Program-made: the position numbers and the translations under genes
The notes under the pieces: model-generated
Told to the model about the DNA's origin: nothing
Database searches by the model: none
The model's input: the letters and a program-made list of their open reading frames with translations, nothing else
In this document: positions 1-64,000 of the stretch, piece after piece
How the letters are laid out: the number at the start of each line of letters is the position of its first letter
How positions within the stretch are numbered: the stretch's first letter is position 1
Assembly (NCBI GenBank): GCA_965220175.1
Contig: OZ244814.1
Span: 300,992-364,991 of the forward strand
Origin: Chloroflexota bacterium
GTDB lineage: Bacteria > Chloroflexota > UBA11872 > VXOZ01
Length of the DNA: 64,000 nt
Reading direction: 5' to 3'

Positions 1-272
1 CCTAATTGGTCCTCGAGCATCGCCGCATCGTCCTGATGCAGCATGGCGGGGGCGCCGGTTTGCTCGCGGTAAAAGTCAACGCAATCGACGTGATCGAAGT
101 GGCGGTGCGTATTGAGTATGTAGCGCAGCGTGAGCTGATTGTCCTGGATTGTCTGCAGCACGTCTTCGCTCATCATGGCGGGATCGATGATCGCCGCGTC
201 TTTGCTCTGCTCGTCCCAGAGCAGATAGACGTTATTGAGGAGCGGCCCCCGCACGAAGGTCTCCACCCTCAT
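1..272 (-). CDS. MBL-fold metallo-hydrolase (partial, N-terminal ~90 aa; gene continues beyond window start)
   Basis: Minus-strand translation from ATG at 272..270 reads MRVETFVRGPLLNNVYLLWDEQSKDAAIIDP...LNTHRHFDHVDCVDFY. It carries the HxHxDH metallo-beta-lactamase signature. The start overlaps the stop of the upstream gene by 4 nt (ATGA). Confidence 0.6.
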   Translation of the reverse strand, partial: MRVETFVRGPLLNNVYLLWDEQSKDAAIIDPAMMSEDVLQTIQDNQLTLRYILNTHRHFDHVDCVDFYREQTGAPAMLHQDDAAMLEDQL

Positions 273-1513
273 GCGGTGGTCTCTTTCTGGCCGGAACCGG
301 CCTTCTCGGTCGCCTCGCTATCCGCCGACGCCTCGACGGTAGCCGGCTCAGCCGCAGACGCCTGCGCTTCCGCGTCTTCCGCGCCAGCTTCTGCCGCGCT
401 CTTCACCTCTGAGTTTGACTGCTCTGCAGCGGCGGTGTCCGGCTCACCCGCCGGGGCGCTGTAGGCTTCAGCGAGGGCAGCAAATTCGGAGACTTCCTTT
501 GCAGCCTCACCTGTGCTAGCTGCCGGCTCTTGCGGTTCTGAAGATTGCGCCGCCTCTGCGGAAGCACTGGTCCCATCCCCGTTTTTTTCAACTGCCGGTT
601 CGGCTGCAACGGGCTCCGGCTTTGGGGGCGGGGGCGGCTTGGCGAACACTAACTCGCACCACGGATCGCCCGCCGTGAGATGGGAGTCCCACTTCACCTC
701 GGCGGCGCGTTCTGCGAGGAATGCCAAGTCATACGCGCCGCACGACTTGCAAAGGGCAACGTCGTCGGTCTCGGCAAAGCTAAACGGGCATTGGCGCATC
801 CGGACGCGGTAGTCTTTCCCGGTTTCGATGATCTGCAAACTGCCGTCGGGCAGCGCATTGCGGTGCATATCCGCCCACGAGCGCACGAGAGTCGCAGTAT
901 CCTGGTTGTCTCCGGTGTTCCTTTCGGCGGCGCGCGCACCGAGATCGCGATAGATGTCCGCCTGCTCCTCGAGCCAGCCCTCGCCAAGCCGCGTCTGGAG
1001 GCTGCGCATGAGTCCTGCAAAGAGGTCTTGCTGGAGCGGTGAACCGCTACCGGTCTGTGACCCCTGGGGCGTCCAGGTGGCGCCGCGCTCGCTCTTCGCC
1101 GGCCGCGCGGGCGTCTGCGCGGCGGCAACCGCTGCCGGCGCGTTGGCTTCCGCACCTACTTGATCGGGGCGTGTGGCACCGGCTTCCTTCGCTGTTTCAT
1201 CAAGACCGCGCTGGATGTCCACGCCGGCGGTCTTTACTTCGCTCTCTACCTTCTCCACGTCCTTCTGTACGTCCTCCGCGGTAGAGCGGACTTCGCCCTG
1301 AATTGAGGAAATCTCGCCGCGGATGGCGTCGATGTCTTCCTGTACGTCGCCGAGCTGATCTTTGAAGACTGCCAGGGCGTCGCCATAGCTCGAACGCAGC
1401 ATGCGGATGAAGCCGGTAAACTGGCGGATCACCCCGGGCAAGCGGTCCGGTCCCAGCAGGACCAGGCCCAGCACCAGGATGATCATAAGTTCCGGCAGGC
1501 CGATGTCAAACAT
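269..1513 (-). CDS. TatA/TatB-like twin-arginine translocase component fused to a long C-terminal extension (Cys-containing domain plus Ala/Glu/Pro-rich tail)
   Basis: N-terminus MFDIGLPELMIILVLGLVLLGPDRLPGVIRQFTGFIR is a TatA/TatB-type TM segment plus amphipathic helix. The 414-aa ORF then continues through a region with CPFSF...CKSCG cysteines and ends in low-complexity A/E/P-rich sequence. Confidence 0.6.
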   Translation of the reverse strand: MFDIGLPELMIILVLGLVLLGPDRLPGVIRQFTGFIRMLRSSYGDALAVFKDQLGDVQEDIDAIRGEISSIQGEVRSTAEDVQKDVEKVESEVKTAGVDIQRGLDETAKEAGATRPDQVGAEANAPAAVAAAQTPARPAKSERGATWTPQGSQTGSGSPLQQDLFAGLMRSLQTRLGEGWLEEQADIYRDLGARAAERNTGDNQDTATLVRSWADMHRNALPDGSLQIIETGKDYRVRMRQCPFSFAETDDVALCKSCGAYDLAFLAERAAEVKWDSHLTAGDPWCELVFAKPPPPPKPEPVAAEPAVEKNGDGTSASAEAAQSSEPQEPAASTGEAAKEVSEFAALAEAYSAPAGEPDTAAAEQSNSEVKSAAEAGAEDAEAQASAAEPATVEASADSEATEKAGSGQKETTA

Positions 1514-1793
1514 ATTCGCTCTTTTTCTGCGGAAGTCGCGTGTGGGCTTGCGCGGGCAGCGGCCCGCTTAGCCTTATTCTATCCCGCACAGCGCACAGGG
1601 GCAAAAGCGGTACGCTCAAGCCGGTAGCATGGGTCTCTAACCCCGTATGGAGTGCGGGACAGGCTCCGCGCCCGACAAAGGGCTGCCATGCGCCGGTTAC
1701 GTAGGTTCTCAACCTGCGCCCTGCAAATGCTGTACGTGCAAAGAGACACACAGTATCATGTGATTTGAATACGCACATGAGGGAGCATAACCG

Positions 1794-2084
1794 ATGGCAG
1801 TGCGACAGAGAGTATGGCAACCGGAGGTTTCGTGGCGCGCCTTTCGCAAGGAACTACCCAATGACTGGTGCCTGCGCATCAATGAACGCTACACGGTGCC
1901 GTTCGCCAATGGCTACGTCTTGCAGATAACCCGTGCGGAGCACAATGACGACGGCTGGGAGTGCGCGCTCGAGCGCCGGGGCCGCATCGCGAAGCACCCT
2001 GACTTTCCCTATGGGCCGCAGTTGATCATGGAAGAGACTGAGGTCGATGCCCTGGTTGAGCGTGTCGCGGGCTATCCTAGCTAG
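1794..2084 (+). CDS. hypothetical small protein (96 aa)
   Basis: ORF with a GGGAG-like RBS upstream in a locally lower-GC segment. Composition looks protein-like (W, Y, F, C present). No recognisable domain. Confidence 0.35.
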   Translation: MAVRQRVWQPEVSWRAFRKELPNDWCLRINERYTVPFANGYVLQITRAEHNDDGWECALERRGRIAKHPDFPYGPQLIMEETEVDALVERVAGYPS

Positions 2085-2228
2085 TACGTAACAGCCGTAC
2101 CATAGCAAGGCGGCCAGAGGTTCGCTAGGGTGCATGGGCCGGTTGGATTGTACTCCTCTAAGACCGATGGGGGTCTGCAACTGGAAGCCGGTCTCCCTTT
2201 TGGAAATCGACATGCAAGCGGAAGCGAG

Positions 2229-2324
2229 TCCGTCACTCCGGCGAACGCCGGAGTCCAGGGAAAAGAGCCGGAGAAGATGGATTCCGCGCCCCCGTACGGG
2301 GTCGAGCTTTCGCGGGAATGACGG
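2229..2324. repeat. Family A composite hairpin repeat (TCCGGCGAACGCCGGA module plus GGATTCC...CGCGGGAATGACGG module)
   Basis: Direct sequence match to copies at 11301..11355, 13665..13736, 29988..30452, 35983..36012, 41587..41781 and 58656..58702. It has perfect short inverted repeats around 4-nt loops. Confidence 0.8.
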
Positions 2325-2410
2325 ATTGTGTCGCGCTTGACTTCTGCTGCCGGAGACCTAGGTGCTTCTAAGCCAATCTCAACTCCGCGTGATGCTGAAA
2401 GGAACCGTCC

Positions 2411-3472
2411 GTGCCGATTGTCACCGCTGATGCCTTGCGCCAAATCGGCCGGGAGTTCTTTATTGCCTTAGGCTGTCTTCCTGATGACGCTCAGATTGTT
2501 GCCGACCACCTGGTGCAGTCGAGCCTCTATGGGCACGATTCCCACGGCATTCTGCGCATGTACGAGTATGCGGACGCCGTGAGCGAAGGACGCGTCCACC
2601 CCCAGAATGCGCCCGAGATCGTAAGCGAAAGCCCGTGCACGGCGGTGATCGACGCCAACGACGGCTTTGGACAAGTGGGCGCGACTCTGGCCGCCACCAT
2701 GGCGATCGAAAAGGCGCGGCAACACGGGCTGGCGAGTATCACCTTGCGCAGAGCAAGCCACATCGGCCGGGCGGGAGAATACCCCGCCATGATCGCTCGC
2801 GCCGGACTGATTGGCACGGCCTACGTCAACTTCGGTCGCTTGGGCATTCAGGTGGCGCCCTTTGGCGGCATTGACGGCCGCCTGGCGACGAATCCGCTGG
2901 CTTTCGCCGCGCCCCGCCGCGACGCTCCGCCCATCATGGTGGACATGACGACGAGCACCGTCGCCGACGGCAAGATCCGTTTGGCTACCAATCTCGGGAA
3001 GCCGCTGCCGGAGGGTTGGATCCTTGATGCGGACGGCAAACCCAGCACGGACCCGCACGACTACTTTGCCGAGCCGCGCGGGGCAATCCTGCCGCTGGGC
3101 GGCCCGCTCGGCCATAAGGGCTACGCGCTGTCTATGATGGTGGAACTCTGCGCCGGGGGCCTGAGCGGTCAGGGCATGGCTTCCGGCGACCCGCGAGCGC
3201 CCGCCAATGCCTTCCTGCTTACCGCCTACAACATCGAGCACTTTACGGACATGGAATTCTTCTACGAAGAGGTGGAAGCCCTGGTCGGCCACGTCAAGTC
3301 GAGCCGCACCGCGCCGGGCGTGACGGAGATACTCTTACCCGGCGAGCCGGAGTTTCGCACCGAGCGTGAGCGCAAACAGTCGGGCATCTCCATCGACGAT
3401 ACCACCTGGGATAGGGTCTGCGCCGCGGCGCGTGACATCGGCCTCGATCCAACTTCCTGGGATTTCGCCTGA
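2411..3472 (+). CDS. Ldh_2 family (malate/L-lactate dehydrogenase family 2) NAD(P)H-dependent oxidoreductase, paralog 1
   Basis: GTG start with AAAGGA RBS. Conserved DSHG, HIGRAGEYP, FGGIDGRLATNPLAFAAP and GGPLGHKGYALS blocks typical of the ureidoglycolate / sulfolactate / pyrroline-2-carboxylate reductase family. Its antisense ORF 2468..3292 is judged spurious. Confidence 0.85.
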   Translation: MPIVTADALRQIGREFFIALGCLPDDAQIVADHLVQSSLYGHDSHGILRMYEYADAVSEGRVHPQNAPEIVSESPCTAVIDANDGFGQVGATLAATMAIEKARQHGLASITLRRASHIGRAGEYPAMIARAGLIGTAYVNFGRLGIQVAPFGGIDGRLATNPLAFAAPRRDAPPIMVDMTTSTVADGKIRLATNLGKPLPEGWILDADGKPSTDPHDYFAEPRGAILPLGGPLGHKGYALSMMVELCAGGLSGQGMASGDPRAPANAFLLTAYNIEHFTDMEFFYEEVEALVGHVKSSRTAPGVTEILLPGEPEFRTERERKQSGISIDDTTWDRVCAAARDIGLDPTSWDFA

Positions 3473-3490
3473 TGCCAAGAGGAGCCGCCT

Positions 3491-4555
3491 GTGCCTACCG
3501 TCGCCGCTGACACTTTGCGCCGCATTGGGTACGCCTGCTTCGAGGCCTTGGGCTGCCGTGCGGATGACGCGCGCATAGTCGCCGATCACCTGGTGCAATC
3601 CAACCTCTTCGGCCATGATTCCCACGGTGTAACCCACATTGAACGGTATGGCCGCGCCGTGTGGGAAGAGCGGCGGGTTGATCCGCAAGCCGTGCCGGAA
3701 GTCGTGCGTGAGCACCCTTGTACGGCAGTGGTGGACGCGCATCATGGGTTCGGCCAGGTGGGCGCGACCTTCGCAACCGAGCTCTTGATCAAGAAGGCGC
3801 AGCAGCACGGTGTCGCCAGTGTCGCATTGCGCAACACAAGCCACATTGGCAGGGCCGGCGCGTACCCACTGATGGTGGCGCGGGCCGGCATGATCGGGCT
3901 GGTCTTCGTCAACGCCGGTCGGATGGGTTTTCAGGTCGCGCCGTTCGGCGGCATCGACGGCCGCCTGGGCACAAATCCGCTGGCCTTTGCCGCGCCGCGC
4001 CGCGCACACGCGCCGCTCTTTGTGGACATGAGTTCCTCAACCGTCGCCGACGGCAAGATCTATCTCGCCGCTAATCAGGGCAAGCCGGTGCCTGAGGGCT
4101 GGTTCGTCGACGCGGACGGCAACCCCAGCACCGACCCGCATGCGTACTTTGAAGAACCGCGCGGGGCTGTGCTCCCGCTGGGCGGGCCTCTAGGGCACAA
4201 GGGGTTTGCGTTGAGCATGCTGATGGAGATCTGCGGTGGAGGGATGAGCGGCCAGGGCATGTCTCAAGGCGACATGCGCGTGAGCAGCAACGGCGTACTC
4301 ATGACCGCCTACGACATCGCCCAGATCGGCGATGTGGAGTTCTTCTATGACGAGGTAGAGGCCCTTGCGCGCCACGTCAAGTCAAGCCGCACGGCGCCCG
4401 GCGTAGACGAAATCCTGCTTCCCGGCGAACCGGAATACCGCGCCGAGCGCGAGCGGACACAAGCGGGCATCCCCATTGACGACACCACGTGGGAGAAGCT
4501 CTGCGCGGCTGCGCGGCACCTCGGCTTGGAACCGACTGCCTGGAAACTCTGCTAA
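3491..4555 (+). CDS. Ldh_2 family oxidoreductase, paralog 2
   Basis: GTG start with GAGGAG RBS, 18 nt after paralog 1. Same conserved blocks. About 75% identical to paralog 3 by eye. Confidence 0.85.
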   Translation: MPTVAADTLRRIGYACFEALGCRADDARIVADHLVQSNLFGHDSHGVTHIERYGRAVWEERRVDPQAVPEVVREHPCTAVVDAHHGFGQVGATFATELLIKKAQQHGVASVALRNTSHIGRAGAYPLMVARAGMIGLVFVNAGRMGFQVAPFGGIDGRLGTNPLAFAAPRRAHAPLFVDMSSSTVADGKIYLAANQGKPVPEGWFVDADGNPSTDPHAYFEEPRGAVLPLGGPLGHKGFALSMLMEICGGGMSGQGMSQGDMRVSSNGVLMTAYDIAQIGDVEFFYDEVEALARHVKSSRTAPGVDEILLPGEPEYRAERERTQAGIPIDDTTWEKLCAAARHLGLEPTAWKLC

Positions 4556-4656
4556 GGTGAAGTCGCGAACCTGAGTGGAATGCCGCCTCGTACGCGTCCG
4601 GCCAAGACTAATTTCCTGCTCAGACTTGACTGGTCCAACGCCGAAAGGAGCCGTTT

Positions 4657-5721
4657 GTGCCTACCGTAACCGCTGAAGCCCTGCGCCGCATTGGCTACGC
4701 CTTCTTTGAAGCGCTGGGCTGCCGACCGGATGATGCCCGCATCATTCAGGACCATCTTGTCCAGTCCAATCTCTACGGCCATGACTCCCACGGCGTGGTG
4801 CGCATGGAGCAGTACTGGCACGCCGTGCGGGAAGAGGGTGTGGTTGACCCGCAAGCGGCGCCGGAAGTCGTGCGTGAACACCCGTGCACCGCGGTCGTGG
4901 ACGCGCATCACGGCTTCGGTCAGGTGGGCGCGGTGTTTGCCACGAAGCTCTTGATAGAGAAGGCGCAACAGTACGGCATCGCCAGTGTCTCGCTGCGCAA
5001 TACGAGCCACATCGGCAGAGTGGGCGAGTATCCGCACATGGTCGCGCAGGCCGGCATGATCGGGCTGATTTTTGTCAATGCGGGGAGGCTGGGCTTTCAG
5101 GTCGCGCCCTTTGGCGGTATCGACGGCCGGCTGGGCACGAATCCACTCGCATTTGCCGCGCCGCGGCGCAACGATCCGCCCTTTTTCGTGGACTTGACGA
5201 CGTCCACCGTCGCCGACGGCAAGATCAAGATAGCCGCTAACGAAGGTAAGCCCTTGCCCGAGGGCTGGATTGTCGATGCGGATGGCAACCCCAGCACGGA
5301 TCCCAGCGACTACTGGGACGAGCCGCGCGGGGCTGTGCTGCCGGTGGGCGGCCCTTTGGGACACAAAGGCACTGCGCTGAGCATGCTGAATGAGATCTGC
5401 GGCGGCGGATTGAGCGGACAGGGCATGTCGGCCGGCGACATGCGAGTGGACAGCAACGGCGTGCACATGACCGCCTACGACATCGGGCAGTTTGTGGAGC
5501 CGGAGTTCTTCTATGACGAGATCGATACGCTCATCAGCCACGTGAAAACCAGCCGCCCGGCTGCCGGCGTGGACGAGGTCCTGGTCGCCAGCGAGCCGGA
5601 GTACCGCGCGCAGCGTGAGCGCGAAAAGACGGGCATCCCTATCGACGAAACGACGTGGAGCAAGCTCTGCGACGCTGCCCGCGACCTGGGATTGAAACCG
5701 GATACCTGGGTACTGGCCTAG
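4657..5721 (+). CDS. Ldh_2 family oxidoreductase, paralog 3
   Basis: GTG start with AAGGAG RBS. Same family blocks. The 409-aa antisense ORF 4552..5781 is judged spurious. Confidence 0.85.
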   Translation: MPTVTAEALRRIGYAFFEALGCRPDDARIIQDHLVQSNLYGHDSHGVVRMEQYWHAVREEGVVDPQAAPEVVREHPCTAVVDAHHGFGQVGAVFATKLLIEKAQQYGIASVSLRNTSHIGRVGEYPHMVAQAGMIGLIFVNAGRLGFQVAPFGGIDGRLGTNPLAFAAPRRNDPPFFVDLTTSTVADGKIKIAANEGKPLPEGWIVDADGNPSTDPSDYWDEPRGAVLPVGGPLGHKGTALSMLNEICGGGLSGQGMSAGDMRVDSNGVHMTAYDIGQFVEPEFFYDEIDTLISHVKTSRPAAGVDEVLVASEPEYRAQREREKTGIPIDETTWSKLCDAARDLGLKPDTWVLA

Positions 5722-5803
5722 AACGGAATTGGTAGACTTGGGTCTAGACCGTGGAGAAATGAAATTAGACGTATGAACCAACGTCTAAGGTGGGTCCTCG
5801 GAT

Positions 5804-5900
5804 CGTCATTCTGAGGAGCGGAGCGACGAAGAATCTCGAATCAGGAGCTCTTTAGATTCCACGAACCGTGTTCGACGAACCCCGTTCGACGCTGAGCTTG
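5804..5900. repeat. Intergenic hairpin repeats (family E GTCATTCTGAGGAGCGGAGCGACGAAGAATC plus partial family B CGTTCGACGCTGAGCTTGG)
   Basis: Reverse-complement copy of the family E core at 25491..25523. The family B motif recurs at 8931..8990, 18497..18575, 19849..19986, 27203..27264 and 58753..58810. Confidence 0.6.
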
Positions 5901-5981
5901 GAGTGACAGGAAACGACTCCCTCAACGCTACCAAGTCTATTGCTACTAAGTCCGGCCTAGAAGACTCTTGCGCTAGAAAGG

Positions 5982-7052
5982 ATGCCGGTTGTGCCGACTT
6001 TCACAGCAAATACCTTGCGCCGCATCGGCGAAGAATTCTTGATCGCCCTGGGATGCCGTCCAGCAGACGCGCAGCTTGTGGCCGATCACCTTCTTCAGTC
6101 AAACCTCTTCGGCCATGATTCCCATGGTGTTTTGCGTTTGTATGAATATGCCCGCGCCGTGCATGAAGGACGCCTCGATCCCTTGGGTTCGCCGGAAATC
6201 GTGAGCGAACACGCTTGCACGGCGGTCGTGGACGCGCACGACGGCTTCGGCCACGTGGGCGCGGCTCTGGCAACCAAGCTGGCGATCGAGAAGGCGCGGC
6301 AGCATGGCTTGGCAAGCGTTTCGCTGCGCCGCGCGAGCCACATCGGCCGGGCGGGAGCGTATCCCCTGGTGATGGCCCAGGCAGGCATGCTCGGTGTGGC
6401 CTACGTCAACTCCGGCCGCATGGGATTCCAAGTAGTGCCGTTCGGCGGCATCGACGGTCGCCTTGGCACCAATCCGCTGGCCTTCGCCGCGCCCCGCCGC
6501 GCCGACCCGCCCATCATGGTGGATATGACGACCTGCACCGTTGCCGACGGCAAGATCCGCGTGGCCACCAATCTCGGCAAACCGCTGCCGGAGGGCTGGA
6601 TCATCGATAAGGCAGGCAATCCCAGCACGGACCCGCAAGTGTATTGGGAGGAACCGCGCGGCGGAATCTTACCTCTCGGCGGTCCGCTCGGGCACAAGGG
6701 CTATGCGCTCAGCTTGATGATGGAACTCAGCGCCGGCGGGCTGAGCGGACACGGCATGTCTTCGGGCGACATGCGCTCACCCGGCAACGGTGCGCTGTTC
6801 ACCGCATACGACATCGCCCACTTCACTGACCTGGACTCCTACTACGACGAGGTTGAGGCCATGGCAAGGCACGTCAAGTCAAGCCGTCCCGCGCCGGGCG
6901 TGACTGAGATATTCCTGCCCGGCGAGCCGGAGTTCCGCACGGAGCGCGAGCGTAAGCAAACAGGCATCTCCATTGACGAGACTACATGGGCAAAGCTCTG
7001 CGAATCCGCTCGCGAACTGGGCCTGGATCCTGGCGCTTGGTGGAATCCGTAA
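5982..7052 (+). CDS. Ldh_2 family oxidoreductase, paralog 4
   Basis: Same family blocks. Most similar to paralog 1. The start may be the in-frame GTG at 5991 rather than ATG at 5982. Confidence 0.8.
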   Translation: MPVVPTFTANTLRRIGEEFLIALGCRPADAQLVADHLLQSNLFGHDSHGVLRLYEYARAVHEGRLDPLGSPEIVSEHACTAVVDAHDGFGHVGAALATKLAIEKARQHGLASVSLRRASHIGRAGAYPLVMAQAGMLGVAYVNSGRMGFQVVPFGGIDGRLGTNPLAFAAPRRADPPIMVDMTTCTVADGKIRVATNLGKPLPEGWIIDKAGNPSTDPQVYWEEPRGGILPLGGPLGHKGYALSLMMELSAGGLSGHGMSSGDMRSPGNGALFTAYDIAHFTDLDSYYDEVEAMARHVKSSRPAPGVTEIFLPGEPEFRTERERKQTGISIDETTWAKLCESARELGLDPGAWWNP

Positions 7053-7245
7053 GACGAAGATTCGTCGCCACTCAACTCAAGGGACACTGCGATTGGGGTG
7101 TTGGGTGAGGAGTGGCGGGGATGCGTCTTCCATGACGCAGCAGAGGGGGTAGACTGTGTTCTTTGGTAGTTACCGGTTCAACAATTCTACGATTGCTAAG
7201 CAAACGCTATAATTGGAATATAGGATGTGAACCCTGGAGGCCGCG

Positions 7246-7527
7246 ATGGACGCAAAGCAAGCAGTGCAAGAAGCAAAAAACTACATATTGGATCTCTTTG
7301 AAGGCGAAGACATCGAATATGTCGGCCTCGAGGAAGTAGAGTTCGACCACGAATCTGAAGAGTGGAAGGTTACCCTAGGCTTCTCGCGCCCTTGGGATCG
7401 TCCCAAGTCACTTTCGGTTGCGCTGCGCGACGAGCCGCTTAGGCGCTCCTACAAATTAGTTCGTATAGACGACACTACGGGTAAAGTCACATCTGTTAGG
7501 GACCGCGCCCTGGTGACCGCAAGATAG
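7246..7527 (+). CDS. hypothetical acidic small protein (93 aa), candidate partner of downstream PIN nuclease
   Basis: GGAGG RBS. Preceded by a low-GC leader with a TATAAT hexamer at about 7212..7217. Stop is 5 nt before the PIN gene start. No known antitoxin fold recognised. Confidence 0.5.
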   Translation: MDAKQAVQEAKNYILDLFEGEDIEYVGLEEVEFDHESEEWKVTLGFSRPWDRPKSLSVALRDEPLRRSYKLVRIDDTTGKVTSVRDRALVTAR

Positions 7528-7532
7528 GTTCG

Positions 7533-7997
7533 ATGCCGACACCAGGTGTCTTCATCGACACGAACCTCCTATTGCTCCTCGTCGTGGGCAGTGCCGACAA
7601 GGCCATAGTTGCGAAACACAAGCGGCTAAAGGGTTACACGGCAGAGGATTACGATACTCTTCTCGACCTACTCGATCTCTTTCCCCAAGTCCTAGTCACG
7701 CCCCACACGCTCGCGGAGACCTCCAATCTCCTTGCGCAACACAACGATCCCGAGCGAACCCGGCTGTTTGGGCAACTCCGTTTCCTCATCCATGAATGTA
7801 AGGAAGTGGCAATTGCAGGTACCGTCGCTGCAAACAACAGTGCGTTCCCGCAGCTTGGACTGACAGACTCGGCTCTATTGGAGGTGGTAGCGCCTGAATC
7901 TCCGCTGCTCACTGTCGACTGGGGGCTATTCCAGCAGGCATTGGCAAGAGGATCGGACACGGCGGTCAATTTCACGGATTTTCGGGGACTCGATTGA
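7533..7997 (+). CDS. PIN-domain ribonuclease (VapC-like)
   Basis: N-terminal VFIDTNLLLLLVVG plus downstream conserved acidic residues (LAETSN, LTDSAL, TVDWG) match the four-acidic-residue PIN active site. Confidence 0.7.
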   Translation: MPTPGVFIDTNLLLLLVVGSADKAIVAKHKRLKGYTAEDYDTLLDLLDLFPQVLVTPHTLAETSNLLAQHNDPERTRLFGQLRFLIHECKEVAIAGTVAANNSAFPQLGLTDSALLEVVAPESPLLTVDWGLFQQALARGSDTAVNFTDFRGLD

Positions 7998-8121
7998 CCG
8001 CAGGGAATTTCAAGAGGAAGCTGTTTCGCGGTGCCGCCAATCTCTTGGTTCAAGACGTTGGCGGCGTGGTCAATGCCCCAGTTCGGCAAATTCGAAGAGG
8101 CCTAGGACAGAATCAGCCCAC

Positions 8122-8790
8122 TCAAAACAAGCTGAGTTGATCGTCAGCAGGCTCATCGGCGGCAGCAGCGGATTCCGCGGGTGCCTCCTGCTTCTGCTCA
8201 AAGTACCCATCGGCCTGTAGTTCCTTCAGGCGTTTGGCTATGGCGGGGAGCCGTTGCACGTCTTCGAAGAGCATCTGCTTGATGGCGGGAGTGCGCAATC
8301 CGGCGGCGGGATGGTAGAAGGGCACGTAGGCGCGGCCGTCGGCGAACTTGGGTTCGCCGTGCACGGCGGAAATTTTGGCGCCGGGGAAGAAGCGCGCCAG
8401 TGAATAGCGGCCGAGCGTGACGACGATGCGCGGGTCGATGGCGGCAAGCTGGCGTTCGAGAAACGCGTTGCAGGCGGCGATTTCGTCCGGCTGGGGATCG
8501 CGGTTGCCGGGCGGGCGGCACTTGACGACGTTGGTGATAAACACCTGCTCGCGCCGCAAACCCACCGCCTCCAGCATCTCCTCCAGCAGCTTGCCCGCCT
8601 GGCCGACAAAGGGCCGCCCCTGCTGGTCTTCGTGAAACCCCGGCCCCTCGCCGATGAACATGATGCCGCTCTTGATGGCGCCCTCACCCGGGACGGCCTT
8701 GGTGCGCTGCTCACACAAACGGCACGCCGTGCACCGTCGCACTTCCGCGCCAATTGCGTCCAACACTTGCTCAGGGGATTCTGCCGCCAC
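8122..8790 (-). CDS. uracil-DNA glycosylase, family 4 (4Fe-4S type)
   Basis: GEGPG motif, CTAC...C cysteines, VVKCRPPGNRDP and HPAA motifs characteristic of family 4 UDG. Confidence 0.85.
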   Translation of the reverse strand: MAAESPEQVLDAIGAEVRRCTACRLCEQRTKAVPGEGAIKSGIMFIGEGPGFHEDQQGRPFVGQAGKLLEEMLEAVGLRREQVFITNVVKCRPPGNRDPQPDEIAACNAFLERQLAAIDPRIVVTLGRYSLARFFPGAKISAVHGEPKFADGRAYVPFYHPAAGLRTPAIKQMLFEDVQRLPAIAKRLKELQADGYFEQKQEAPAESAAAADEPADDQLSLF

Positions 8791-8930
8791 CGGGAAACTC
8801 CGTTGCTAAAGACAAGAGGCTCGCAGCCACCAGTGCTCATAGGCACAATCTGCACCTACAGTACAGAATCTGCCCAAAAAGGGGCAAGGGGGACCATTCC
8901 GCTCGCGCCAGACTTGCTAGGGCTAGGCTA

Positions 8931-8990
8931 GTGTTTCCGTTCGTGCTGAGGGCTGCGTGAAGCCTTTGTCGCAGTACGAACAGAAACACG
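8931..8990. repeat. Inverted pair of family B repeat (GTGTTTCCGTTCGTGCTGAG ... CAGTACGAACAGAAACAC) forming a long hairpin
   Basis: The two arms are near-perfect reverse complements separated by about 20 nt. The core CCGTTCGTGCTGAG recurs at other family B sites. Confidence 0.6.
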
Positions 8991-9074
8991 GACGTACCGA
9001 GCCAGCCAAACCCGTTCACCCTTCGACGGGCTCAAGGCGAACGAAATTGGCGCCTGCGGCGAGCAAGAACATCG

Positions 9075-9383
9075 ATGGACACAACGTATCGTGGTACTCT
9101 AGCTAAAGGATTACCGAGGAGGCACCCAACCGTGACACAAGAGCGCCGAGAGGACCAACTCGCCCGCTTTCAGCGGGACGCCGACTACTTTGAGTCGCAC
9201 TACGAGCAACTCCTGCGAGAGTACCCCGAGCAGTGGGTTGCAGTCTTCAATCAGACCGTCGTGGGAACCGCCTCGGATTTCGATGCACTGCTTGAAACTC
9301 TGGATCAAGCTGGAATACCTATCGAGAGAGCCTTGATCGAGCGCGTTACCGCCGAGGAAGATATCCTCATTCTGCATACATGA
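9075..9383 (+). CDS. DUF5678-like small protein, translationally coupled to downstream aspartic protease
   Basis: C-terminal EQWVAVFNQTVVGTASDFDALLETL resembles DUF5678-type small proteins (assignment from memory, uncertain). The more likely start is in-frame GTG at 9132, preceded by a GAGGAGG RBS at 9116..9122. The stop overlaps the next gene (ATGA at 9380). Confidence 0.5.
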   Translation: MDTTYRGTLAKGLPRRHPTVTQERREDQLARFQRDADYFESHYEQLLREYPEQWVAVFNQTVVGTASDFDALLETLDQAGIPIERALIERVTAEEDILILHT

Positions 9384-9844
9384 TACGCGGCTACTTCCTC
9401 TCCCGTGGCGGCATACGTCGCCCGTTCGTGTCGGCCCGCTTCCAGTTCCCCTCTTTGGACAACCAGATTCTAGAAACACGACTGCTGGTCGACTCTGGTG
9501 CTGACAGCACTGTTCTTGCCCCTCGGGACAGTAAACGGTTGATGCGGCAAGTTGGGCTTGAATTTAGCACTTTGACCGCGACAAAGCCGGGGGCAGGCGT
9601 GGGCGGAAAAGTCAAGATGCGCACGCTAGAGGCTATCATGACCATCCCGCCCTACTCGATACCGCTAACTCTGACCCTATTGGAGCCAGAACCAGGAGAC
9701 ATATCTCCGCTCCCTTCCTTGCTGGGGCGCGACATTCTTTCCCACTTTGCCCTTTTCATGCAAGAACGAACCGGGCAGCTTCTCCTACTCGAACCGGAGG
9801 AAACCCGCGCGGCCGGTGTATTCGAGCGCATTCCCTCAACGTAG
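9380..9844 (+). CDS. retropepsin-like (clan AA) aspartic peptidase
   Basis: LLVDSGADSTVL is the hydrophobic-hydrophobic-D-S/T-G-A active-site motif of retroviral-type aspartyl proteases. Size 154 aa, consistent with a dimerising single-domain protease. Confidence 0.6.
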   Translation: MIRGYFLSRGGIRRPFVSARFQFPSLDNQILETRLLVDSGADSTVLAPRDSKRLMRQVGLEFSTLTATKPGAGVGGKVKMRTLEAIMTIPPYSIPLTLTLLEPEPGDISPLPSLLGRDILSHFALFMQERTGQLLLLEPEETRAAGVFERIPST

Positions 9845-10135
9845 TTATCCTTACACGAGGCTGTATGGGAATGCTCCGCACAGGCTAGCTAGTGGCCGTA
9901 ACCGGCCTAGTTTGCCCACATCCCGCGCCGATTGCGTCGTGCGACGGCTTGTGCGGCTACGAAACGATACCGGTACTTGCACGGCTTGTTGAAATAGGTT
10001 TGCTCGCGCGCGTAGCCATTCTTAACCAGCCACTCATTGGCCAACCCACCGAATTAAGGGGGATTTAACACGTTGAAACCACGAGGCACTCGTGCATTGA
10101 GAGAATGCACGAGTGCCTCAGAGTATTGCGAAACT

Positions 10136-11062
10136 CTACGCCGTTGCCAGGACCGACAGATTCGGATCCAATTCATACTCGCCCAGCAGTTCGCGGAGGG
10201 TGTGGGCGAACGCGTCGGGGACGGGGATCAGGGGCAGGCGGTGGCCGCCGGCGTTGAAGCCGGAGAGGTTGAGGCAGGCCTTGATGGCCGCCGGGCTGGC
10301 GACCGGCGAGATTGGCGGGAAGATGGACGTAAAGAGCGGCATGAGTTGCTGGTGGAGCGCGCTGGCCGTAGGAATGTCGGAAGCCAGTGTAGCTTCGATC
10401 ATCTTCTTGATTTGCAGGCCGATGACGTGGCTGGCGACGCTGATGATGCCGTAGCCGCCCATGCACATGATGTGGTACGTATCGGAATCGTTGCCGCTCC
10501 ACACGCGGAAGTCGGGCGGCGACAGGCGGAGCACGTCGGAGATTTGCCCCAGGTCGCCGGAGGCCTCTTTCACGCCGATGATGTTGTCCACCTCGGCCAG
10601 GCGTGCCGTGGTGGCGGCTTCCATGTTGCGCACCGTGCGGGTGGGCACGTTGTAGACGATGCATGGCAGCGCCGTGCTTTCCGCGATCGTGCGAAAGTGC
10701 TGGTAGAGGCCCTCTTGCGGAGGGTTATTGTAATATGGCACCACGAGCAGCAGGCCGTCCACGCCGAGGGCTTCGGCCTCTTGCGAGAACGCCACGCTCT
10801 CGCCCGTACTGTAGTTGCCGGTGCCCGCAACCACGGGGACGCGGCCGTCCGCGGCCGCCATCACGGTGCGGTAGCATTCCAGCTTTTCCTCATGAGAAAG
10901 GGTGGGCGATTCGCCGGTAGTGCCCGTGACGAGCAGCGCGTCCGAGCCGCCTGCAATCAGTTGCCCGGCAAGCCGTCCGAGTTGGTCGAAATTCACCGCG
11001 CCATCGTCGGCAAAGGGCGTGACCATCGCCGTAATGAGTCTGCCAAGCTCTGTGCCTGCCAT
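10136..11062 (-). CDS. dapA: 4-hydroxy-tetrahydrodipicolinate synthase
   Basis: DapA-type sequence with LLVTGTTGES, GTGNYST and VKEASGD blocks. The likely start is the internal Met (MAGTELG). The antisense ORF 10073..11194 is rejected. Confidence 0.8.
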   Translation of the reverse strand: MAGTELGRLITAMVTPFADDGAVNFDQLGRLAGQLIAGGSDALLVTGTTGESPTLSHEEKLECYRTVMAAADGRVPVVAGTGNYSTGESVAFSQEAEALGVDGLLLVVPYYNNPPQEGLYQHFRTIAESTALPCIVYNVPTRTVRNMEAATTARLAEVDNIIGVKEASGDLGQISDVLRLSPPDFRVWSGNDSDTYHIMCMGGYGIISVASHVIGLQIKKMIEATLASDIPTASALHQQLMPLFTSIFPPISPVASPAAIKACLNLSGFNAGGHRLPLIPVPDAFAHTLRELLGEYELDPNLSVLATA

Positions 11063-11300
11063 GTGTGCGCTCCTTCTCCATTCGCGTGCGGTCGTTTGAG
11101 TCAGTGTACCGTACGCCCTAGGCATTGTCACTCGTTTCCGATGCCTATAGTTTGCAGCACCTCACCAATCCAAGTAGACGGCAGTCAGCTCTGACTAGGA
11201 CTTGCTCTGAACTGCTGCGCCGCAAGCGGACAGTCGCTCAAACGCCCTCTCGGCTTCTAGACTTAGGCCCTCGAAAGCAGTGGTCCAAGGCGATCTCAAT

Positions 11301-11355
11301 AAAGATGGATTCCCGCTTTCGCGGGAATGACAGACACTTTTGCGGGAATGATTGA
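11301..11355. repeat. Family A repeat, partial (GGATTCCCGCTTTCGCGGGAATGAC module duplicated)
   Basis: Matches module 2 of the composite repeat seen at 2276..2324 and 30090..30120. Confidence 0.7.
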
Positions 11356-11524
11356 CAAAGAGATTATTCGGACGGACGCAACGCGCAATCAAGAAGCTCG
11401 CTAGCCGCACAATGACAAGCTCAACTATGTGCGGTCTCTCTGAGATGATTCAAGGGGAGACCCCGTGCGAGCAGACGCGGCACGCTGGGTCTATAGGCGG
11501 TCTCGTCGTGCGGGAATTGCCCGC

Positions 11525-12589
11525 TCACTCGGTAGCGCCAGCTATGCTGCGTGCGACTGAAGTTGCAGTGTCCGCCGCGGCTTCTTCTAGGCGTGCGCCC
11601 GCAACGGGACGCGGGAAAAGGATGCGGGAGGCGCCCGCCTGTTGGAGTTGGTTACCGAGGCGCTCCGGCTCCGGATGCAGGGCGATGATCGTGCCGCCGT
11701 CACCGGCGCCCGCCAGTTTTGCTCCCAGTGCGCCGTTGCGCAGCGCCGCCGCTATCAAGCGCTCGTTCTCTTCCCCGGAACCGCCCAGGTCGCGCTGGAT
11801 GGCGTGGTTCTCGTTCATCAGCCTGCCCAGCAGATTCCAGTCCGCTTCCAGCAGGGCTTTCTTGCCCTCGCGGGCGAGGCGGCCGATCTCGGTATAGGCC
11901 TGCACCACGTGGCGCTCGCCTTCCAGCCAGCGTTCGCGGATGGGTCTATGGACAACGTCGGCGCGATGCTCGACGCCGGTGTGCGCCAATACAAAAGGCA
12001 GTTCCGGCACCAGCGGCGTCAGCGCTTCGACCGCGGCATACGGCTCGCTGTGTACTTCCCGGTAGAATTCCTTGTCGCGAAACTCCATGTAGTTGAGCCC
12101 GCCGAAGGTGGGCATGTAGAAATCCTGGTAGCCGCAGATCACGCCCATGTCGTTCAGCTCGATGCCGCGGGCGGTCTCCGCGAAGAGGTAGGCATTCATC
12201 GCGCGACCCTGATAGGACGTCAACGCGTAGAGGGCGGCGACAACCAGCGACGAAGAGCTTGAGAGGCCGGAACCGATGGGCACGTCACTCCAGCAGGTGA
12301 AGTGGGCCTTCATTCCGAGGCATTGCTGTTGCGAAATCACCGCGCGCAGCACGTCGAAGTGATCGCCGCGCTGCCGCAAGTCGTCACGCGCGCCTATGCT
12401 GACCACGCCTTGATCCGATTCCAGCGTGAGCCAGTCGGCGGCGCGTATTGAGACGTAGCTGCGCTCAGGGATTGTGCAGGAGAGTACGCTGCCGCCGTAC
12501 ATATCGGTTGGGTTGCCGATGATGCCGCAGCGTCCGGGAGCGGAAGCGACCACGGTAGCCCCCGTGGTGTGTTGGCTAGTGGAAGGCAT
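11525..12589 (-). CDS. GHMP-family sugar kinase
   Basis: PIGSGLSSSSSLVVA glycine-rich phosphate-binding motif of GHMP kinases. The start overlaps the stop of the upstream nucleotidyltransferase gene. Confidence 0.75.
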   Translation of the reverse strand: MPSTSQHTTGATVVASAPGRCGIIGNPTDMYGGSVLSCTIPERSYVSIRAADWLTLESDQGVVSIGARDDLRQRGDHFDVLRAVISQQQCLGMKAHFTCWSDVPIGSGLSSSSSLVVAALYALTSYQGRAMNAYLFAETARGIELNDMGVICGYQDFYMPTFGGLNYMEFRDKEFYREVHSEPYAAVEALTPLVPELPFVLAHTGVEHRADVVHRPIRERWLEGERHVVQAYTEIGRLAREGKKALLEADWNLLGRLMNENHAIQRDLGGSGEENERLIAAALRNGALGAKLAGAGDGGTIIALHPEPERLGNQLQQAGASRILFPRPVAGARLEEAAADTATSVARSIAGATE

Positions 12590-13476
12590 CAGAGTGCAGA
12601 GGTCTTGCGCAGCAAGTGTTGCCGCACGAGATAGCCGTATTTCTCATCGGATAGCGCGAAGTCGATGAAGGCCTTGAAGTACGTCTCGAAATTGCCGATG
12701 TCGTAGCGCACCTCTTCAGACGCAAGCTCAACGCAGCGCACCAGTTGCTGCTGTTTGATGAGCACCTCAATAGAGTCAGCCAGCCAGAGTTCGTTGCCTT
12801 TGCCGGGCAGGGTCAGGCGCGTGGCTTCAAAGATCTCCTTATTCATGATGTACCGGGGCACCACGGCGTAGTTGCTCGGTTCCGCGCCGCGCGGCGGTTT
12901 CTCAACAATGCCTTCGATTGCGAAGTCGGGTCCCACCGTGTCTGCAGGTTTCACGACCCCATAGCGATGGGCATCCTGCGGCGCGACGCGCTCGACGGCC
13001 ATGGTGCACACCGCACCGCTCTGCGCGTGGCTCTCCACCATGCGGCGCACGAGATTGCCGCCCTTGATGATGGTGTCGCCAAAAGCCACGACGAACGGCT
13101 CATCGCCGACAAATTCCTGGGCAAGACGCACGGCGTCCGCCTGGCCGGTCTGTACGCTCTGGCGGGTGTAGTAAACGTGGAGCAGCGTATCAAAGTTCGG
13201 CAGCCGCTCTGCCAACTCCAAATCATCGTTGCCGAGCCGCTCTTCCAGTTCGGGATCGCGATCGAAGTGGTCTTCGATTGACCCCTTCTTGCGGCCGGTG
13301 ACGAAGAGAATCTGGTTGATGCCCGCCTGCTCCATCTCCTCAACCACGTACTGCACCACCGGCTTGCGGCCGACGGGCAGCATTTCCTTGGGCTGGGACT
13401 TGGTGGCAGGGAGCAGCCGGGTGCCGAGACCGGCAACGAGGATAACGGCCTTGGAGACATGGGATTGCTGTGCCAT
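12589..13476 (-). CDS. UTP--glucose-1-phosphate uridylyltransferase-like sugar nucleotidyltransferase
   Basis: N-terminal KAVILVAGLGTRLLPATKSQPKEMLPV signature of GalU / sugar-1-P nucleotidyltransferases. Confidence 0.8.
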   Translation of the reverse strand: MAQQSHVSKAVILVAGLGTRLLPATKSQPKEMLPVGRKPVVQYVVEEMEQAGINQILFVTGRKKGSIEDHFDRDPELEERLGNDDLELAERLPNFDTLLHVYYTRQSVQTGQADAVRLAQEFVGDEPFVVAFGDTIIKGGNLVRRMVESHAQSGAVCTMAVERVAPQDAHRYGVVKPADTVGPDFAIEGIVEKPPRGAEPSNYAVVPRYIMNKEIFEATRLTLPGKGNELWLADSIEVLIKQQQLVRCVELASEEVRYDIGNFETYFKAFIDFALSDEKYGYLVRQHLLRKTSAL

Positions 13477-13658
13477 GGGAGGGCATGCTCCAGTGGGACG
13501 GCCAGACGTACCTGATTCACGGTAGCGCGGGAATTACTGGGTTGTCAACGTTTTTGAGGATAGGAGTCAGTAGACTTGGCATTAGACCGTAGAGAGAGAA
13601 ACTGAAAGTGTTGTCTAATTCGCTGACAGAACCTGCCGCCAGTTCAATCTTACAAGGC

Positions 13659-14519
13659 CTAGAGTACGCCTCTTCCCGTCATTCCGGCGGCAGCCGGAAT
13701 CCATCTTCTCCGCGTGCCCTGGACTCCGGCTTTCGCCGGAGTGACGGACCTTTGTGTTTCATGTGTTTCTGAATTCAGTTCGTTTCCGCAGCAAACGGGC
13801 TTGTTGTGCCTGGTGCCGGTATTTATTTCCCATTGGCGTGCCAGTATAAGCAAGGCAAAGTTCACCGACCCAAAGTTCTGGCGCATGAATTCAGTCTCGA
13901 ACTCCCCCGGGACCTCGCTGCCGGGCACGTCCCGCACGGCGGATAACGTGAGTCCGGCATCAGATACAGCTTGGAGATAGTCGTCACGGGTATGCGTTTC
14001 GTTGGGCAGGTGATAGGTCACGCCGTCCTCGACGAACTGTGTCGGCATGCCACAGGAGACAAAGTCGGGATGTACGTCAGTAATGAGCAGATGCGCTCCA
14101 GGCTTCATCAAACGGTAGAACTCACCGACCGCCCCTGTGAGATTCGCGACATGGCAGAGAGTCAGTGCGCAGACCACCAGATCGAAGGCGGCAGACTCGA
14201 CCGGAACTTCGTCCTCTAGCGACGAACTCTTGAATTCAATGGGGAGGTTCTCACTGGCTGCGGCGCGTTTTGCAAAGGCTCGCATTTGAGGATTGGGCTC
14301 AACGGCCGTAACCTGCCAGCCTCGCCGTGCAAGTTTCAGGGCAAACCGTCCGGTCCCGGCGCCTGCATCGAGCGCGGTGCTACCCTCCAAGCCATCCAGT
14401 ATGTCCAGCGAGTATACCTCTTCGGTGGCGATGAGTGTATTCCACGTCGTGTCGTAGCTCTGCGCCCAGCGTGAGTAGCCTTCCATCAGGCTTACCTTGA
14501 CTGGTGTCGGCTGTCCCAT
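13659..14519 (-). CDS. class I SAM-dependent methyltransferase (C-terminal ~30 codons supplied by a family A repeat)
   Basis: LDAGAGTGRFA motif I. The reading frame runs through repeat copy 13665..13736 (translated ...VTPAKAGVQG...WIPAAAGMTG) before stopping. Confidence 0.7.
   Translation of the reverse strand: MGQPTPVKVSLMEGYSRWAQSYDTTWNTLIATEEVYSLDILDGLEGSTALDAGAGTGRFALKLARRGWQVTAVEPNPQMRAFAKRAAASENLPIEFKSSSLEDEVPVESAAFDLVVCALTLCHVANLTGAVGEFYRLMKPGAHLLITDVHPDFVSCGMPTQFVEDGVTYHLPNETHTRDDYLQAVSDAGLTLSAVRDVPGSEVPGEFETEFMRQNFGSVNFALLILARQWEINTGTRHNKPVCCGNELNSETHETQRSVTPAKAGVQGTRRRWIPAAAGMTGRGVL
13665..13736. repeat. Family A composite repeat (inverted orientation) overlapping the 3' end of the methyltransferase gene
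   Basis: CGTCATTCCGGCGGCAGCCGGAATCCATCTTC ... CCCTGGACTCCGGCTTTCGCCGGAGTGACGG. Confidence 0.8.
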
Positions 14520-14626
14520 CCTGCTTACTGTCCAGCCTTGCTTCAGTTCGTGCTTCTCGCTCTAGAGCGAGTACTCTCGTTTGACACATTATCGCCACGG
14601 TACAGGTGCGCGTGAGCGGCGGTAGG

Positions 14627-15403
14627 TTACCCTTGCTCGTGCTCGCGGCGCATGTCATCGAGCTTCGCGATAGTCTCGATGATGTACTCGGCCTGGCGCG
14701 CCACACCTTGCTTGGTGCGTTCTTCGCCGGCGTCGCGGTCGGCCTTGGTGGGAAAGCCCCACACCCCGCTCGGCGTGTAGTACTCTGTCGGGATCATGTC
14801 CACGTACTCGGAGCCCAGGTCCGGCGACGAGTCGACCACCTTCTCGGTACGCATCAGTTCGGGATAGGCGTACATGAGCCGGGAGGTCTCGCTCTCGCCC
14901 GAGTGCCGGTCTTTGCCGGGTCCCGAGCCCCCCGCGCCGACCGGCGCGCCCCACATCACCAGGAAGTCCGGGTCCCACATGTTGAGCTCGCGAATCGTGG
15001 GCTTCAGGATCCAGTTGCCGCCGTGGGAACTGGTGACGATCATGCGCTTGAAGCCCTGGCGCTTCAGGCAGGCGGCGGTGTCCTCGAGGATAGCGGCGAC
15101 GGTATTGGGCTTGAGGCTCAGGGTGCCCTTGTAGTTGAGGAACTCGCTCGATGTGCCGATGGGAATTGGCGGCAGAAGATAGACGATGAGCCCGCGCCGG
15201 GCCAGCTCCCGCGCCAGTAACCGGCTGCCGGCGAGACCGAGCAGCCAGTCGGTGCCGAGCGGCATGTGGTACGAGTGCTGCTCGATGGCGCCGATGCAGA
15301 AGAGCGCCGTATCGCAGCCGCTCTCCTCCACCTCCTCGAAGGTGGAAGCCCAACTCAAGAAATCCTCTTCCTGCATGTCGTCAAACCAGTGATGTTCGCT
15401 CAT
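14627..15403 (-). CDS. creatininase-family amidohydrolase
   Basis: ALFCIGAIEQHSYHMPLGTD and SSHGGN motifs typical of the creatinine amidohydrolase family. Likely start MSEHHW. Confidence 0.8.
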   Translation of the reverse strand: MSEHHWFDDMQEEDFLSWASTFEEVEESGCDTALFCIGAIEQHSYHMPLGTDWLLGLAGSRLLARELARRGLIVYLLPPIPIGTSSEFLNYKGTLSLKPNTVAAILEDTAACLKRQGFKRMIVTSSHGGNWILKPTIRELNMWDPDFLVMWGAPVGAGGSGPGKDRHSGESETSRLMYAYPELMRTEKVVDSSPDLGSEYVDMIPTEYYTPSGVWGFPTKADRDAGEERTKQGVARQAEYIIETIAKLDDMRREHEQG

Positions 15404-15767
15404 AGTTCCTTCTTTCAAATGCTATGTGCCCTCGCGATATACGGTGGACTTGATCTATACTTTGCTGCGCATACCCTCTGTGACAACAGTAATCTAACGG
15501 GGCGGAAGCCAGACTCAGCCTATCCCATGGTGAATCTGAAAACTCACTCCTTGAGAACGCTGCACGGCCATCTCGCACAATGTCACCGATTTGTGGTAGT
15601 CACGCAATGGCGCGACAAAGAACGTCAAACCTGCTAGGCAGAAATCCTCTCGCCCCGCCTTGTCCCGAATGGAAAGTAAGCAATCCTCTCGCTTATTGCC
15701 GAGATTTCTCTAACGCATGTCGAGGCAATGATCAGTAATCTGTCGTCCCAATTGGCGGGGATCGTGC

Positions 15768-15812
15768 GCAGAGCCTGTCCCGTACTCGATACGGGGGTGC
15801 AAACCTGCGCTA
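15768..15812. repeat. Family C repeat (GCAGAGCCTGYCCYGTAYTCGAYACGGGGKTGCAAACCTGCG)
   Basis: Copies at 18182..18240, 58929..58955 (partial), 59050..59085 and 60484..60510. Contains the hairpin CCCCGTA...TACGGGG. Confidence 0.7.
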
Positions 15813-15890
15813 TCGAAAAGACAGACGATGGACAAATCCTTTTGCAGGTTCGCAATGTAGCGGCGGAGTCAGGTTGTCTAAAAATCTTGG

Positions 15891-16769
15891 TTACTGTCCG
15901 CCAAACTGCACCGGAATCGTCACGCCATCGAATTTCCCGTCCTGCGCGTCGAAATCGCCGACCTGCAGCGTCCCGGTACCTGTGCCGGCGGGGATTGCAA
16001 TTTCCTTGGAGAAGAATCCCCACGTCTCGACATAGTCCGTGGAATTCACTAAGGCGCGGTCGATCTCCTTGCCGGCGCTATCTTTGAGAATGATGACGTT
16101 GTTTGCCTCGAAGTTCCGGGAGTACCCGCTCACCGTCACGGTACCTTGCAGGGTGGCACCGGGCCGCGGCGTGATGAGCACCATGTTTTTGGCCGTAGCG
16201 GGAAGAATGTGCGTTTCTTTGCCGCCGGGCGCCACGTCAACCACCAGCCGCAGCGGGTCCCACAGCTCCTGCAAGCGGACCTGGTACTCAGCCGGAATGA
16301 AGACGTCTACGAACAGGCTGCCGTCCGGCGCGCGCACGACGTAAACGTGGGTAAACCAATCGAACTTGTCTACCAGTTGCGCATCGGTGAACGCCGTCTC
16401 AGTCACCGTCGGCAGGTGAATGCGCACCACTCCTTCTCCTGGCGCCTTCTCAATTCGCCAATGCGGCACTCCGTTCGCGTCCCCTTGCTCAGTAGCAAAG
16501 TCGATGACCAAGCGCTCGAAATGGGGATGTTTTCCCAGGCGGATGTCCGTAATGCGGGCCGCCGGGGCATCTTCTATGTCCGTAAAGGCCGACGAAGCCG
16601 CAGACGCCGGCGCGTCGGGCTCGGTTGCATCCGACGCAGCCTGCGCTGCAGGCGATTCCGTTGCCTCCGCGGTTGCGCCCGTTTCGCCGGACGGCAATGC
16701 TTCCGTCCCCTCCTGCGTGGCGCAGGCGCTAAGCAGAAGCGCCAACGCCAGCATCAGAGCGCCGGCCAT
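15891..16769 (-). CDS. lipoprotein with GerMN / Gmad2 immunoglobulin-like domains
   Basis: Signal peptide with lipobox (ALLLSAC). C-terminal region resembles the Gmad2 Ig-like domain. Start taken at internal MAGALM; the N-terminal extension of the ORF is probably untranslated. Confidence 0.55.
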   Translation of the reverse strand: MAGALMLALALLLSACATQEGTEALPSGETGATAEATESPAAQAASDATEPDAPASAASSAFTDIEDAPAARITDIRLGKHPHFERLVIDFATEQGDANGVPHWRIEKAPGEGVVRIHLPTVTETAFTDAQLVDKFDWFTHVYVVRAPDGSLFVDVFIPAEYQVRLQELWDPLRLVVDVAPGGKETHILPATAKNMVLITPRPGATLQGTVTVSGYSRNFEANNVIILKDSAGKEIDRALVNSTDYVETWGFFSKEIAIPAGTGTGTLQVGDFDAQDGKFDGVTIPVQFGGQ

Positions 16770-16972
16770 CCAGCGAATACCAAGACCCTTCTTGGCAGGC
16801 GCGATTTTCCCCTTGGCTAGGGGCCGTGCGGCATGGCTTCTGAGGCACACGCCCTGCCCTGCAGATGAGATTAAACGAAGAATCACTTTCTCTATACCTC
16901 CTGGAATCCGGCCTTTTTTTCCTACGGCCAAAGAATGTATGACGTTCTCGATTGGGTAGTCCATTTCCGGCG

Positions 16973-18154
16973 CTATGCCTCTTGAGGACGCGGCCCGTAC
17001 CAACGACGCGCGGACCGTCCCGCATGGTTATACACCTCGCCGGCGCGTATCGTGTAGGCTGCCTCCAGGTGCTGCTCGCCGGTGCGCGTATTGCCCTCGG
17101 CATCCAGCATGGGGTACGGTCCGTCCACGAGGCGCAGCGCCGCGATATCGGCGACGCCTCCGATGCGCAGGTGCCCCAGAGAGTCTGCCATATCGATCGC
17201 GGCCGCCGCGTTGCGCGTAGTGCGCGCCACCACGTCGGGGACGTCCCGCCCCAGGTAGAGGAATTTCGACATTACGTCGGGCAGGCTCTGCGCGGTGGCG
17301 TGGGACGAATAATTGTGGAGATCGGTGCTGATGGTATCGGGCAGGAAACCATCTGCCAGGGCATCCCGCGCCACTTCAAATGAGAAACTGCCTTGTCCGT
17401 GACCCACGTCAAAGGCGATGCCGTTCTGTTGCGCGGCGCGGACTTCCGGCAGCACCGTGCGCTTCTGCTGATCCAGAATTAGTCTCCCTCTGCCCGTAAA
17501 GCAGTGCGTAACGATGTCACCGGGTTTCAGGATGGGCAGAATCTCCGACATGAATTGCTCGCTATCGGAAATGTGCACCATCATGCGCGTGCCGGTGGCA
17601 TCGCGCACCGCCGCCGCGCGGCGCAGCGGTTCTAAGCCGTTGGGACCGCAAATCGGTTTTGCGACACGCACTTTCACGCCTATCGCCACGTCGCGGTTGG
17701 CCTCTATGGTCTTGATCGCGTCCTCCACGCCGCAATAGGCGAGATTGAGATTCTCGCCCACGCGCATGTCAGTGATGCCGATGCTCGATATGTTGACGAA
17801 GGCATACGTCCGCGTGCGCGCTTGCCCAGCGATGAAGTGACGGAAGCCGGTAAAATTCGCCCACCCCGCGCTGCCCGCGTCCGCCGCCGTGGTGACGCCG
17901 GTGGTCAGACACGTTGGGTCGGGCAGCACGCCAAGATCGGTGCCGCCCCAGTAAAGGTGCGTGTGCAGGTCTATCAGTCCCGGCGTGACAAAATGGTCGG
18001 CTACGTCGAGAACAAGCCATGCGTCATCGGGAGCAAGGTCTTCCTCCAGCGCGGTGATGCGGCCGTGCTTGGTGCCGATGTCTAACTCGGCATCAATGCC
18101 CTGCGCGGGGTCGAGGACGCGCCCTCCCTTGAGCAATACGTCAAAGGTTGCCAT
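16973..18154 (-). CDS. amidohydrolase-family metal-dependent hydrolase / deacetylase
   Basis: DLHTHL metal-binding HxH motif near the N-terminus. Overall resembles dihydroorotase-like amidohydrolases. Confidence 0.75.
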   Translation of the reverse strand: MATFDVLLKGGRVLDPAQGIDAELDIGTKHGRITALEEDLAPDDAWLVLDVADHFVTPGLIDLHTHLYWGGTDLGVLPDPTCLTTGVTTAADAGSAGWANFTGFRHFIAGQARTRTYAFVNISSIGITDMRVGENLNLAYCGVEDAIKTIEANRDVAIGVKVRVAKPICGPNGLEPLRRAAAVRDATGTRMMVHISDSEQFMSEILPILKPGDIVTHCFTGRGRLILDQQKRTVLPEVRAAQQNGIAFDVGHGQGSFSFEVARDALADGFLPDTISTDLHNYSSHATAQSLPDVMSKFLYLGRDVPDVVARTTRNAAAAIDMADSLGHLRIGGVADIAALRLVDGPYPMLDAEGNTRTGEQHLEAAYTIRAGEVYNHAGRSARRWYGPRPQEA

Positions 18155-18181
18155 GAGGATTGCTTCCTTCTACTAGTGGGC

Positions 18182-18575
18182 GCAGAGCCTGCCCTGTATT
18201 CGACACGGGGTTGCAAACCTGCGTTACCGGGAATACGTCGAGAGTTGCCATAGCGGTTGCTTCTTTCTGCGTAGGGCTGCGCTGTGCAGACTACAAGCTG
18301 AGGGGGGAATCGTGATAGGCTGTGCGGGGGGTATACACCATTATATGACGGATGCACTGAGAAGCAAAACTTAACGGGCAAACTGGTGCTGCTGCGGGCA
18401 ATTGGCGTAGGGCCCTCAGCACGAACGGGCAAAGCTGTCCATTGCGTGCACGAGAAGAGTTAGAGCTTGCAATAGCCCTGATCAACCACGGTGGCGAGCG
18501 TTCGCACTGAGCCGTTCGCCCTCCTCCGTTCGCACTGAGCACTTCGACAAGCTCACCACAGGCCTGTCGAAGGGC
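18182..18575. repeat. Intergenic cluster of family C (18182..18240) and family B (18497..18575) hairpin repeats
   Basis: Sequence matches to other copies (see 15768, 19849, 27203, 58753). Confidence 0.65.
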
Positions 18576-18648
18576 AATTCTTAGCAATTTGATCGATTGA
18601 GGCTTCACCTGGTCGTCCGGTTGAGCAATTCAAGAGCAGATCGCGCCT

Positions 18649-19809
18649 ATGAAGATTACTAACGTTCGATCCACCGCCGTCCGAGTGCCGCTCAGCGAGC
18701 CGGTGAAGTGGTCGGGCGGCACGCGCGGCACGGCGCCGGCGCTCATCGTCGAGATCGAGACCGATGCGGGCATTGTCGGACTGGGCGAGTGCTCCGGGCC
18801 GCATATTCCCGTCATACAGACCGCGGTCGATGCAGAGCTCAGGCCGCTGCTCATCGGACAGGACCCGTTGCGCACGGAGTTTCTGCTCCACCGCATGGAC
18901 GAGCACGTCATTCACTGGTTCCGCACCGGCAATCATGCCATTGCCGGCCTGGAAATGGCGCTCTTGGACATCAAGGCCAAGCATTGGGGTACCAGCGTCT
19001 GCGATTTGCTCGGCGGCCGGTATCGCGACGCGGTCGACTACATGGGCTACCTCTTCATTGACACGCCGGAACGCAATGCGGCCAAAGCCAAGGCGTACGT
19101 AGACCGGGGCTTTCGCAGCCTAAAAGTGAAGGTCGGACGCAGCATCGCCCAGGACGCCGCCGGCATTGCTGCCATACGCGACGCCGTGGGCCCCGACGTG
19201 CGGATCCGCATCGACGCCAACCAGGGCTGGAGCGTGCCCACGGCCATCAAGGCCATCCGCGCCATGGAGGCCTACGGCCTGGAGTACGTGGAACAGCCGG
19301 TAACAGACCGGGACTTCGACGGCATGGCCCAGGTCGCGCAGGCCGTGGAAACGCCGGTGGCGGCAGACGAGAGCTGCAAGACCGTGTTGGACGCACTGCA
19401 ACTCGCGCAAAAGCAGGCATGCGGCGTGTTCGTCATCTATGTGTCAGAAGCCGGCGGTCTCTTGAAGTCGCGGCAGATCGCGGACATTGCCTATCAATAC
19501 GGCATTACGTGCGTGCTGGGCACGTGGGCGGAACTCGGCATCGGCACGCTGGCGGGCGCGCACCTCATCGCCAGCCACCGCAGCTTTGCCCTGGCGAACG
19601 ACACCCACTATCCCATTCAGCAGGACGACGTGATTACGCCGCTCCTGCGCATTGAAGAGGGCAGCCTGCGCCTTCCCGATGAGCCTGGTCTGGGGGCGAC
19701 ACTCGATAGAGGAAAGCTCGCCCACTTTGCAGACTTCCCGGCGCGGGAAACCGTCCACGGCGACCCGGAGAGCCCGGATACGATTCTACGCCGCGGGCAA
19801 ATCCTCTGA
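18649..19809 (+). CDS. mandelate racemase / muconate lactonizing enzyme family protein (enolase superfamily)
   Basis: Capping domain plus barrel with typical metal-ligand spacing (KVKVGR, RIDANQGW, EQP). Overall resembles enolase-superfamily racemases/dehydratases. Confidence 0.8.
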   Translation: MKITNVRSTAVRVPLSEPVKWSGGTRGTAPALIVEIETDAGIVGLGECSGPHIPVIQTAVDAELRPLLIGQDPLRTEFLLHRMDEHVIHWFRTGNHAIAGLEMALLDIKAKHWGTSVCDLLGGRYRDAVDYMGYLFIDTPERNAAKAKAYVDRGFRSLKVKVGRSIAQDAAGIAAIRDAVGPDVRIRIDANQGWSVPTAIKAIRAMEAYGLEYVEQPVTDRDFDGMAQVAQAVETPVAADESCKTVLDALQLAQKQACGVFVIYVSEAGGLLKSRQIADIAYQYGITCVLGTWAELGIGTLAGAHLIASHRSFALANDTHYPIQQDDVITPLLRIEEGSLRLPDEPGLGATLDRGKLAHFADFPARETVHGDPESPDTILRRGQIL

Positions 19810-19848
19810 TTAAGGGCCATTTCACAATTCGGATCGACGTGCCAACTC

Positions 19849-19986
19849 GTGCTGAGCTTGTCGAAGCCCGAACGGATTGTTCGCCTTTCCGTTCGCCCCC
19901 CGTATCATCCGATACAGCGCTTCGGCGCACGGGGCAGGCTCTGAGCACATCGACAAGCTCGGTGCAGGCCTGTCGAAGGGCGGGTC
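19849..19986. repeat. Family B repeats (GTGCTGAGCTTGTCGAAG ... CTGAGCACATCGACAAGCTC ... GCCTGTCGAAGGGC)
   Basis: Direct and inverted copies of the GAGCTTGTCGAAG / CTTCGACAAGCTC core. Confidence 0.65.
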
Positions 19987-20080
19987 CGCACAGAGCAATA
20001 TACCTATGAGTTGAGTGCTCGCACTCTTGCCGTGAAGGCGTAGTTGCCGGGCACGTTAGAGAAAAGGCTTTTGCAGAAGC

Positions 20081-21028
20081 TCAGCCCTCCGCAAATTCCT
20101 CTCGCTTGAGCTGGTCCGGGCCCGCGCCGTACCAGGTGAGCTGCTTGGCGATGCTCCACCAGGGATTCCAGGCCTCCACGCGGACGCGCCGCAACGAAAA
20201 GAGCGTCTCGGCTGATTGATGCACGCCGGGGCCGATTGCCACTGCCGCTTCGTAGCCCGCCTCCCGCACTACCTGCCGGATCTGCTCATTCTGGTAGCCA
20301 CGCGGATAGTCGAAGTAGCGCGTCGTCTTGCCAAGCCGCTCCTCCAGGAGTTGTTTGGAAATGACAACCTCCGCCAGCACCGCGCCCCAGTCCGTCTTTG
20401 CAAGCAGGGGCAGATCAGCATGATTCAGGGTGTGCGACTCCACCTCCATGCCAAAGTCCGCGATGGCGCCAAGTTGGTCCCAGTCCATGTAGCCCTCTTG
20501 GCGCTCATGGAATCCCGGCATTACAAAGAACGTCGCCGGTATCTTGTACTGCTTGAGCACGGGAAAGACCGCGTCGTACTGTATCCGCCAACCGTCGTCG
20601 AACGAAAGCACAATCGGCATGGCGGGCAGTTCTTCTTCTCCCAGTAGTCCCTTTACCGCATTGTGCAAGGAGAGCGGCCGGTAACCGGCAGTAAGCATGG
20701 CGACGAGTTGCGCTTCGAAGACTTTTGCCGCCGTGGCGCGATGGTACATGAGGATCGGTAAGACGACCGGATTCTCCGGCAGGGCCGGTTCAGGCTGGTA
20801 GGGCGGCTGCCAGTACACCGGCTGGGCCGGGGCAGGGCTTCCAATCTGTGGAACCGGCTTTTGAACAGGCGCAGCGGGCTGATCACGGACAAGACTAATG
20901 TCATCGTCGCCGGTGTCAGCCAGAGCCGTCACAGGCAGCAAGCCCGCCATCGGGACCGCCACCGCAGCCTGCAGCAGCCGCCGGAGCACATCCCGACGCG
21001 AACTGCCAGCGCCTACGCCATTGCCCAT
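20081..21028 (-). CDS. secreted polysaccharide deacetylase (NodB domain) with Tat signal
   Basis: SRRDVLRRLL twin-arginine signal. SFDDGW and HTLNHADL NodB motifs. Confidence 0.8.
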   Translation of the reverse strand: MGNGVGAGSSRRDVLRRLLQAAVAVPMAGLLPVTALADTGDDDISLVRDQPAAPVQKPVPQIGSPAPAQPVYWQPPYQPEPALPENPVVLPILMYHRATAAKVFEAQLVAMLTAGYRPLSLHNAVKGLLGEEELPAMPIVLSFDDGWRIQYDAVFPVLKQYKIPATFFVMPGFHERQEGYMDWDQLGAIADFGMEVESHTLNHADLPLLAKTDWGAVLAEVVISKQLLEERLGKTTRYFDYPRGYQNEQIRQVVREAGYEAAVAIGPGVHQSAETLFSLRRVRVEAWNPWWSIAKQLTWYGAGPDQLKREEFAEG

Positions 21029-21277
21029 GTTGCACCGTCCCGCCGCGGCAAACAGCTACGCCTGCTGTGAATTGCCGCCATCCTTCCTGATACCCCCACC
21101 ATACTACTCTCCGGAGCTCTGCGCACCCCCTCTTCGTCGTTTCTTGCCCTCACAGACGGATGCGCCGCGGGAGAACACTCCGTCTCGAGCGGACATTGCT
21201 GCCGGCACGTTGCCGCAATCTCAACGAAGGCGTTTTCTCCTCGCTATGTGACTCATTCAGCCAGGTCTCAGGTATGA

Positions 21278-23935
21278 TTGACACAATTAACAATAGTGTG
21301 GTGGTGTGTAGAAATGGGGAACCGACCCGTCGCGTCCTGGCTTATGGGCATTAGCGCTCACGTGATGCAAGCAATCGGCCACAGCGTCGTAGGGTGGCGC
21401 CCGCGAAATCGCTTGGGGCGTCAGGCGGTACGCGGCTGTGTCTTGCTCGTCGGCATGTTTGTCGTCGCCTGCGGTCCGCAGATAGCGCCGGGCAGCAACG
21501 TCGTCACGGACGCCGACTACGCCGCGTGCCTGGAGCAAATTCAAAACCAAGCGCTGCCGGCGACCAGCTACATTTACGACCGCCACGGCACCCTGCTCGC
21601 CACAGTCACCGATCCGGATGAGGGCCTGCGCATAGTTCTCGCATCCGAAGACATTCCTCTCGTCATCAAGCAGGCCACCATCGCTGCCGAGGACCGCTTC
21701 TTCTACCAGCACCCGGGCTACGACATGCGCGCCATTACCCGCGCCTGGGTCCAGAATCAACAGGCCGGCGAGGTCGTTTCCGGCGGCAGCACGATCACCC
21801 AGCAACTCGTCAAGAATATCTGTCTGACGCCGGAGCAGACGTATGACCGGAAGCTGCGCGAGATCAACCTCGCGGCGCGGCTGACGGCGCAGTTCAGCCG
21901 GGAATCCATCCTCACGTTCTACCTCAACAAGGTCTACTACGGCAGCCAGGCCTATGGCATCGAGGCCGCGGCCAACGTGTTCTTCGGCAAACAGGCAATA
22001 GACTTGACGCTGTCGGAAGCCGCCCTGCTTGCCGGCTTGACCCAGTCGCCCTCGCGCGACAATCCCTATACGAATGCCGACAGGGCGAAGGCCCGGCAGC
22101 GGTACGTGCTCGAGCAGATGGTGGTGGCCGGCTACATCACACCAGCCGAGCTGGAGGAGGCGTTCGAGGAGCCGTTGGAGTACAAGCGCAAGCAGCAAGA
22201 GGCAGCCGCAGGCGAGGATGGAGCAATCACAGAGGACGAGGAAGCTACGGATAGCACGGTGCTGGCGCCGCACTTCGTGCAATTCGTGCGGAACCAGCTA
22301 GCGGAGCATTATGGAGCCGAGCGCGTTCGTCAGGGCGGTTTGCATGTGTACACCACGCTCGATCTGAATATGCAAAACATCGCGGAAGAAGCCGCACGAG
22401 AGCACATTGCTACTCTTGAAGGCTTCAACGTTTCAAACGCCGCCGTTGTAGCGATCAGACCCAAAAGCGGCGAAATCCTCACCATGGTCGGTAGCCTGGA
22501 CTTTCACGATGAAGACATCGACGGACAGGTGAACGTGGCATTAGCGCCGCGTCAGCCGGGTTCGGCCCTTAAACCGCTCTTCTACGCGGCGGCCTTCGAG
22601 AGAGGCTGGACGCCGGCCACCACGATCTGGGACGTCCCGACGGCAATTGCAATCCCCAACGAGCCCACCTATGCGCCGCGCAACTTCAGTGGAGAGTTTA
22701 AGGGCCCTGTCACCGTGCGCCATGCCCTGGCCAACTCCTTCAATGTCGCCGCGGTGCGCATGGGCCTCTTTCTCGGTCTCGAAACGGCTATCGACACCAT
22801 GCAGAGCCTGGGCATGACGACCTTTGAGGACCGCAGCCGCTTCGGCCCCAGCATTGTGCTCGGCGGCGGCGAGGTGAAGCTGCTGGAGTTGACGAATGCC
22901 TATTCCGTGCTGGCGCGCGGCGGCAGCTACATTCCCGTGTCCGCCATTCGGCGCGTGGTCGATGGCCGCGGCAATGTGCTGGAGCGCTATGAATATCCGG
23001 AAGTCCAAGACGTGTTCGATCCGCGCATTGCGTACCAGATCACCCATATCCTCTCCGACAGCAAGACGCGGGCAGCGGAGTTTGGACCGTGGACGCCGCT
23101 CGATCTCAGCCGCCCTGCCGCGGCCAAGACCGGAACCACCGACGATAACCGTGACGGCTGGACGATTGGCTACACGCCGCAACTCGTCACCGGCGTTTGG
23201 GTGGGAAATTCCGACGGGACGCCTACGTGGAACCTGACCGGCATGCGCGGAGCGACGCCCATCTGGAATGCTTTCATGGAAGCGGCGCTTGCCGACACGC
23301 GGGTGCTTAGCTTTGAAGAGCCGAGGGGACTGGTGGAGGTGGAGGTCTGCACGCAAACCGGCTTGCTGCCAACGCCGTATTGCGGGCCGACCCACAGCGA
23401 GATCTTCCTTAAGGAAAACGTCCCGCGGCTGGTAGACAACATTTTCGTGCCGTTCCGCGTGCACAAGGAATCCGGTCTGCGCGCCGGCCCCAACGTGCCG
23501 GCCTCGCAGACAGAGGTGCGCGTCTTCATGGTCGTGCCGGAAGAAGCACAAGAGTGGGCCGCCGCGGAAGCAGTGGCGGTGGCGCCCACCGAGGAACACA
23601 GCCTGCCGCCGGATGATCCCGTGATCATTCTGCATCCCCGCGACGGCGATACCGTGCGCAGTATCCTGGAAATTCGCGGCAATGCGTTCTTCCCGGGATT
23701 CCAGTCGTACGAAGTATCCTATGCCGGGCAAGCCAACCCGGACATGTGGGTGCGCATCAGGTACTCTACGGAGCCAACCGCCAATGACGTGTTGGCGGCA
23801 TGGGACACGGCGCAGAATCCCGATGGCGTGTACACCGTGCGCCTGATCGGACAGGATGCCGATGGGGGACAGAGAGTGCGCATGGTGACGTTTGCGATTC
23901 AGAATTCCGAAGTGGCGGCGGACGGCGAAGAATAG
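21278..23935 (+). CDS. class A penicillin-binding protein (PBP1A-type transglycosylase/transpeptidase)
   Basis: GT51 motifs EDRFFYQHPG and GGSTITQQLVKN. Transpeptidase SxxK (SALKP). N-terminal TM segment. 885 aa with C-terminal extension. Confidence 0.85.
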   Translation: MTQLTIVWWCVEMGNRPVASWLMGISAHVMQAIGHSVVGWRPRNRLGRQAVRGCVLLVGMFVVACGPQIAPGSNVVTDADYAACLEQIQNQALPATSYIYDRHGTLLATVTDPDEGLRIVLASEDIPLVIKQATIAAEDRFFYQHPGYDMRAITRAWVQNQQAGEVVSGGSTITQQLVKNICLTPEQTYDRKLREINLAARLTAQFSRESILTFYLNKVYYGSQAYGIEAAANVFFGKQAIDLTLSEAALLAGLTQSPSRDNPYTNADRAKARQRYVLEQMVVAGYITPAELEEAFEEPLEYKRKQQEAAAGEDGAITEDEEATDSTVLAPHFVQFVRNQLAEHYGAERVRQGGLHVYTTLDLNMQNIAEEAAREHIATLEGFNVSNAAVVAIRPKSGEILTMVGSLDFHDEDIDGQVNVALAPRQPGSALKPLFYAAAFERGWTPATTIWDVPTAIAIPNEPTYAPRNFSGEFKGPVTVRHALANSFNVAAVRMGLFLGLETAIDTMQSLGMTTFEDRSRFGPSIVLGGGEVKLLELTNAYSVLARGGSYIPVSAIRRVVDGRGNVLERYEYPEVQDVFDPRIAYQITHILSDSKTRAAEFGPWTPLDLSRPAAAKTGTTDDNRDGWTIGYTPQLVTGVWVGNSDGTPTWNLTGMRGATPIWNAFMEAALADTRVLSFEEPRGLVEVEVCTQTGLLPTPYCGPTHSEIFLKENVPRLVDNIFVPFRVHKESGLRAGPNVPASQTEVRVFMVVPEEAQEWAAAEAVAVAPTEEHSLPPDDPVIILHPRDGDTVRSILEIRGNAFFPGFQSYEVSYAGQANPDMWVRIRYSTEPTANDVLAAWDTAQNPDGVYTVRLIGQDADGGQRVRMVTFAIQNSEVAADGEE

Positions 23936-24165
23936 GCGGAAGTTTCGCCGCCATCTTGCTATACTAGGGGAGGATATCCGGCCGGCCGGATATCCGTATG
24001 CTGTCTAGAATTTGGTCTCAGGAAGCAGAGTGGGGGACTCTCTTCCAACCGGCGCACGTGCGGGCTTGGTTCCACCGCCGAGCGTGTGTTGGGCTGCCGG
24101 AATTGGTGTGCGTTCGCGGGCGGCGGTAACGTCACCCGTCTCAGTAAAGGGAGAGCGGCCTTGTC

Positions 24166-25314
24166 ATGGCTACCAAAGTAATTCCCGGCCTTGAAGGTGT
24201 TGCTGCGGCAGAGACGCGGCTGAGCTATGTTGACGGTCTCGCCGGTGAGCTCTTTATCGGCGGGCATCCGCTCATGGAGCTTGCTCCCCATGCGACGTTT
24301 GAAGAGGCCGCGTTTCTCTTGTGGCACGACCGGCTCCCCAACGAAGCAGAGCTTGCGGCCCTCAAGTCCCGCTTCCGGGGTGGCCAAGAACTCCCGCGCA
24401 CCACCAAGCACGTGCTTGAAGCTGCAGCCGCGCGGAAAGCGCCCGTGATCGACGCGCTCCGCATGGCGTGTGCGACACTCTCCCTTGGAGATGCTAACCC
24501 GGATGATATCACTCCTGAAGGGCAGTTGCGCCGCGCAGAAAGGATTTGTGCGGCGTTTCCCGTTATTGTGGCAAACTACGTGCGCGTCCGAGAAGGGAAG
24601 GACGTGGTTGCGCCGTGTGATGACTTCGGCCAAGCCGCCAACTACCTTTACATGCTGAACGGCGAAGAGCCGCATGCCGACTTCGTGCGCGCCATGGATA
24701 CCTATCTCGTTACCGCCATGGACCACGGCATGAATGCCTCCACTTTCACGGGAAGAGTGATCGTTTCCACTGAGTCCGACCTATATTCGGCCATTACAGG
24801 CGCCATCGGCGCGTTGAAAGGGCCTGCCCACGGCGGCGCGCCCGGACCCGCGCTGGACATGGTGTTCGAAATTGGTACGGCGGATCGCGCCGATGCGAAC
24901 ATCCGCGAGCGACTTGAAAGGGGCGAGCGCTTGATGGGCTTCGGCCACCGCGTCTACAAGGTCCGCGATCCCCGCGCCGACGTGCTCTCGCAGGCGGCGG
25001 AACGGCTCTACGAACAGGCCGGCGACCGCACCCTCTACGATCTCGCGCGTGCAGTCGAGGAGACTGCGCTGCGCCTCCTGGAGGAATACAAGCCGGGCCG
25101 CAATCTGCAGACGAACCTCGAATACTACACGGCGCTGGTGCTGCACGGTGTCGGACTTTCCGCCGAACTCTTCACGCCCACGTTCGCCGTGGGCCGCGTC
25201 GGCGGCTGGTCGGCCCACTGCCTGGAGCAACTCTCGCACAACCGGCTCATCCGTCCTTCCTCGGTGTACACCGGACCGAAAGACCGCCGCTGGCTGCCGC
25301 TGGAGCAGCGCTAG
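24166..25314 (+). CDS. citrate synthase
   Basis: GFGHRVYK motif and overall citrate-synthase architecture. 382 aa (short form). Confidence 0.85.
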   Translation: MATKVIPGLEGVAAAETRLSYVDGLAGELFIGGHPLMELAPHATFEEAAFLLWHDRLPNEAELAALKSRFRGGQELPRTTKHVLEAAAARKAPVIDALRMACATLSLGDANPDDITPEGQLRRAERICAAFPVIVANYVRVREGKDVVAPCDDFGQAANYLYMLNGEEPHADFVRAMDTYLVTAMDHGMNASTFTGRVIVSTESDLYSAITGAIGALKGPAHGGAPGPALDMVFEIGTADRADANIRERLERGERLMGFGHRVYKVRDPRADVLSQAAERLYEQAGDRTLYDLARAVEETALRLLEEYKPGRNLQTNLEYYTALVLHGVGLSAELFTPTFAVGRVGGWSAHCLEQLSHNRLIRPSSVYTGPKDRRWLPLEQR

Positions 25315-25748
25315 GATTTTTGCATTCAGACCCGGCTGTGCAGGCAGCCGCCTCGTTTGCTTCAAATAGCCGTTGTCAGTTTGGCAGGTATTCTCTGTAG
25401 CGGGATCAGTCGATTCACGTTTGATTTCCTCATCGGATTAGGCTTCATGTCATTCCGAGCGTAGCGAGGAATCTAAAATGCCCCCAATTCTAGATTCTTC
25501 GTCGCTGCGCTCCTCAGAATGACATTTGCGAGTTGGCTCAGATCTAGGACGATCACTTGTCTTACCTTTGGCTACGCCAAGCCCAAGTCTGCAAATTCCG
25601 ATCTGAAGTTCCCTTGACACCTGCCGTATTTCGCTGCAACCTATAAGGCAATATCGGCGTGAGGTGCGCAAGCAGCGCGTGGGGGACTTTGAGAATCCAG
25701 TCAAGCAGTGCGTATCTCAATTGGAGAGCATGTAGAGGAGCAATTCTC

Positions 25749-27119
25749 ATGTTGAAAAAGCGATTTTCGCGGCGCGCATTTCTTGGTTCTACCACGGCGG
25801 TAGGAGGCGCAGCGATCCTGGCGGCTTGCGGCGCCCAGACCGGCGCCATGCCGGCAGAAGAGATGCCTGCCAAGCAGGAAGAGGAGGCCAAAGCTGAGAT
25901 GGCTCCCAAAGAGGAGCCGGTACAGCTCATCTATCTCTCACGAGACTCCGCCTCAACCACTGAGAAGGTGCGCGCCTACTTCGACACCTACGAGGCCGAG
26001 ACACCCAACGTCAAGATCGAGCTGCAGAACCTCGCCAGTGTAGGCGAGGCGGAGACGAAGCTCAAGGTCGCGGCGGCGGCGGGCGTGCCCATCGACTTCC
26101 TCCGCTGCAGTTGGGGTTCCTATCTCGACTTGGCGGAAGCAGAAGTGCTCTCGCCATTGGATGATTTCTTTAAGCGCGACGGCTTGGTTCCCACCGAGAT
26201 TTTCACACCCGCTACGCTGACACAGTGGCTGGACAAAGGCATCTTGTGGGGCATGCCCGGATCCGGCAACTGCGACGCCCTGCTCATGAACAAGCAATTG
26301 CTTGACAATGCCGGTCTGGATGCGCCCTCCGCCGACCCGGCGGACGCATCCTGGACAATGGACAAGTTCCTGGAATACGGCAAAGCCATGACCCAGGGCG
26401 ATCAACAGTTCGGTCACACCGGCGGGGTCTCGGCGTTCAACGTTTCCGGCATCGCTACCGGCACCTACTTCGGCGAATTCTGCTGGAACGTGGAAGAAGA
26501 GCGCGGCAACATGGACCACCCGGTGTTCATCGAAGCGCTGCAGTATTGGCGTGACCTGCGCGACAAGCACCAGGTTGTGCCCAATGCGGACCAGTCCGCC
26601 GCCCTCAGAGGCGAACAGCACATTTGGCAAACCGGCAAAGTCGGTTTCCACATTACTAACGGCTACAAGCCGGCGGTGGAATTCGAGGTGATCGGCGCGG
26701 CCCTGCCGTATACGGGCGAAGCGCCGAACAAGTCCGGCCGCGCCTGGTACCCGGCCATCCTGATGGGCGTCGGTGAAAAGGTGGACCACGCCTGGAACGT
26801 GCTGAAGTGGATGATGTCCGGCGAAAATAGCGTTGGCTACACGTTGGCGGTAAACCACACCATCAGCCCCGTCGCCGCAGTTTCCACGCTGCCCGCGGAG
26901 CGGCTGAAGGCAGAGACGGGCTACGATTCGGTTGCCCACGCCAATCAGTCAGCGTATAGCGGTCCGGCCGGCTGGGGCTTGCTGCGCTACACCACGTGGG
27001 GTGAATGGCGCACCGAAATCAAGCCGGTTTACGATGAGTTCAACGCGGGCAACATGACCGCCGAGGAATACGGCCGCGCCGCCACCGATCTGCTGAACGC
27101 GATCATTATTCAAGAGTAG
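25749..27119 (+). CDS. ABC transporter substrate-binding lipoprotein (carbohydrate-type SBP family 1)
   Basis: GAGGAG RBS. MLKKRFSRRAFLGSTTAVGGAAILAACG Tat-type signal with lipobox. Body typical of extracellular solute-binding proteins. Confidence 0.75.
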   Translation: MLKKRFSRRAFLGSTTAVGGAAILAACGAQTGAMPAEEMPAKQEEEAKAEMAPKEEPVQLIYLSRDSASTTEKVRAYFDTYEAETPNVKIELQNLASVGEAETKLKVAAAAGVPIDFLRCSWGSYLDLAEAEVLSPLDDFFKRDGLVPTEIFTPATLTQWLDKGILWGMPGSGNCDALLMNKQLLDNAGLDAPSADPADASWTMDKFLEYGKAMTQGDQQFGHTGGVSAFNVSGIATGTYFGEFCWNVEEERGNMDHPVFIEALQYWRDLRDKHQVVPNADQSAALRGEQHIWQTGKVGFHITNGYKPAVEFEVIGAALPYTGEAPNKSGRAWYPAILMGVGEKVDHAWNVLKWMMSGENSVGYTLAVNHTISPVAAVSTLPAERLKAETGYDSVAHANQSAYSGPAGWGLLRYTTWGEWRTEIKPVYDEFNAGNMTAEEYGRAATDLLNAIIIQE

Positions 27120-27386
27120 CGGCGAGTACTGCGATTTCCCGGCAAAAGAGGGTGAGCAGTCGCTAGGAGAGAGTGCTAACTGAGAAACTGTGTGCACTCG
27201 TAACGTTCGCCGTGAGCTTGTCGAAGGGCCGTTCATGCTTCGACACGCTCAGCACGAACGGTTTTCCTATGCTCTGCAGAATTCCTCTGAGGTAGAAATG
27301 TAAAGAGGCGGGAGGCCAAGCCTCCCGCCTCTTGCTGATGTCACCGCGCAACTGCTGAGCCAGCAGCACGCGCCGATTGTCTGACG

Positions 27387-28745
27387 TCAGGCAGTAGATT
27401 CCGTTTCTTCTCCCTCCTCCGATTGAGCCTTTTCGCTCCGGTATTCCTCCAAGCATTCAATGACAATCCTGTTGATCTCAGGGAACTGGCCTTGGGCGAA
27501 ATCATCGAGTCTGCCTGAAATGGTCCGGCGAATCCTCTCCTCGTCCCACCAGTGCTCGTAGTCCGAACTCTCCAGAATGCCCCGCTTAAAGGGCAGTTCG
27601 ATGTAGTCTTCGGAATACCCTGGCAGCGGGCCTTTGAACATCCCGGGGTCTGCCTTGACACGATCGAGTAGCCTTTTCTTCAGATCCTCAGGGCCTCTCT
27701 TGGCAAAGACAAGGAACAGGCCCGCCGCGTTGTTCGTGACACGAACCTGAAAAAGCAGTAGGCTGTGAGGCCAACAGTCAATCTTGAGCTCCTCGTATCT
27801 GTCCCAATCGGTGGAGACAAACCGGGCGTACGGACGATTGCTCGTGCCTTTCTTCCATTCCTTGTGCTTGCTGACCTCCTCGCCCACCATGTGGTATCCC
27901 TCGCTCACGTAGTTGGGCTCGTACCGGTCCCGGTGCTCGATTATGAGATCGATGGCCTTCTTATGTTTCCGGTAGATTTTACGGGCCAGCTCGTGTACAT
28001 CGTCGCTGACTTCGGGCACGATATTTCTCCTTAATGTGATCGCGTATTGACGCAGCGCGGCGGCAACGTCCTGGTGAACAGCGGCGCCCTTTGCCTCGAT
28101 TGTCCGGTCAAGTATTCGCCGAATGCGCGAGTAGTCAAGCGTAGTCCAATGGTCCCATTCCGTTGCGTTTTCGGGCATGTCCCCTCTCGGCGTGAGAAAC
28201 ACCAGGCGCATCGTGTAGTCTGGGTAATGCTCCTTGAGCGCCTGCCGGTAGAAGGCCAGTTGATTGCCGCTTTCCGGCGACCACACTTTGTTTTCCACCG
28301 CGCACAGGAATCCGGCTTGCTCGTTGTGGATGCAGATGTCCAACCGGCCGCTTTCCCCGTCAAGTTCGAGGTTTTGCTCCCGGCACACCGTGGTGCTAAT
28401 CCGGGCGCCGGCGCGGGCGGCGCCGATTTCGACAAGGAACTCCCTGAGGAAATAATCGTCAAGGCCGTGATTGTCTCCAGGGCGCAGCAGCCAGGCGAGG
28501 AAATCGGAATGAAATTTTTCGATATCAACCAATCCCAAGGTCCTGAAGACGTCCACCTCCTCTTGCCACTTTGGAATCATAGCCGCTAACCGCGCCAGAT
28601 CCTCTCCGTCCTCCGCCAAGCGCCGCAAGGACCGGTGGGCCGCTTCATTCTCAAGAATGAAGAGTTGCTCAAGGTCTCCTAGGTCGTTCTGAAGCTCTTC
28701 TAAAGCGCCAGTCAGCTCGGAGCTTAGACTGCCGTCAGTCGCCAT
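27387..28745 (-). CDS. PD-(D/E)XK nuclease superfamily protein (about 450 aa) in a locally low-GC patch
   Basis: LDICIHNEQAGFLCAVENKVW contains a D...E-x-K restriction-endonuclease-like motif in the N-terminal half. Long C-terminal region of unknown function. Start taken at MATDGS (the ORF could start 29 codons earlier). Confidence 0.55.
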   Translation of the reverse strand: MATDGSLSSELTGALEELQNDLGDLEQLFILENEAAHRSLRRLAEDGEDLARLAAMIPKWQEEVDVFRTLGLVDIEKFHSDFLAWLLRPGDNHGLDDYFLREFLVEIGAARAGARISTTVCREQNLELDGESGRLDICIHNEQAGFLCAVENKVWSPESGNQLAFYRQALKEHYPDYTMRLVFLTPRGDMPENATEWDHWTTLDYSRIRRILDRTIEAKGAAVHQDVAAALRQYAITLRRNIVPEVSDDVHELARKIYRKHKKAIDLIIEHRDRYEPNYVSEGYHMVGEEVSKHKEWKKGTSNRPYARFVSTDWDRYEELKIDCWPHSLLLFQVRVTNNAAGLFLVFAKRGPEDLKKRLLDRVKADPGMFKGPLPGYSEDYIELPFKRGILESSDYEHWWDEERIRRTISGRLDDFAQGQFPEINRIVIECLEEYRSEKAQSEEGEETESTA

Positions 28746-28995
28746 AGCATTCTCATTTGTAAAGAGATAAATACGTGCGAGGAAGGATGTGACGAGTCTG
28801 CCAAATCCCCGTTTCAGGCAGGAGTATATCACTCACGCACAGTGAGCGGAGGAATTCCCGTGATCTGAACTTACCAGTTTTAGGCAATAGTGCGCCGGTC
28901 GTTGGTCACGACCCGGAGACCCGCTGGCATTTGACCTGCGAGCGGTGCTCAACCTGAAACGGCTGGCTCCCATTGCGTGGTTTGCAAAGAGGCTC

Positions 28996-29835
28996 TTAGG
29001 TATCGATCTGTTTGAGCCAAGCAACGAACGCTTCGGAACACCAGCGCGGCGGATCGGCCTCGGCAAGCTCAAGCCAGCGGTCTACCATGGGCCGGGCGCG
29101 GGTACCGCGGATAGTAGCCGCTCCGATCGTGCCGTAATGCAGGCCTCCCTCCTCTGCCAAAACGGCTTCGAATGCCTCACGCGGCTTTAGACCGATGCTC
29201 GGCCACACGCCCGGCTGCTGCCAACCGCTTATCTGTGCCGCCAGGCATTCGCGCTGCTCGGGCGCGGCTCTCTGCAGTGCGCGCTCTACCAGCCTGCTTT
29301 CTACGAAGTGCACCATCGTATTGAAGTGGAAGTTGATACCCAGGAAGCAGTAGGCCACGTTCCAATCGTAGAACTTCTGCCAGGGACTCTCTCGCGCGAA
29401 GGCGCGCGGACCCCAGGGTCCAAGGCGCTGGCCCGCTGCGCCATGATTGGCAGTGAGTTCCCGAGCGCGTGGGCCAATAGCCGACACCGAGTGCGTGCCA
29501 TGGTCGCTGCGTATGGCTTCCGACCGGTGGCGCAGGACTTCGGTGATACGCCCGACGCACGAGACCGAGGTCTCGATGTTCCAGCGGTCGAACGTCAGGT
29601 GCCGCTCGCCGTCCGGCATGCGGCAGAGGGTGGGCACGACGACTGTGCCCTCGGGGCCAACCGCATCCAGGAACCCGTCTATCACCGTATCCGCGCCGCC
29701 GACCACCCAGCCCATGCTGCTCAGGGAACTGTGGAACATCACCGTGTCACCGGGCCGCACACCGACTTGCTGCAGGGCGTTGGTGATCTCCTGGCGTTCA
29801 ACGTTGCTTGCTGTACGGCGGGCGTCAGTCACCAC
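28996..29835 (-). CDS. aminoglycoside N(3)-acetyltransferase family protein (AAC(3))
   Basis: VMFHSSLSSMGWVVGGADTVIDGFLDAVGPEGTVVVPT and the downstream RSDHGTHSVSAIG blocks match the Antibiotic_NAT (AAC(3)) family. Confidence 0.8.
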   Translation of the reverse strand: MVTDARRTASNVERQEITNALQQVGVRPGDTVMFHSSLSSMGWVVGGADTVIDGFLDAVGPEGTVVVPTLCRMPDGERHLTFDRWNIETSVSCVGRITEVLRHRSEAIRSDHGTHSVSAIGPRARELTANHGAAGQRLGPWGPRAFARESPWQKFYDWNVAYCFLGINFHFNTMVHFVESRLVERALQRAAPEQRECLAAQISGWQQPGVWPSIGLKPREAFEAVLAEEGGLHYGTIGAATIRGTRARPMVDRWLELAEADPPRWCSEAFVAWLKQIDT

Positions 29836-29987
29836 GTGTGGACTCCTCTTCTATTACGCGTCCCTTACCCGCCTATTCTACAATGCACGGGATTGAGTGA
29901 AGCGGAATCGCCGCTTACGGCACTCCCAGCGCGGCTTGAAGCAATCGACTTCACTGTTTGCGACTAAGGCGCGGAATTAGACGCGTA

Positions 29988-30452
29988 GCGCGGGGGCTTG
30001 TCCTCCGCTCCGCCATTTAGAATAAGGAACGACACCTATCCGTCACTCCGGCGGAAGCCGGAGTCCAGGGCACGCGGGCCCGGAATAAAGATGGATTCCC
30101 GCGTGCGCGGGAATGACGGTCTGACGGCGCAGATTGCAGTACCGCCTTCTATTCACCGTATCGCGGGGGCTTGTCCTCCGCTCCGCCATTTAGAATAAAG
30201 AACGGCACCCATCCGTCACTCCGGCGAAAGCCGGAGTCCAGGGCGCCCGCGGCAGGAATGAAGATGGATTCCCGTTTTCGCGGGAATGACGGTCTGACGG
30301 CGCAGGTTGCAGTGCCGCCCAATCTTCACCGTAGTGCGGGGGCTGATCCACCGTATCGCCATCAAACCAAACCACGGAACCTTTCCGTCACTCCGGCGGA
30401 AGCCGGAGTCCAGGGCACTCGCAGCAGGAATGAAGATGGATTCCAGCATGCA
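29988..30452. repeat. Tandem array (about 2.7 copies of a ~175-bp unit) of family A composite hairpin repeat
   Basis: Units start at about 29988, 30163 and 30335. Each contains CGCGGGGGCTTGTCC, CCGTCACTCCGGCG(G/A)AAGCCGGAGTCCAGGG, GATGGATTCCCG(C/T)(G/T)T(G/T)CGCGGGAATGACGG and GACGGCGCAG(A/G)TTGCAGT. ORFs called inside it (29998..30198, 30171..30476, 30190..30375) are artefacts. Confidence 0.85.
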
Positions 30453-30615
30453 GACCTCTCTATTGTGGTGGGTTGAGCTACTCGCTGTCTTAATCATATG
30501 ACTGGCTGTCTTTTGAAAAGTCAACGCAACCTAGTATAGTGATACCCACAAGCGACAGGGCGCCACCACAAAAGGGGCCTGAGTTTCAGCTTTGGAGTGT
30601 GGGTGGGGCGTCAAT

Positions 30616-31884
30616 ATGATTGGGGCGTTGACGGACGCCTTGCAAGAGTGCGACTTCTTGTCTGAAAAGGCCGGTGAGACTATGTACGGCGTAATCTGGA
30701 CGTATCCCTGGGACGTGCTCGACGCGGGCGTTGACACTGCGATGGCGCAGATCGCCAATGAAGGCGGCATGCAGGCGGTTTCCCTCAGCCACAGCTACCA
30801 CAACGTCAAGCACTTGCGGCCCCACAACCCCGGTCGCAAGCTCTTTGTCGCTAACTCGTCGGCCATTTACTTTCAACCCGACCTCAAGCGTTACGGCGCC
30901 ATCAAGCCCATCGTGGCCCCGCTGGTGCAGGAAGACGACGGCATGCGCCGCATCCGCGACGCTGTAGAAAGACACGGCCTCGCGTATCATGCCTGGACGG
31001 TCACCCTGCACAACAGCGCGCTTGGCACGATTTATCCCCACATCAACACGCTCAATGCCCTGGGCGACCGCATTCCCCATTACCTCTGCCCCAGTAATCC
31101 CGATGTGCGCATCTACTTTACGGCGCTGCTGAGCGATATGGCCGACAATCTCGCCCCCGACCAGGTCGAACTGGAGTTCCTGCATTTCGGCACCTTCGAA
31201 CACGACGTCCACCACGGCATACAGAGTGTGGAATTGGACCCTTTCACCGAATACCTGCTGGGTCTCTGCTTCTGCGAGCATTGCTTGGGCCGCGCTCAAG
31301 CGGCAGGGGTGGATGGTGAGGCCGTGCGCCGGTGGGCCCAGGGCCACATCCTCGACTACCTGGAAGGCGATCAGTTGCCCGCGCTCGGGGGCTTGGGCGA
31401 CAACATCGCCGGCCATGCGCTCACGTTTGCCGCGCTTGACGGCTACCTGCGCATGCGCATCGATAGTGTCATGTCGCTCTGGGCCGAGTGCAAACAGGCC
31501 TTGGGCGGCAAGTCGGACTTTGTGCCCATCGTCAACATGGGCGTCGGCATGCCTGACCAGGCATCGGTCAAACAGGCGCTGGACGGTGTCGACATCGGCC
31601 GCGCTCTCGATGAAGGCATCCCAAACGAACTGCTCGACTGCGCCGCGTATTCGCTGGACGGTCTCATTCTCAGACGCGCCGTCCACGACTTGCGACGGTT
31701 GGTAGATGATCGGGTGCCCATCCGCGAGGGATTGCGGCTCATTCCGCCGCAGGTGATTACGTCGGCGGACGTGGCTGGACAGATCGAAAAGGTGCGCGCG
31801 CTCGGCATCGACCGCGTGAACGTCTACAACTACGGCCTGATGCGCCTAGCCAATCTGCGGGCAGCCAAACAAGCGCTGGCGTAG
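30616..31884 (+). CDS. hypothetical protein (possibly a TIM-barrel glycoside-hydrolase-like fold; unassigned)
   Basis: Long ORF with protein-like composition (W/Y/F/H rich). The antisense ORF 30586..31686 has antisense-type R/A/V/G bias and is rejected. No firm family recognised. Confidence 0.5.
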   Translation: MIGALTDALQECDFLSEKAGETMYGVIWTYPWDVLDAGVDTAMAQIANEGGMQAVSLSHSYHNVKHLRPHNPGRKLFVANSSAIYFQPDLKRYGAIKPIVAPLVQEDDGMRRIRDAVERHGLAYHAWTVTLHNSALGTIYPHINTLNALGDRIPHYLCPSNPDVRIYFTALLSDMADNLAPDQVELEFLHFGTFEHDVHHGIQSVELDPFTEYLLGLCFCEHCLGRAQAAGVDGEAVRRWAQGHILDYLEGDQLPALGGLGDNIAGHALTFAALDGYLRMRIDSVMSLWAECKQALGGKSDFVPIVNMGVGMPDQASVKQALDGVDIGRALDEGIPNELLDCAAYSLDGLILRRAVHDLRRLVDDRVPIREGLRLIPPQVITSADVAGQIEKVRALGIDRVNVYNYGLMRLANLRAAKQALA

Positions 31885-32079
31885 GTCACATGTATGCCGC
31901 CCTCCTACCCAACAAACAATGAAAGATGGCGGGGCGGCGTAGGGGCACGATATATCGTGCCCCTACAAGATAATGGATGGCGGTAGTAAAACCAAAGACG
32001 ATACATACCTGAACCGATTGAAGATGGAATAGGCAGTTTATGAGGCTCAGGTTTTGTTCCCTCTCCTGGGGGAGTGTAT

Positions 32080-33335
32080 AGACCGGGTTGATGGGTAACA
32101 CTTGTTCGGGCTGATAGGTTACACCTAAAGGCATGGAGAATCTTGCAGCAGGAGGATGGCCATGCCGTGGAAGGTGGAAACACTTATGTCTGCTCGGGAA
32201 GAATTTATCGCTCTGGCACTGGCTGACGGGGCGAACATGAGTGAGCTGTGTCGGCGCATGGGGATCAGTCGGAAGACCGGGTACAAGACGCTGCGGCGGT
32301 ACGCGCAGAGTGGTGCAGACGGTCTGCAGGACCGGTCGCACCGCACGCACACGTGTCCGCACCGCACGAGCCGGGAGATGGAGGAACGCATCATCGCGTT
32401 GCGGCTGGCGCATCCCAAGAAGGGCGCGCACGTGCTGCGCAGGATGCTGCAAGACCAGGGGGTGACCGACGTGCCGGCCAAGAGCACGATCCAGGCCATG
32501 CTCAAGCGCAATGGCCTCATCGACCCTGCAGAGAGCGCCAAGCATACTCCCCAGGTGCGCTTTGAGTACCCTGCGCCCAACGACCTGTGGCAGTTGGACT
32601 TCAAAGGGCATTTCAGCATGCAGCACGACCGCTGCCATCCGCTCACGCTCCTGGACGATCATTCTCGCTTCAACCTCACGCTCCAAGCCTGTGCCAACCA
32701 GCGTGGCGAGACGGTGCAAGACCGCCTCACCACGGCCTTTCGCCGCTACGGCCTGCCCCAGGCCATGCTCATGGATAACGGCTCACCCTGGGGCAACGAC
32801 GCCGGTCAGCCCTACACGCCCTTCACCGTCTGGCTCATGCACCTGGGCATCACCGTGCGCCACAGCCGACCCTACCATCCCCAAACCCTCGGCAAGCTCG
32901 AACGCTTCCACCGCTCCCTCAAAAGCGAATTGCTGCAGGGCCGTACCTTCACCGACCTGGAGCACTGCCAACGCGCCTTCGACACGTGGCGTCATTTCTA
33001 CAACTTGGAACGCCCGCACTATGCCCTCGGCCTGGACACTCCCATCAGCCGGTACACGCCCAGTGCACGCTCCTTCCCCGAGACCCTGCCTGCCCTTGAA
33101 TACGACCCCGACGATCAGGTGCGCAGCGTCGACGTCTCCGGCCGCATCTCTTTCCAGGGCAGCAGGCTCCGTGTCGGCAAAGCTTTCACCCACAAACAGG
33201 TCGCACTGCGACCCACCCCAACAGACGGCGTCTGGAACGTGTACTTCTCAAGACAACGCCTAAAGTCCATAGACCTCAGAGAACAAAATGTGTAACCTAT
33301 CAACCCGAACATCTGTTACCTATCAGCCCAGTCTG
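32080..33335 (+). mobile_element. IS481-family insertion sequence (~1.25 kb) with ~40-bp imperfect terminal inverted repeats, inserted into a family D palindromic repeat
   Basis: Left end CCGGGTTGATGGGTAACACTTGTTCGGGCTGATAGGTTACAC pairs with the reverse complement of the right end CTGGGCTGATAGGTAACAGATGTTCGGGTTGATAGGTTACAC (36 of 42 positions). The flanks (CCCTCTCCTGGGGGAG on the left, CAGGGAGAGGGTTAGGGTGAGGGG on the right) are the two halves of a family D repeat. Confidence 0.75.
32156..33295 (+). CDS. IS481-family transposase (DDE integrase core)
   Basis: N-terminal HTH region followed by an rve-type integrase core (LWQLDFKG, MLMDNGSPW, RPYHPQTLGKLERFHRSL). Confidence 0.85.
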   Translation: MAMPWKVETLMSAREEFIALALADGANMSELCRRMGISRKTGYKTLRRYAQSGADGLQDRSHRTHTCPHRTSREMEERIIALRLAHPKKGAHVLRRMLQDQGVTDVPAKSTIQAMLKRNGLIDPAESAKHTPQVRFEYPAPNDLWQLDFKGHFSMQHDRCHPLTLLDDHSRFNLTLQACANQRGETVQDRLTTAFRRYGLPQAMLMDNGSPWGNDAGQPYTPFTVWLMHLGITVRHSRPYHPQTLGKLERFHRSLKSELLQGRTFTDLEHCQRAFDTWRHFYNLERPHYALGLDTPISRYTPSARSFPETLPALEYDPDDQVRSVDVSGRISFQGSRLRVGKAFTHKQVALRPTPTDGVWNVYFSRQRLKSIDLREQNV

Positions 33336-33396
33336 TACAGGGAGAGGGTTAGGGTGAGGGGTCAAGAGGGACTATACGTACACTGAGAAGGTACTT

Positions 33397-34413
33397 ATGG
33401 TAGCAATCACGCAATGGAAATTCGGTAAACGCTGGGTCTATTCCACCACTTATGACGAAGTGGTGACCTCGACCGTAGAGAACGGATTGCCCATCCACGA
33501 GCAATTCGGCGCGCCGGGGCACATAACCGTCGTTGTAGGACAGATGGGCGAACCCCGCGACGTGCAGGGCAGCGGCTACGACGCTACCTATCGACATATC
33601 TCTGTAGAGGAGTGCAAGTTGGCGCAGCGGTACGGCTGGACGGTTTCCAACCATTCCATGACGCACAACAGGCTACCGGGCGACATGTCCGTGCCGGAGA
33701 ACGCCCGTATCGAGGTGGTGGACGCCACGCGCTTGCTGGAAGAGCGGCTGGGCACTCCGGTGACGACGTTCATTGCGCCGGGGAGCGATCACTGCCTGCC
33801 GTATGCCTGGCCGCTGGCAGAGGAAGCCGGGTGTCTGAGCATGTTCGGTGTGCGCGACCGGCTCAACTACCCCGATTCGGACCTCATGCAACTCAGCCGG
33901 CCGGTGGTCTACCACAAGCTCGATGAATACAACCGGCGCTACGATCCCTACCGGCTCGTCTACCGCGCCCGTGAAACCGGCGGCTGGATCGTGGATTACA
34001 CCCACGCGGTGCAGGACGAGCTTGTCATTCCCAACCGTGAATTGACGCCCACTGAACTCGGCAACCGCTTGGAAGCCATAACACGCGTCGGCGGAGACGA
34101 AGTCTGGCTGGCAGTGCCGGAGGAGGTGGTGGACTACCTCATCGTGGCGCGGGAAACGACAGTCGTTGACGAGCGGCGCACGCCGACTGCCATCACGTAC
34201 CGCCTGGCGGCGCCGGCTATACCGGACCGCATCCAATGGCACACGCTGACGTTCACGTGCACGGTGCCGCGCGAATGGTCGGATGTTGGCGTCGTGGTTA
34301 CCCACGCAGGCGAGATTGAACCGGTCACCCTGGAACGGCTCGACGACACGACCATACGTTACAGCCACCTTGTTGCCGACGGTCAGAAAGTGACGATCGA
34401 ACCGAAGAGCTAG
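33397..34413 (+). CDS. polysaccharide deacetylase-like (NodB-fold) protein
   Basis: VSNHSMTHNRL histidine motif and overall deacetylase-like layout. Weaker match than 20081..21028. Confidence 0.6.
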   Translation: MVAITQWKFGKRWVYSTTYDEVVTSTVENGLPIHEQFGAPGHITVVVGQMGEPRDVQGSGYDATYRHISVEECKLAQRYGWTVSNHSMTHNRLPGDMSVPENARIEVVDATRLLEERLGTPVTTFIAPGSDHCLPYAWPLAEEAGCLSMFGVRDRLNYPDSDLMQLSRPVVYHKLDEYNRRYDPYRLVYRARETGGWIVDYTHAVQDELVIPNRELTPTELGNRLEAITRVGGDEVWLAVPEEVVDYLIVARETTVVDERRTPTAITYRLAAPAIPDRIQWHTLTFTCTVPREWSDVGVVVTHAGEIEPVTLERLDDTTIRYSHLVADGQKVTIEPKS

Positions 34414-34488
34414 CGGCTGGCGCCGGATGGTATACACGTATTGAGCCACCTACAGGCGCGAGCGTCGAGATCATCAGGAGTTCTCGCC

Positions 34489-35811
34489 ATGTCACCACAG
34501 GGACTACCCGGCGCAGTCAAAGCGGAGATTACGCGTCACGGGGCAGCCTTGCAGGACGAGGCCACGGACTTTCTGCGGCAACTCGTCGCGTGCGAGACCG
34601 CCGTACGGAGCCCCGTTACGCCGGAATTCGTCGCCGAGACCCGCAAGTGCCGCCGCCTCGTCGCGGGTTTTCTCGAAGAACTTGGTTGCGAGGTGCATGA
34701 GTGGGACACGCGAAACGGCTATCCCACCCTGGCGGCGCGGCTGCCCGGCAGCGGCGGCGGTAGATCACTGACCTTCAACGGGCACATTGACGTGGTTCCC
34801 GTAGGTGATACATCGGCATGGACCCGCGATCCCTGGGCCGGGGAGATCGAATACGGCAAGATGTACGGGCGCGGCACCGCCGACATGAAGGCCGGTCTTG
34901 TAAGCATGCTCTATGCCGCCAAGTCTGTGCTGAGTGCGGGCTATCGTCCGGCGGGCGACGTGTGGTTCCACGTGGTAAGCGATGAGGAGCTGGTGGGTCT
35001 GGGCACGCGGGAGTGCATAGAGCGGTTTCCGCCCTCCGACGCCGTGCTCGACGCCGAACCCACCGATCTGATCGTCATCCCCACCGAAGGCGGACTGGAG
35101 CACCTGCGCATTGAGATCGAAGGCCGCGAAGCCCATGCCGGCAGCCGCTGGCGCAATCTCGCGCCCGGCGAAAACGGCCCCGGCGTGAACGCGGTGGAGA
35201 AAGGCGTCAAACTCGTTACCGCTATTCAAGACCTGGAACGCCAGTGGGTGAACCGCAAGTCGCACCCGCTCTTTCCGCCCGGGTATAACTCCATCCTGCC
35301 GGCCATCTTCATCGGCGGTCCCGGCGGCGGGAAGGACGGCCAACTCAACGTGGTCAACAATCCCGGCACCATGGCGAATTACTGCGCCATCGAGTACAAC
35401 ATCTGGTACTACCCCGACGAGCCGTGCAAACAGGTAAAGTCAGAGTTCGAGGCGTTTGTGCACGCGGTCTGCCAAACGGACGAGTGGCTGCGCGAACACC
35501 CGCCAAAGCTCACGTGGGGGCTGCGCCAGGTGACGTTTCCGGCGTTCGAGACCGCCCCTGAGCATCCCTTTATTGAACTGCTGACACACAATGTCGCGCA
35601 GGCCGGTCTGCAGCCTGACATCAAGGGCTTTTCAGCCGCCAGCGACCTGGCCTGGTATGCCCAAGCCGACATGCCCGGCTGTCTGTTCGGTCCCGGCGGC
35701 ATCGCCCAGGCGCACAGCCCCGATGAATTCGTGTCGCTGGCCGACTTCTATCGTGGGATTGAAGTCTGCGCCGCGCAACTCGCCGGCTGGTGCGGTGTGA
35801 AAAAAGCGTAG
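34489..35811 (+). CDS. M20-family metallopeptidase / deacylase (ArgE/DapE-like)
   Basis: AGGAG RBS. GHIDVVPVGD and GRGTADMKAGL metal-binding motifs of peptidase family M20. Confidence 0.8.
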   Translation: MSPQGLPGAVKAEITRHGAALQDEATDFLRQLVACETAVRSPVTPEFVAETRKCRRLVAGFLEELGCEVHEWDTRNGYPTLAARLPGSGGGRSLTFNGHIDVVPVGDTSAWTRDPWAGEIEYGKMYGRGTADMKAGLVSMLYAAKSVLSAGYRPAGDVWFHVVSDEELVGLGTRECIERFPPSDAVLDAEPTDLIVIPTEGGLEHLRIEIEGREAHAGSRWRNLAPGENGPGVNAVEKGVKLVTAIQDLERQWVNRKSHPLFPPGYNSILPAIFIGGPGGGKDGQLNVVNNPGTMANYCAIEYNIWYYPDEPCKQVKSEFEAFVHAVCQTDEWLREHPPKLTWGLRQVTFPAFETAPEHPFIELLTHNVAQAGLQPDIKGFSAASDLAWYAQADMPGCLFGPGGIAQAHSPDEFVSLADFYRGIEVCAAQLAGWCGVKKA

Positions 35812-35982
35812 AGGCATGCTTGCAAAACACTTCGGCAACTCGATAACAGAGCCTTGACGACTCTGTGTCACTGTCTTGCGCATTGAACTCCACCGCTGGA
35901 GCCGAAATTGAATTCATCCGCCAGAGGTGAATTTGAGGGTGCGTTCACCAATTCGGTAGCTTCATGGGACTGGGGGAATTGG

Positions 35983-36012
35983 TCCGTCATTCCGGCGAAA
36001 GCCGGAATCCAG
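35983..36012. repeat. Family A repeat module (GTCATTCCGGCGAAAGCCGGAATCC)
   Basis: GAAA-looped perfect hairpin identical in design to module 1 elsewhere. Confidence 0.7.
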
Positions 36013-36125
36013 AAGCCGTAGCGAAATTGCGGTAACTGTGAAGCGAATTCTCTTCCATTCTGTCCCAGACTGCACAGTATGCAGAAGATTGTGTCTCGCA
36101 ATAGCATTCGATTGGCAAATCGCCC

Positions 36126-37112
36126 ATGGCACAAGTGAATCCTCCAACAAATGAACCTGAAGGGTTCAAGGAAGCGAGCGTACAGCGCACGGCTGTCGAC
36201 CTTGCGCTTCCGGACGATTCAAGAGTCTCAATTCCAGTTACCCACATCTTTGGCCAATGTCCGCGGCCAAGAGTGGTGATTGTGGCCGGTGTGCACGGCG
36301 ACGAGTTGGTTGGACCGCAGGCATTGGTCGAGTTGGCGCGGGAGCTAACCCCAGGCGACTTGCGCGGTACGGTAGTTCTAGTGCCGAGTGCCAATCCACT
36401 GGCCATTGCCGCCGGTCTGCGCACAGCGCCACATGACGACGTGGACCTGAACCGCATCTTACCTGGCAAGCGCGGCGGCTCGGCGACCGAGCGCATTGCC
36501 AACTGTCTCGTCACATCGGTTATTGCTGACGCAGATTGGGTAATTGACCTCCATAGCGCGGGACGGGAGGGCGATCTGCTGCCGCTGAGCGGCTTCCGTG
36601 AGGCGACCGGCGAATGCGCGCGCCGTTCTGCCCTGGCAGCCGCGGCCTTTGGTCTGGAGCACTACTGGATGATGCGCTGGTCCCCCGGCACGCTCTCCAC
36701 GTGGGCCAATCAGCAAGGCATTCCGGCCGTAGGCTGCGAGGTGGGCGGCCGCGGCATGGCTACACGCGAGCAGATCGACCTCTACAAGAAGGGTATGCGC
36801 CGCTGCCTGCGGCACCTCGGCATGCTCGATCCGCCGCTGGAGGTCGCCATGCCGCCCAAGGTCTGGACACAAGAACACCTTTTCGCCCCGTGCGGCGGAC
36901 TGTTGGAATCTCTTGTAACGCTGAGGCAAGATGTTCAGGCCGGGGAAGCACTCGCCCGCGTGCATGATCTTTGGGGGAACGTCTGCGGCGAAATCACCGC
37001 GCCAGAGGACGGCAAGATCCTGCATACTCGCGTTCAGCAGTCAGTAGCAGCGGGTGACAACGTCTTCTGGCTGGGACGCGAGGAAGACAATCCGTTGCAT
37101 TCGTCCACGTAG
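36126..37112 (+). CDS. succinylglutamate desuccinylase / aspartoacylase family (AstE/AspA) zinc deacylase
   Basis: VVIVAGVHGDELVGPQAL zinc-ligand motif and DLHS...E arrangement typical of the AstE_AspA family. Confidence 0.75.
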   Translation: MAQVNPPTNEPEGFKEASVQRTAVDLALPDDSRVSIPVTHIFGQCPRPRVVIVAGVHGDELVGPQALVELARELTPGDLRGTVVLVPSANPLAIAAGLRTAPHDDVDLNRILPGKRGGSATERIANCLVTSVIADADWVIDLHSAGREGDLLPLSGFREATGECARRSALAAAAFGLEHYWMMRWSPGTLSTWANQQGIPAVGCEVGGRGMATREQIDLYKKGMRRCLRHLGMLDPPLEVAMPPKVWTQEHLFAPCGGLLESLVTLRQDVQAGEALARVHDLWGNVCGEITAPEDGKILHTRVQQSVAAGDNVFWLGREEDNPLHSST

Positions 37113-37195
37113 TGCGTCTGTCGGTTACATGCTTCGCTCGAATGAGGACTGCAAGAGAGTGGATGCGGTCATTACTGACGGGGAAACCAACAGGC

Positions 37196-38938
37196 CTAGC
37201 AATCGCTCATGATCGGCTGAGCGCTCTGCGCAACGCGCGCGATGGCGTCCAACTTCTCGCCTATTTCGGGATCGATTTCGTCCTGCGGCACAAATTCGGC
37301 CAACTCGTAGAAGGCTTTCTTGCGCATGAGGTTGGGCAAACTGAGGTGCCGAAAGTAGGCTTCGAACACCGGCCTAAGGAAGTCGTCGCTCGCCTTAATG
37401 TCAGAGTCCCACGGCGAGCCCAAGCCTAGAGTGCGCAACGCTTCTGCGATATTGGCAACGGCTGCGCGCATTGCCTCAAGCCGTCGCGGGACTTCAGCGC
37501 GCGCAAACAAGGGGCCAGGCGCGTCAGACTCCGCCGTACTTTGTGCGTAGGCCTCCAGTGTCGCTTGGGAACAAAGGTAGTTTTCAATCTCGCGCCGCTG
37601 CCAGGTTAGCCGCTCAACCTGACCGGTCTCGGGCGTACCGGAGTCTGGGCGGTCGAAGAGCGCGACGCCTTTTAGATGCGGCAGCGCCTCCCTGAGTCCG
37701 TGAAAGTGATGCGGTACTGCTGAAGCGTTGTTGCCAACGTAGTGCACGTAGGGACGTTCCAGGGCACGACCCGCCTCTGCGTGTCCAAGGCGTCGCGCGA
37801 ATGCCTGTAAGATCGAGAGGTCTGTGGATCCCTCCAAGTAGAGCACCCAGCCCGTCTGCTTCGCCTGATAGTAGTGTTCGAAGCCAATGTCCTTTGGGGA
37901 CTTCAAGAGTTGACTACCCTGGTCGTCGATGCGGTGGGGCTCTCCAATGAACGCGATCACCATATCCTTGCCGGCAGCCTCGTCGAGCAGCACTTCAGAG
38001 TGGCTGGCTGCGATGATCTGGCTACCGCTGGCGGTAGCGGCGTCAGTGATGAGGCGATAGATTTGGCGCTGCCTCAAGATTTCAAGGTGTGCGTCCGGCT
38101 CATCCAGCATGAGCACTGCACCTGGATTGGCATACATATAGGCCAAAATGAGCAGAGTCTGCTGGAGACCCCGTCCGCTGGATGATAGGTCTAGCGTGAC
38201 ATCATGTTCACGATAGCTCATGGCAATCTCACCACGCTCCGTGATGTACCGGGGCGGCTCAATGTGCACACCAAACAAGCTGCGAATCTGAGCAGTTAGC
38301 TCCTGCCAAGCCTCAGAGTGTTCCTCGTAGATACCGTAGCAGAGATTTCGCAATACCTCCGCCGTACGTCCCTCGCCTACACGTACAGTCACCGCCCCAG
38401 GGTCTAGCCGTGTTTCTGTAGCAGCAAGACCGGACATTGGTGGCAAGAACGCAACCTGCACACTGCCAGCCGCTTCTGGTACCGGCATTCTTTCGGCCGT
38501 GCTGGTATTGGTTTCTCGCAATGGGCGGCAATAGAATGATTCCTCGTTGGCGTAGTCAAACTCCAGCCCACAGGTCCACGGTTGATCGTCAGTGACGCCC
38601 TCCACGATGACATCGATCCGCACGTTCTGGGTTTGCTGCTTGCCGTTCTCTATGCGCACGTCTCGCGAATGTAGTCCGTGCCACAAGAGACGTGCACTCG
38701 GCACCGGAATGGCAACAAGGTCTCGTCGATTGACAGTTACACCAGGTCGCTTTTCTGGCGCGCCCTTGCCCCGACGCTTCTCATTCCATCGTTTCAGCCC
38801 AACGTCCCAAAGCGCCAGCGCCTGCATGGCTGAGGTCTTGCCCGAGTTGTTGGGGCCGATGAACGCCACCGGGCTGCCAAGCTCGATCTCCACCTCGTCA
38901 AAGCGCTTGAAGTTGCGGATGGTGAGTTTAGTCAGCAT
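37196..38938 (-). CDS. OLD-family / PARIS-like ABC-ATPase fused to a C-terminal TOPRIM-like (DUF4435-like) nuclease domain
   Basis: Walker A FIGPNNSGKTS at the N-terminus. Walker B VLMLDEPDAHLE about 300 aa downstream (split ABC ATPase as in OLD/AriA/GajA). C-terminal WVLYLEGSTD ... ALFDRPDSG resembles the TOPRIM glutamate and DxD motifs. Start taken at MLTKLTIRNF; the ORF extends to 39016. Confidence 0.6.
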   Translation of the reverse strand: MLTKLTIRNFKRFDEVEIELGSPVAFIGPNNSGKTSAMQALALWDVGLKRWNEKRRGKGAPEKRPGVTVNRRDLVAIPVPSARLLWHGLHSRDVRIENGKQQTQNVRIDVIVEGVTDDQPWTCGLEFDYANEESFYCRPLRETNTSTAERMPVPEAAGSVQVAFLPPMSGLAATETRLDPGAVTVRVGEGRTAEVLRNLCYGIYEEHSEAWQELTAQIRSLFGVHIEPPRYITERGEIAMSYREHDVTLDLSSSGRGLQQTLLILAYMYANPGAVLMLDEPDAHLEILRQRQIYRLITDAATASGSQIIAASHSEVLLDEAAGKDMVIAFIGEPHRIDDQGSQLLKSPKDIGFEHYYQAKQTGWVLYLEGSTDLSILQAFARRLGHAEAGRALERPYVHYVGNNASAVPHHFHGLREALPHLKGVALFDRPDSGTPETGQVERLTWQRREIENYLCSQATLEAYAQSTAESDAPGPLFARAEVPRRLEAMRAAVANIAEALRTLGLGSPWDSDIKASDDFLRPVFEAYFRHLSLPNLMRKKAFYELAEFVPQDEIDPEIGEKLDAIARVAQSAQPIMSDC

Positions 38939-39067
38939 TGGTAACCATCGTGTTCTTTCATTCAGCCTCGCAATTCTGCACTTCGCGGAAGATCGGCTTT
39001 CGCAGCAGTGTACCACTCGGCGCAGGGCGACCGAATGGCGTAGCGACCGCCAAATGCCAAGTCATCG

Positions 39068-39379
39068 TCAAGTCTCATAGATGGGCGTTCTCGTGGCCTC
39101 GACTGCTTCCATGAAGTATGGGTTCCTGATGGCCGACTCGACTACCAAGTCCACCGGCTTGTTGAAAAGCCGTTGCAGAGCTTCCAGCAAACCAAAGTAC
39201 GTGTTGGCGTAGACGCCGGGTGGCAGCGGTTCGAACTCCACCACAAAGTCGAGGTCGCCTGCCGCCGCCAAGTCCCGGCCGATCGCGGCTGAACCAAACA
39301 GGGCAAGCCGCCGGACACGGTAGCGGCGGCAGAGCCGTTCCACATCGGCAGCCTGTTTGCTAATGACCGGGTGAGGCAC
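39068..39379 (-). CDS. minimal nucleotidyltransferase (MNT, Pol-beta superfamily) domain protein
   Basis: RLALFGSAAIGRDLAAAGDLDFVVEF is the GSxxxG...DxD nucleotidyltransferase signature. Probable GTG start at 39379 preceded by GGGAGGG. The longer ORF to 39595 overlaps the purH fragment and is judged an artefact. Confidence 0.6.
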   Translation of the reverse strand: MPHPVISKQAADVERLCRRYRVRRLALFGSAAIGRDLAAAGDLDFVVEFEPLPPGVYANTYFGLLEALQRLFNKPVDLVVESAIRNPYFMEAVEATRTPIYET

Positions 39380-39461
39380 GTCGCCCTCCCGCCTGTCTAG
39401 GCAAGAAAATAACTTTAGTTGCTCCTGCTCACCGTCATCTTGGTCAGGTGCACGGCAGGTG

Positions 39462-40034
39462 TCACGTGACCTTCTTGAAATACCCCGCAATATGCGTGTC
39501 GTAGTCGGCGGTGTGTTGAAAGGCCTTGGCGGCGAGGCGGGTGCGCAGGGCGGAGTCAACCTGCCCGCCGGTGAGCGCGCTGAGCACCGGAGCATAGTCG
39601 GCCGGGTCTACCACCACGAGCACGGAATCCGCGTTCTTGGCGGCGGCGCGAATGAGCGTCGGGCCGCCGATGTCGATGTTTTCCACGATCTCGTCGTGCC
39701 CGGCTCCGCTGCGCAGAGTTTCGACGAAGGGATAGAGATTCGAGGCAACTATCTGCACCGGCGCGATGGCGTGGTCCCGCAACGTTTGCATGTGTACCGG
39801 GTCGTCCTGCCGCGCCAGGATGCCGGCATGCACCACCGGGTGAAGCGTCTTTACGCGGCCGTCCAGGATTTCGGGAAAGCCGGTCACGTCGCTGATGCCG
39901 GTGACGGAAACTCCCGCCGCTACCAGCGCTCCCTGCGTGCCGCCGGTGGAGACGATCTCCCAGCCGAGCTTGGCCAGGCCCTGACCGAATTCTACGATGC
40001 CGGATTTATCGAATACGCTAAATATGGCGCGCAT
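39462..40034 (-). pseudogene. purH: purH 5' fragment (IMP cyclohydrolase / MGS-like N-terminal domain only, 190 aa); the AICAR transformylase part is absent
   Basis: Translation aligns residue-for-residue with the first ~200 aa of PurH (VSDKSGIVEF, GRVKTLHP, NLYPF, DIGGPTLIRAAAKN, HTADYDTHIAGYF) and then stops. The position where the C-terminal ~320 aa should be encoded is occupied by the MNT and ATPase-TOPRIM genes. Confidence 0.5.
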
Positions 40035-40527
40035 GCGTTTCAGTTCCTCTTTGCGTACCTGAGTAAGTTGATTGCCGCCCCGTACTTGCTTCGGGGCAAA
40101 CCCTTTACGGGAAGGAGAATAGCAAAACCGGCGGTTGGTCCCGTCAGACTACCCCTGTAGCTGTGATTATACACGTGTGCGTGCGGTTACTCTGATGCAC
40201 GCATCCCACGCGCTAGGCCGACCGAAACGGGATTGGTTCGCACAGTAAAAGCATGTCCTTTTGCTACCAGTCCCCAAGCAACGCCCGGACTCGACGACGT
40301 ATGTCGCACACAGTAAGATAGGCGAGGACTGCCGCGCCTCCCGGTGTGCAGCGGAGATTGTCCAAGTTTGGTCATGTCCCAGCGCTCAGTCTCCAGCTCG
40401 CAATGCTTGAGACAGTGCTCTACGGCACCCGCAAACGCGACTGACGAATGGTTGCCTCTCGCTTGGCGCTCTTCGCGCTTGCACGAGAATTCCCATTGCA
40501 AAGACAACCCCCATCGAGGAATTAACC

Positions 40528-41493
40528 ATGGCACAAGAACGTCTCAAATTCGTCGTTCCCGGCGATTTTCCGCCGCAGATTCAGGGCTCCCCACATCTGA
40601 AGCGCCTTGAGCCCTACGGCGAGGTTGACCTCTATCTTGACCGGCCGCAGAGCATGGCAGAGCAAATGAAGCGCGTGGAGGGCGCCCACGTGATTCTCAA
40701 CACGCGCGGGGCGATCAAGTGGTTTGCGCCAGAGCTCCGGGCATTGCCGGACCTACGTCTCATTGCCACCTGTTCCATTGGCGTCGACTCGATTGACGTC
40801 GAGGCGGCCCGTGCGTGCGGCGTCGCCGTGGCCAACCAGCCGGGGCGCACGGCGCCCGTCGTTGCCGAGCACATCATCAGCCTCATGTTCGCCGCCGCCA
40901 AGCGGGTGGCATTTCAAACAAGCGAACTCAAGGCCGGACGCTGGACGCTCAAACAGAACGTCATGCTCAGCGGCAAGACACTTGGCGTCGTCGGCACGGG
41001 CAACGTGGGCCGCGAGGTGGCGCGGGTTGCCAACCTGCTCGGCATGCGCTGCCTGGCGTGGACGTTCAACCCCTCGCCGGAACGAGCGCGTGAACTCGGG
41101 GTGGAATTCGTCGAGTTAGACGATCTGCTAAAGGAATCGGACGTGGTGAGCTTACACGTGCGGCTCAGTGACGAGAGTCACCACCTCATCGGCGCGCGCG
41201 AAATCGGCTTGATGAAGCCGGGCGCGCTCCTTATCAACGCCGGTAGAGGTGACCTGGTGGATACCGCCGCTCTCGTTGCCGCACTACAGTCCGAGCACCT
41301 GGCTGGCGCCGGTCTCGACGTGTTTGATCAGGAGCCGCTGCCGCCGGATCATCCCATCCTTGCGTGCGAGCAGGTCGTGTTGACGCCGCACCTGGCAGAC
41401 CAGACCCCGGAAGGCATCGAGCTGCTGAACGAGGGCGCGGTCTCGAATACTATCGGCTTCATCGAGGGTCGCCCACAGAACATCGTTACATAG
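40528..41493 (+). CDS. D-isomer-specific 2-hydroxyacid dehydrogenase (phosphoglycerate dehydrogenase-like)
   Basis: GKTLGVVGTGNVGREVAR NAD-binding motif and catalytic R/E/H layout of the D-2-hydroxyacid dehydrogenase family. Confidence 0.8.
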   Translation: MAQERLKFVVPGDFPPQIQGSPHLKRLEPYGEVDLYLDRPQSMAEQMKRVEGAHVILNTRGAIKWFAPELRALPDLRLIATCSIGVDSIDVEAARACGVAVANQPGRTAPVVAEHIISLMFAAAKRVAFQTSELKAGRWTLKQNVMLSGKTLGVVGTGNVGREVARVANLLGMRCLAWTFNPSPERARELGVEFVELDDLLKESDVVSLHVRLSDESHHLIGAREIGLMKPGALLINAGRGDLVDTAALVAALQSEHLAGAGLDVFDQEPLPPDHPILACEQVVLTPHLADQTPEGIELLNEGAVSNTIGFIEGRPQNIVT

Positions 41494-41586
41494 CGTCCTA
41501 CGGCCCTCTCCAACCAATGTTCCCGTACGAGAGTTCGTCACTCTCGCACGCCGTATTGTCATTACTGTAGGTGGCAGGCCACTTGA

Positions 41587-41781
41587 CCGTCGCTCCGGCG
41601 AAAGCCGGAGTCCAGGGGTGGGGCGGGTGGAGTGTCCGGTAGACGCGAGATGAGGTGGGCACTCCTTGCAAAGCGGTGGATGGATTCCGCGCCCCCGCGC
41701 GGGGGCGAGCTCTCGCGGGAATAACGGGCGAAATCAGCCCCCTCACCTGGGCCTCTGGATTCCGGCTTCCGCCGGAGTATC
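41587..41781. repeat. Family A composite repeat (module 1, module 2, inverted module 1) immediately adjacent to the IS110 element
   Basis: CCGTCGCTCCGGCGAAAGCCGGAGTCCAGGGG ... GATGGATTCCGCGCCCCCGCGCGGGGGCGAGCTCTCGCGGGAATAACGG ... GGATTCCGGCTTCCGCCGGAGTATC. Confidence 0.8.
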
Positions 41782-41794
41782 TGTGTTAGAAGTC

Positions 41795-43105
41795 AAGTTA
41801 ATTTAGGGACCTGCAGCAAGGTAGTCCTGCCACGGTGTGCCGCGCCGGACGATGGCGTTGAGTTGCAGGAGCATTTTGCGCATTACCGCCACCAGGGCGA
41901 CTTTGCCCGGCTTACCCCGCTGGCGCAGACCTTGGTAGAAGCGCTGCAGGCTGTTGTCCTGGCGGATAGCAGACAAGGCGGCGAGGTAGAGAGCGCGGCG
42001 CACGACGCCCCGGCCGCCGCGGATGGCGCGATAGCCGCGCTGCTGTCCGCTGTCCCGTGACCACGGTGCGAGACCTGCCAGCGCGGTCAAGGCCTTACCG
42101 GAGAGCTGACCGAGTTCGGGGAGGAAGGCGGTGAGGATGGCGGCGGTCAAGTCGCCGACGCCGCGCATGCTGCCGAGCAGTTGGGCGCGCTGGCGCAGGT
42201 GCTGGCTGCGCTGCAGGGTCGCTTGATACTGCTGGTCCAGCCGTTCTATCTCCTTATCCAGCCAGCGGATGTGGCGTGTGACGGAGCATTGGCTAACGGA
42301 GGAGAGGCCTTTGTCCAGACGGTTCTGTTCCTGCACACGTTGCTTGACGAGTTGCTGGCGGCGCTGCAGCACATCTTGGAGCTGTTCACGTTCCGGGGAG
42401 GGCGCCGGAAGGTCCTCCAGCGCCATCACAGCGCCGTACCGGGCGAGCACCTGCGCATCCAGGCGATCGGTCTTCGCTTCCTTGCCACAGGCGCGGGCAA
42501 AGGCCCGCACCTTGTTGGGATGCGCCACCTCCACTGAGGGCAGCGCCGTGTGCAGACGCTTTACCACTTGGCGCTCATACCCGCCGGTCGGCTCACACAC
42601 TGCCACCGTGACGCCTGCAGCTTGCAGCCAACGCACCAGGGCGGTGATACCCACCGTGGTGTTCGCGAAACGCCGCACGGGGCCGCCCGCTACCGACACA
42701 TCGAGTTGCGCTTTCCCAACATCGATCCCTGCCACAACTTTCATCCCGCTCTCCTTCCTGGCATACTGGTGGTGTCCTCCACACTTGCAGATGCGGGCCA
42801 TTGGTCTGCCCAGGTATCTGTTCGGAGCGACATTCTGGCGCGAGGGGTGTCGTACTCCGGCGCGATGCAGCCAGGCCACTGCCTCGGCTCACCTAATGAC
42901 GGACGACGCGCCCCTCGCGTTGCCACTCAACTTCGCTCATTTGCCCGCCTTTTTCAACATACAAATGACGGAAAGAGGAGCGCGCGAGGCCTTGCAAGTG
43001 CGAATCGACAGCAGATTCTGCCAACGAATTACTCAACACTTGCACCAATGACCAAAACGTCAACTCTCCCTGTTGGAAGGCGATTCCATCAACGCATTGC
43101 ACAAC
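41795..43105 (-). mobile_element. IS110-family insertion sequence (~1.3 kb, approximate boundaries) flanked by family A repeat modules
   Basis: DEDD-type transposase gene inside. No clear terminal IRs, as expected for IS110. A family A half-module (TTCCCGCTTTCACGGGAATC) lies at 43113..43132 on the far side. Confidence 0.5.
41803..42744 (-). CDS. IS110-family transposase
   Basis: MKVVAGIDVGKAQLDVSV start with GGAAGGAGAG RBS. C-terminal region typical of IS110/IS1111 transposases. Confidence 0.85.
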   Translation of the reverse strand: MKVVAGIDVGKAQLDVSVAGGPVRRFANTTVGITALVRWLQAAGVTVAVCEPTGGYERQVVKRLHTALPSVEVAHPNKVRAFARACGKEAKTDRLDAQVLARYGAVMALEDLPAPSPEREQLQDVLQRRQQLVKQRVQEQNRLDKGLSSVSQCSVTRHIRWLDKEIERLDQQYQATLQRSQHLRQRAQLLGSMRGVGDLTAAILTAFLPELGQLSGKALTALAGLAPWSRDSGQQRGYRAIRGGRGVVRRALYLAALSAIRQDNSLQRFYQGLRQRGKPGKVALVAVMRKMLLQLNAIVRRGTPWQDYLAAGP

Positions 43106-43154
43106 ACTTCCCATTCCCGCTTTCACGGGAATCAACCCTTAAGGAAGCCGTCCG

Positions 43155-43958
43155 ATGGATAGACGACTCGAAACGAACCGTATCAACTGGAACGAAAGAA
43201 CCGCCGGTCACGCCGCTTCCGATTTTTATGACGTGGCCGGCTTCAAAGCCGGCAATATTGCGCTCAAAGACATCGAGCGCGAAGAGGTCGGCGACGTTGC
43301 CGGCAAGCGCTTGCTTCACCTGCAATGCCATTTCGGCTTGGACACCATGTCGTGGGCACGGCTGGGCGCGCAGGCGACCGGCGTGGACTTCTCTGAGGAC
43401 GCGATTGAACTCGCACACGCGTTGAATGCTGAAGTCGGCACCGGCGCTCGCTTCATTTGTTCTGACGTGTACAATCTACCGGACGTGCTCACAGAGGAGT
43501 TCGACATTGTATTCACGTCGTATGGCGTCCTGTGCTGGTTGCCGGACCTCGACCGCTGGGCAGAAGTGATTTGGCGCTTTCTCAAACCGGGGGGCACATT
43601 TTACATTGCGGAGTTCCACCCGGTCCTGCAAACGCTCGAATCTACCGCAAGTGGTGAGGCTCGGCCCTTTTACAGCTACTTCCGCGAAGAGCTATTCTTC
43701 GCGGGCGATGAGCCATCCTACGCCGGGGAAGGGACGATCAAGAGTCCTCAATATGAGTGGCAGCACAGTCTGGGAGAGATCGTCACGGCCTTAGTTGAGG
43801 CCGGACTTGAAATCGAGTTTCTCCATGAATTCGCCTACTGCTGCTATCAGGCGCTGCCCACCATGGTGCAAGGTGAAGATGGCTGGTGGCGGTTCCCGGA
43901 GAAGAACGACTCAGTCCCGCAGATGTTCTCCATCCGGGCAACCAAACCTGGCACCTAG
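43155..43958 (+). CDS. class I SAM-dependent methyltransferase
   Basis: Methyltransferase fold with motif I region (LLHLQCHFGLD) and motif II/III spacing. 267 aa. Confidence 0.65.
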   Translation: MDRRLETNRINWNERTAGHAASDFYDVAGFKAGNIALKDIEREEVGDVAGKRLLHLQCHFGLDTMSWARLGAQATGVDFSEDAIELAHALNAEVGTGARFICSDVYNLPDVLTEEFDIVFTSYGVLCWLPDLDRWAEVIWRFLKPGGTFYIAEFHPVLQTLESTASGEARPFYSYFREELFFAGDEPSYAGEGTIKSPQYEWQHSLGEIVTALVEAGLEIEFLHEFAYCCYQALPTMVQGEDGWWRFPEKNDSVPQMFSIRATKPGT

Positions 43959-44200
43959 CAAGTGGCTGACAGTGGACTCGACCGCCCACGGCGAAGACAA
44001 TGCGAAACCTGTCAATCGTGGCGGCGTAGTTCGGATGCACCCGAAGCCTGCTCACCCCAGTCGATATACTTGGGGAAAAGGAAGGCTCTGTAGTGTAAGC
44101 GCGGGTTTCGCTGGGTCACACCATGGGCCAAGGAGGCTGGCAGGCAAGAGTGGCGGAAGGGTCACGCAGGAAGAGAAGAGAACCCGGCGCAGGACAGCGG

Positions 44201-45382
44201 CTAGCGGTTGCGCCGCCGGCGGCGCAGAAACGCCGGCAGGTCCAGGTCATCCACTTCCGCTTCCGCGTCTTCCCGTTGCGGCTCGCTCGCCGCTCCCTCG
44301 TCCGGTGACGAACGCTGCCTGCTGCCGCGCTGCTGTTGCTCGCCGGGGAGGCCGGTGGCAATCAGCGTGACTTGCACCTCTTCCTGAATCGCCGGATCGA
44401 TCGATGCGCCAAAAATGATGTTTGCTTCGCGGTCTACCGTCGTGCTGACGATCTCAGCGGCGGCGCTGATTTCTTGAATGCTCATGTCGGGGCCGCCGCG
44501 GAAGTTCAGCAGGACGCCGCGGGCGCCTTTCACCGGCTTGTCCGAGAGCGGGTCTTTCATCGCTTCTTCCACCGCACTTACCATGCGGTTTTCGCCGGAG
44601 CCGATACCAACTCCCATCATGGCGGTGCCCGCATTCTGCATCACCGAGCGCACGTCGGCGAAATCAACGTTGATGATACCCGTCGTGGTCACGAGTTCAG
44701 TAATGGACCTCACCCCATTCACGAGCATCTCGTCCGCCAGGGCGAAGGCCTCGGTCATCGGCGCCGATGCCGGCACCGCGGCGAGCAGGCGGTCGTTGTG
44801 AATGACGATGAGCGTATCCACGTGTTGTTGTAGTGCCTGCAGTCCGGCGACGGCGTTGCGCTGCCTGGGACGACCCTCGAACATGAAGGGGAGCGTAACC
44901 ACGCCCACCGTAAGGGCGCCGTGGCGCTTAGCGAGTTCAGCCACGAGGGGCGCCGCGCCCGTGCCGGTGCCGCCTCCCATGCCAGCCGTGACGAATACCA
45001 TGTCGCCGTCATTGACGAGTTGCTCGATGTCCTGAATGCTCTCCTCTGCCGCCCGCTGACCGAGTTCCGGCTGTCCGCCGGTGCCGCGGAGCCGGGTAAC
45101 GCGGTCTCCAATCGCAAGTTTCTCCTCTGCGCGTGAGACCTGAAGCGCCTGCGCATCGGTGTTGATGACCGCATAGGAAGCGCCGACCACACCGGCGTCG
45201 ATCATGCGGTTTACCGCATTGCTACCGCAGCCGCCGACCCCGACGATGCGAATCTGAATGCTCCCGCGGGCCTCACGGGCCTGCGAGCCGGGCGTGACGA
45301 TATCGGGAACCACCGGGCGGGGACGTGTGGAATCCTTGACGTTTTCTAACCGTTCGGGATCAAAGCCGGGCCGCTTCGACAC
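44201..45382 (-). CDS. ftsZ: cell division protein FtsZ
   Basis: Tubulin signature [14 protein letters not shown], plus NTDAQAL and [18 protein letters not shown]-binding blocks. Confidence 0.9.
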
Positions 45383-46136
45383 GGTCTAACACCTCTCTGG
45401 CTAGCAACTGATACGCATCTCTTGCTTTCTTTGCGCCAACATACGCGTTCACTGGGACACCCGCCGACGCGGCTTCCAGGATCTTGCTGTTCGTCCCGAT
45501 TTCCGTGGCAAAGACCCGGTCGCCCCAGCGCTCGTGCAGATATTGCCAAACCGCCTTCTCTTCCCGCAAGCGCCGGTCGTACTTGCTAAGCAGAACGCCG
45601 AGAATCTCGATTTTCGGGTTGAGCGACGCCGCCTCCGCAATGGTCTCCTGCAGCATGTACAAGCCCTGCAGGGAGAAGAACCGCGCTTCCGTGGGAATGA
45701 TGACACAGTCGGCCGCTACCAAGGCATTCACCGTGAGCAGACCGAGTGACGGAGGCGTGTCAATTAGGATGAAATCATAGTTGTCCCGAAACCGTTCCAG
45801 GCGTTCCCGCAACCGCAACTCACGACCTATGACGGCAGCCAGTTGAAACTCGACACTGGCAAGCTCCAACGACGCGGGAACGATGTCAATTGCCGTGCCG
45901 GTGTCATCTTCGATACGATAGATGGGCAACTCGCCGTTGCGGTCGCGCAACGCGTTAGCTACCGAGGTCTCTAGCTCTCGCTCCAAGCCAAAGTGTGCGG
46001 TCAGGTTGGCCTGTGCATCCATGTCTACCACCAGAATGCGCTTACCCATTCGCGAAAGCGTTGCACCCAAATTGGCAGTTGTCGTTGTCTTGCCAACACC
46101 ACCCTTCTGGTTGGCACAGGCAATTATGAGAGCCAT
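45360..46136 (-). CDS. ParA/Soj-family P-loop ATPase
   Basis: Deviant Walker A KGGVGKTTTTANLGA. Overlaps the ftsZ start by about 23 nt. Start taken at MALIIACANQKGG. Confidence 0.8.
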   Translation of the reverse strand: MALIIACANQKGGVGKTTTTANLGATLSRMGKRILVVDMDAQANLTAHFGLERELETSVANALRDRNGELPIYRIEDDTGTAIDIVPASLELASVEFQLAAVIGRELRLRERLERFRDNYDFILIDTPPSLGLLTVNALVAADCVIIPTEARFFSLQGLYMLQETIAEAASLNPKIEILGVLLSKYDRRLREEKAVWQYLHERWGDRVFATEIGTNSKILEAASAGVPVNAYVGAKKARDAYQLLAREVLDRVEAARL

Positions 46137-46559
46137 ACCTCTTGCTCTGCAGCCTCCCGCGACCAAGCATCCCGCTGTATCCACGTAGTGTATCATAAGG
46201 CCAATACGCTCACAAATAACCGCTTGATGGTTCTTTTTAGTTGTATGCAAACTGCCCTACTACCGGGCACCGCGCGGCTCCTGTCGGGACCAGAATCTTG
46301 CCCAATCACGCTGTGGGGAGATCCAAGCAGGGCCGCCGCCTTGAGGGGCAATGCATGCGTCTTGCCGACCCGGCGGTCCGTTTCCCGGTGGTTTCCGGAT
46401 ACGGGTAGGGTGACACTGGTCTTTCGCCCGCCGGTACGGGCGGTGCGCCAGTTTTCCGTGCCGCTATTCAAGGATTTCGAACTTCACTCTTCGGCTCGCT
46501 GAGCGCGTGAGAAAGACGCTATGCCCCGGAGTTCAAGTTTATGACCAGATTTCAAATCT

Positions 46560-47219
46560 ATGAATAGTACACCGGCACTCGATCTCCGTCTCTACGTCGT
46601 GCTCGATCCGGCAGTGGCCGGTGGGCGCTCCGTGGTGGAAATCGCCGAACAAGCCATTGCCGGCGGCGCGACGATGCTTCAACTGCGCGACAAGCGCTCT
46701 CCCGACCGTGAGGTCTTTGACGCAGCCACCGCCATTGCCAGGCTCTGCCGGACGGCGAGCGTACCCTTCATAGTGAACGATCGCGTGGATATTGCCTGGG
46801 CGTCCGGCGCGAACGGTGTGCACCTGGGGCATGATGACCTGCCGCCTGAAGTCGCGCGCAGGCTGCTGGGCAATGACGCCACCATCGGCATGTCGGCAGG
46901 CAATCCCGCTGAGCTTGCTGCGGCGTTGCCCGCGCAACCCGATTATCTCGGCGTCGGCCCGATGTACGCGACAAGCACCAAGAGCGATGCCGGCGCGCCG
47001 GTCGGCCCCGCCATGGTCCGCACGCTGCGGAATGCCGCTCCCGCCACCCCTCTCGTCGGCATTGGCGGCATTACGGCCGCAAACGCGGCAGCGGTGCTGG
47101 CAGCGGGGGCTGACGGCATTGCCGTGGTCTCCGCCGTGGTGGCCGCGCCGGACGTGGCAGCCGCCACCCGCGCACTGCGCCGCCTGCAGGACAAATCTCC
47201 CCGCGCGGGCACCGATTGA
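46560..47219 (+). CDS. thiE: thiamine-phosphate synthase
   Basis: LYVVLDP, MLQLRDK, VPFIVNDRVDIA and GVHLGHDDL blocks characteristic of ThiE. Confidence 0.8.
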   Translation: MNSTPALDLRLYVVLDPAVAGGRSVVEIAEQAIAGGATMLQLRDKRSPDREVFDAATAIARLCRTASVPFIVNDRVDIAWASGANGVHLGHDDLPPEVARRLLGNDATIGMSAGNPAELAAALPAQPDYLGVGPMYATSTKSDAGAPVGPAMVRTLRNAAPATPLVGIGGITAANAAAVLAAGADGIAVVSAVVAAPDVAAATRALRRLQDKSPRAGTD

Positions 47220-47397
47220 ACCTAGGTGCTGCCTCCAATAGCTCGGCTCACGATGCGACCCTGCGCTTCGTTCTCGCAGCCTGCTTGTTTCCCTCTCGGC
47301 CCGTCGTATATGCTCGTAACTGAAGGAGCGTTCGCACGTTCCCCGGCATTGAGACTCTTTTCCCAGGCTATATCAGCGACGGCGCTAAGCGGCTTAC

Positions 47398-49362
47398 ATG
47401 GCAGAATTTCAGCAGAAACACTATGACGCAATTGTGGTCGGCGCGGGTCACGCGGGCTGCGAGGCTGCCTTGGCGGCGGCGCGCATGGGTTGCGCGACGC
47501 TGGTCGTAACGGGTGACCGCGACCGCATCGCCTTTATGCCCTGCAATCCCTCGATCGGCGGCCCAGCCAAGGGACATCTCGTACGCGAGATCGATGCCCT
47601 AGGCGGCGAAATGGGCAAGAACACCGACCGCACTTTGATACAGATTCGCTTGCTCAACAGCAGCAAGGGCCCCGCGGTACAGGCGCTGCGCGCCCAGTCC
47701 GATAAACACCTCTACGCCCAGGCCATGCGGCAGGTCTTGGAGAGTGAAGCGAACATCGCCATTCATGACGGCCTGGTAGAAGACCTGCTCACGAGCGAAG
47801 GCGCCGGCAAGCGCCGGCGTGTTACCGGTGTACAGACCAAGGCAGGGCGCACGTTTCACGCGCAGACCGTGGTCTTGACTACCGGCACCTTTTTGCAGGG
47901 CATGCTGATAACGGGAGAGAAGCGCATCGGCGGCGGGCGCGCGGGTGAAGCGCCCGCGCAGGGCCTATCCCATGCCCTGCGACGCCTCGGCTTTCGGCTG
48001 CGCCGCCTCAAGACCGGCACCCCGCCGCGCGTGCTGGCGGAGAGCATTGACTTCGCGCTGACCACACCGCAGCCCGGTTCCCCACAGCCCCTGCAGTTCT
48101 CCTTTACTCCTTTGCGAGCGGAAGAAATCCGGCGCGACGAACCGGACCCGGTCTATCCCTTTCAAGTTGAAACGCCCTGGCGCCGGCAGATGGTCTGCTA
48201 TCTGGTGCACACCAATCCGGCGACTCACGACGTGATTCGCGAGAACCTCCACCGCGCGCCCATGTTCAACGGCGCTATCAGTGGTGTGGGGCCCCGCTAC
48301 TGTCCCTCCATCGAAGACAAGATCGTGCGCTTTGCGCACAAGGACTCCCACCAGCTCTTTCTGGAACCGGAAGGGTTCACCACGCATGAGGTGTATGTGC
48401 AGGGCGCGAACACGAGCTTGCCTGAAGATGTGCAAGCGGACATGCTGCGCACCGTTCCCGCCCTCCTGCATGCAGAAATCGCCCGCCATGGCTACGCGGT
48501 GGAGTATGATCACGTCGTTACGGACCAAACCAACGTCACGTTGGAAGCCAAAGCGGTCAAAGGCCTCTTCTTTGCGGGACAAATCAACGGCACGTCCGGC
48601 TATGAAGAGGCGGCGGCACAGGGCCTGATCGCCGGCATCAATGCCGCTCGCCGCGTGCAAGGCAAACCGGCTATCGTGCTGGGACGCGATCAGGCGTACA
48701 TCGGCGTGATGCTGGATGACCTCGTGAGCCAAGAACACCGGGAACCGTACCGCCTCTTCACGTCCCGCGCCGAGTATCGACTACTGCTGCGCCACGACAA
48801 CGCCGACCTTCGCCTGACACCTCTCGGCTATGAAATCGGCCTCATTGGCGCGGCACACTACGCACGGGTCGCAGCGAAGCGTGAGCACATTACGCGTGCG
48901 ATGGAGCGTCTCCGCAGCTACTCGATATCGCCCTCGCCTCAGGTGAACGCTACGTTGACGGCGGCAGGCGTACAACCGCTTCGCAGCCAGACCAAGGCCC
49001 TGAGTCTCCTGCAACGCCCGCACGCGCGGTACCAGGATGTAGCCGCACTCATGGGCGAACGAGTAGATGAACTTGACGGTGATACTGTCGCTCAGATCGA
49101 ACTGGAGGCGCGCTATGCGGGGTACGTGGAACGGCAACAGTCGCAGGTGCGCAAGATGGCCCGCATGGAGGCCATGGAACTTCCGCAGGCATTCGACTAC
49201 GAGCAACTTCCCTCCCTGCGGGTGGAAGCGCGCCAGAAGCTCATGCAGTTCCAGCCGCGCACCATCGGGCAGGCCGCCCGGATCGCCGGCGTCACGCCGG
49301 CAGACATTGCCGTACTCATGGTGCACGTCCACCGCAGAACGGAAGAAGCAACGGCACGGTGA
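47398..49362 (+). CDS. mnmG: tRNA uridine-5-carboxymethylaminomethyl modification enzyme MnmG (GidA)
   Basis: YDAIVVGAGHAGCEAALAAARMG FAD motif and full-length GidA layout (654 aa). Confidence 0.9.
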   Translation: MAEFQQKHYDAIVVGAGHAGCEAALAAARMGCATLVVTGDRDRIAFMPCNPSIGGPAKGHLVREIDALGGEMGKNTDRTLIQIRLLNSSKGPAVQALRAQSDKHLYAQAMRQVLESEANIAIHDGLVEDLLTSEGAGKRRRVTGVQTKAGRTFHAQTVVLTTGTFLQGMLITGEKRIGGGRAGEAPAQGLSHALRRLGFRLRRLKTGTPPRVLAESIDFALTTPQPGSPQPLQFSFTPLRAEEIRRDEPDPVYPFQVETPWRRQMVCYLVHTNPATHDVIRENLHRAPMFNGAISGVGPRYCPSIEDKIVRFAHKDSHQLFLEPEGFTTHEVYVQGANTSLPEDVQADMLRTVPALLHAEIARHGYAVEYDHVVTDQTNVTLEAKAVKGLFFAGQINGTSGYEEAAAQGLIAGINAARRVQGKPAIVLGRDQAYIGVMLDDLVSQEHREPYRLFTSRAEYRLLLRHDNADLRLTPLGYEIGLIGAAHYARVAAKREHITRAMERLRSYSISPSPQVNATLTAAGVQPLRSQTKALSLLQRPHARYQDVAALMGERVDELDGDTVAQIELEARYAGYVERQQSQVRKMARMEAMELPQAFDYEQLPSLRVEARQKLMQFQPRTIGQAARIAGVTPADIAVLMVHVHRRTEEATAR

Positions 49363-51095
49363 GTGGTTAGCCAACCAAACGCGAACGCCGCCCGGCTCTT
49401 CTCAGCGGTATGTGCCGTCGCAGGATGCAGCAGTGCCCCCGCGCTTAAGAAGAGAATAGCGCGAGCACGCGCTCGCGCTTCACATCTTGCGTCGTGTCTG
49501 GGTCAAGATCTGCGAACGCCTCAGGAAGAAGAGTTTTCCCGATATTGGCAAACTCAGCCGGGACGTACAGCCCGGCTGAAACCGCAATGCAACGGGGATT
49601 CACCGCAGGTATGCAGTCTCGCTGCATTTCGCGCAGCAGGTGCCTTGAGCATCACCTGCACAGTCAGCAACGGTGCTCAATTGTATGCCGCTACCATGGA
49701 ATGGCAATGGCTGTGACTGTAGTATTGCAGGCGTGCGGCTGAGGAATCTTAGTGGAAACAGGGCTATTCCACTAGTGCCGGCGACGCAAGCGAGAGCCGC
49801 CTACAGTACCCGCATCAGCCTGGAACTCGGCACAGAAAACAGAGTATTCACTGCTGTACAATTCTCCTTATGCCACGATGCCACTTTACGGCAATGACCG
49901 TACCGCAAAGGTTTAGTTTCTGGTTGCGGTTTCCTAGTTAACCACACTGCCTTTCCACGTGTCAACCGCCCATTCCTGCCGGTCAGGAGCCCACTTCTTG
50001 CGTTACCATCCAACCGGAATCCGATCGTTCCTGGGCCCTTTTTCAGGCTATTTGACCGGTGTAATTCCGCCTCCCACTCATGCTATGACTCTGCCAAGTC
50101 GCTGCCGGGAAGACAGATTCCGTCTGGAAATCCGTGTGGGAGCGCGGGCGGCTACCTGCGTGATCTCCCCATCAAGTCGAGAGGTAATGGGCCCTAGACT
50201 CCGTGCTATCCCTCCTCAGTTCTGTGCTGCCATTGACCGCTGGCGGTCACACCACGCCGCAGCACTTATCCAATTCCGGTGGGCTTTTCCCAAATTTGAC
50301 TACCAAGTAAACCACAGTGCCTTTGAACGTGTCAAACGCGACCGGAACTACCTCACTCCGCTCCCGGCAACGGATTCTGCATACGGCGATATACCGCAAC
50401 CTGCCCACGGCTATCCTTGGGTAACGCCCGCCAATGGCGCTGAACAGAGCGGGTGCGGAACTCCGGCGCACGCTTCAAACCACCGCCCGGCACCCGCAGC
50501 AAGAGTTCCTGGCTTGGCATCCACTGACCGTTACTTCGCTACAGAGGGACCCTCCCGTGCCTGCCCTTAGCCGCCGGCAGCTGCCCTTTGACCGCGTATT
50601 CGCGGCCATCATCTGCGTACCCGCAGCAGTCTTCTGCGTACCTGAAACACTCTACGACTGCGTGTCGCTTCCACCCTTGCAGCGACTGTTTTCTTGCAGC
50701 CAAGGCCACACCGAAACGCTTTGGCACTCAGCTACGGCCCCCAGTAAACCACACCTTTATACCAAGTGTCAAACACTCAAAGGGAGCTTGCCACGTACGT
50801 CTCCACAGAGACGGGTGACTGTGTACTTGTGGTATGGCGGCGTTACTCCTTGGGTTGCCGCGGAAGCATGCGCGCAGGCGCAGCAACGCGTAGCATAGGA
50901 ATGGCTGCTGCCTCCATCGGGTTCTGACACATCCTTGTCAATCCTAAGCCTAAGACTGCACCCAAGCCATTGAAAGCCTGCTGTTACGGACGTAACCAAG
51001 CAGCCCTATCGCCGGCATGGCCAGGCGCTTCGTGGAAAAAGGACGGTTGCCCCGGCATAGTTTGTGGCGCCGGGAGTCAATCTGCGTGGTGCCCT
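49363..51095. other. 1.7-kb noncoding region between convergent mnmG and ABC-2 permease genes, with three spaced copies of a ~30-bp motif
   Basis: No ORF with protein-like composition. Motif copies: TAACCACACTGCCTTTCCACGTGTCAACCGCC (49941..49972), TAAACCACAGTGCCTTTGAACGTGTCAAACGCG (50308..50340), TAAACCACACCTTTATACCAAGTGTCAAACACT (50746..50778). Copy 2 contains the palindrome TTTGA-N5-TCAAA. Confidence 0.45.
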
Positions 51096-52361
51096 CTAGG
51101 CGGCGTGGCGAATGGCCAGCCAGAGACCGCGGAGGCTCATGCGTTGGCCGTAGATGAGGATGCCGGCGCGGAAGACGCGGGCGGCAAGCCAGAGCATGGC
51201 GAGACCGCTGCCAAACGTCACGATCAGGCTCAGGGCAACTTCCCAGAACGCCACGTCCGTCACCCCTAGTCGTATCATCATGGTGGCGGGAGCAGTGAAG
51301 GGGATAAAAGTGAGTATCCGCGCAAACACACCGTTCGGTGCGAGCGAAATCAGCGCGGAGAGAACCAGCGGCGCCAGAGCGGGAAGCAATACGATGCTGG
51401 ACAGTGAAGACGCCTCCCGCGCGGACACCGTAGCCGCGCTAAGGCCCGCCATGACAACGGCAAAGACGAAGTAGCCTGCCAGGAAGAAGACAACAATCGC
51501 CGCCGCCAACCCCGGCGCCAGCGAGAGATCACCAATCTCCGGAAAGGCGCTCACGATGCGCGGCACCCCAATTGCCGCCGAAACCAGCCAGATGCCGACC
51601 TGCAGCAGTCCGGTAGCGCCCAATCCCAGCACCTTGCCGGTCATCAATCCCAGCGGCGATACCGACGTCAAGAGCACCTCAACGACGCGGTTTTCCTTCT
51701 CCTCCGAAACACTCTGCAGCAGGGCGCCGCTCACCATGTAGATAACCATGATCATGATCCACGCCGACAGGAACGGCACGGTGAAGAACGTGAGGACTTG
51801 CCCCTCTTCTTCGGCTGCTACCTCACCTTCGCGCGAGACTTCGAAACGCGTGAGATTCAGCGGGAAAAGGATGCGCTCAATGCGTTCGGCGGAAAGATCA
51901 GAGGCCGTCAGCGCCTGCAACACCAGAGCGCGCATGCGGTCTTCGCTCTCATCCCCCGCTATGAGGCTGCTCAAGCCGCTATCGGTATGCAGCCACTCGA
52001 TGCGGCCGGTCTGCAGGAAGTCTGCGGGAATAATGAAGAGATCGTCCGCAGCCCCATCCTGCAAGGCCGCCAGACCGGCCGCGCGATCTGCGAGAACCTG
52101 GAACGAGTCTGAGTCCGCAACGGCAAAGTTCAGCTCGGCAGACTCATTGACTACCGCTATCACTCTCCCGGTATCGGTCGCCCCGGCGCTCTCACCATCA
52201 TCTGCCAGAAATCCGCGCACCAGGGGTACCGCGAGCGCCAGCACAAGCAGAATGACGACCGGCGTAACGGTGATGATAAGGTATTGCTTGCGGCGGATCT
52301 GTCGCCGCACTTCCTCAGTTAAGACAATCCTGGTTTCTGACAAGAGTTTCTGCATGCGCAC
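51096..52361 (-). CDS. ABC-2 family transporter permease (paralog 2)
   Basis: N-terminal TM helix, large extracytoplasmic loop, then five C-terminal TM helices, typical of ABC-2 exporters. Paralogous to 52861..54135. Confidence 0.7.
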   Translation of the reverse strand: MRMQKLLSETRIVLTEEVRRQIRRKQYLIITVTPVVILLVLALAVPLVRGFLADDGESAGATDTGRVIAVVNESAELNFAVADSDSFQVLADRAAGLAALQDGAADDLFIIPADFLQTGRIEWLHTDSGLSSLIAGDESEDRMRALVLQALTASDLSAERIERILFPLNLTRFEVSREGEVAAEEEGQVLTFFTVPFLSAWIMIMVIYMVSGALLQSVSEEKENRVVEVLLTSVSPLGLMTGKVLGLGATGLLQVGIWLVSAAIGVPRIVSAFPEIGDLSLAPGLAAAIVVFFLAGYFVFAVVMAGLSAATVSAREASSLSSIVLLPALAPLVLSALISLAPNGVFARILTFIPFTAPATMMIRLGVTDVAFWEVALSLIVTFGSGLAMLWLAARVFRAGILIYGQRMSLRGLWLAIRHAA

Positions 52362-52539
52362 ATCAGTGAGTCGCTAGATTGGGAACTCCGTTCACTCTGC
52401 CTGCAAGCGACACTGCTCTTAATCTGAAAAGGAGGGACTGATCAATCGCAGTAATCGGCACACGTATTTGCTTGGAGTGCTCGCCATTCTTGGCGGGGAA
52501 CTTCGATGCACTCTCAACTACATGACAGATCGAGGCTAT

Positions 52540-52773
52540 CTATCGCGATAGCAACTCCAGAGCGGCGAGAATCGCCACGCCCGCCGCGACCATACCTCCC
52601 AGACGCAGCGTCAATCGCAACTCTAGCTCACGCAGTCGGGCATCTAAGTGATCTTTGGTCACCAACGCGCCAAAGCCTTCCTTTCCCACATCCAGCAGGG
52701 CTTGGGCTTGGCGCTCGGTAAACCCAGCTTCCACGAGCGTCGTAAATGCCTTGTGCGTGTCGAATACCGCCAT
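52540..52773 (-). CDS. DUF1640-like small coiled-coil / TM protein
   Basis: MAVFDTHKAFTTLVEAGFTERQAQAL... then a coiled-coil and a C-terminal hydrophobic helix. Sits between the two permease paralogs. Confidence 0.45.
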   Translation of the reverse strand: MAVFDTHKAFTTLVEAGFTERQAQALLDVGKEGFGALVTKDHLDARLRELELRLTLRLGGMVAAGVAILAALELLSR

Positions 52774-52860
52774 CGGTTTTGCCCCCTCGCTTCACGCGGG
52801 TTCATCCCGTCACTACGTATTGTACGGGATACCGGCCTTGCTATGTACTTCACCAGATGC

Positions 52861-54135
52861 TCACCCGCCATAACGCAGCGCCGCCCACGCTGCTCGCAGG
52901 CTCATCCGCTGGCCGTACAACAGCAGGCCGGCGCGAAATACGCGGCTTGCCAGCCAGAGCAAGAGTCCCGCCGTCGCTACCATCAAAAGGAGACTGAGCG
53001 CAATTTCGATTGGCGCAACGTGGCTGGACGCCAACCGCAGCATCATCGACGTGGCCGCTGTGATGGGGATAAACGAGAGTAGGCGTGTGAGCCAGTGGCC
53101 TGCGTCGGTAAGAAACAGCGGCATGGCATAGAAGGGCACCGCCAACGGAATGATGACCAGGGCGCTCAACGGCCCCGCCTCCGTGGTCGAGGTAGTTGCC
53201 GCGCCGATACCCGCCATGAGCGCCGCCGCTATGGCGTATCCGGCGAGATAGAATGCCAACACAAGACCTAAATAGCCAAAGTCCAGGGGAATGGCGCCGA
53301 TATCCGGGATTACGCCCGCAAAGCGGGGCACAATTATGATTACTGCAGTAATCCAGATTGACATCTGTATCAAGCCCGCCAGACCCAACGCCAGCACCTT
53401 GCCCGTCATGATGGCCAACGGTGAGGCAGAGGTGAGCAGCACCTCTACCATGCGGTTCTCTTTTTCCTCAGACACCGTCTGCAGCAGAATCGTGCCATAG
53501 GCAATCAACGTGAAGATAAGGGCAATGGCGAATGCTTGCCCCACTACGAATGAGACGGCTACGGCGGCACCGCTCTCCTCGGCTATCTCTCCATCCTCGG
53601 CTACCGTGAAGCCTTCGAACCGCGGCCGGGCCAGCGCCCGCACCCTGTGTTCAGGCGATTGTGTCTCCCCCAAGAGTTCATTCCTTAGAATGAGGCGCAG
53701 TTGCTGCCGGCCCTCGCCGTCGTCGTTGGAGAAGTAGTACTCAACTTGGCCGGTGGAAAGATAGTCCGGCAAAATTACGAAAAGTTCGTCGATTTCTCCC
53801 GACTTCAGGTCACTCACGCCCGCCGCCGAATCGGGGTACACCTGAAACTCGGGAAACTGGCTGAAGTCTACAGACACGTCCGTCGTCTGCATGACGACGC
53901 CAATAGGTTTTACGGCAGCAGACTGTTCAGACCTTGTGCCGGTCGTGCCGGCGGCGCTACCGGCGGCGGCATCCCCGCTATCATCCGTTAGCCCTCTAAT
54001 CAGCGGAATGGCGATCCAGATGAGGACAAGCAGGACCGGTATCGTCAGCGTGGCGATAAGGAAGCCCTTGCCGCCCACCTGTTTGCGAAACTCGTGCCCA
54101 AATACGATGCGGGTGCCTTCAAGCGCTGCGGGCAC
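52861..54135 (-). CDS. ABC-2 family transporter permease (paralog 1)
   Basis: Same architecture as 51096..52361. Its start overlaps the stop of the upstream ATPase gene. Confidence 0.7.
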   Translation of the reverse strand: MPAALEGTRIVFGHEFRKQVGGKGFLIATLTIPVLLVLIWIAIPLIRGLTDDSGDAAAGSAAGTTGTRSEQSAAVKPIGVVMQTTDVSVDFSQFPEFQVYPDSAAGVSDLKSGEIDELFVILPDYLSTGQVEYYFSNDDGEGRQQLRLILRNELLGETQSPEHRVRALARPRFEGFTVAEDGEIAEESGAAVAVSFVVGQAFAIALIFTLIAYGTILLQTVSEEKENRMVEVLLTSASPLAIMTGKVLALGLAGLIQMSIWITAVIIIVPRFAGVIPDIGAIPLDFGYLGLVLAFYLAGYAIAAALMAGIGAATTSTTEAGPLSALVIIPLAVPFYAMPLFLTDAGHWLTRLLSFIPITAATSMMLRLASSHVAPIEIALSLLLMVATAGLLLWLASRVFRAGLLLYGQRMSLRAAWAALRYGG

Positions 54136-55027
54136 GGCTCACCTCTTCGATGAACATGTCGCGCAGGGAGGGCAGGGCGACTTCAAACCGTTCTACCGGG
54201 ATGCCGCTATCGAGGAATGACCGCAGCACGACATTCGCGTCGGCCCCCTCGCTGAGAAGGAACTCGAATTGCCCGTTCTCGGCCTTGGTAGTGCTCACGC
54301 CGGGCACGTCCGCCGGCTGCCGGGGCGCGGACACCCGGATGTTCTGGATACCCCGCGCGCGCTTCAGTTCGTCCAGAGCGCCGTAGAGCAACACGTTGCC
54401 GCCGCTGACGAGCACGACGCGTTCGCACATCTCCTCCACGTCTTCCATGTTGTGCGAACTGAAGATGATGGCGGCGCCGCGCTGTTGTTGCTCGACGATG
54501 ATGTCTTTCATCACCTGCACATTGAGAGGGTCGAGCCCGGAGAACGGTTCGTCGAGAATGACAAGATCGGGCTGGTGCAGGAGCGCGCTGGCAAATTGCG
54601 CAAGCTGGTTCATGCCGCGCGAGAGCGCTTGCACTTTCTTGGCACGGTGCTCGTACAAGCCGACTCGTTCCAGCATGGCGTCGGTGCGTGCTTGCGCGTC
54701 TTTGCTGCTCAAACCCTTGAGCCGCCCCAGGTAGCGCAGCACGTCGCTCACGACCGCTTTTTGGTAGAGCCCGCGTTCCTCGGGCAGGTAGCCGACACGC
54801 TGCAGGGCTTGACGCGTCGGCGGGCCGCCAAACAGCGCCACCGAACCGGCATCCGGATGGATGATGTCCAGCGCCATGCGGATGGTGGTGGTCTTGCCGG
54901 CCCCGTTGGGACCCACCAGCCCCAGAATCTCCTGGGGCTCCAACGTGAACGAGACGCCGTCAACGACCGTGTTGCGGCCAAAGATCTTCTTGACACCGTC
55001 AACGGTCAATGCACCGGCCACGAGCAT
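54119..55027 (-). CDS. ABC transporter ATP-binding protein
   Basis: Walker A GPNGAGKTTT, Q-loop, signature LSRGMNQ, Walker B LVILDEPFSGLD. Confidence 0.85.
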   Translation of the reverse strand: MLVAGALTVDGVKKIFGRNTVVDGVSFTLEPQEILGLVGPNGAGKTTTIRMALDIIHPDAGSVALFGGPPTRQALQRVGYLPEERGLYQKAVVSDVLRYLGRLKGLSSKDAQARTDAMLERVGLYEHRAKKVQALSRGMNQLAQFASALLHQPDLVILDEPFSGLDPLNVQVMKDIIVEQQQRGAAIIFSSHNMEDVEEMCERVVLVSGGNVLLYGALDELKRARGIQNIRVSAPRQPADVPGVSTTKAENGQFEFLLSEGADANVVLRSFLDSGIPVERFEVALPSLRDMFIEEVSRARSA

Positions 55028-55334
55028 GGCTCCTATTGCAACAGTTCAGGCGGCACACCTGGAGTGCTCCATCGCGCCGCGCGACAATAGCGCCCATTAA
55101 CAGTTTAACACTTGAGAAGGTTCTGGTGACAAGAGTCACCAGAAATCAAGCAAGGGCTGTTACAGTGCTCTGTGGGATGGCCCGCCGGTGGTACCCTGAG
55201 TAACCACTTTCGCAGTCTTGCATTGCGCCGCTGCGGGCGCAAAGGAAGTGCTGGGGCCAGGACTCGCGGAGCAGCGGCGACTTGCGCAACGCCGGCCGGC
55301 TGGGACAGGGAGGGATGCGACCGGCAGTTCCGGC

Positions 55335-55997
55335 CTACTCTTCGCTCTCTTCCTCCGAGGCGGCCTCTTCGCCTTCTTCGCCTTCGCCTTCCTCGCCCTC
55401 CAGTTCCTCGTCCTCTTCCGGCGTCTCTTCCTCGATCACGCGCGGCCGCTCTGCCCGGACCAGGAGTTCGTCGGCTTCGGCCTGGATGGTAACCTCTGCC
55501 GGTGCAGCCAAATCACCGACGTGCAAGGCATCGTCTATGTCCAGGAGCGGGGTGACGTCTACTTCGAAACTCTCCGGTATGTCATCCGGCAAGGCCGAGA
55601 CCTCAATCTCATTGATATGCTGGATTATGATGGCGCCTTGCTCCACTGCCGGCGAATCGCCAACGACGTAGACCGGCACCATGGCATTCACAGGCTTTGT
55701 CAAGTCTACTTGCAAAAAGCTGACGTGCAGCACCCGGCTCGTCGGGGGATCGTGCTGGACTTCCTGCACGAGCACCGGCAACGAATCCGCGCCGTTGACC
55801 GCCAGGTCAATCACACCGGTGCTACCGGCACGCTGATGCACCGCAATGAACTCAAGCCCGTTCAGCGTAAGCGGGATCGGCTTCATGTCGAGCCCGTAGA
55901 CGTTCCCCGGCACCATGCCGTCGCGCCGGAGCCGCTTCACTTTCTTGCCAAGGGCCTCGCGCCTGTCTGCGTGTAACTGTTCGTGTTTTCTGGCCAT
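55335..55997 (-). CDS. rplY: 50S ribosomal protein L25 / general stress protein Ctc, with acidic C-terminal tail
   Basis: RLRRDGMVPGNVYG and VHQRAGSTGVIDL L25 blocks. C-terminal EEEGEGEEGEE tail. Confidence 0.8.
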   Translation of the reverse strand: MARKHEQLHADRREALGKKVKRLRRDGMVPGNVYGLDMKPIPLTLNGLEFIAVHQRAGSTGVIDLAVNGADSLPVLVQEVQHDPPTSRVLHVSFLQVDLTKPVNAMVPVYVVGDSPAVEQGAIIIQHINEIEVSALPDDIPESFEVDVTPLLDIDDALHVGDLAAPAEVTIQAEADELLVRAERPRVIEEETPEEDEELEGEEGEGEEGEEAASEEESEE

Positions 55998-56461
55998 GCG
56001 CCCGTCAATCTCCTGCGTCGCCCACCGGCCTCTCGCCAGTTGTCGTCTGCTGCGATACGTAAATAAAGGCACGCTCTTTGTCGCGCCCGACCTGCGGCCG
56101 GATAGCGTGCCACCTACCTACTTTACACGCTTGTCAGACGCACGCCAAGTGCAAATAGCCGATCTCCCATGCATGCAGCAGTAAGTAGAGAGCGAAGCCC
56201 GTGCACTGCTACCGCGCACTGGCGCCGCCTCGCGCCGCTCCGGACTGCATACCAGGCAAGACGAATTCGCTACAATAGGGAGGTGCAGCCCGGCCGGCGA
56301 GCCCGCAATCCCCAGATAGAGGGATGCCTGAAGCGAGCACGGCGTCAAGCTGGCGCGGGCACGATGGGAGCGAGTGCGACTCGCGAGCAAGCGCCGGTCG
56401 AGACGGCTTGAGAGTCTCATTGGCTGTGGCGCCTCCCAGAGTCATCAATAGAAGGTGAGCC

Positions 56462-56977
56462 GTGGACGACTCAGAACGGACTATACGACCTCTCGTTGGC
56501 GTCATCATGGGCTCCAAGTCCGACTGGGAGACCATGCGCCATGCGGCGGAAACGCTGGAACAACTGGGCGTACCGCATGAGGTGCGGGTTGTCTCCGCGC
56601 ACCGGACTCCCGATCAAATGTTTGCCTACGCCGAGACGGCGGCAGAGCGGGGCATCGAGGTCATCATTGCCGGCGCGGGAGGCGCGGCGCATCTGCCCGG
56701 CATGACGGCGGCGAAAACCAGCCTGCCCGTGCTCGGCGTGCCGGTACAGTCGCGCGCCCTCAACGGCATGGATTCCCTCCTCTCCATCGCGCAGATGCCC
56801 GCAGGGGTGCCGGTAGGCACGTTGGCCATCGGTCGGGCCGGAGCGGTCAACGCGGCGCTGCTGGCTGCTGCGATGCTGGGCAACAAGCACCCGCAATTCC
56901 GTGCGGCCTATGAAAGATATCGCGAGCAACAGACCGGCGACGTGCTCGCTCACCCCAATCCGAGAGATGCCGAATGA
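56462..56977 (+). CDS. purE: N5-carboxyaminoimidazole ribonucleotide mutase
   Basis: [14 protein letters not shown] and [13 protein letters not shown] blocks. Confidence 0.9.
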
Positions 56978-58062
56978 ATGTTGGCATCCTCGGCGGCGGG
57001 CAGCTTGGCCGCATGTTAGTTTTGGCGGGGTATCCCCTGGGTCTGCGGTTTCGTGTGTTCGACACTTATGCTGATGCCCCGGCCGGCGAGATGGCAGACC
57101 TCACGGTCGGCAAGAGCTTTGCCGATCCCAATGCGCTCGAACCCTTCATTGCCGATCTCGACCTTGTCACCTATGAATTCGAAAACGTCCCGGTGGACGC
57201 GGCGTGCTTCATCGACGCCCGCGTGCCAGTCTTTCCTCCGCCTGAGGCGCTGGAAGTCTCGCAGGACCGCCTGGCTGAGAAAGTCTTCTTTCGCAACCTG
57301 GATATCCCTACACCCAACTTCAGCGTGGTTGATTCTCACGAAGCCCTGGAGGCTGCCCTAGAGAGGCTTGGCACACTGGCCGTGCTCAAGACCCGGCGGC
57401 TGGGCTACGACGGCAAAGGCCAGCGCATCATCCAGCAAGCAACGGACGTTCAAGCCGCCTGGAACACGCTAAAAGGACAACCGCTGATTCTGGAGTCTTT
57501 CGTCCCCTTTGACCGTGAAGTGTCGCTGCTCTCCGTGCGCGGCCGGGACGGCGCCACTGCGTTCTACCCGTTGGTGGAGAACTTTCACCACAGGGGCATC
57601 CTCCGTCGTTCTAACGCACCGGCTCCGGGAACTTCACCGGAGTTGCAGCCACAAGCGGAGGACTACGGCAAGCGGGTGCTGGAGGCCCTGGACTACGTGG
57701 GCGTGCTGGCTATCGAGTTCTTTCAACAAGACGGCCGGCTGCTCGCCAACGAAATGGCGCCCCGCGTGCACAACTCCGGTCACTGGACGATTGAAGGGGC
57801 GGAGACCAGCCAGTTCGAGAACCACCTGCGGGCGGTGCTCGGTCTTCCGCTGGGTTCTACCGCGCCGCGCGGCCATGCCGTGATGCTCAACCTCATTGGC
57901 ACCATACCCGACAGCGCCACCATCTTAGGGGCGGGCGACGCTCATCTCCATCTCTATGCCAAGGAGCCGCGACCCGGCCGCAAGCTCGGTCACATTTCGT
58001 TGCGCGGCGAGGACGCAGACACCGTCCGGTCACAGGCCGACGCGCTTGAGAAACTTCTGTAG
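56974..58062 (+). CDS. purK: N5-carboxyaminoimidazole ribonucleotide synthase
   Basis: ATP-grasp fold. Start overlaps the purE stop. [14 protein letters not shown] block. Confidence 0.85.
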
Positions 58063-58206
58063 TTGTCGCTCGCACAGCGAAACCCGACCCCAAAACTGCA
58101 AGCCCGTATACTTCTGGCTTAGCTCACCGGGGCTGCCGGCAGGCAGGCTGGTATATAGTGGAATTAAGCACAACCCACATATTTCGCTCTCCAGGAGTAA
58201 CGGTCC

Positions 58207-58644
58207 ATGGATGTACAGGTTTACGGGGTCAATCACGTCGGCATCGAGGTCGACGATGTCGAGAAAGCGGTCGCCTTCTACGAGGACGTGTTCAATCTCG
58301 AAATGCTGCGCGGGGGAGAAGGCGCGGCGTGGTGCCAGCTTGGAAACCACCAGTTTCTCGCAATCTTCGAGGTGGAGGAGTTGCAGCCGGAGCGCTCCCG
58401 CCACTTTGGCATTATGGTGCGGGACGAGGAGCAACTCGCGCACGTGCGCGACAAACTGCGCACGAAATACAACCTGGATGTCATGTCCAACGACTACATT
58501 CGCTGTGACTTTCGCGATCCGTGGGGCAACCGCATCCAGGTGGTTGACCTCCATGACGAGTCCCTGGTGTGGCTGCTGCCCTACCAGGAAGTGCAGGAAG
58601 CGGGCATCGTCTTCCCGGCGCCGGTCGACGCAGCGACCGATTAG
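58207..58644 (+). CDS. VOC-family (glyoxalase/bleomycin-resistance/dioxygenase) protein
   Basis: VNHVGIEVDDVEKAVAFYEDVFNLE beta-alpha-beta-beta-beta module start typical of the VOC family. Confidence 0.65.
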   Translation: MDVQVYGVNHVGIEVDDVEKAVAFYEDVFNLEMLRGGEGAAWCQLGNHQFLAIFEVEELQPERSRHFGIMVRDEEQLAHVRDKLRTKYNLDVMSNDYIRCDFRDPWGNRIQVVDLHDESLVWLLPYQEVQEAGIVFPAPVDAATD

Positions 58645-58655
58645 AGCACAGGCGG

Positions 58656-59085
58656 GGATGGATTCCGCGTCCCGGTTCGGGGCGAGCTAGCGCGGGAATA
58701 TCCATGGCCTTGTTCAGGCCGCGCAAGGGAATGAAAGTGAACGCACATCTCTCCGTTCGTGCTGAGCACTTCGGCAGGCTCAGTACGAGCTTGTCGAAGT
58801 ATGAACGGAGATAATAGGGTGCGGAGTTGCTACCAATGCTGTCGCACTAAGATTAGGGCGGTACGCCCGTTGGGTGCGCTCTGCCCCCTCTCCCTGGGGA
58901 GAGGGCCGGGCTGAGGGGAAATGGCGGGCGCAGGTTGCAAACCTACGCTACCGGGGACGTGTGGCGCGGTGTTCATTGCCACATCATTTAATGTGACAGC
59001 ATTGGGAGTTGCTACTCGCTACCTCCGCCGTTCACCCTGCGACGCTGCTCAGAGCCTGCCCCGTACCGGATACGGGGGCGAACGG
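58656..59085. repeat. Intergenic repeat cluster: family A module (58656..58702), family B (58753..58810), family D (58882..58917), family C (58929..58955 and 59050..59085)
   Basis: Each matches copies elsewhere in the window (see the other repeat entries). Confidence 0.7.
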
Positions 59086-59225
59086 TGTGATAGCCTATTC
59101 TCACGGTAGTGACGGATTGTATAGCGTAGGATGACAGACTGGGTAGCGCGGGGGCTTGTCCCCCGCCTGTGCGCTCAGGAGAGAACGGCAGAGTTTCGCC
59201 AGCGACGAACGAGGAGCGGCAGCGC

Positions 59226-60347
59226 ATGACACCGTCCGAGGTACGGGACCTCTTTCCCATACTGCAAGAGCGGGCCTATCTCTTCAGCGGCGGCATGGCC
59301 CCGGCCTCCTCGCCTATGCTGACGGCCCTCGACCACCATCTCGCCGCGCTCGCGCATCGTACCGGCGACCTCTATCCCAGCTTCATGGACGAGACCCGCG
59401 CGCTGCGTGAGCGGTTTGCGGAACTCATTGGCGCCGATGATGACGAGATCGTCGTAAACGACAGTACTTCGGCGGGATCGAGCCTCGCGGTCAGTTTGGT
59501 CGAGCCAAGGCCCGGCGGCAATGTGGTTTTCGACGGTTTCCCTTATCCCTCCAGTGTCTACCCCTGGATGTTGCCGCCGCGTGACGCGCTGGAACGCCGC
59601 TTTGTGGAACCGCGTGATGGTGTGATCCATCTGGAAGACTTGGAACAGGCTATTGATGACAACACCGTCGCCGTCAGTGTCTCCCACGTCACGCCCGCGC
59701 AGGGCTTTCGGCATGACCTCACCGCGCTGGCCGAAATCGCCCATGCGCGCGATGCCTTGCTGCTGGTGGACGGCGCGCAGTCGGCGGGCGCGCTCAACAT
59801 CGATCTTCACGCCACCGGCGTAGACTTCTTTGCCACCACTGCCATGAAGTGGCTGCTGGGCACGGCGGGGGTGGGCTTCCTCTACGTTGCCAAGCGGCAT
59901 CTGGAACGGCAGCCGACGACGGCCGGTTGGGTGAGCACGACCCAAACGGACATGGAGCGGTTGCGCCTGCTGCCCAGCGCGGAACGCTTCCAGCTTGGCA
60001 TGCCAAACCTGATGGGCGTGGCGGCATGCTTACCGGGAATTGAAATACTGTTGGAAACCGGCATGGAGACGGTGGAATCTCACGTGCTCGACCTGACGGC
60101 ATACTGCATCGACGGTCTGCAAGAACGGGGAATAACGGTGCGCACGTCCAGTGATCCCGCACTGCGTGGGGGCGTGATAGCCGCTGAAATCGACGATGCG
60201 GGCGATCTCCAAGCCTACCTAACTGCGCAAGGCGTGGATACCTACTTCCTGCGTAATCTCTTTCGCGTCGACCCGCACATCTTCAACGACCGCTCGGACA
60301 TAGACCGCTTGCTCGCAGGGATTGACGCCTTCCGCGCAAGCCAATAG
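59226..60347 (+). CDS. class V aminotransferase (cysteine desulfurase / isopenicillin-N epimerase-like)
   Basis: PLP-fold-type-I layout with a TTAMKWLLGTAGVGFLYV lysine block. Start taken at MTPSEVRD. Confidence 0.75.
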   Translation: MTPSEVRDLFPILQERAYLFSGGMAPASSPMLTALDHHLAALAHRTGDLYPSFMDETRALRERFAELIGADDDEIVVNDSTSAGSSLAVSLVEPRPGGNVVFDGFPYPSSVYPWMLPPRDALERRFVEPRDGVIHLEDLEQAIDDNTVAVSVSHVTPAQGFRHDLTALAEIAHARDALLLVDGAQSAGALNIDLHATGVDFFATTAMKWLLGTAGVGFLYVAKRHLERQPTTAGWVSTTQTDMERLRLLPSAERFQLGMPNLMGVAACLPGIEILLETGMETVESHVLDLTAYCIDGLQERGITVRTSSDPALRGGVIAAEIDDAGDLQAYLTAQGVDTYFLRNLFRVDPHIFNDRSDIDRLLAGIDAFRASQ

Positions 60348-60483
60348 TGCACCGATGCGTCTGTCTGGTTGAGCGAGAGTAGAAATAGCACGAGACGAAG
60401 AGGCGGGGGACAAGCCCCCGCGCTACGTTGCGGCAGCGGTGCGCTGGCTCGCGATGACGGCACGAGCCTCGAAACCTTGAATC

Positions 60484-60510
60484 CGGTAGCGCAGGTTTGC
60501 AACCTGCGGC
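60484..60510. repeat. Family C repeat (CCGGTAGCGCAGGTTTGCAACCTGCGG)
   Basis: Reverse complement of GGTTGCAAACCTGCGCTACCGG seen at 18213..18236 and 58929..58955. Confidence 0.6.
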
Positions 60511-60738
60511 AATCCAAAGTGCCGTCGAAGTTTCCCGCCGTTCTGGTTACTCCTCGAAACGTCAATGCTACGCCACTGAATTGCTTGTTTTGCTCACACA
60601 TCCAGTGGCTTGGCGACAAAACTCTTGTCCGATTCTCTGATGAATCTCCACGGCCCTCAGAGCACCTTGGCGTCGCAGTCCACTAAAATAGTAAACGTCC
60701 TTACGAAGGAATTGTATCGGTACATTAAGGAAGACCAA

Positions 60739-61773
60739 ATGCGAGTCGGACTAGTCGGTGCTGGGGGCATGATGCAGATCACGCATCTGCCGTCGCTGTT
60801 ACAGATTGCAGACGTAGAACTGGTCGCGATAGCGGAGTTGGACCGCGCCCGCGCGGAAGCGTTGGCGGCTGCGTACGGAATACCACGGATTCTCGGTAGC
60901 GCGGAAGAGCTCGCCGCCCATGCGGAACTGCTCGACTGCGCCGTAGTCGTGACGCTAAAGGAACACCACTCAGCAGCCATCATCCCCTTCCTCGAAGCCG
61001 GTGTTCCCGTATTCACCGAAAAGCCGTTGGCAGGCTCACGCGCGGACGCCGAGAAGATCCACGCTGCCAGCGAGCGCACCGGCACGCCGGTCATGGTGGG
61101 CTACATGCGCCAATTCGACCCTGCCGTGCAGCGAGCGAAGGAACTGCTTGCGAAAGGCTGCATCGGGGACATCCGCTTCGCCCAGTTCCGCGACTTCGGC
61201 GGCAACTGGCAGATGGGAGCGGCGGCGCTCCATTCCTTGCCCATTGCGCCGCCACCGGCTAAACTCCCTGCAGCCTTCACCGCGTCTTCTCCCTCCCAAC
61301 CGGAGCCAATCAAACGCGCGCTCACCGAGTTGATCGAAGTCTGGGTGCACGATGTCAACATGATGCGACACCTGCTCGGCGATCCGCAGGGCATTCGCTT
61401 CGCCTCCCTAGGCCCGCCCCGCCTCGCCGTCCTCGATTACGGCGCGCATGAGGCCGTGCTGGAAGTCGGACAGTCAACGTACGCCAATGCACCCTGGGAC
61501 CAGGCGGCCACGATCTACGGAACTGAGGGGCGCATAGATCTGGTGCACACGCCGCCGCTGCTCTTTCGCCAACCCTCCGCCCTCACCCTGCATACGCCGA
61601 CCGGTTCCACGCGCCTGGACGTGCCGGCGCGGGAGGCATTCACGGAGGAGATTCGCTACTTCCTCCGCTGCGTGCAGCAGGACATTACTCCAACTCCAGA
61701 CGCTGCGGAAGGCGTCGCCGACATGGCACTTTGCGAGCAGATCGTCGCCGCAGCAACGCAACCGCAAAATTAA
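60739..61773 (+). CDS. Gfo/Idh/MocA-family NAD(P)-dependent oxidoreductase
   Basis: AAGGAAG RBS. MRVGLVGAGGMMQITHLPSL Rossmann start. EKPLA motif. Confidence 0.75.
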   Translation: MRVGLVGAGGMMQITHLPSLLQIADVELVAIAELDRARAEALAAAYGIPRILGSAEELAAHAELLDCAVVVTLKEHHSAAIIPFLEAGVPVFTEKPLAGSRADAEKIHAASERTGTPVMVGYMRQFDPAVQRAKELLAKGCIGDIRFAQFRDFGGNWQMGAAALHSLPIAPPPAKLPAAFTASSPSQPEPIKRALTELIEVWVHDVNMMRHLLGDPQGIRFASLGPPRLAVLDYGAHEAVLEVGQSTYANAPWDQAATIYGTEGRIDLVHTPPLLFRQPSALTLHTPTGSTRLDVPAREAFTEEIRYFLRCVQQDITPTPDAAEGVADMALCEQIVAAATQPQN

Positions 61774-62044
61774 CTCAGGCCGTTACGGGCAGGTTTCCGT
61801 TCTGCTCTGTCTGTCCGCGTGGGAATCTGTCACTTGCGGCCTTAGGGTCGACAGCGATGGCGGGCCCCGGTGAATTGTCGTTGATAACCGCCATCCGGCA
61901 CTCTCGCGTCACGCCATTGCTATCCCGGCTCCGGGACTTTCCGCTCACTACAAACGATTGCCACCCATTTGGTGAGAGACCCGTGTGCAATTGAAACGCA
62001 CTTGGTATACTAGACCAAGCATTTGGCGTCTTAAACTATGTCGG

Positions 62045-62080
62045 CGTCTTCTACGGAGTCGACGTCTACTACGAAGTCGA
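62045..62080. promoter_or_regulatory. Two tandem 18-bp direct repeats (CGTCTTCTACGGAGTCGA / CGTCTACTACGAAGTCGA) about 55 bp upstream of coxS, preceded by palindrome CTTGGTATACTAGACCAAG (62004..62022)
   Basis: Direct reading of the sequence. A partial third unit (GTCGGCGTCTT) precedes them. Position is consistent with an operator/promoter for the cox-like operon. Confidence 0.3.
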
Positions 62081-62134
62081 TGTCTTTCGCGAAGGCGGCG
62101 CATGCACATACGCTCTGCGTAGGGGGATAGACGT

Positions 62135-62605
62135 ATGCCCAGTGAAATTTCCGTAACCATAAACGGCACGCGCCATACGAGCAGTGTCGAACCGCGCATG
62201 TTGCTCGTGCACTATCTGCGTGACGAGCTCGGGCTCACCGGCACGCACGTGGGGTGCGACACCAGTCAATGCGGCGCGTGCACGGTCATCGTGGATGGCG
62301 CCGCGGTCAAGAGTTGTACCGTGCTGGCGGTGCAGGCCGACGGCAGCGAGGTGACCACTATTGAGGGCTTGGCGCAGGACGGCGAACTGCATCCGGTGCA
62401 GGAAGGCTTCTGGGAGGAGCACGGGTTGCAGTGCGGCTTCTGCACGCCGGGCATCATCATGACTTTGCATCAGGTACTGGACGAGCAGCCCGATCCCAGC
62501 GAAGACGAAATCCGCCACTCGCTGGCCGGCAACATTTGCCGCTGCACGGGCTACCAGAACATCGTGAAGGCGGCCCAGTTTGCCGCCCAACGCATGCAGG
62601 AGTAA
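62135..62605 (+). CDS. coxS: (2Fe-2S)-binding small subunit of a molybdopterin dehydrogenase (CoxS / xanthine-dehydrogenase-family)
   Basis: [18 protein letters not shown] and CRCTGY cysteine clusters of the two [2Fe-2S] centres. Confidence 0.85.
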
Positions 62606-62870
62606 GCAATAGAAAGCTTGCCGCGCAGTGTGCGCACGTGCGGTCCCAATTGCGATCCTCAAGAGCGGACAACACCTGTGCTTGAAGCACGGCGCAGCAC
62701 CCAAATGCGGTTCGACTCTCATGCGTGGGGCTTTTTGCTTTACCGGGACTGCAACGATCAGTAGGAAACTCTCATGCACATGGGTTTCATGTTGGGACAG
62801 TCCTCGTAGGAGCGACAGAGGCTATTACCGTATCCAGATAGATTTGGCAGGTAGTTGGACTTCGGGCTTA

Positions 62871-62907
62871 TCCCCTCTCCCTGAGGGAGAGGGCTAGGGT
62901 GAGGGTG
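62871..62907. repeat. Family D palindromic repeat (CCCCTCTCCCTGAGGGAGAGGGCTAGGGTGAGGGTG)
   Basis: Copies at 58882..58917 and split around the IS481 element (32052..32068 and 33340..33365). Confidence 0.7.
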
Positions 62908-62967
62908 AAGCACCTGAACAGAACTAAGCCGAAGGGGTTTGAGGTGCGTAAGTAAAGGAGCGAGGCG

Positions 62968-64000
62968 ATGATCGCGGGCCAGGTATCGAAATTGATCGGT
63001 TCGCGCGTGAAGCGCAAGGAGGACCCTCGTCTCATTACCGGCGAGGGCAAGTACACCGATGACGTCATCCTGCCGGGCATGGCGTTCTTTGCGGTGCTGC
63101 GCAGTCCGTATGCCCACGCGCGCATAAACAGCATTGATACATCGGCGGCAGCGGCACACGATGACGTGTTGGGAGTGATGACCGGCGCGGAAATCAATGA
63201 GCGCTGCAGTGAGCCGTTCCCACTCTTTGCAATCTTGCCGGGTATGCAGTATCCGGAGCGCTGGCCGATGGCGGCGACGAAAGCCAACTACGTCGGCGAA
63301 CCGGTGGCCGCCGTGGTCGCCTCCTCGCGGGCAGCCGCGCGGGACGCGCTCGATCTCATCGAGGTTGATTACGATCCGCTGCCCGTCGTGACGGACATGG
63401 AGACGGCGGCGGATGCCGACACGCCCGTGATCTTCGAGGAAATGGGCACCAACCTCTGCTACGAGGCCACCGACCAAGCCGGTGACCCCGACCGCGCCTT
63501 TGCCGAGGCCGACGGCGTGGTGGAGGCCCGCATGGAGCAGCCCCGCCTCATTCCCAATCCCATGGAACCGCGGGCGACGGTGGCGGACTACGAACGCAGC
63601 ACCGGCAACGCCACGCTGTGGGTCACGACGCAGAACCCGCACATCGAGCGCATGGTCGCGGCCAAGATGCTCGGCATGCCGGAAAACAAGCTGCGGGTGA
63701 TTGCCATCGACGTGGGCGGCGGTTTCGGCTGCAAGATCAATACGTATTCCGAATCGCTTATTGCCGTAATCCTGTCCCAGGAAGTCGGCCGGCCGGTGAA
63801 ATGGGCGGAAGACCGCACCGAGCACTTCGTTGCCACCAGCCACGGCCGGGGCCAAGCGCAGTACGTGCAAGCCGCCTACAAGAAGGACGGCACGCTGCTG
63901 GGCATGAAGCTGAAGATTTACGCCGATTTAGGGGCGTACGCCCAGGTGATTTCTCACGTTATTCCCACGCTCACGCCGTCGCTGGCGCCGGGCGTCTACA
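62968..64000 (+). CDS. coxL: molybdopterin-binding large subunit of CO-dehydrogenase / xanthine-dehydrogenase family (CoxL-like), 5' partial in window
   Basis: AAGGAG RBS at 62955..62960. Translation MIAGQVSKLIGSRVKRKEDPRLITGEGKYTDD ... GGGFG is the canonical start of CoxL/XdhA-type proteins. Runs off the window end. Confidence 0.8.
   Translation, partial: MIAGQVSKLIGSRVKRKEDPRLITGEGKYTDDVILPGMAFFAVLRSPYAHARINSIDTSAAAAHDDVLGVMTGAEINERCSEPFPLFAILPGMQYPERWPMAATKANYVGEPVAAVVASSRAAARDALDLIEVDYDPLPVVTDMETAADADTPVIFEEMGTNLCYEATDQAGDPDRAFAEADGVVEARMEQPRLIPNPMEPRATVADYERSTGNATLWVTTQNPHIERMVAAKMLGMPENKLRVIAIDVGGGFGCKINTYSESLIAVILSQEVGRPVKWAEDRTEHFVATSHGRGQAQYVQAAYKKDGTLLGMKLKIYADLGAYAQVISHVIPTLTPSLAPGVY

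What the first reader, a model, noticed from the sequence alone, without database searches (positions are those of the whole stretch)
37196..40034. MNT plus OLD/PARIS-like ATPase-TOPRIM fusion sits where the 3' two-thirds of purH should be
Two co-oriented genes (39068..39379 and 37196..38938) form a candidate defence-type module.

The first is a ~104-aa minimal nucleotidyltransferase with the GSxxxG...DxD motif. The second is a ~580-aa protein with a split ABC ATPase (Walker A FIGPNNSGKTS, Walker B VLMLDEPDAHL) followed by a TOPRIM-like C-terminal domain (YLEGSTD, LFDRPD).

That layout is the architecture of OLD-family nucleases, and of AriA-AriB (PARIS) when those two are fused into one polypeptide.

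MNT domains are normally paired with HEPN partners (HepT/MntA-type toxin-antitoxin). No HEPN gene is present here. An MNT preceding an OLD/PARIS-like ATPase-nuclease is a combination I do not recognise as described, so the pairing is inference.

The module abuts a purH gene that retains only its N-terminal 190 codons. That is consistent with insertion of an accessory island.
Basis: partly seen in the sequence, partly recalled or inferred. Interest (0 to 1): 0.8.

Follow-up and report, generated by a model that had tools for sequence, protein, structure and literature searches.

The report
Stand-alone OLD/PARIS-like nuclease beside orphan antitoxin
The large gene is a real, divergent relative of known ATPase-nuclease phage-defence proteins, but the small gene next to it is a leftover antitoxin from a different toxin-antitoxin pair, and the short purH gene is old and was not cut by this insertion.

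Summary
All three ORFs and the quoted motifs are at the stated coordinates.

The proposed MNT-ATPase module is not supported. In sister Chloroflexota genomes the same MNT (83% identical) sits at the same locus, overlapping a HepT toxin gene, as a conventional MntA/HepT pair. In the window and in locus L004, homology to hepT stops about five codons in. The ATPase gene follows, with its own conserved upstream sequence. In about 160 other loci of the ATPase family, no partner gene is conserved.

The purH claim is also not supported. The 190-aa purH-N is under strong purifying selection (dN/dS about 0.1). It is equally short in genomes where the site is empty or carries other cargo.

The site between purH-N and astE is a small hotspot with four alleles: empty, ATPase, MntA-HepT, and MntA-ATPase. 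A defence role for the ATPase is inferred from its frequent position inside restriction-modification operons.

The parts
37196..38938 (-). Gene for a 580-aa single-chain ABC ATPase-TOPRIM protein. It has OLD-family Class 1 architecture and an AriB-like nuclease domain.
   Evidence: ORF. Pfam AAA_15/AAA_21. More than 8000 homologues. AlphaFold model pLDDT 90. Foldseek top hits are TsOLD, PtuA, GajA and Eco8 OLD.
37934..38938 (-). ABC ATPase region, residues 1 to about 335. Motifs: Walker A 38831-38863, signature LSSSGRGLQQ 38159-38188, Walker B 38084-38116, H-loop AASHSEV 37991-38011.
   Evidence: G28, G33, K34, Q260 and P281 are invariant across 51 relatives at 29-83% identity; D279, E280 and H313 are conserved in at least 90% of them.
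37199..37936 (-). C-terminal TOPRIM plus helical domain, residues 335-580. Conserved acidic residues: E369 and D373 (YLEGSTD, 37820-37840), D429 (LFDRPD, 37643-37660), E450/E452 (REIENY, 37577-37594). K515 lies at 37388-37402.
39007..39015 (-). TGGTACACT, an extended -10-like element (TGnTACnAT) 69 nt upstream of the ATPase start. It suggests the ATPase has its own promoter; this is an inference.
   Evidence: This is the only conserved block in otherwise unalignable upstream regions of five syntenic loci, with or without the MNT. The strict sigma-70 scan did not call it.
39064..39078 (-). Remnant of the first five codons of hepT (ATG AGA CTT GAC GAT), overlapping the MNT stop codon. Homology to hepT-bearing sister loci ends here.
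   Evidence: Alignment of the window and L004 with L083 and L087. Translation. Intact HepT in L087.
39068..39379 (-). Orphan MntA-type minimal nucleotidyltransferase, 103 aa. It is the antitoxin half of a HepT/MntA pair.
   Evidence: Pfam NTP_transf_2. PADLOC PDC-S09 9e-28. Orthologues are paired with HepT at the same locus. Catalytic G29/S30/D42/D44/D77 are kept, but S41G changes a 96%-conserved site.
39462..40034 (-). purH-N, a stand-alone 190-aa gene for the IMP-cyclohydrolase (MGS-like) domain. It forms the left border of the hotspot.
   Evidence: Pfam MGS. The same stop codon is found in L001, L003, L004 and L005. dN/dS 0.07-0.16. It is 201 aa in the empty-site allele L092.
36126..37112 (+). 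AstE/AspA-family gene, convergent with the ATPase. It forms the right border of the hotspot.
   Evidence: Pfam AstE_AspA_cat. Syntenic in all alleles.

Best explanation
**The three genes are unrelated neighbours.**

1. **The 580-aa gene.** It encodes a stand-alone, single-chain ABC-ATPase-TOPRIM nuclease of the OLD/PARIS kind. It has Class 1 architecture and an AriB-like nuclease domain. It is an accessory gene, most likely an abortive-infection type phage-defence effector. The proposed mechanism is inferred by analogy with PARIS and OLD proteins. The ATPase head would sense a phage cue, plausibly an anti-restriction factor, given how often the family sits inside restriction-modification operons. 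Through ATP-dependent rearrangement or dimerisation it would license the two-metal TOPRIM site (E369, D373, D429, E450/E452) to cut nucleic acid. I favour tRNA/RNA cleavage as in AriB over DNA nicking as in Class 1 OLD, but only weakly.

2. **The MNT.** It is the MntA antitoxin of a HepT/MntA type VII toxin-antitoxin pair that occupies the same site in sister genomes. Here hepT has been replaced, from about its fifth codon on, by the ATPase gene and its own upstream region. This leaves an orphan antitoxin that is probably drifting.

3. **purH-N.** It is an old, selected, stand-alone IMP-cyclohydrolase-domain gene.

The short gap between convergent purH-N and astE is a cargo hotspot with four observed alleles: empty, ATPase, MntA-HepT and MntA-ATPase.
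For: **Shown: architecture of the ATPase-nuclease**
- ATPase motifs and Pfam/PDB matches.
- Confident models: pLDDT 90 full length, 92 for the C-terminal domain.
- The two best Foldseek hits are also AriB.
- 7 of 33 relatives' C-terminal domains hit PADLOC AriAB and 1 hits AriB. None hits an Old or GajA model.
- Acidic residues are invariant across 29-83% identity. Their spacing is similar to AriB E26/D30/D88/E90/E122 (PMC11464382).

**Shown: the ATPase is an accessory, single gene**
- It is present or absent among close relatives at one site.
- No neighbour is conserved across 82 genome loci or 80 metagenome loci.

**Shown: defence context**
- Type I R-M genes flank it in 8 of 82 loci.
- In the second sample, an SNF2/NOV_C helicase lies upstream in 8 loci and a DUF1156 methylase flanks it in 7, a type III-like N6_N4 methylase is adjacent in 6, and type I genes in 2.

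**Shown: the MNT belongs to a HepT/MntA pair**
- HepT-paired orthologues occupy the same locus in L083, L084, L087 and L091.
- The homology breakpoint lies just inside hepT.
- L004's MNT is nearly identical to HepT-paired copies (dS 0.026).
- The orphan copies carry changes at highly conserved positions: S41G in the window, L78P in L004.
- An upstream element of the ATPase is conserved regardless of MNT presence.

**Shown: purH-N is old and selected**.

**Inferred**
- The defence function.
- The trigger.
- The nucleic-acid target.
- The promoter.
Against: - No experiment supports defence, and no phage or plasmid copy exists in the GenBank phage or PLSDB collections. Only 2 IMG/VR contigs carry the family.
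- The window protein's nuclease domain is invisible to every sequence model tried, so the fold assignment rests on a predicted structure.
- The family is unusually conserved for a defence gene: 63-87% identity across many phyla and dN/dS about 0.08.
- Orphan MNTs of three different families lie directly upstream of family members in independent loci: window/L004, L010 (overlapping the start codon) and L069. This is more than I would expect by chance and is not fully explained.
Confidence: 0.72

Rival explanations
1. One reading: the MNT and the ATPase-TOPRIM protein form a functional two-gene defence or toxin-antitoxin-like module, for example with the MNT nucleotidylylating and restraining the nuclease.
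For: - The two genes are co-oriented and 130 nt apart in the window.
- The same pairing occurs in L004 and in one more contig.
- Different MNT families lie directly upstream of family members in L010 (11-nt overlap with the start), L051 and L069.
Against: - The window's MNT is orthologous to MntA copies that overlap a HepT gene at the same locus.
- The ATPase lacks any MNT in L001, L003 and L005 and in 0 of 60 informative loci of the second sample.
- The ATPase keeps its own conserved upstream element.
- The orphan MNTs show substitutions at near-invariant sites.
Confidence: 0.06
2. The protein works as a Class 1 OLD nuclease acting on DNA, nicking or degrading replicating phage DNA, rather than as a PARIS-like tRNA nuclease.
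For: - The best PDB sequence match for the ATPase is the Class 1 TsOLD (8.6e-11; with a family profile 4.8e-18).
- It has single-gene architecture.
- Characterised Class 1 OLDs cut DNA (PMC10568477, PMC12392090).
Against: - Only PARIS models (AriAB, AriB) detect relatives' C-terminal domains.
- The Pfam OLD-like_TOPRIM model hits only 2 of 33 relatives, weakly.
Confidence: 0.3
3. The orphan MNT is kept under selection as an anti-addiction antitoxin. It would neutralise HepT toxins from the MntA-HepT allele or from mobile elements circulating in the same population.
For: - MntA-HepT and MntA-ATPase alleles coexist in very close relatives: L004 against L083/L087, MNT dS 0.026, purH-N dS 0.15.
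- The window MNT keeps all catalytic residues and nearly all conserved positions.
- dN/dS is 0.34, below 1.
Against: - dN/dS is higher than between HepT-paired copies (0.14-0.15).
- S41G next to the catalytic Asp in the window and L78P in L004 hit 96-100% conserved sites.
- No experiment bears on this.
Confidence: 0.25
4. The ATPase-TOPRIM protein is a housekeeping DNA-repair or chromosome-maintenance factor (RecF/SMC/SbcC-like), not a defence gene.
For: - Very strong purifying selection (dN/dS about 0.08) and high cross-phylum identity.
- Weak SMC_N, RecF and Rad50 matches to the ATPase head.
Against: - Presence/absence polymorphism at one site among close relatives.
- Variable genomic contexts.
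- Repeated embedding in R-M operons.
- Nearest structural relatives are all defence nucleases.
Confidence: 0.05

Closest known systems
PARIS (AriA ATPase + AriB DUF4435/TOPRIM nuclease; OLD Class 4), including the fused AriAB forms
   Same: - ABC ATPase of the AAA_15/21 kind joined to a TOPRIM nuclease.
- The only PADLOC models that detect relatives' C-terminal domains are AriAB and AriB.
- The acidic residue pattern E-x3-D ... D ... E resembles AriB E26/D30/D88/E90/E122.
- Fused single-polypeptide PARIS is documented.
   Different: - The window protein is 580 aa, against a 694-position AriAB model, and matches only about 190 of those positions at 49.9 bits.
- Its C-terminal domain alone hits no PARIS, DUF4435 or AriB sequence model.
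- Whether it forms an AriA-like scaffold, senses Ocr-like triggers or cuts tRNA is unknown.
Class 1 OLD family nucleases (P2 Old, Thermus scotoductus OLD, Vibrio cholerae OLD)
   Same: - A single gene encoding an N-terminal ABC ATPase and a C-terminal TOPRIM. That is the published definition of Class 1.
- TsOLD is the best PDB sequence match and the top Foldseek hit of the full model.
   Different: - The TOPRIM domain is not recognised by Pfam OLD-like_TOPRIM and is structurally nearer to AriB.
- The canonical DxD is reduced to one invariant Asp (D429-R430).
- Many members lie inside R-M operons, whereas Class 1 OLDs are described as not lying near other defence genes.
AbiL and other R-M-linked ATPase + TOPRIM-like pairs (AbiLi/AbiLii, MADS MAD3/MAD4)
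   Same: - The ATPase head hits PADLOC AbiLi (4.6e-13) and mad3 (1.2e-15).
- These systems share the ABC ATPase plus TOPRIM logic.
- They also share association with methylation and restriction loci.
   Different: - Those are two-gene or multi-gene systems; this is one polypeptide without a fixed partner.
- The matches cover only the ATPase.
HepT/MntA type VII toxin-antitoxin system (for the MNT)
   Same: - A minimal nucleotidyltransferase with GS...DxD.
- Orthologues overlap a HepT gene that carries the Rx4H motif.
   Different: - In the window the HepT partner is gone except for about 5 codons.
- The NCBIfam MntA_antitoxin score is below cut-off (27.6 against 60).

Membership tests
OLD family nucleases (Class 1) | N-terminal ABC ATPase domain with Walker A, signature, Walker B and H-loop | tested here: met
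   Pfam AAA_21 5.9e-19 and AAA_15 2.2e-18. TsOLD 6p74 matched at 8.6e-11, and at 4.8e-18 with a profile. Motifs read directly from the sequence. Motif residues are invariant or at least 90% conserved in 51 relatives.
OLD family nucleases (Class 1) | C-terminal TOPRIM domain | tested here: met
OLD family nucleases (Class 1) | Conserved acidic residues for two-metal catalysis | tested here: met
   E369, D373, D429 and E450 are invariant, and E452 nearly so, across relatives down to 24% C-terminal-domain identity. The second Asp of the usual DxD is not conserved.
OLD family nucleases (Class 1) | Single-gene system with no fixed partner (no UvrD-like helicase, no retron RT) | tested here: met
   No conserved neighbour in 82 + 80 loci. 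Contexts vary.
OLD family nucleases (Class 1) | ATPase and nuclease activity; anti-phage phenotype | not testable with these tools
   Requires biochemistry and phage assays.
PARIS (AriA/AriB or fused AriAB) | DUF4435-type TOPRIM nuclease recognisable by the Pfam or PADLOC AriB/AriAB models | tested here: inconclusive
   The window's C-terminal domain gives no hit. The full protein matches AriAB over 190 of 694 positions at 49.9 bits. Among relatives, 7 of 33 hit AriAB, 1 hits AriB and 1 hits DUF4435. AriB is the best structural match.
PARIS (AriA/AriB or fused AriAB) | AriA-type ATPase with coiled-coil insertions that builds a hexameric scaffold sequestering AriB | not tested
   Only a monomer model was made. 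PADLOC AriA models match just the N- and C-terminal ATPase motifs.
PARIS (AriA/AriB or fused AriAB) | Activation by anti-restriction proteins; tRNA cleavage | not testable with these tools
   Known for E. coli PARIS. Here only the R-M neighbourhood is suggestive.
HepT/MntA type VII toxin-antitoxin (for the MNT) | Minimal nucleotidyltransferase with GS...DxD and a third catalytic Asp | tested here: met
   G29, S30, D42, D44 and D77 are present. Pfam NTP_transf_2.
HepT/MntA type VII toxin-antitoxin (for the MNT) | Adjacent HepT (HEPN, Rx4-6H) toxin gene | tested here: not met
   No HEPN or HepT anywhere in the window; only about 5 hepT codons remain. The feature is met in orthologous loci L083, L084, L087 and L091. 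So the window copy is an orphan of such a system, not a complete system.
HepT/MntA type VII toxin-antitoxin (for the MNT) | NCBIfam MntA_antitoxin equivalog cut-off | tested here: not met
   27.6 bits against a cut-off of 60.
Bifunctional PurH | Both the IMP cyclohydrolase (MGS-like) and the AICAR transformylase domains | tested here: not met
   Only the MGS domain and 59 of 311 AICARFT model positions are present. NCBIfam purH scores 257.8 against a cut-off of 402. No AICARFT remnant in the window.

The most novel reading that the evidence does not exclude
The recurrent orphan nucleotidyltransferases directly upstream of this ATPase-TOPRIM family are not debris. They belong to three unrelated MNT families: window/L004, L010 (overlapping the start codon) and L069. 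On this reading, some lineages have recruited an MNT as a nucleotidylylating brake or sensor for an OLD/PARIS-like nuclease. That would be a hybrid between type VII toxin-antitoxin logic and ATPase-nuclease immunity.
Probability: 0.06. Interest if true: 0.7.

Novelty: new member of a known kind. Interest (0 to 1): 0.3.

Why it matters
**The headline claim does not hold.** A new MNT-OLD defence module that truncated purH would have been notable. It is not what the evidence shows.

**What remains is modest but useful.**
- Current Pfam and PADLOC models miss its nuclease domain.
- It spreads across many phyla at 63-87% identity.
- It is often embedded in restriction-modification operons. That placement fits a PARIS-like backup that fires when restriction is inhibited.

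**The locus is also a clean natural example of cargo swapping.** At a micro-hotspot, a toxin gene was exchanged for another nuclease while its antitoxin stayed behind.

**It is a caution for annotation.** Adjacency alone is weak evidence for a module.

Tried and rejected
- **Pfam on the C-terminal 254 aa at E up to 10:** no family.
- **PDB sequence searches.** Searches with the protein and with a 51-sequence profile aligned only the ATPase head. A profile of the C-terminal domain found no TOPRIM, AriB or OLD chain, only chance helical matches such as cullin-5 and colicin immunity protein.
- **PADLOC on the window's C-terminal domain:** nothing.
- **Consensus promoter/terminator scan of 36900-40300:** no more hits than in shuffles, and nothing upstream of the ATPase. 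The promoter idea rests only on a conserved TGnTACnAT block.
- **Search for attachment sites or flanking repeats.** I aligned the empty site (L092) with the cargo ends. The sequences were not alignable and no repeats were evident.
- **Search for a purH 3' remnant or another AICARFT gene in the window:** none.
- **Search for HepT, HEPN or a second MNT in the window:** none.
- **GenBank phages:** no match. **PLSDB plasmids:** only remote ATPase-head matches below 27% identity.
- **Cluster-name look-up of ten homologues:** one uninformative name, a misannotation as a transport ATPase.
- **Literature look-up of MAG names to test a sponge origin.** It confirmed only that the SB0662 sample series is sponge-associated.
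- **Considered and rejected: a remnant HEPN in the 130-nt MNT-ATPase spacer.** It is too short, and homology to hepT ends after about 15 nt.
Full report
**1. Observation**

The minus strand carries three co-oriented ORFs at the stated coordinates:
- 37196..38938, 580 aa
- 39068..39379, 103 aa, GTG start
- 39462..40034, 190 aa

The mechanical ORF of the large gene extends to a GTG at 39016. More than 100 homologues of 577-585 aa begin at the MLTKL start at 38938. The quoted motifs translate exactly as written.

Family assignments:
- Pfam places the large protein in AAA_21/AAA_15, the small one in NTP_transf_2, and the third in MGS plus the first 59 positions of AICARFT_IMPCHas.
- NCBIfam recognises the third as the N-terminal 190 residues of PurH.

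All three are real genes. Across four syntenic genomes dS is about 1, and dN/dS is 0.07-0.09 for the ATPase and 0.07-0.16 for purH-N.

**2. What the 580-aa protein is**

*The ATPase head is clear.*
- Walker A, ABC signature (LSSSGRGLQQ), Walker B and H-loop are present, with their key residues invariant or at least 90% conserved across 51 relatives at 29-83% identity.
- The best PDB sequence match is the Class 1 OLD nuclease of Thermus scotoductus, 6p74 (8.6e-11; 4.8e-18 with a family profile). PtuA, GajA and Rad50/SMC heads follow.

*The C-terminal 246 residues are invisible to sequence models.*
- No Pfam family at E up to 10.
- No PADLOC model.
- No TOPRIM, AriB or OLD chain in a profile search of the PDB.

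*AlphaFold models are confident.* The full-length model has pLDDT 90. The C-terminal domain alone has pLDDT 92 and pTM 0.88.

*Structure comparisons place the domain with AriB and OLD TOPRIMs.*

| Comparison | Result |
|---|---|
| Foldseek, C-terminal domain | two best hits are AriB, weakly (E 0.027) |
| Foldseek, full model | TsOLD, PtuA, GajA, Eco8 OLD |

*Sequence links through divergent relatives point the same way.*
- 7 of 33 C-terminal domains hit PADLOC AriAB, and one hits AriB. None hits an Old or GajA model.
- A few hit Pfam DUF4435 or OLD-like_TOPRIM.

*The conserved residues fit a TOPRIM site.*
- The family's invariant C-terminal residues are E369 and D373 (LEGxTD, at the end of strand 1 and the start of the next helix), D429 (end of strand 3) and E450. 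E452 in ExENY is nearly invariant.
- Their order and spacing are similar to the AriB metal-binding residues E26, D30, D88, E90 and E122 (PMC11464382). This mapping is an inference from spacing, not from a residue-level superposition.

**3. Distribution and context of the family**

The family is large.
- More than 8000 word-sharing homologues.
- 535 clusters at 50% identity with E below 1e-30.

The best 80 genome loci are 63-87% identical. They span Chloroflexota, Latescibacterota, Acidobacteriota, Gemmatimonadota, Alpha-, Gamma- and Deltaproteobacteria, Nitrospinota, Nitrospirota, Actinomycetota and Rhodothermales. All are MAGs.

The family is rare on known mobile elements. It is absent from GenBank phages and PLSDB plasmids. 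It is present on only two IMG/VR contigs.

No neighbour is conserved, either in those loci or in a second sample of 80 metagenome loci from a divergent branch (39-49% identity to P0197).

Subsets sit inside restriction-modification operons:
- Type I hsd genes in 8 of 82 loci.
- In the second sample, an SNF2/NOV_C helicase lies upstream in 8 loci and a DUF1156 methylase flanks it in 7. A type III-like N6_N4 methylase lies 5 nt upstream in 6, and type I genes occur in 2.

By the published definition, a single gene with an N-terminal ABC ATPase and a C-terminal TOPRIM is a Class 1-type OLD family protein (PMC12392090). Fused PARIS (AriAB) is also documented.

**4. The MNT**

The MNT hits PADLOC PDC-S09 (9e-28) and, below cut-off, NCBIfam MntA_antitoxin.

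*Decisive evidence comes from sister genomes.*
- Its 83%-identical orthologue P0311 lies in the same locus in several Chloroflexota contigs: 2-Hacid_dh, purH-N, MNT, then AstE, then peptidase M20.
- There it overlaps by 11 nt with a 115-aa gene that Pfam calls HepT-like (79 bits) and that carries the HEPN motif RNILIH.
- A more distant genome (L091) has the same pair.

*The breakpoint is sharp.* The window and L004 are collinear with these loci through the MNT stop codon and the first five or so hepT codons (ATGAGACTTGA...). Homology then ends, and the ATPase upstream region follows.

*The ATPase upstream region is its own.* It contains the only block conserved among all five ATPase-bearing syntenic loci, TGnTACnAT, 69 nt before the start codon. 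The block is present whether or not an MNT is there. I read it as a promoter, but this is untested.

*Other points.*
- The ATPase occurs without the MNT in L001, L003 and L005.
- L004's MNT is almost identical to HepT-paired copies (dS 0.026), so the two alleles coexist among very close relatives.
- The orphan copies carry substitutions at 96-100% conserved positions, S41G in the window and L78P in L004. Their dN/dS is higher (0.34 against about 0.15).

The MNT is therefore a conventional MntA antitoxin that has lost its toxin, not a partner of the ATPase.

**5. purH**

- The 190-aa gene ends at the same stop codon in L001, L003, L004 and L005.
- It is 190-201 aa in the MntA-HepT alleles.
- Critically, it is 201 aa in L092, where nothing lies between purH-N and astE.
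- About 25 clusters of 190-201-aa orthologues exist.
- A 195-aa relative in another lineage sits in a purF-purM operon.
- dN/dS of about 0.1 shows that the short gene is maintained.
- It stops at the boundary of the IMP-cyclohydrolase domain (established knowledge of PurH domain structure).
- No AICARFT sequence is present in the window.

So the module does not sit where the rest of purH should be. The shortening is old and independent of the present cargo.

**6. Synthesis**

The gap between the convergent genes purH-N and astE is a micro-hotspot with four observed alleles:

| Allele | Loci |
|---|---|
| Empty | L092 |
| ATPase | L001, L003, L005 |
| MntA-HepT | L083, L084, L087 (intact HepT); L085 and L086 (fragmented hepT calls); L091 |
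| MntA-ATPase | window, L004, one further contig |

The window allele is best read as a replacement of hepT by the ATPase cassette.

Function is inferred. The protein is likely an abortive-infection nuclease whose ATPase head senses a phage cue and licenses the TOPRIM site. The R-M neighbourhoods and the AriB-like nuclease make a PARIS-like logic attractive, meaning a response to anti-restriction factors with an RNA/tRNA target. DNA cutting as in Class 1 OLDs remains a serious rival.

**7. Unexplained**

Orphan MNTs of two further, unrelated families lie directly upstream of family members.
- In L010 the MNT overlaps the ATPase start by 11 nt, and no HEPN is nearby.
- In L069 the MNT is preceded by a roughly 150-nt duplicate of the ATPase 5' end at about 93% identity.
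- In L051 and L060 the MNTs belong to HEPN-MNT pairs inside type I operons.

Three or four independent events in about 140 informative loci is more than a naive expectation. It may simply reflect the abundance and decay of MNT-HEPN modules in defence islands. None was seen in the second sample. I keep a small probability for a functional link.

**8. Verdict**

- The ATPase-TOPRIM protein is a new, divergent member of a known kind.
- Interest is modest.

Noticed in passing
window 39462-40034; L001, L003-L005, L083-L087, L091, L092; L088/L089 4001-4588: A stand-alone 190-201-aa PurH N-terminal (IMP cyclohydrolase) gene is conserved under purifying selection in this Chloroflexota lineage. A 195-aa relative sits in a purF-purM operon elsewhere, followed by a 373-aa protein with no Pfam hit. 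Where the AICAR transformylase activity is encoded is unknown.
   Followed up: partly
L003-L082: The ATPase-TOPRIM family is 63-87% identical across at least ten phyla, all in MAGs. Several MAG names (RHO1/RHO3, CAR4, SB0662 bins) look like sponge-microbiome series, and SB0662 bins are listed as sponge-associated in PMC7883664. This suggests recent cross-phylum transfer within one habitat. The habitat was not verified for most loci.
   Followed up: partly
L069 5998-6658: A roughly 150-nt duplicate of the ATPase 5' end (about 93% identical, lacking the start codon) precedes a 105-aa MNT gene. The MNT is followed after 152 nt by the intact ATPase, all downstream of hsdR. The event that produced this arrangement is unexplained.
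   Followed up: partly
L010 5660-6011: An HI0073-like MNT with no HEPN partner overlaps the ATPase start codon by 11 nt, between accB and a sulfatase gene. It is closely related to the MNT of the HEPN-MNT pair in the type I R-M locus L051.
   Followed up: partly
window 41803-42879 (-) and 32156-33295 (+): An IS110-family transposase (DEDD_Tnp_IS110 + Transposase_20) lies between the 2-hydroxyacid dehydrogenase and the methyltransferase gene. An IS481-family transposase (rve + LZ_Tnp_IS481) lies upstream of the polysaccharide deacetylase gene. The called genes of syntenic loci L001, L091 and L092 show no transposase between the dehydrogenase and methyltransferase genes, so the IS110 element at least looks like a window-specific insertion.
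   Followed up: partly
L037 3088-8875; L060 4233-5872: In two type I R-M loci the ATPase is accompanied by further defence-island-like genes: DUF4365, an unannotated protein of about 380 aa, and in L037 a second, shorter AAA_21 ATPase immediately downstream.
   Followed up: partly
L149, L151, L187, L190, L199, L200, L204, L208 (second sample): A divergent branch of the family is embedded between an SNF2/NOV_C helicase of about 1200 aa and a DUF1156 methylase of about 960 aa. This is an R-M-like system in which the ATPase-TOPRIM gene may be a regular component.
   Followed up: partly
window 38938-39078 (-): From the retained hepT start codon, a 40-codon ORF with no similarity to HepT beyond its first 3-5 codons runs across the putative ATPase promoter. 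It is probably meaningless read-through of the junction.
   Followed up: no

What the first reader, a model, noticed from the sequence alone, without database searches (positions are those of the whole stretch)
39462..40034. purH reduced to its N-terminal IMP-cyclohydrolase domain
The 190-aa product aligns colinearly with PurH residues 1 to ~200 and stops at ...HIAGYFKKVT.

The AICAR-transformylase domain (about 320 aa) is not encoded downstream. The MNT gene begins 83 bp after the stop.

purE and purK elsewhere in the window look intact.

Two readings are possible. The cell may carry a second purH or a separate AICARFT gene elsewhere. Alternatively this is a disrupted gene, plausibly broken by the adjacent island insertion.

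The retained fragment still has its own leader with a perfect TATAAT hexamer (about 40157..40162 on the minus strand).
Basis: partly seen in the sequence, partly recalled or inferred. Interest (0 to 1): 0.5.

Follow-up and report, generated by a model that had tools for sequence, protein, structure and literature searches.

The report
Conserved stand-alone IMP cyclohydrolase gene (purJ)
The short "purH" is not a broken gene but an intact stand-alone IMP cyclohydrolase (the known purJ/PurH2 type), kept at this position and length in every sampled relative, so it is an ordinary example of a documented split of the last two purine-synthesis steps.

Summary
ORF 39462..40034 (-) encodes 190 aa matching PurH profile positions 6-195 of 510 (E 2e-76). 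No AICAR-transformylase coding sequence, even degraded, exists anywhere in the 64-kb window.

The disruption-by-island reading is not supported.
- About 25 homologues at 75-94% identity are also about 190-200 aa.
- Five relatives' loci show the gene in the same syntenic slot between a 2-hydroxyacid dehydrogenase and an AstE-like gene.
- The most divergent relative (L089) has no inserted cargo at all and still carries the short gene.
- dN/dS is 0.08-0.22 at dS 0.7-1.4, like FtsZ.
- The catalytic Lys66, Tyr104, Asp125 and Lys137 equivalents are kept.
- The protein ends exactly at the domain boundary, with free-varying tails.
- A promoter-like motif, ACACGTGTATAAT, is invariant upstream.

This matches the published purJ/PurH2 class: stand-alone IMPCH, usually paired with a stand-alone AICARFT gene purV, and shown active for Archaeoglobus AF1811.

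What does vary is the slot just downstream of purJ. It holds defence or toxin-antitoxin cargo: nothing, MNT-HepT, an AAA ATPase, or MNT plus ATPase as here. Interest is low: a new member of a known kind.

The parts
39462..40034 (-). purJ (PurH2-type): stand-alone IMP cyclohydrolase, 190 aa, corresponding to the whole N-terminal domain of PurH
   Evidence: establish homology across the full IMPCH domain. K62, Y101, D121 and K133 align with human ATIC K66, Y104, D125 and K137. Searches show it conserved at this length and position in relatives. One search gives dN/dS 0.08-0.22.
40045..40052 (-). Shine-Dalgarno-like AAAGAGGA, 10 nt upstream of the ATG
   Evidence: Read directly from the sequence. 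A purine-rich GGAG/GGGG-type block sits at the same place in relatives.
40035..40165 (-). 5' leader of about 130 nt between the -10 element and the start codon. No known RNA family and no convincing conserved fold.
   Evidence: Rfam found no hit even at E<=10. RNAalifold consensus energy is only -3.3 kcal/mol. Leader length ranges from about 100 to 260 nt among relatives.
40166..40178 (-). Promoter-like motif ACACGTGTATAAT (TATAAT at 40166..40171). It is invariant in all six aligned clade sequences; no canonical -35 is present.
   Evidence: The consensus scan reports no full sigma-70 site.
40528..41493 (+). Divergently transcribed D-2-hydroxyacid dehydrogenase. It is the conserved left neighbour of purJ throughout the clade.
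39068..39379 (-). MNT-type nucleotidyltransferase (antitoxin-like), 103 aa. Accessory cargo in the variable slot downstream of purJ; no HepT partner here.
   Evidence: PDC-S09, E 9e-28. One search shows 75% identity to the MNT of L088, where a HepT gene follows, and no HepT hit in the window.
37196..38938 (-). AAA_15/AAA_21 (OLD/ABC-type) ATPase, 580 aa. Accessory, defence-like cargo in the same slot.
   Evidence: (AriA/NsnB/GajA-like ATPase regions). One search shows 83-87% identity to the genes in L081 and L082. It is absent from L088 and L089.
36126..37112 (+). AstE/AspA-family gene. It is the conserved right boundary of the variable slot, convergent with purJ.
56462..58062 (+). purE (56462..56977) and purK (56974..58062). 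These show that the de novo purine pathway is present.
   Evidence: The same pair occurs in relative L090.

Best explanation
This is purJ (also called PurH2): a naturally unfused IMP cyclohydrolase that converts FAICAR to IMP, the last step of de novo purine synthesis.

Shown here:
- The protein is the complete IMPCH domain of PurH with its catalytic residues.
- It ends at the domain boundary.
- It has its own conserved promoter-like element and a ribosome-binding site.
- It has been kept at this length, in this syntenic slot, under purifying selection, across an uncultured bacterial clade with 3.3-3.6 Mb genomes. By FtsZ and PurH similarity that clade is nearest to Chloroflexota.

The split therefore predates the clade and has nothing to do with the MNT/ATPase cargo next to it. 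That cargo was inserted later into the spacer between purJ and the AstE-like gene.

Inferred, not shown: the preceding step (AICAR to FAICAR) is carried out by a separately encoded AICAR formyltransferase elsewhere in the genome. This is most likely a purV (PurH C-terminal domain) gene, as in 44 of 50 purJ-bearing bacteria surveyed. The irreversible cyclisation by PurJ would then pull the unfavourable transformylase reaction without any physical fusion.
For: - Domain identity. PurH structures 4ehi, 3zzm and 1p4r match at E 5e-54 to 7e-49 over residues 1-188.
- Catalytic residues: K62, Y101, D121 and K133 align with human ATIC K66, Y104, D125 and K137. The motifs GRVKTLHP, NLYPF, ENIDIGGP and AAAKN are invariant in the clade.
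- Boundary: all clade proteins stop just after ...YD.H.A.YF. Their tails differ (KVT, EIS, KIT, EMRGNQPAPD, SGNFVRLNEANGAQT), whereas full-length PurH continues with ...LRYGENPHQ.
- Conservation: hits P0001-P0026 at 75-94% identity are 190-201 aa, several on 3.3-3.6 Mb contigs. All 80 GTDB loci at 53-63% identity encode or run on into a C-terminal extension, about 320 aa in nearly all of them; none stops at the domain boundary as the clade proteins do.
- Synteny: methyltransferase, 2-hydroxyacid dehydrogenase, then purJ divergently, then AstE in L081, L082, L088 and L089. L089 has purJ directly followed by AstE.
- Selection: dN/dS is 0.08-0.22 at dS 0.7-1.4. Comparators are FtsZ at 0.06-0.17 and the dehydrogenase at 0.07-0.10.
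- No relic: tblastn with full-length PurH finds nothing beyond residue about 195 in the window. In L085, by contrast, a truncated purH still shows an in-frame ...LRYGENP... relic after the stop.
- Literature: purJ/purV are defined and surveyed in 1,403 genomes (PMC6486802). The naturally unfused PurH2 AF1811 is active in vitro and complements an E. coli auxotroph (PMC6797443).
- Pathway context: purE and purK are intact in the window.
Against: - The partner AICARFT gene was not found. It is absent from the 64-kb window, from the +/-10 kb flanks of four relatives, and from 10 kb beyond the purEK side in L090. The rest of the genome could not be searched.
- No activity or expression data exist.
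- purJ is not clustered with other pur genes here. However, 34 of 50 bacterial purJ genes in the survey are not either.
- One clade-specific substitution lies next to the catalytic Lys: AAAKN-A-D instead of the usual KN-F/H/Y. Its consequence is unknown.
Confidence: 0.8

Rival explanations
1. A purH gene truncated by insertion of the neighbouring MNT/ATPase island. On this reading the ORF is a decaying remnant, or a pseudogene still expressed from the old promoter.
For: Accessory, defence-like genes lie immediately downstream. The region also carries IS110 and IS481-family insertions absent from relatives. Truncated purH with an AICARFT relic does occur elsewhere, in L085.
Against: The same short gene is present in L089, which has no cargo at all, and in L088, which has different cargo. 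dN/dS is 0.08-0.22 over dS about 1. No AICARFT relic is present. The protein ends exactly at the domain boundary in every member.
Confidence: 0.02
2. A redundant or specialised IMPCH paralogue that coexists with a normal full-length purH elsewhere in the genome. The survey lists purH/purJ co-occurrence in 4 of 50 bacteria.
For: Co-occurrence is documented. Whole-genome content is unknown here. The gene is not in a pur cluster.
Against: Such co-occurrence is uncommon (4 of 50 against 44 of 50 with purV). No second PurH-like protein from the clade's large contigs appeared among the top 120 hits, although that list only reaches about 58% identity. The strength of purifying selection matches that of a housekeeping gene.
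Confidence: 0.1
3. PurJ works with a formyltransferase not homologous to PurH. Candidates are a formate- and ATP-dependent PurP-type enzyme, so far reported only in archaea, or an unknown enzyme. The lineage would then have no PurH-type AICARFT at all.
For: No AICARFT domain was seen in about 100 kb of clade sequence examined. Archaeoglobus pairs purJ with purP.
Against: About 100 kb is only about 3% of the genome. purP was found in none of 1,266 bacterial genomes. purV/purJ is the normal bacterial pairing.
Confidence: 0.06
4. A ForH-like cyclohydrolase of a C-nucleoside or other secondary-metabolite pathway rather than of primary purine synthesis.
For: A stand-alone homologue, ForH (PDB 6nko, 216 aa), matches at E 2e-29.
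Against: The protein is much closer to bona fide PurH (E 5e-54). The neighbours are housekeeping or accessory genes with no biosynthetic cluster. Its position next to core genes (ftsZ, mnmG, thiE) is conserved across the clade.
Confidence: 0.02

Closest known systems
purJ / PurH2: stand-alone IMP cyclohydrolase genes (Cruz et al. 2019, PMC6486802; A. fulgidus AF1811, Hunter et al. 2019, PMC6797443)
   Same: It is a single-domain protein of about 190 aa equal to the PurH N-terminal (MGS-like) IMPCH domain. Catalytic residues are kept and it is unfused to AICARFT. It is often not clustered with other pur genes, and its occurrence follows taxonomic lines: whole clades carry it.
   Different: The host is an uncultured clade nearest Chloroflexota, which is not among the taxa named in the main text of that survey (Prevotellaceae, Fervidobacteriaceae, Thermodesulfobacteria, Desulfovibrionales, Desulfobacterales). 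The partner purV is not yet demonstrated here, and no biochemistry exists for this protein.
Bifunctional PurH/ATIC (TIGR00355, PRK00881; PDB 4ehi, 3zzm, 1p4r, 1g8m)
   Same: The IMPCH domain is 53-63% identical to bacterial PurH N-domains, with the same active-site residues and the same reaction expected.
   Different: It lacks the about 320-aa AICAR transformylase domain and scores below the equivalog cut-offs (257.8 < 402; 241.9 < 528).
ForH (PDB 6nko), stand-alone IMPCH homologue of formycin biosynthesis
   Same: A stand-alone PurH N-domain fold of similar length.
   Different: It is much more distant (E 2e-29 against 5e-54 for PurH), and no pathway-specific gene cluster surrounds the gene here.
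Truncated purH with an AICARFT relic
   Same: A 195-aa IMPCH-only ORF.
   Different: In L085 the syntenic relatives carry full-length purH followed by the same 373-aa gene, and a ...LRYGENP... relic follows the stop. That indicates a recent deletion or an assembly defect. The window's clade has no relic and a long history as a short gene.

Membership tests
purJ / PurH2 (stand-alone PurH-type IMP cyclohydrolase) | Full-length homology to the N-terminal IMPCH (MGS-like) domain of PurH | tested here: met
   Residues 1-188 align to purH profile positions 6-195, E 2e-76. Pfam MGS plus the start of AICARFT_IMPCHas. PDB PurH chains match at E 5e-54 to 2e-47.
purJ / PurH2 (stand-alone PurH-type IMP cyclohydrolase) | IMPCH catalytic residues (vertebrate ATIC Lys66, Tyr104, Asp125, Lys137; the residue list is from my own knowledge of the ATIC literature) | tested here: met
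   K62, Y101, D121 and K133 align with them. They are invariant in the clade.
purJ / PurH2 (stand-alone PurH-type IMP cyclohydrolase) | The ORF ends at the domain boundary with no fused or adjacent AICARFT domain | tested here: met
   The stop follows ...YFKKVT. Full-length PurH continues with about 320 aa. No AICARFT hit occurs in the window.
purJ / PurH2 (stand-alone PurH-type IMP cyclohydrolase) | Maintained as a functional gene: conserved in relatives and under purifying selection | tested here: met
   About 25 clusters at 75-94% identity with length 190-201 aa. Synteny in four relatives. dN/dS 0.08-0.22.
purJ / PurH2 (stand-alone PurH-type IMP cyclohydrolase) | The genome also encodes an AICAR formyltransferase (purV, or purP/purH), so that the pair replaces purH | not testable with these tools
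   Only about 100 kb of clade sequence was reachable. The window's own contig could not be retrieved.
purJ / PurH2 (stand-alone PurH-type IMP cyclohydrolase) | Catalyses FAICAR to IMP | not testable with these tools
   Shown only for the homologue AF1811 (PMC6797443) and, from my own knowledge, for truncated human ATIC (Rayl et al. 1996, cited in PMC6486802).
Bifunctional PurH (TIGR00355 / PRK00881 equivalog) | C-terminal AICAR transformylase domain fused to IMPCH, with a score above the equivalog cut-off | tested here: not met
   Scores are 257.8 bits against a cut-off of 402, and 241.9 against 528. Profile positions above 195 are unmatched.
Recently truncated purH / pseudogene | AICARFT relic downstream, full-length orthologue at the same locus in close relatives, relaxed selection | tested here: not met
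   No relic, no full-length orthologue at the locus in any clade member, and low dN/dS. The positive control L085 does show a relic.
ForH-like secondary-metabolism cyclohydrolase | Embedded in a C-nucleoside biosynthetic gene cluster and closest to ForH | tested here: not met
   ForH matches at E 2e-29 against PurH at 5e-54. The neighbours are a dehydrogenase, a methyltransferase, ftsZ, AstE and a peptidase.

The most novel reading that the evidence does not exclude
The clade has no PurH-type AICAR transformylase at all. PurJ would then be fed by a non-homologous formyltransferase: a PurP-type formate/ATP-dependent enzyme, never yet reported in bacteria, or an undescribed one. That would be a new bacterial solution for step 9 of purine synthesis.
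Probability: 0.06. Interest if true: 0.6.

Novelty: new member of a known kind. Interest (0 to 1): 0.12.

Why it matters
Mostly as a correction. Annotation pipelines and readers will tend to call this a truncated or partial purH, or a pseudogene; several homologues in public records are labelled 'bifunctional ... partial'. It is in fact a complete, selected gene of the purJ class. It adds an uncultured lineage nearest Chloroflexota to the taxa that split the last two purine steps.

It also gives a clean contrast between an ancient split (this clade) and a recent in-situ truncation (L085). Metabolic reconstructions of these MAGs should score IMP cyclohydrolase as present and look for purV separately. 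The biology itself is already documented, so the finding would not surprise a specialist.

Tried and rejected
- Riboswitch in the 130-nt leader (ZTP, purine and similar). Rfam gave nothing at gathering thresholds for the window and six loci, and nothing at E<=10 for 39900-40560. RNAalifold on five leaders gave -3.3 kcal/mol with mostly broken pairs. Rejected for lack of evidence.
- AICARFT elsewhere in the window. tblastn with 12 full-length PurH proteins and 14 partial ones found none.
- Finding the clade in GTDB genomes to read the taxonomy and search whole genomes.
- Extending the window through exact-protein look-ups. The window's own contig is not on record. A 94%-type relative (L090) gave 10 kb beyond the purEK side with no pur genes.
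- The third protein-database search with an outgroup AICARFT domain was not run. The list shows only the best 120 hits, and the clade would sit in a plateau of thousands of sequences at 55-62% identity. The chance of seeing its purV was judged to be a few percent.
- The 373-aa Pfam-less gene after purJ in L085 was considered as a possible AICARFT substitute. It was rejected because it also follows full-length purH in L005, L014, L018 and L019.
- L006, an apparent very long PurH, looks like a chimeric or fused reading and was not used.
- The antisense ORF 39459..40160 (+) and ORF 40187..40534 (-) are treated as non-coding shadows.
- P0027, P0028 and P0030 are clade purJ variants that appear frameshifted, probably from assembly indels.

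Full report
**Observation**

The ORF at 39462..40034 on the minus strand is as described: 190 aa, ATG start, ending ...HIAGYFKKVT.
- It carries the Pfam MGS-like domain and the first 59 positions of the AICARFT_IMPCHas model.
- It aligns end to end with positions 6-195 of the 510-position NCBIfam purH equivalog (E 2e-76). The score is below the full-length cut-off, as expected for half a protein.
- Solved PurH structures match residues 1-188 at E 5e-54 to 2e-47.
- tblastn with 12 full-length PurH proteins from fetched loci found only this N-terminal domain in the whole 64-kb window. Nothing matched the transformylase half, and no degraded relic lies after the stop.
- The next gene on the strand is an MNT-type nucleotidyltransferase starting at GTG 39379.
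- purE (56462..56977) and purK (56974..58062) are intact.

**Is it a broken gene? Relatives say no**

A protein search returned about 25 clusters at 75-94% identity that are all 190-201 aa. Several lie on 3.3-3.6 Mb contigs; the window's own protein is on a 3,349,120-bp contig. By contrast, none of the 80 GTDB loci at 53-63% identity stops at the domain boundary. Nearly all continue for a further ~320 aa; the exceptions are three ORFs that run off the end of their locus and three of atypical length.

I fetched four relatives' loci with 10 kb of flank on each side, plus one 3.4-kb contig with the same gene order.
- In L081 (83%), L082 (85%), L088 (78%) and L089 (75%) the gene order is the same as in the window. 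It runs mnmG, thiE, parA-like, ftsZ, methyltransferase, 2-hydroxyacid dehydrogenase, then divergently purJ, then convergently an AstE-family gene, an M20 peptidase and so on.
- Only the content of the spacer between purJ and AstE differs:
  - nothing in L089;
  - an MNT-HepT pair in L088;
  - a 580-aa AAA_15/AAA_21 ATPase in L081 and L082;
  - MNT (75% identical to L088's, no HepT) plus the ATPase (83-87% identical) in the window.
- The short gene is present with every version of the slot, including the empty one. The cargo therefore arrived after the gene was already short.

**Selection and anatomy**

- Pairwise Nei-Gojobori estimates give dN/dS of 0.08-0.22 at dS 0.7-1.4 for purJ. On the same genomes FtsZ gives 0.06-0.17 and the neighbouring dehydrogenase 0.07-0.10.
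- The alignment shows the motifs GRVKTLHP, NLYPF, ENIDIGGP and AAAKN invariant.
- K62, Y101, D121 and K133 align with human ATIC K66, Y104, D125 and K137. That these are the catalytic residues is my recollection of the ATIC structural literature.
- All clade proteins end a few residues after the last IMPCH helix (...YD.H.A.YF), with tails that differ in length and sequence. Fused PurH continues into ...LRYGENPHQ.
- Upstream, ACACGTGTATAAT is invariant in all six aligned sequences, although the rest of the about 490-bp divergent intergenic region is only about 50% conserved.
- A purine-rich ribosome-binding site precedes the ATG.
- The leader has no Rfam match and no convincing conserved fold.

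**What it is**

The published comparative survey of 1,403 genomes names exactly this kind of gene purJ (IMPCH domain alone) and its counterpart purV (AICARFT domain alone).
- purJ was found in 50 bacterial genomes: 44 together with purV and 4 with purH.
- 34 of the 50 were not next to other pur genes.
- The pattern follows taxa (PMC6486802).
- The naturally unfused PurH2 of Archaeoglobus fulgidus (AF1811) cyclises FAICAR in vitro and complements an E. coli auxotroph (PMC6797443).

The window's gene meets every sequence-level criterion of this class. The most likely mechanism is that PurJ performs FAICAR to IMP, with AICAR formylation supplied by a separately encoded enzyme, probably purV. That last step is inference: I could not search the rest of the genome.

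**Limits**

- The window's own contig is not retrievable by exact look-up.
- The single GTDB scan saturated before reaching the clade.
- 10 kb beyond the purEK side in a close relative (L090) holds no pur genes.
- I ran no further search on an outgroup AICARFT query. Only the best 120 hits are shown, and the clade would sit in a plateau of thousands of similar scores.
- Taxonomy could not be named. FtsZ shows an isolated clade (68-100% within it) whose next hits, at 51-53%, are Ardenticatenia and other Chloroflexota and Bacillota. The closest fused PurH proteins are Dehalococcoidia.

**A useful contrast**

On a Dehalococcoidia contig (L085), a 195-aa IMPCH-only ORF sits where its relatives (L005, L014, L018, L019) have full-length purH followed by the same 373-aa gene. 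In L085 the stop is followed by an in-frame ...LRYGENP... relic of the transformylase domain. That is what a recent truncation or assembly defect looks like. The window's clade shows none of these signs.

**Verdict**

The 'disrupted by the island' reading is rejected. The 'split gene with the other half elsewhere' reading is favoured but only half tested. This is a new member of a known kind, and interest is low. The residual novel possibility, with a probability of a few percent, is that the clade lacks any PurH-type transformylase and uses a different enzyme for step 9.

Noticed in passing
window 37196-39461; L081 10574-12671; L082 10574-12706; L088 10595-11201; L089 10607-10797: The spacer between purJ and the AstE-like gene is a variable slot for defence or toxin-antitoxin cargo. 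It is empty in L089, holds MNT-HepT in L088, an AAA_15/21 ATPase (AriA/NsnB/GajA-like ATPase regions) in L081 and L082, and MNT plus ATPase in the window.
   Followed up: partly
window 39068-39379 (-): The MNT-type nucleotidyltransferase (PADLOC PDC-S09, E 9e-28) is 75% identical to the MNT of L088 but has no HepT toxin partner. The ATPase gene starts 129 nt after it. It is therefore an orphan antitoxin-like gene.
   Followed up: partly
window 41803-42879 (-) and 32156-33295 (+): An IS110-family transposase lies between the dehydrogenase and the methyltransferase. An IS481-type integrase lies between a 400-aa unknown gene and the deacetylase-like gene. Both positions are uninterrupted in L081, L082, L088 and L089, so these are recent insertions in this genome.
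   Followed up: partly
window 27387-28832 (-): A 481-aa PD-(D/E)XK (PDDEXK_4) protein matches the PADLOC candidate system PDC-S26 (E 1e-73). A PDDEXK_4 gene is also seen at the edge of L082 but not in L081 or L088.
   Followed up: no
window 40035-40527: The 493-bp divergent intergenic region between purJ and the 2-hydroxyacid dehydrogenase keeps its length (about 465-490 bp; longer by the database gene call in L089) across the clade. Besides the purJ -10 motif it contains a second conserved block, around 40290-40320 (...TATCTTACTG...TCGTCGAGTC...). No Rfam family matches and its function is unknown.
   Followed up: partly
window 2411-7052: Three paralogous Ldh_2 (malate/L-lactate dehydrogenase family 2) genes lie within 4.6 kb (2411-3472, 3491-4555, 5982-7052). 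A 409-aa ORF without Pfam hits sits on the opposite strand between the second and third.
   Followed up: no
window 44201-46250 (-): ftsZ is immediately preceded by, and overlaps by 23 nt, a ParA/MinD-type ATPase gene. The pair is conserved in all relatives examined.
   Followed up: no
L085 6001-6810: A Dehalococcoidia contig carries a 195-aa IMPCH-only ORF followed by an in-frame relic (...LRYGENP...) of the transformylase domain, at a locus where relatives have full-length purH. This is a recent deletion or an assembly defect. An MNT-HEPN pair also sits just upstream of it.
   Followed up: partly
protein P0022 (Actinomycetes MAG, partial, 319 aa): This protein contains two tandem copies of most of the IMPCH domain. 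The window protein matches residues 14-166 and 160-318.
   Followed up: no
proteins P0027, P0028, P0030 (clade members): These are purJ homologues at 77-86% identity whose N- or C-terminal parts switch to Arg/Ala/Gly-rich nonsense. They are most likely indel errors in long-read assemblies rather than real variants.
   Followed up: no

What the first reader, a model, noticed from the sequence alone, without database searches (positions are those of the whole stretch)
49363..51095. 1.7-kb gene-free region downstream of mnmG with three spaced copies of a conserved ~30-bp motif
Between the convergent ends of mnmG and an ABC-2 permease gene there is an unusually long noncoding stretch for this gene-dense genome. 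ORF calls inside it have non-protein-like composition.

Three copies of TAAACCACA(S)TGCCTTT(S)(M)ACGTGTCAA(M)CGC occur about 370 and 440 bp apart (49941, 50308, 50746). The third is degenerate.

Copy 2 contains a TTTGA-N5-TCAAA palindrome around an ACGTG core. Nearby sequence is weakly similar between units (TCCTTGGGTAACGCCCGCC at about 50395 versus TCCTTGGGTTGCCGCGG at about 50840).

Three explanations are possible:
- a decayed tandem duplication
- iteron-like or regulator binding sites
- a long structured ncRNA

mnmG/gidA and parA classically neighbour oriC. I did not find convincing TTATCCACA-type DnaA boxes, though TAAACCACA differs from that consensus at two positions.
Basis: seen in the sequence. 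Interest (0 to 1): 0.6.

Follow-up and report, generated by a model that had tools for sequence, protein, structure and literature searches.

The report
Three conserved promoters in noncoding spacer
The 1.7-kb gap after mnmG is real non-coding DNA, and its repeated 30-bp motif, read on the other strand, is a near-consensus bacterial promoter that is kept in three copies across related sponge/coral-associated Chloroflexota. It most likely drives short sibling non-coding RNAs, so it is a candidate new small-RNA locus and not a replication origin.

Summary
The gap 49363-51095 lies between mnmG and an ABC-2 permease. It is non-coding and holds three copies of the motif, where shuffles give none.

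Read on the minus strand, the motif is TTGACAC-N12-TGTGGTTWACT. That gives a perfect -35 TTGACA, an 18-nt spacer, an extended -10 TG and a -10 TTWACT.

I found 41 copies in 16 related Chloroflexota genomes. All lie on the strand of the ABC operon. The hexamers and the TG are invariant while the spacer varies.

Conservation runs only downstream of the motif. It covers about 82 nt after promoter 1 in all array-bearing genomes and about 137 nt in close relatives. It is shorter after promoters 2 and 3.

The rest of the gap diverges at the neutral rate: 22%, against 22.5-22.9% at 4-fold sites in the flanking genes.

No Rfam or Pfam match was found. The small ORF after promoter 1 is not conserved. 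There is no cluster of DnaA boxes, no parS, no dnaA and no GC-skew turn.

Best reading: two to three paralogous, separately promoted small non-coding RNA genes. Expression, RNA ends and targets are untested. RNA structure has no covariation support.

oriC, a long structured RNA and a pseudogene are not supported.

The parts
49936..49965 (-). Promoter-like element P1: TTGACAC-GTGGAAAGGCAG-TGTGGTTAACT (-35 TTGACA, 18-nt spacer, extended -10 TG, -10 TTAACT). Inferred start of transcription near 49930.
   Evidence: It has an orthologue in every array-bearing relative, and the hexamers are invariant.
50306..50335 (-). Promoter-like element P2: TTGACAC-GTTCAAAGGCAC-TGTGGTTTACT. Inferred start near 50299.
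50743..50772 (-). Promoter-like element P3: TTGACAC-TTGGTATAAAGG-TGTGGTTTACT. Inferred start near 50736.
49854..49935 (-). Unit 1 conserved transcribed segment, 82 nt. It contains the invariant GGTACGGTCATTGCC (49890-49904) and ends in GCATAAGGAGAA-TTG-TACAG (49854-49873), a Shine-Dalgarno-like element followed by NTG.
   Evidence: It is conserved at 76-87% in all array-bearing genomes whose flanks are otherwise unalignable. nhmmer finds a single copy per locus.
49798..49853 (-). Extension of unit 1, conserved only in the closer subclade. It includes the pyrimidine tract CTCTGTTTTCTGTG (49831-49844), which can pair with the AAGGAGA element.
   Evidence: There is one compensatory change (in L183), and folding stability is not above shuffles.
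50211..50305 (-). Unit 2 conserved 5' segment. It contains GACCGCCAGCGGTCAATGG (50230-50248) and GAGGAGG (50211-50217). It is a paralogue of unit 1.
   Evidence: W vs L001 identity is 86-94% here, against about 74% nearby.
50727..50742 (-). Unit 3 conserved initial transcribed bases (GGKGCCGTRGCYGA). The sequence beyond them diverges fast.
49458..49479 (.). G+C-rich inverted repeat (AGCGCGAGC-GCGT-GCTCGCGCT) between unit 1 and the end of mnmG. It is terminator-like on the minus strand and could serve both converging transcripts.
   Evidence: Its function is inferred.
51034..51074 (-). Hairpin CCCGGC...GCCGGG followed by a T-run just after the ABC-2 stop codon. It is a possible end of the ABC operon transcript, upstream of the array.
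   Evidence: Read from the sequence. The terminator scan did not call it. Weak.
49360..49390 (+). Remnant of the start of a DUF3105 gene. Relatives carry it intact, overlapping the mnmG stop; it is deleted in this genome.
47398..49362 (+). mnmG (flanking gene, converging on the array).
51096..52361 (-). ABC-2 permease, the last gene of an ABC operon on the same strand as the array.

Best explanation
The gap carries a tandem array of three independent minus-strand transcription units. Each is headed by a near-consensus sigma70-type promoter: -35 TTGACA, an 18-nt spacer, an extended -10 TG and a -10 TTWACT. The units sit just downstream of an ABC-2 transporter operon, on the same strand, and point toward the 3' end of mnmG.

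The units arose by duplication of a 'promoter plus roughly 100-150 nt' module. They most likely produce short sibling non-coding RNAs.

Unit 1 is the ancestral and best-conserved unit. Its RNA would be about 82 nt conserved in all array-bearing genomes and about 137 nt in close relatives. It is conserved in sequence rather than in structure (GGUACGGUCAUUGCC and GCAUAAGGAGAAGUGUACAG). That fits a base-pairing or protein-binding regulatory RNA better than a structural RNA.

Shown: the motif, its bipartite conservation, its single orientation, the downstream-only conservation, non-coding status, neutral drift of the remainder, and presence in 16 genomes.

Inferred: that RNA polymerase initiates there, the transcript ends, and any trans-acting function.
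For: 1. Motif and chance. Three copies are found where shuffles give 0.00.

2. Conservation inside the motif. There are 41 copies (35 distinct contexts) in 16 genomes. TTGAC, the TG(G) and T25, T26, A28, T30 are invariant or nearly so, while the 12 central positions vary freely. The spacing is fixed, apart from one copy that is 1 nt shorter (L013).

3. Orientation. All 41 copies lie on the strand of the ABC operon.

4. Asymmetry. The block conserved in distant relatives covers 49854-49969/74. That is 82 nt on the downstream (minus-strand) side of P1 and only 4-9 nt on the other side.

5. Non-coding. There is no codon periodicity and indels are not multiples of three. No Pfam hit appears in six frames. 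The ORF starting at the conserved NTG is 17-72 aa long, frameshifted between relatives, and carries 9 of 9 non-synonymous changes between W and L001.

6. Neutral background. W vs L001 divergence in the gap is 22%, against 22.5% and 22.9% at 4-fold sites of mnmG and ABC-2. Islands of 86-94% identity lie at and just downstream of the promoters.

7. Paralogy. Units 1 and 2 share CGGTCAWTG and RAGGAG at similar offsets.

8. Minimal loci. L184 and L186 have gaps of only 404-425 bp, yet keep two promoters 137-164 nt apart plus the unit 1 segment.

9. Behaviour of the pattern elsewhere. In unrelated metagenome contigs about 31 of 51 distinct matches lie outside long ORFs. Fourteen have an SD plus ORF start downstream in the sense direction, against 7 in the reverse control. 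In this window TTGACAC-N12-TGTGG recurs once more, directly upstream of a class A penicillin-binding-protein gene.

10. From memory, not checked in a paper: the E. coli trp promoter has the same hexamers, TTGACA and TTAACT.
Against: - No expression data exist here, so initiation, strand and RNA ends are inferred.
- The -10 lacks the canonical A at -11 (TTWACT), so a housekeeping sigma is not certain.
- No canonical intrinsic terminator follows any unit.
- RNA structure has no statistical support. Folding z-scores are about -1 and there are 0 compensatory pairs in 13 sequences. The one SD:pyrimidine-tract helix rests on a single compensatory change and is not more stable than shuffles.
- Units 2 and 3 are conserved only over their first 16-95 nt, so they could be decaying duplicates.
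- Seven related genomes lack the array altogether and carry two protein genes at that site instead. The array is therefore dispensable.
- No target was found among neighbouring genes.
- The copies are related by descent, so the counts overstate independent evidence.
Confidence: 0.5

Rival explanations
1. The promoters are real, but the function lies in transcription itself and not in the RNAs. Candidate roles are cis-antisense transcription or transcriptional interference aimed at the converging mnmG/DUF3105 3' end, or insulation between converging operons. The transcribed sequence is then largely irrelevant.
For: Most of what would be transcribed drifts at the neutral rate. All units point at the 3' end of the converging gene. 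In the minimal loci the unit 1 start lies only about 130-210 nt from the mnmG stop. No terminator follows the units.
Against: The 82 nt after P1 are conserved far above neutral, with two invariant blocks. A purely transcriptional role does not require that. The distance to the converging gene ranges from about 130 to about 900 nt. Relatives without the array keep mnmG.
Confidence: 0.15
2. The motif is a bipartite binding site for a regulator or an alternative sigma factor. In that case it is an operator, iteron or decoy array rather than a set of housekeeping promoters.
For: Two invariant blocks lie at a fixed distance. The -10 lacks A-11. A G just upstream of TTGACAC and a GG after ACT are also nearly invariant. 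The motif is confined to this locus within the roughly 340 kb of related sequence I held.
Against: The left block is exactly the -35 consensus. The right block has TG and T-7 at the proper distances. Conservation continues only on the 'transcribed' side. There is no dyad symmetry between the half-sites. The same pattern sits upstream of genes in unrelated bacteria.
Confidence: 0.12
3. Unit 1 is a small-protein gene: promoter, about 75 nt of leader, AAGGAG, then an NTG start. The other units are decayed copies of it.
For: The base before TG at the putative start is T, G or A in different genomes, and all three give valid start codons. An AAGGAG lies just upstream. An open frame of 17-72 codons follows in every genome.
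Against: Only 2 nt separate AGGAG from the NTG. The peptide is not conserved beyond M-Y. The conserved block ends in mid-codon (AG|N, switching between Ser and Arg). Close relatives differ by frameshifts while the nucleotide sequence stays alignable. W and L001 differ by 9 changes, all non-synonymous.
Confidence: 0.07
4. The region is junk: a decaying tandem duplication or the remnant of lost genes, with no function.
For: The bulk is neutral. The site is variable: relatives hold two protein genes there instead, and the neighbouring DUF3105 gene is deleted here.
Against: The motif and the unit 1 segment stay 76-100% identical in genomes whose flanking non-coding DNA cannot be aligned. There is no residual similarity to the genes found at this site in relatives, and no Pfam signal in any frame.
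Confidence: 0.06
5. The region is a replication origin, or another DnaA-, ParB- or Tus-type chromosome-maintenance site.
For: TGTGGTTAA is one mismatch from a DnaA box, and one copy in L186 reads TGTGGATAA. mnmG and parA are classical oriC neighbours.
Against: There is no enrichment of DnaA boxes, no parS, no turn in GC skew at the site and no dnaA in the window. AT-rich sequence is limited to a single 40-nt stretch at 35% G+C. The CA end of the would-be box varies. Boxes would be 370-437 bp apart. Some relatives lack the region entirely.
Confidence: 0.03

Closest known systems
Sibling small RNAs encoded in tandem, e.g. AbcR1/AbcR2 of Rhizobiales (PMC3712013; review of sibling sRNAs PMC4211561)
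   Same: Two or three paralogous short non-coding units lie head to tail in one intergenic region. Each appears to have its own promoter, and the units diverge outside short conserved blocks.
   Different: There is no sequence or Rfam relationship. No terminators are recognised, and no expression or target data exist. The phylum is different (Chloroflexota). The nearby ABC-2 operon is only a positional coincidence so far.
Sigma70-type promoters with consensus -35, extended -10 and a weak -10, e.g. the E. coli trp promoter TTGACA/TTAACT (from memory; not found in the paper library)
   Same: The hexamers are identical (TTGACA, TTAACT). The spacer is within 17+/-1, and a TG lies one base upstream of the -10.
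   Different: The spacer is 18 nt. The organism's sigma factors and promoter rules are uncharacterised. The A at -11 is missing. No transcription start has been mapped.
Small RNAs with their own promoter at the 3' end of an operon, such as DapZ and MicL (from memory)
   Same: The array lies immediately downstream of, and on the same strand as, the last gene of an operon.
   Different: Here the promoters lie beyond the stop codon, in a long spacer, and there are several of them.
Bacterial oriC (DnaA-box cluster plus an AT-rich unwinding element)
   Same: It neighbours mnmG and parA, and contains a 9-mer one mismatch from a DnaA box.
   Different: All defining features that could be tested here failed (see membership tests).

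Membership tests
Sigma70-type promoter | -35 hexamer close to TTGACA | tested here: met
   TTGACA is 6/6 in all three window copies. TTGAC is invariant in 35/35 distinct contexts.
Sigma70-type promoter | Spacer of 17+/-1 bp between the hexamers, with fixed length and free sequence | tested here: met
   The spacer is 18 bp in 40 of 41 copies and 17 bp in one. The central 12 positions vary.
Sigma70-type promoter | -10 hexamer TATAAT-like, with A at -11 and T at -7 | tested here: inconclusive
   The hexamer is TTWAYT. T-12, A-9 and T-7 are invariant, but -11 is T. The consensus scan therefore did not call these sites.
Sigma70-type promoter | Extended -10 TG one base upstream of the hexamer (compensates for a weak -10) | tested here: met
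   TG is invariant in 35/35, while the two bases before it vary.
Sigma70-type promoter | Mapped transcription start 5-9 nt downstream | not testable with these tools
   No transcriptome data are available.
Trans-acting small RNA gene | Non-coding | tested here: met
Trans-acting small RNA gene | Intrinsic terminator, or a defined 3' end | tested here: not met
   No hairpin plus U-run follows any unit. The only calls are at 49458-49479 and 49382-49394.
Trans-acting small RNA gene | Conserved single-stranded seed and identifiable targets | tested here: inconclusive
   Invariant blocks exist. CGGTCAWTG is shared by units 1 and 2. There is no target signal in the 64 kb. The whole genome is not available.
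Trans-acting small RNA gene | Detected as a discrete transcript | not testable with these tools
   No expression data.
Any curated RNA family (Rfam 15) | Covariance-model score at or above the gathering threshold | tested here: not met
   There are 0 hits in the window at gathering score. Only noise (at most 17.6 bits) appears in the region, and nothing falls inside the array in four relatives.
oriC | Cluster of DnaA boxes | tested here: not met
   There are 5 matches with up to 1 mismatch in 64 kb, against 5.5 expected, and only one lies in the region. The CA end of the would-be box varies between copies.
oriC | AT-rich unwinding element | tested here: not met
   The lowest 40-nt G+C in the region is 35%, in a single short spot inside the unit 1 segment. 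The region mean is 57.5%.
oriC | Turn of cumulative GC skew; dnaA/dnaN nearby | tested here: not met
   Skew falls steadily from 40 to 58 kb with no turn at 49-51 kb. No Bac_DnaA domain was found among the scanned ORFs of 400 aa or more. The whole chromosome is not available, so this is a local test only.
parS / ParB site | 16-bp palindrome TGTTTCACGTGAAACA | tested here: not met
   There are 0 matches with up to 3 mismatches.
Iterons | Closely spaced direct repeats of 17-22 bp next to a rep gene | tested here: not met
   Spacing is 370 and 437 bp (137-490 bp in relatives). There is no rep gene, and the repeat is bipartite with a variable centre.
Pseudogene of a known protein | Residual protein similarity in some frame | tested here: not met
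   Six-frame Pfam finds nothing at E up to 1. tblastn with the proteins that occupy this site in relatives finds nothing.

The most novel reading that the evidence does not exclude
The locus is a selected 'promoter-only' array. Two or three near-consensus promoters are kept invariant across species while most of what they transcribe drifts neutrally. The function would then lie in transcription itself. It could be antisense or collision control of the converging mnmG/DUF3105 transcripts, a topological or insulating barrier between converging operons, or titration of RNA polymerase or sigma. Alternatively the short conserved 5' segments form a new lineage-specific RNA class whose Shine-Dalgarno-plus-start-codon mimic engages ribosomes.
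Probability: 0.12. Interest if true: 0.65.

Novelty: new member of a known kind. Interest (0 to 1): 0.38.

Why it matters
Almost nothing is known about promoters or regulatory RNAs in uncultivated, host-associated Chloroflexota. This locus gives a sharply defined promoter consensus for the clade, with -35, spacer length and extended -10 read directly from evolutionary conservation. It also gives a candidate family of sibling small RNAs that existing metatranscriptomes could test.

It shows as well that a repeat which looks like DnaA boxes or iterons on one strand can be an ordinary promoter on the other. The finding is a useful annotation result, not a surprise in kind.

Tried and rejected
- Rfam at gathering and at permissive thresholds, on the window and on four relatives: nothing.
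- Pfam on internal ORFs and on all six frames: nothing.
- tblastn with the two proteins that fill this site in other relatives, and with the DUF3105 protein: no remnant of the former, and only the 30-nt start of the latter.
- DnaA-box and parS searches: at chance level.
- CsrB-like GGA enrichment on the minus strand: 33 GGA against 37 expected, so rejected.
- RNA structure of unit 1. Single-sequence folds give z about -1. RNAalifold on 9, 13 and 7 sequences, and explicit pair counts for a 5' hairpin and an SD hairpin, show no pair with changes on both sides in the 13-sequence set.
- Target search by complementarity and RNAduplex against the translation start regions of nine neighbouring genes: nothing above background. 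The 9-mer CAATGACCG with up to 1 mismatch is twice as frequent as in shuffles (32 vs 16.5). This is probably codon composition, since ATGACC is a common gene start.
- Viral contig scan with the invariant 15-mer: 63 hits that match only the 15-mer itself, so chance.
- Possible extra degenerate promoter copies at 50910-50941 and 50473-50502: the resemblance is not above chance by my estimate, and the second is not conserved in L001. They are not counted.
- Look-up of the exact source contig: not on record.
- Literature searches for Chloroflexi sponge-symbiont sRNAs and for the trp promoter hexamers: no paper found.
Full report
**1. What is there**

The window comes from a genome of about 61% G+C. 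Its closest relatives in public data are uncultivated Chloroflexota MAGs. Fifteen species-level genomes have mnmG proteins 82-94% identical to the window's. From my own knowledge of the isolate names, not tested here, these are sponge- and coral-associated.

mnmG ends at 49362 on the + strand. An ABC-2 permease, the last gene of a minus-strand ABC operon (ATPase plus two permeases), ends at 51096. The 1733 bp between them contain only ORFs without any Pfam match, and all six reading frames scanned with stops masked are also empty.

I compared the gap with the closest relative, L001. The gap is 78% identical, and mismatches fall evenly over the three codon phases (125/128/119). In mnmG the same count is 24/25/146. 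Indels in the gap have lengths 1, 1, 1, 1, 14 and 19. The region is therefore non-coding and is not a recognisable pseudogene.

They are far beyond chance, with 0.00 matches expected in shuffles.

**2. Reading the motif on the other strand**

On the minus strand the three copies read:
- TTGACAC-GTGGAAAGGCAG-TGTGGTTAACT
- TTGACAC-GTTCAAAGGCAC-TGTGGTTTACT
- TTGACAC-TTGGTATAAAGG-TGTGGTTTACT

This gives a perfect -35 hexamer, an 18-nt spacer, a TG one base before the second hexamer (an extended -10), and TTAACT or TTTACT as the -10.

The tool's consensus scan did not call these sites, because it demands an A at the second position of the -10. From memory, TTGACA and TTAACT are also the hexamers of the E. 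coli trp promoter. I could not find a paper in the library to cite for this.

**3. Comparative evidence**

The gap between mnmG and the ABC-2 permease is syntenic in all relatives.

- In the window and in L001, L002, L004, L005 and L006 it holds three copies of the motif.
- L013 and L014 hold two copies.
- A metagenome scan with the motif recovered one more true relative, L109, with three copies.
- Contigs fetched through homologues of the permease added seven more loci, L181-L187, with two or three copies each.

Altogether this is 41 copies (35 distinct contexts) in 16 genomes, and every one lies on the strand of the ABC operon.

Position by position, TTGAC, TGG, TT, A and the final T are invariant or nearly so. 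The twelve central positions and the flanks vary. The two bases just before the invariant TG read TG, TA or CG. That fits an extended -10. It does not fit a DnaA box, which would need those bases as the CA end of CCACA.

These copies are related by descent, so the counts are not independent. The informative point is the contrast between invariant blocks and a free spacer of fixed length.

**4. Direction**

In distant relatives the block that still aligns to the window is 49854-49969/74. That is the promoter, 82 nt on its minus-strand downstream side, and only 4-9 nt on the other side. Conservation that begins at the motif and continues in one direction is what a promoter with a functional transcript start looks like.

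**5. How much of the gap is constrained**

Four-fold degenerate sites diverge by 22.5% in mnmG and 22.9% in the permease between the window and L001. The gap as a whole diverges by 22%.

A 50-nt sliding comparison shows islands of 86-94% identity at 49783-49982, 50233-50332 and 50733-50782. Elsewhere identity is about 70-80%.

So the bulk of the 1.7 kb evolves like neutral sequence. Selection acts on the promoters and on short stretches just after them. This argues against a 1.7-kb structured RNA.

**6. The units**

*Unit 1.* Unit 1 is nearest mnmG and is the core. Its first 82 transcribed nucleotides are conserved in all array-bearing genomes. They contain the invariant blocks GGTACGGTCATTGCC and GCATAAGGAGAA-NTG-TACAG. 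In the closer subclade conservation runs about 55 nt further.

*Units 1 and 2 as paralogues.* Unit 2 shares CGGTCAWTG and an RAGGAG element with unit 1 at comparable offsets. In L004 the first 84 nt of the two units are 75% identical.

*Unit 3.* Unit 3 is conserved only for about 16 nt after the promoter. Some versions begin with a strong hairpin, for example L186 with z = -5.1.

*Minimal loci.* The minimal loci (L184 and L186, gaps of 404-425 bp) hold a unit-3-like and a unit-1 promoter 137-164 nt apart. This suggests an ancestral module of promoter plus roughly 110-130 nt, later duplicated and padded with drifting sequence.

**7. Coding or structure?**

*Coding.* The NTG after AAGGAG is TTG, GTG or ATG in different genomes, which looks like a start codon. 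Several things argue against translation of a conserved product:
- It lies only 2 nt after AGGAG.
- The open frames that follow are 17-72 codons long and share only M-Y.
- Close relatives differ by frameshifts while the nucleotides stay alignable.
- The window and L001 differ by nine changes, all non-synonymous.

I therefore regard it as non-coding.

*Structure.* Structure is not supported either. Folding energies are within about one standard deviation of shuffles. RNAalifold finds hairpins but essentially no compensatory changes. Explicit counts on 13 sequences show no pair with changes on both sides.

One longer helix pairs GGCAUAAGGAGA with a downstream pyrimidine tract (UUUUCUGUGCC). It has a single compensatory change, in L183, and the pairing recurs in the minimum-energy fold of most genomes. 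It is not more stable than shuffles, so it remains a lead only.

Conservation of sequence without structure fits a seed or protein-binding RNA, or an operator at the DNA level.

**8. What it is not**

- It matches no Rfam family in the window or in relatives.
- It is not oriC. DnaA boxes are at chance level, with only one in the region. There is no parS. Cumulative GC skew shows no turn at 49-51 kb. The only AT-rich spot is 40 nt at 35% G+C inside unit 1. No dnaA was found among the scanned large ORFs. Several relatives lack the region.
- It is not CsrB-like, since GGA is not enriched.
- It is not a remnant of the genes that occupy the site elsewhere.

**9. Distribution**

Seven relatives (L007-L012 and L015) have no array. 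At the same site they carry two plus-strand protein genes of about 467 and 429 aa.

On a neighbour-joining tree of the permease, array-bearing genomes form most of the clade. Array-less ones fall in at least three places (a single-gene tree, so treat it with caution).

The array is thus old and widespread in the group, but dispensable.

**10. Does the pattern behave as a promoter elsewhere?**

The metagenome scan returned 88 stretches. Apart from L109 these come from unrelated organisms, and part of them must be chance matches.

Of 51 distinct motifs, about 31 lie outside any ORF of 120 aa or more. Fourteen have a Shine-Dalgarno sequence plus an ORF start within 200 nt downstream in the sense direction, against seven in the reverse control. 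This is modest support.

Within the window, TTGACAC-N12-TGTGG occurs once more, at 21278. That is directly upstream of the ATG of a class A penicillin-binding-protein gene, at a distance that would make the mRNA leaderless.

**11. Verdict**

The best explanation is an array of two to three separately promoted, paralogous small non-coding transcription units downstream of an ABC-2 operon.

The closest analogy is sibling sRNAs encoded in tandem, such as AbcR1/AbcR2 (PMC3712013, PMC4211561). No homology to them is implied.

The promoter reading is well supported; I put it at roughly 0.75. That the products are functional trans-acting RNAs is inferred. The combined statement gets 0.5.

It is a new member of a known kind. 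It is of moderate interest, mainly for the biology of an uncultivated symbiont clade.

Noticed in passing
window 49360-49390; L001 7962-8549; L004 7962-8621; L181 7440-8021: Relatives carry a DUF3105 gene whose start overlaps the mnmG stop codon. In this genome only its first ~30 nt remain, and it is partly decayed in L002, L006, L008 and L009. This accounts for part of the 'empty' DNA next to mnmG.
   Followed up: partly
L007 8359-11052; L010 8839-11565 (same site as the array): In seven relatives the site between mnmG and the ABC-2 permease holds two plus-strand genes instead of the array. One encodes a ~467-aa multi-pass membrane protein and the other a ~429-aa protein. The site is a variable spot with two alternative contents.
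   Followed up: partly
window 21278-21316: TTGACAC-N12-TGTGGTGGTGT lies directly upstream of the ATG of a class A penicillin-binding protein (Transgly + Transpeptidase). The spacing would put the transcription start on the A of the ATG, giving a leaderless mRNA. It is the only other TTGACAC-N12-TGTGG in the window.
   Followed up: partly
L031-L035, L039, L043, L044, L048 and about 20 more loci from metagenomes JGI24021J15306, JGI24022J15233, JGI24158/9 and Ga0210059: A multi-copy element from an organism of about 40% G+C carries the same promoter pattern. It is followed by a conserved ~80-nt leader ending in TAAGGAGATAATTTACC, and it appears on dozens of different contigs. It is unrelated to the Chloroflexota locus, and I did not establish what it precedes.
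   Followed up: no
window 41803-42879 (-): An IS110-family transposase (DEDD_Tnp_IS110 + Transposase_20) lies 6.5 kb from the region. Any associated non-coding RNA was not examined.
   Followed up: no
window 52362-52860: There is a ~500-bp gap between the two ABC-2 permease genes. In L181 the same gap is ~100 bp, and in L183 and L187 an 88-aa ORF is called there. It contains a weak TTGACG-N..-TATGG site at 52614 on the minus strand.
   Followed up: no
L014 8500-8740 (minus strand): Two tandem ~120-nt repeats lie between the ABC-2 stop and the promoter array. Each contains ...GCAGGTTRCAAACCTGC... hairpins. They are absent from the window.
   Followed up: no
window 27387-28832 (-) and 37196-39016 (-): A PD-(D/E)XK nuclease family protein (PDDEXK_4) and a 606-aa AAA_15/AAA_21 ATPase. 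These domains are common in anti-phage defence systems. Not examined further.
   Followed up: no
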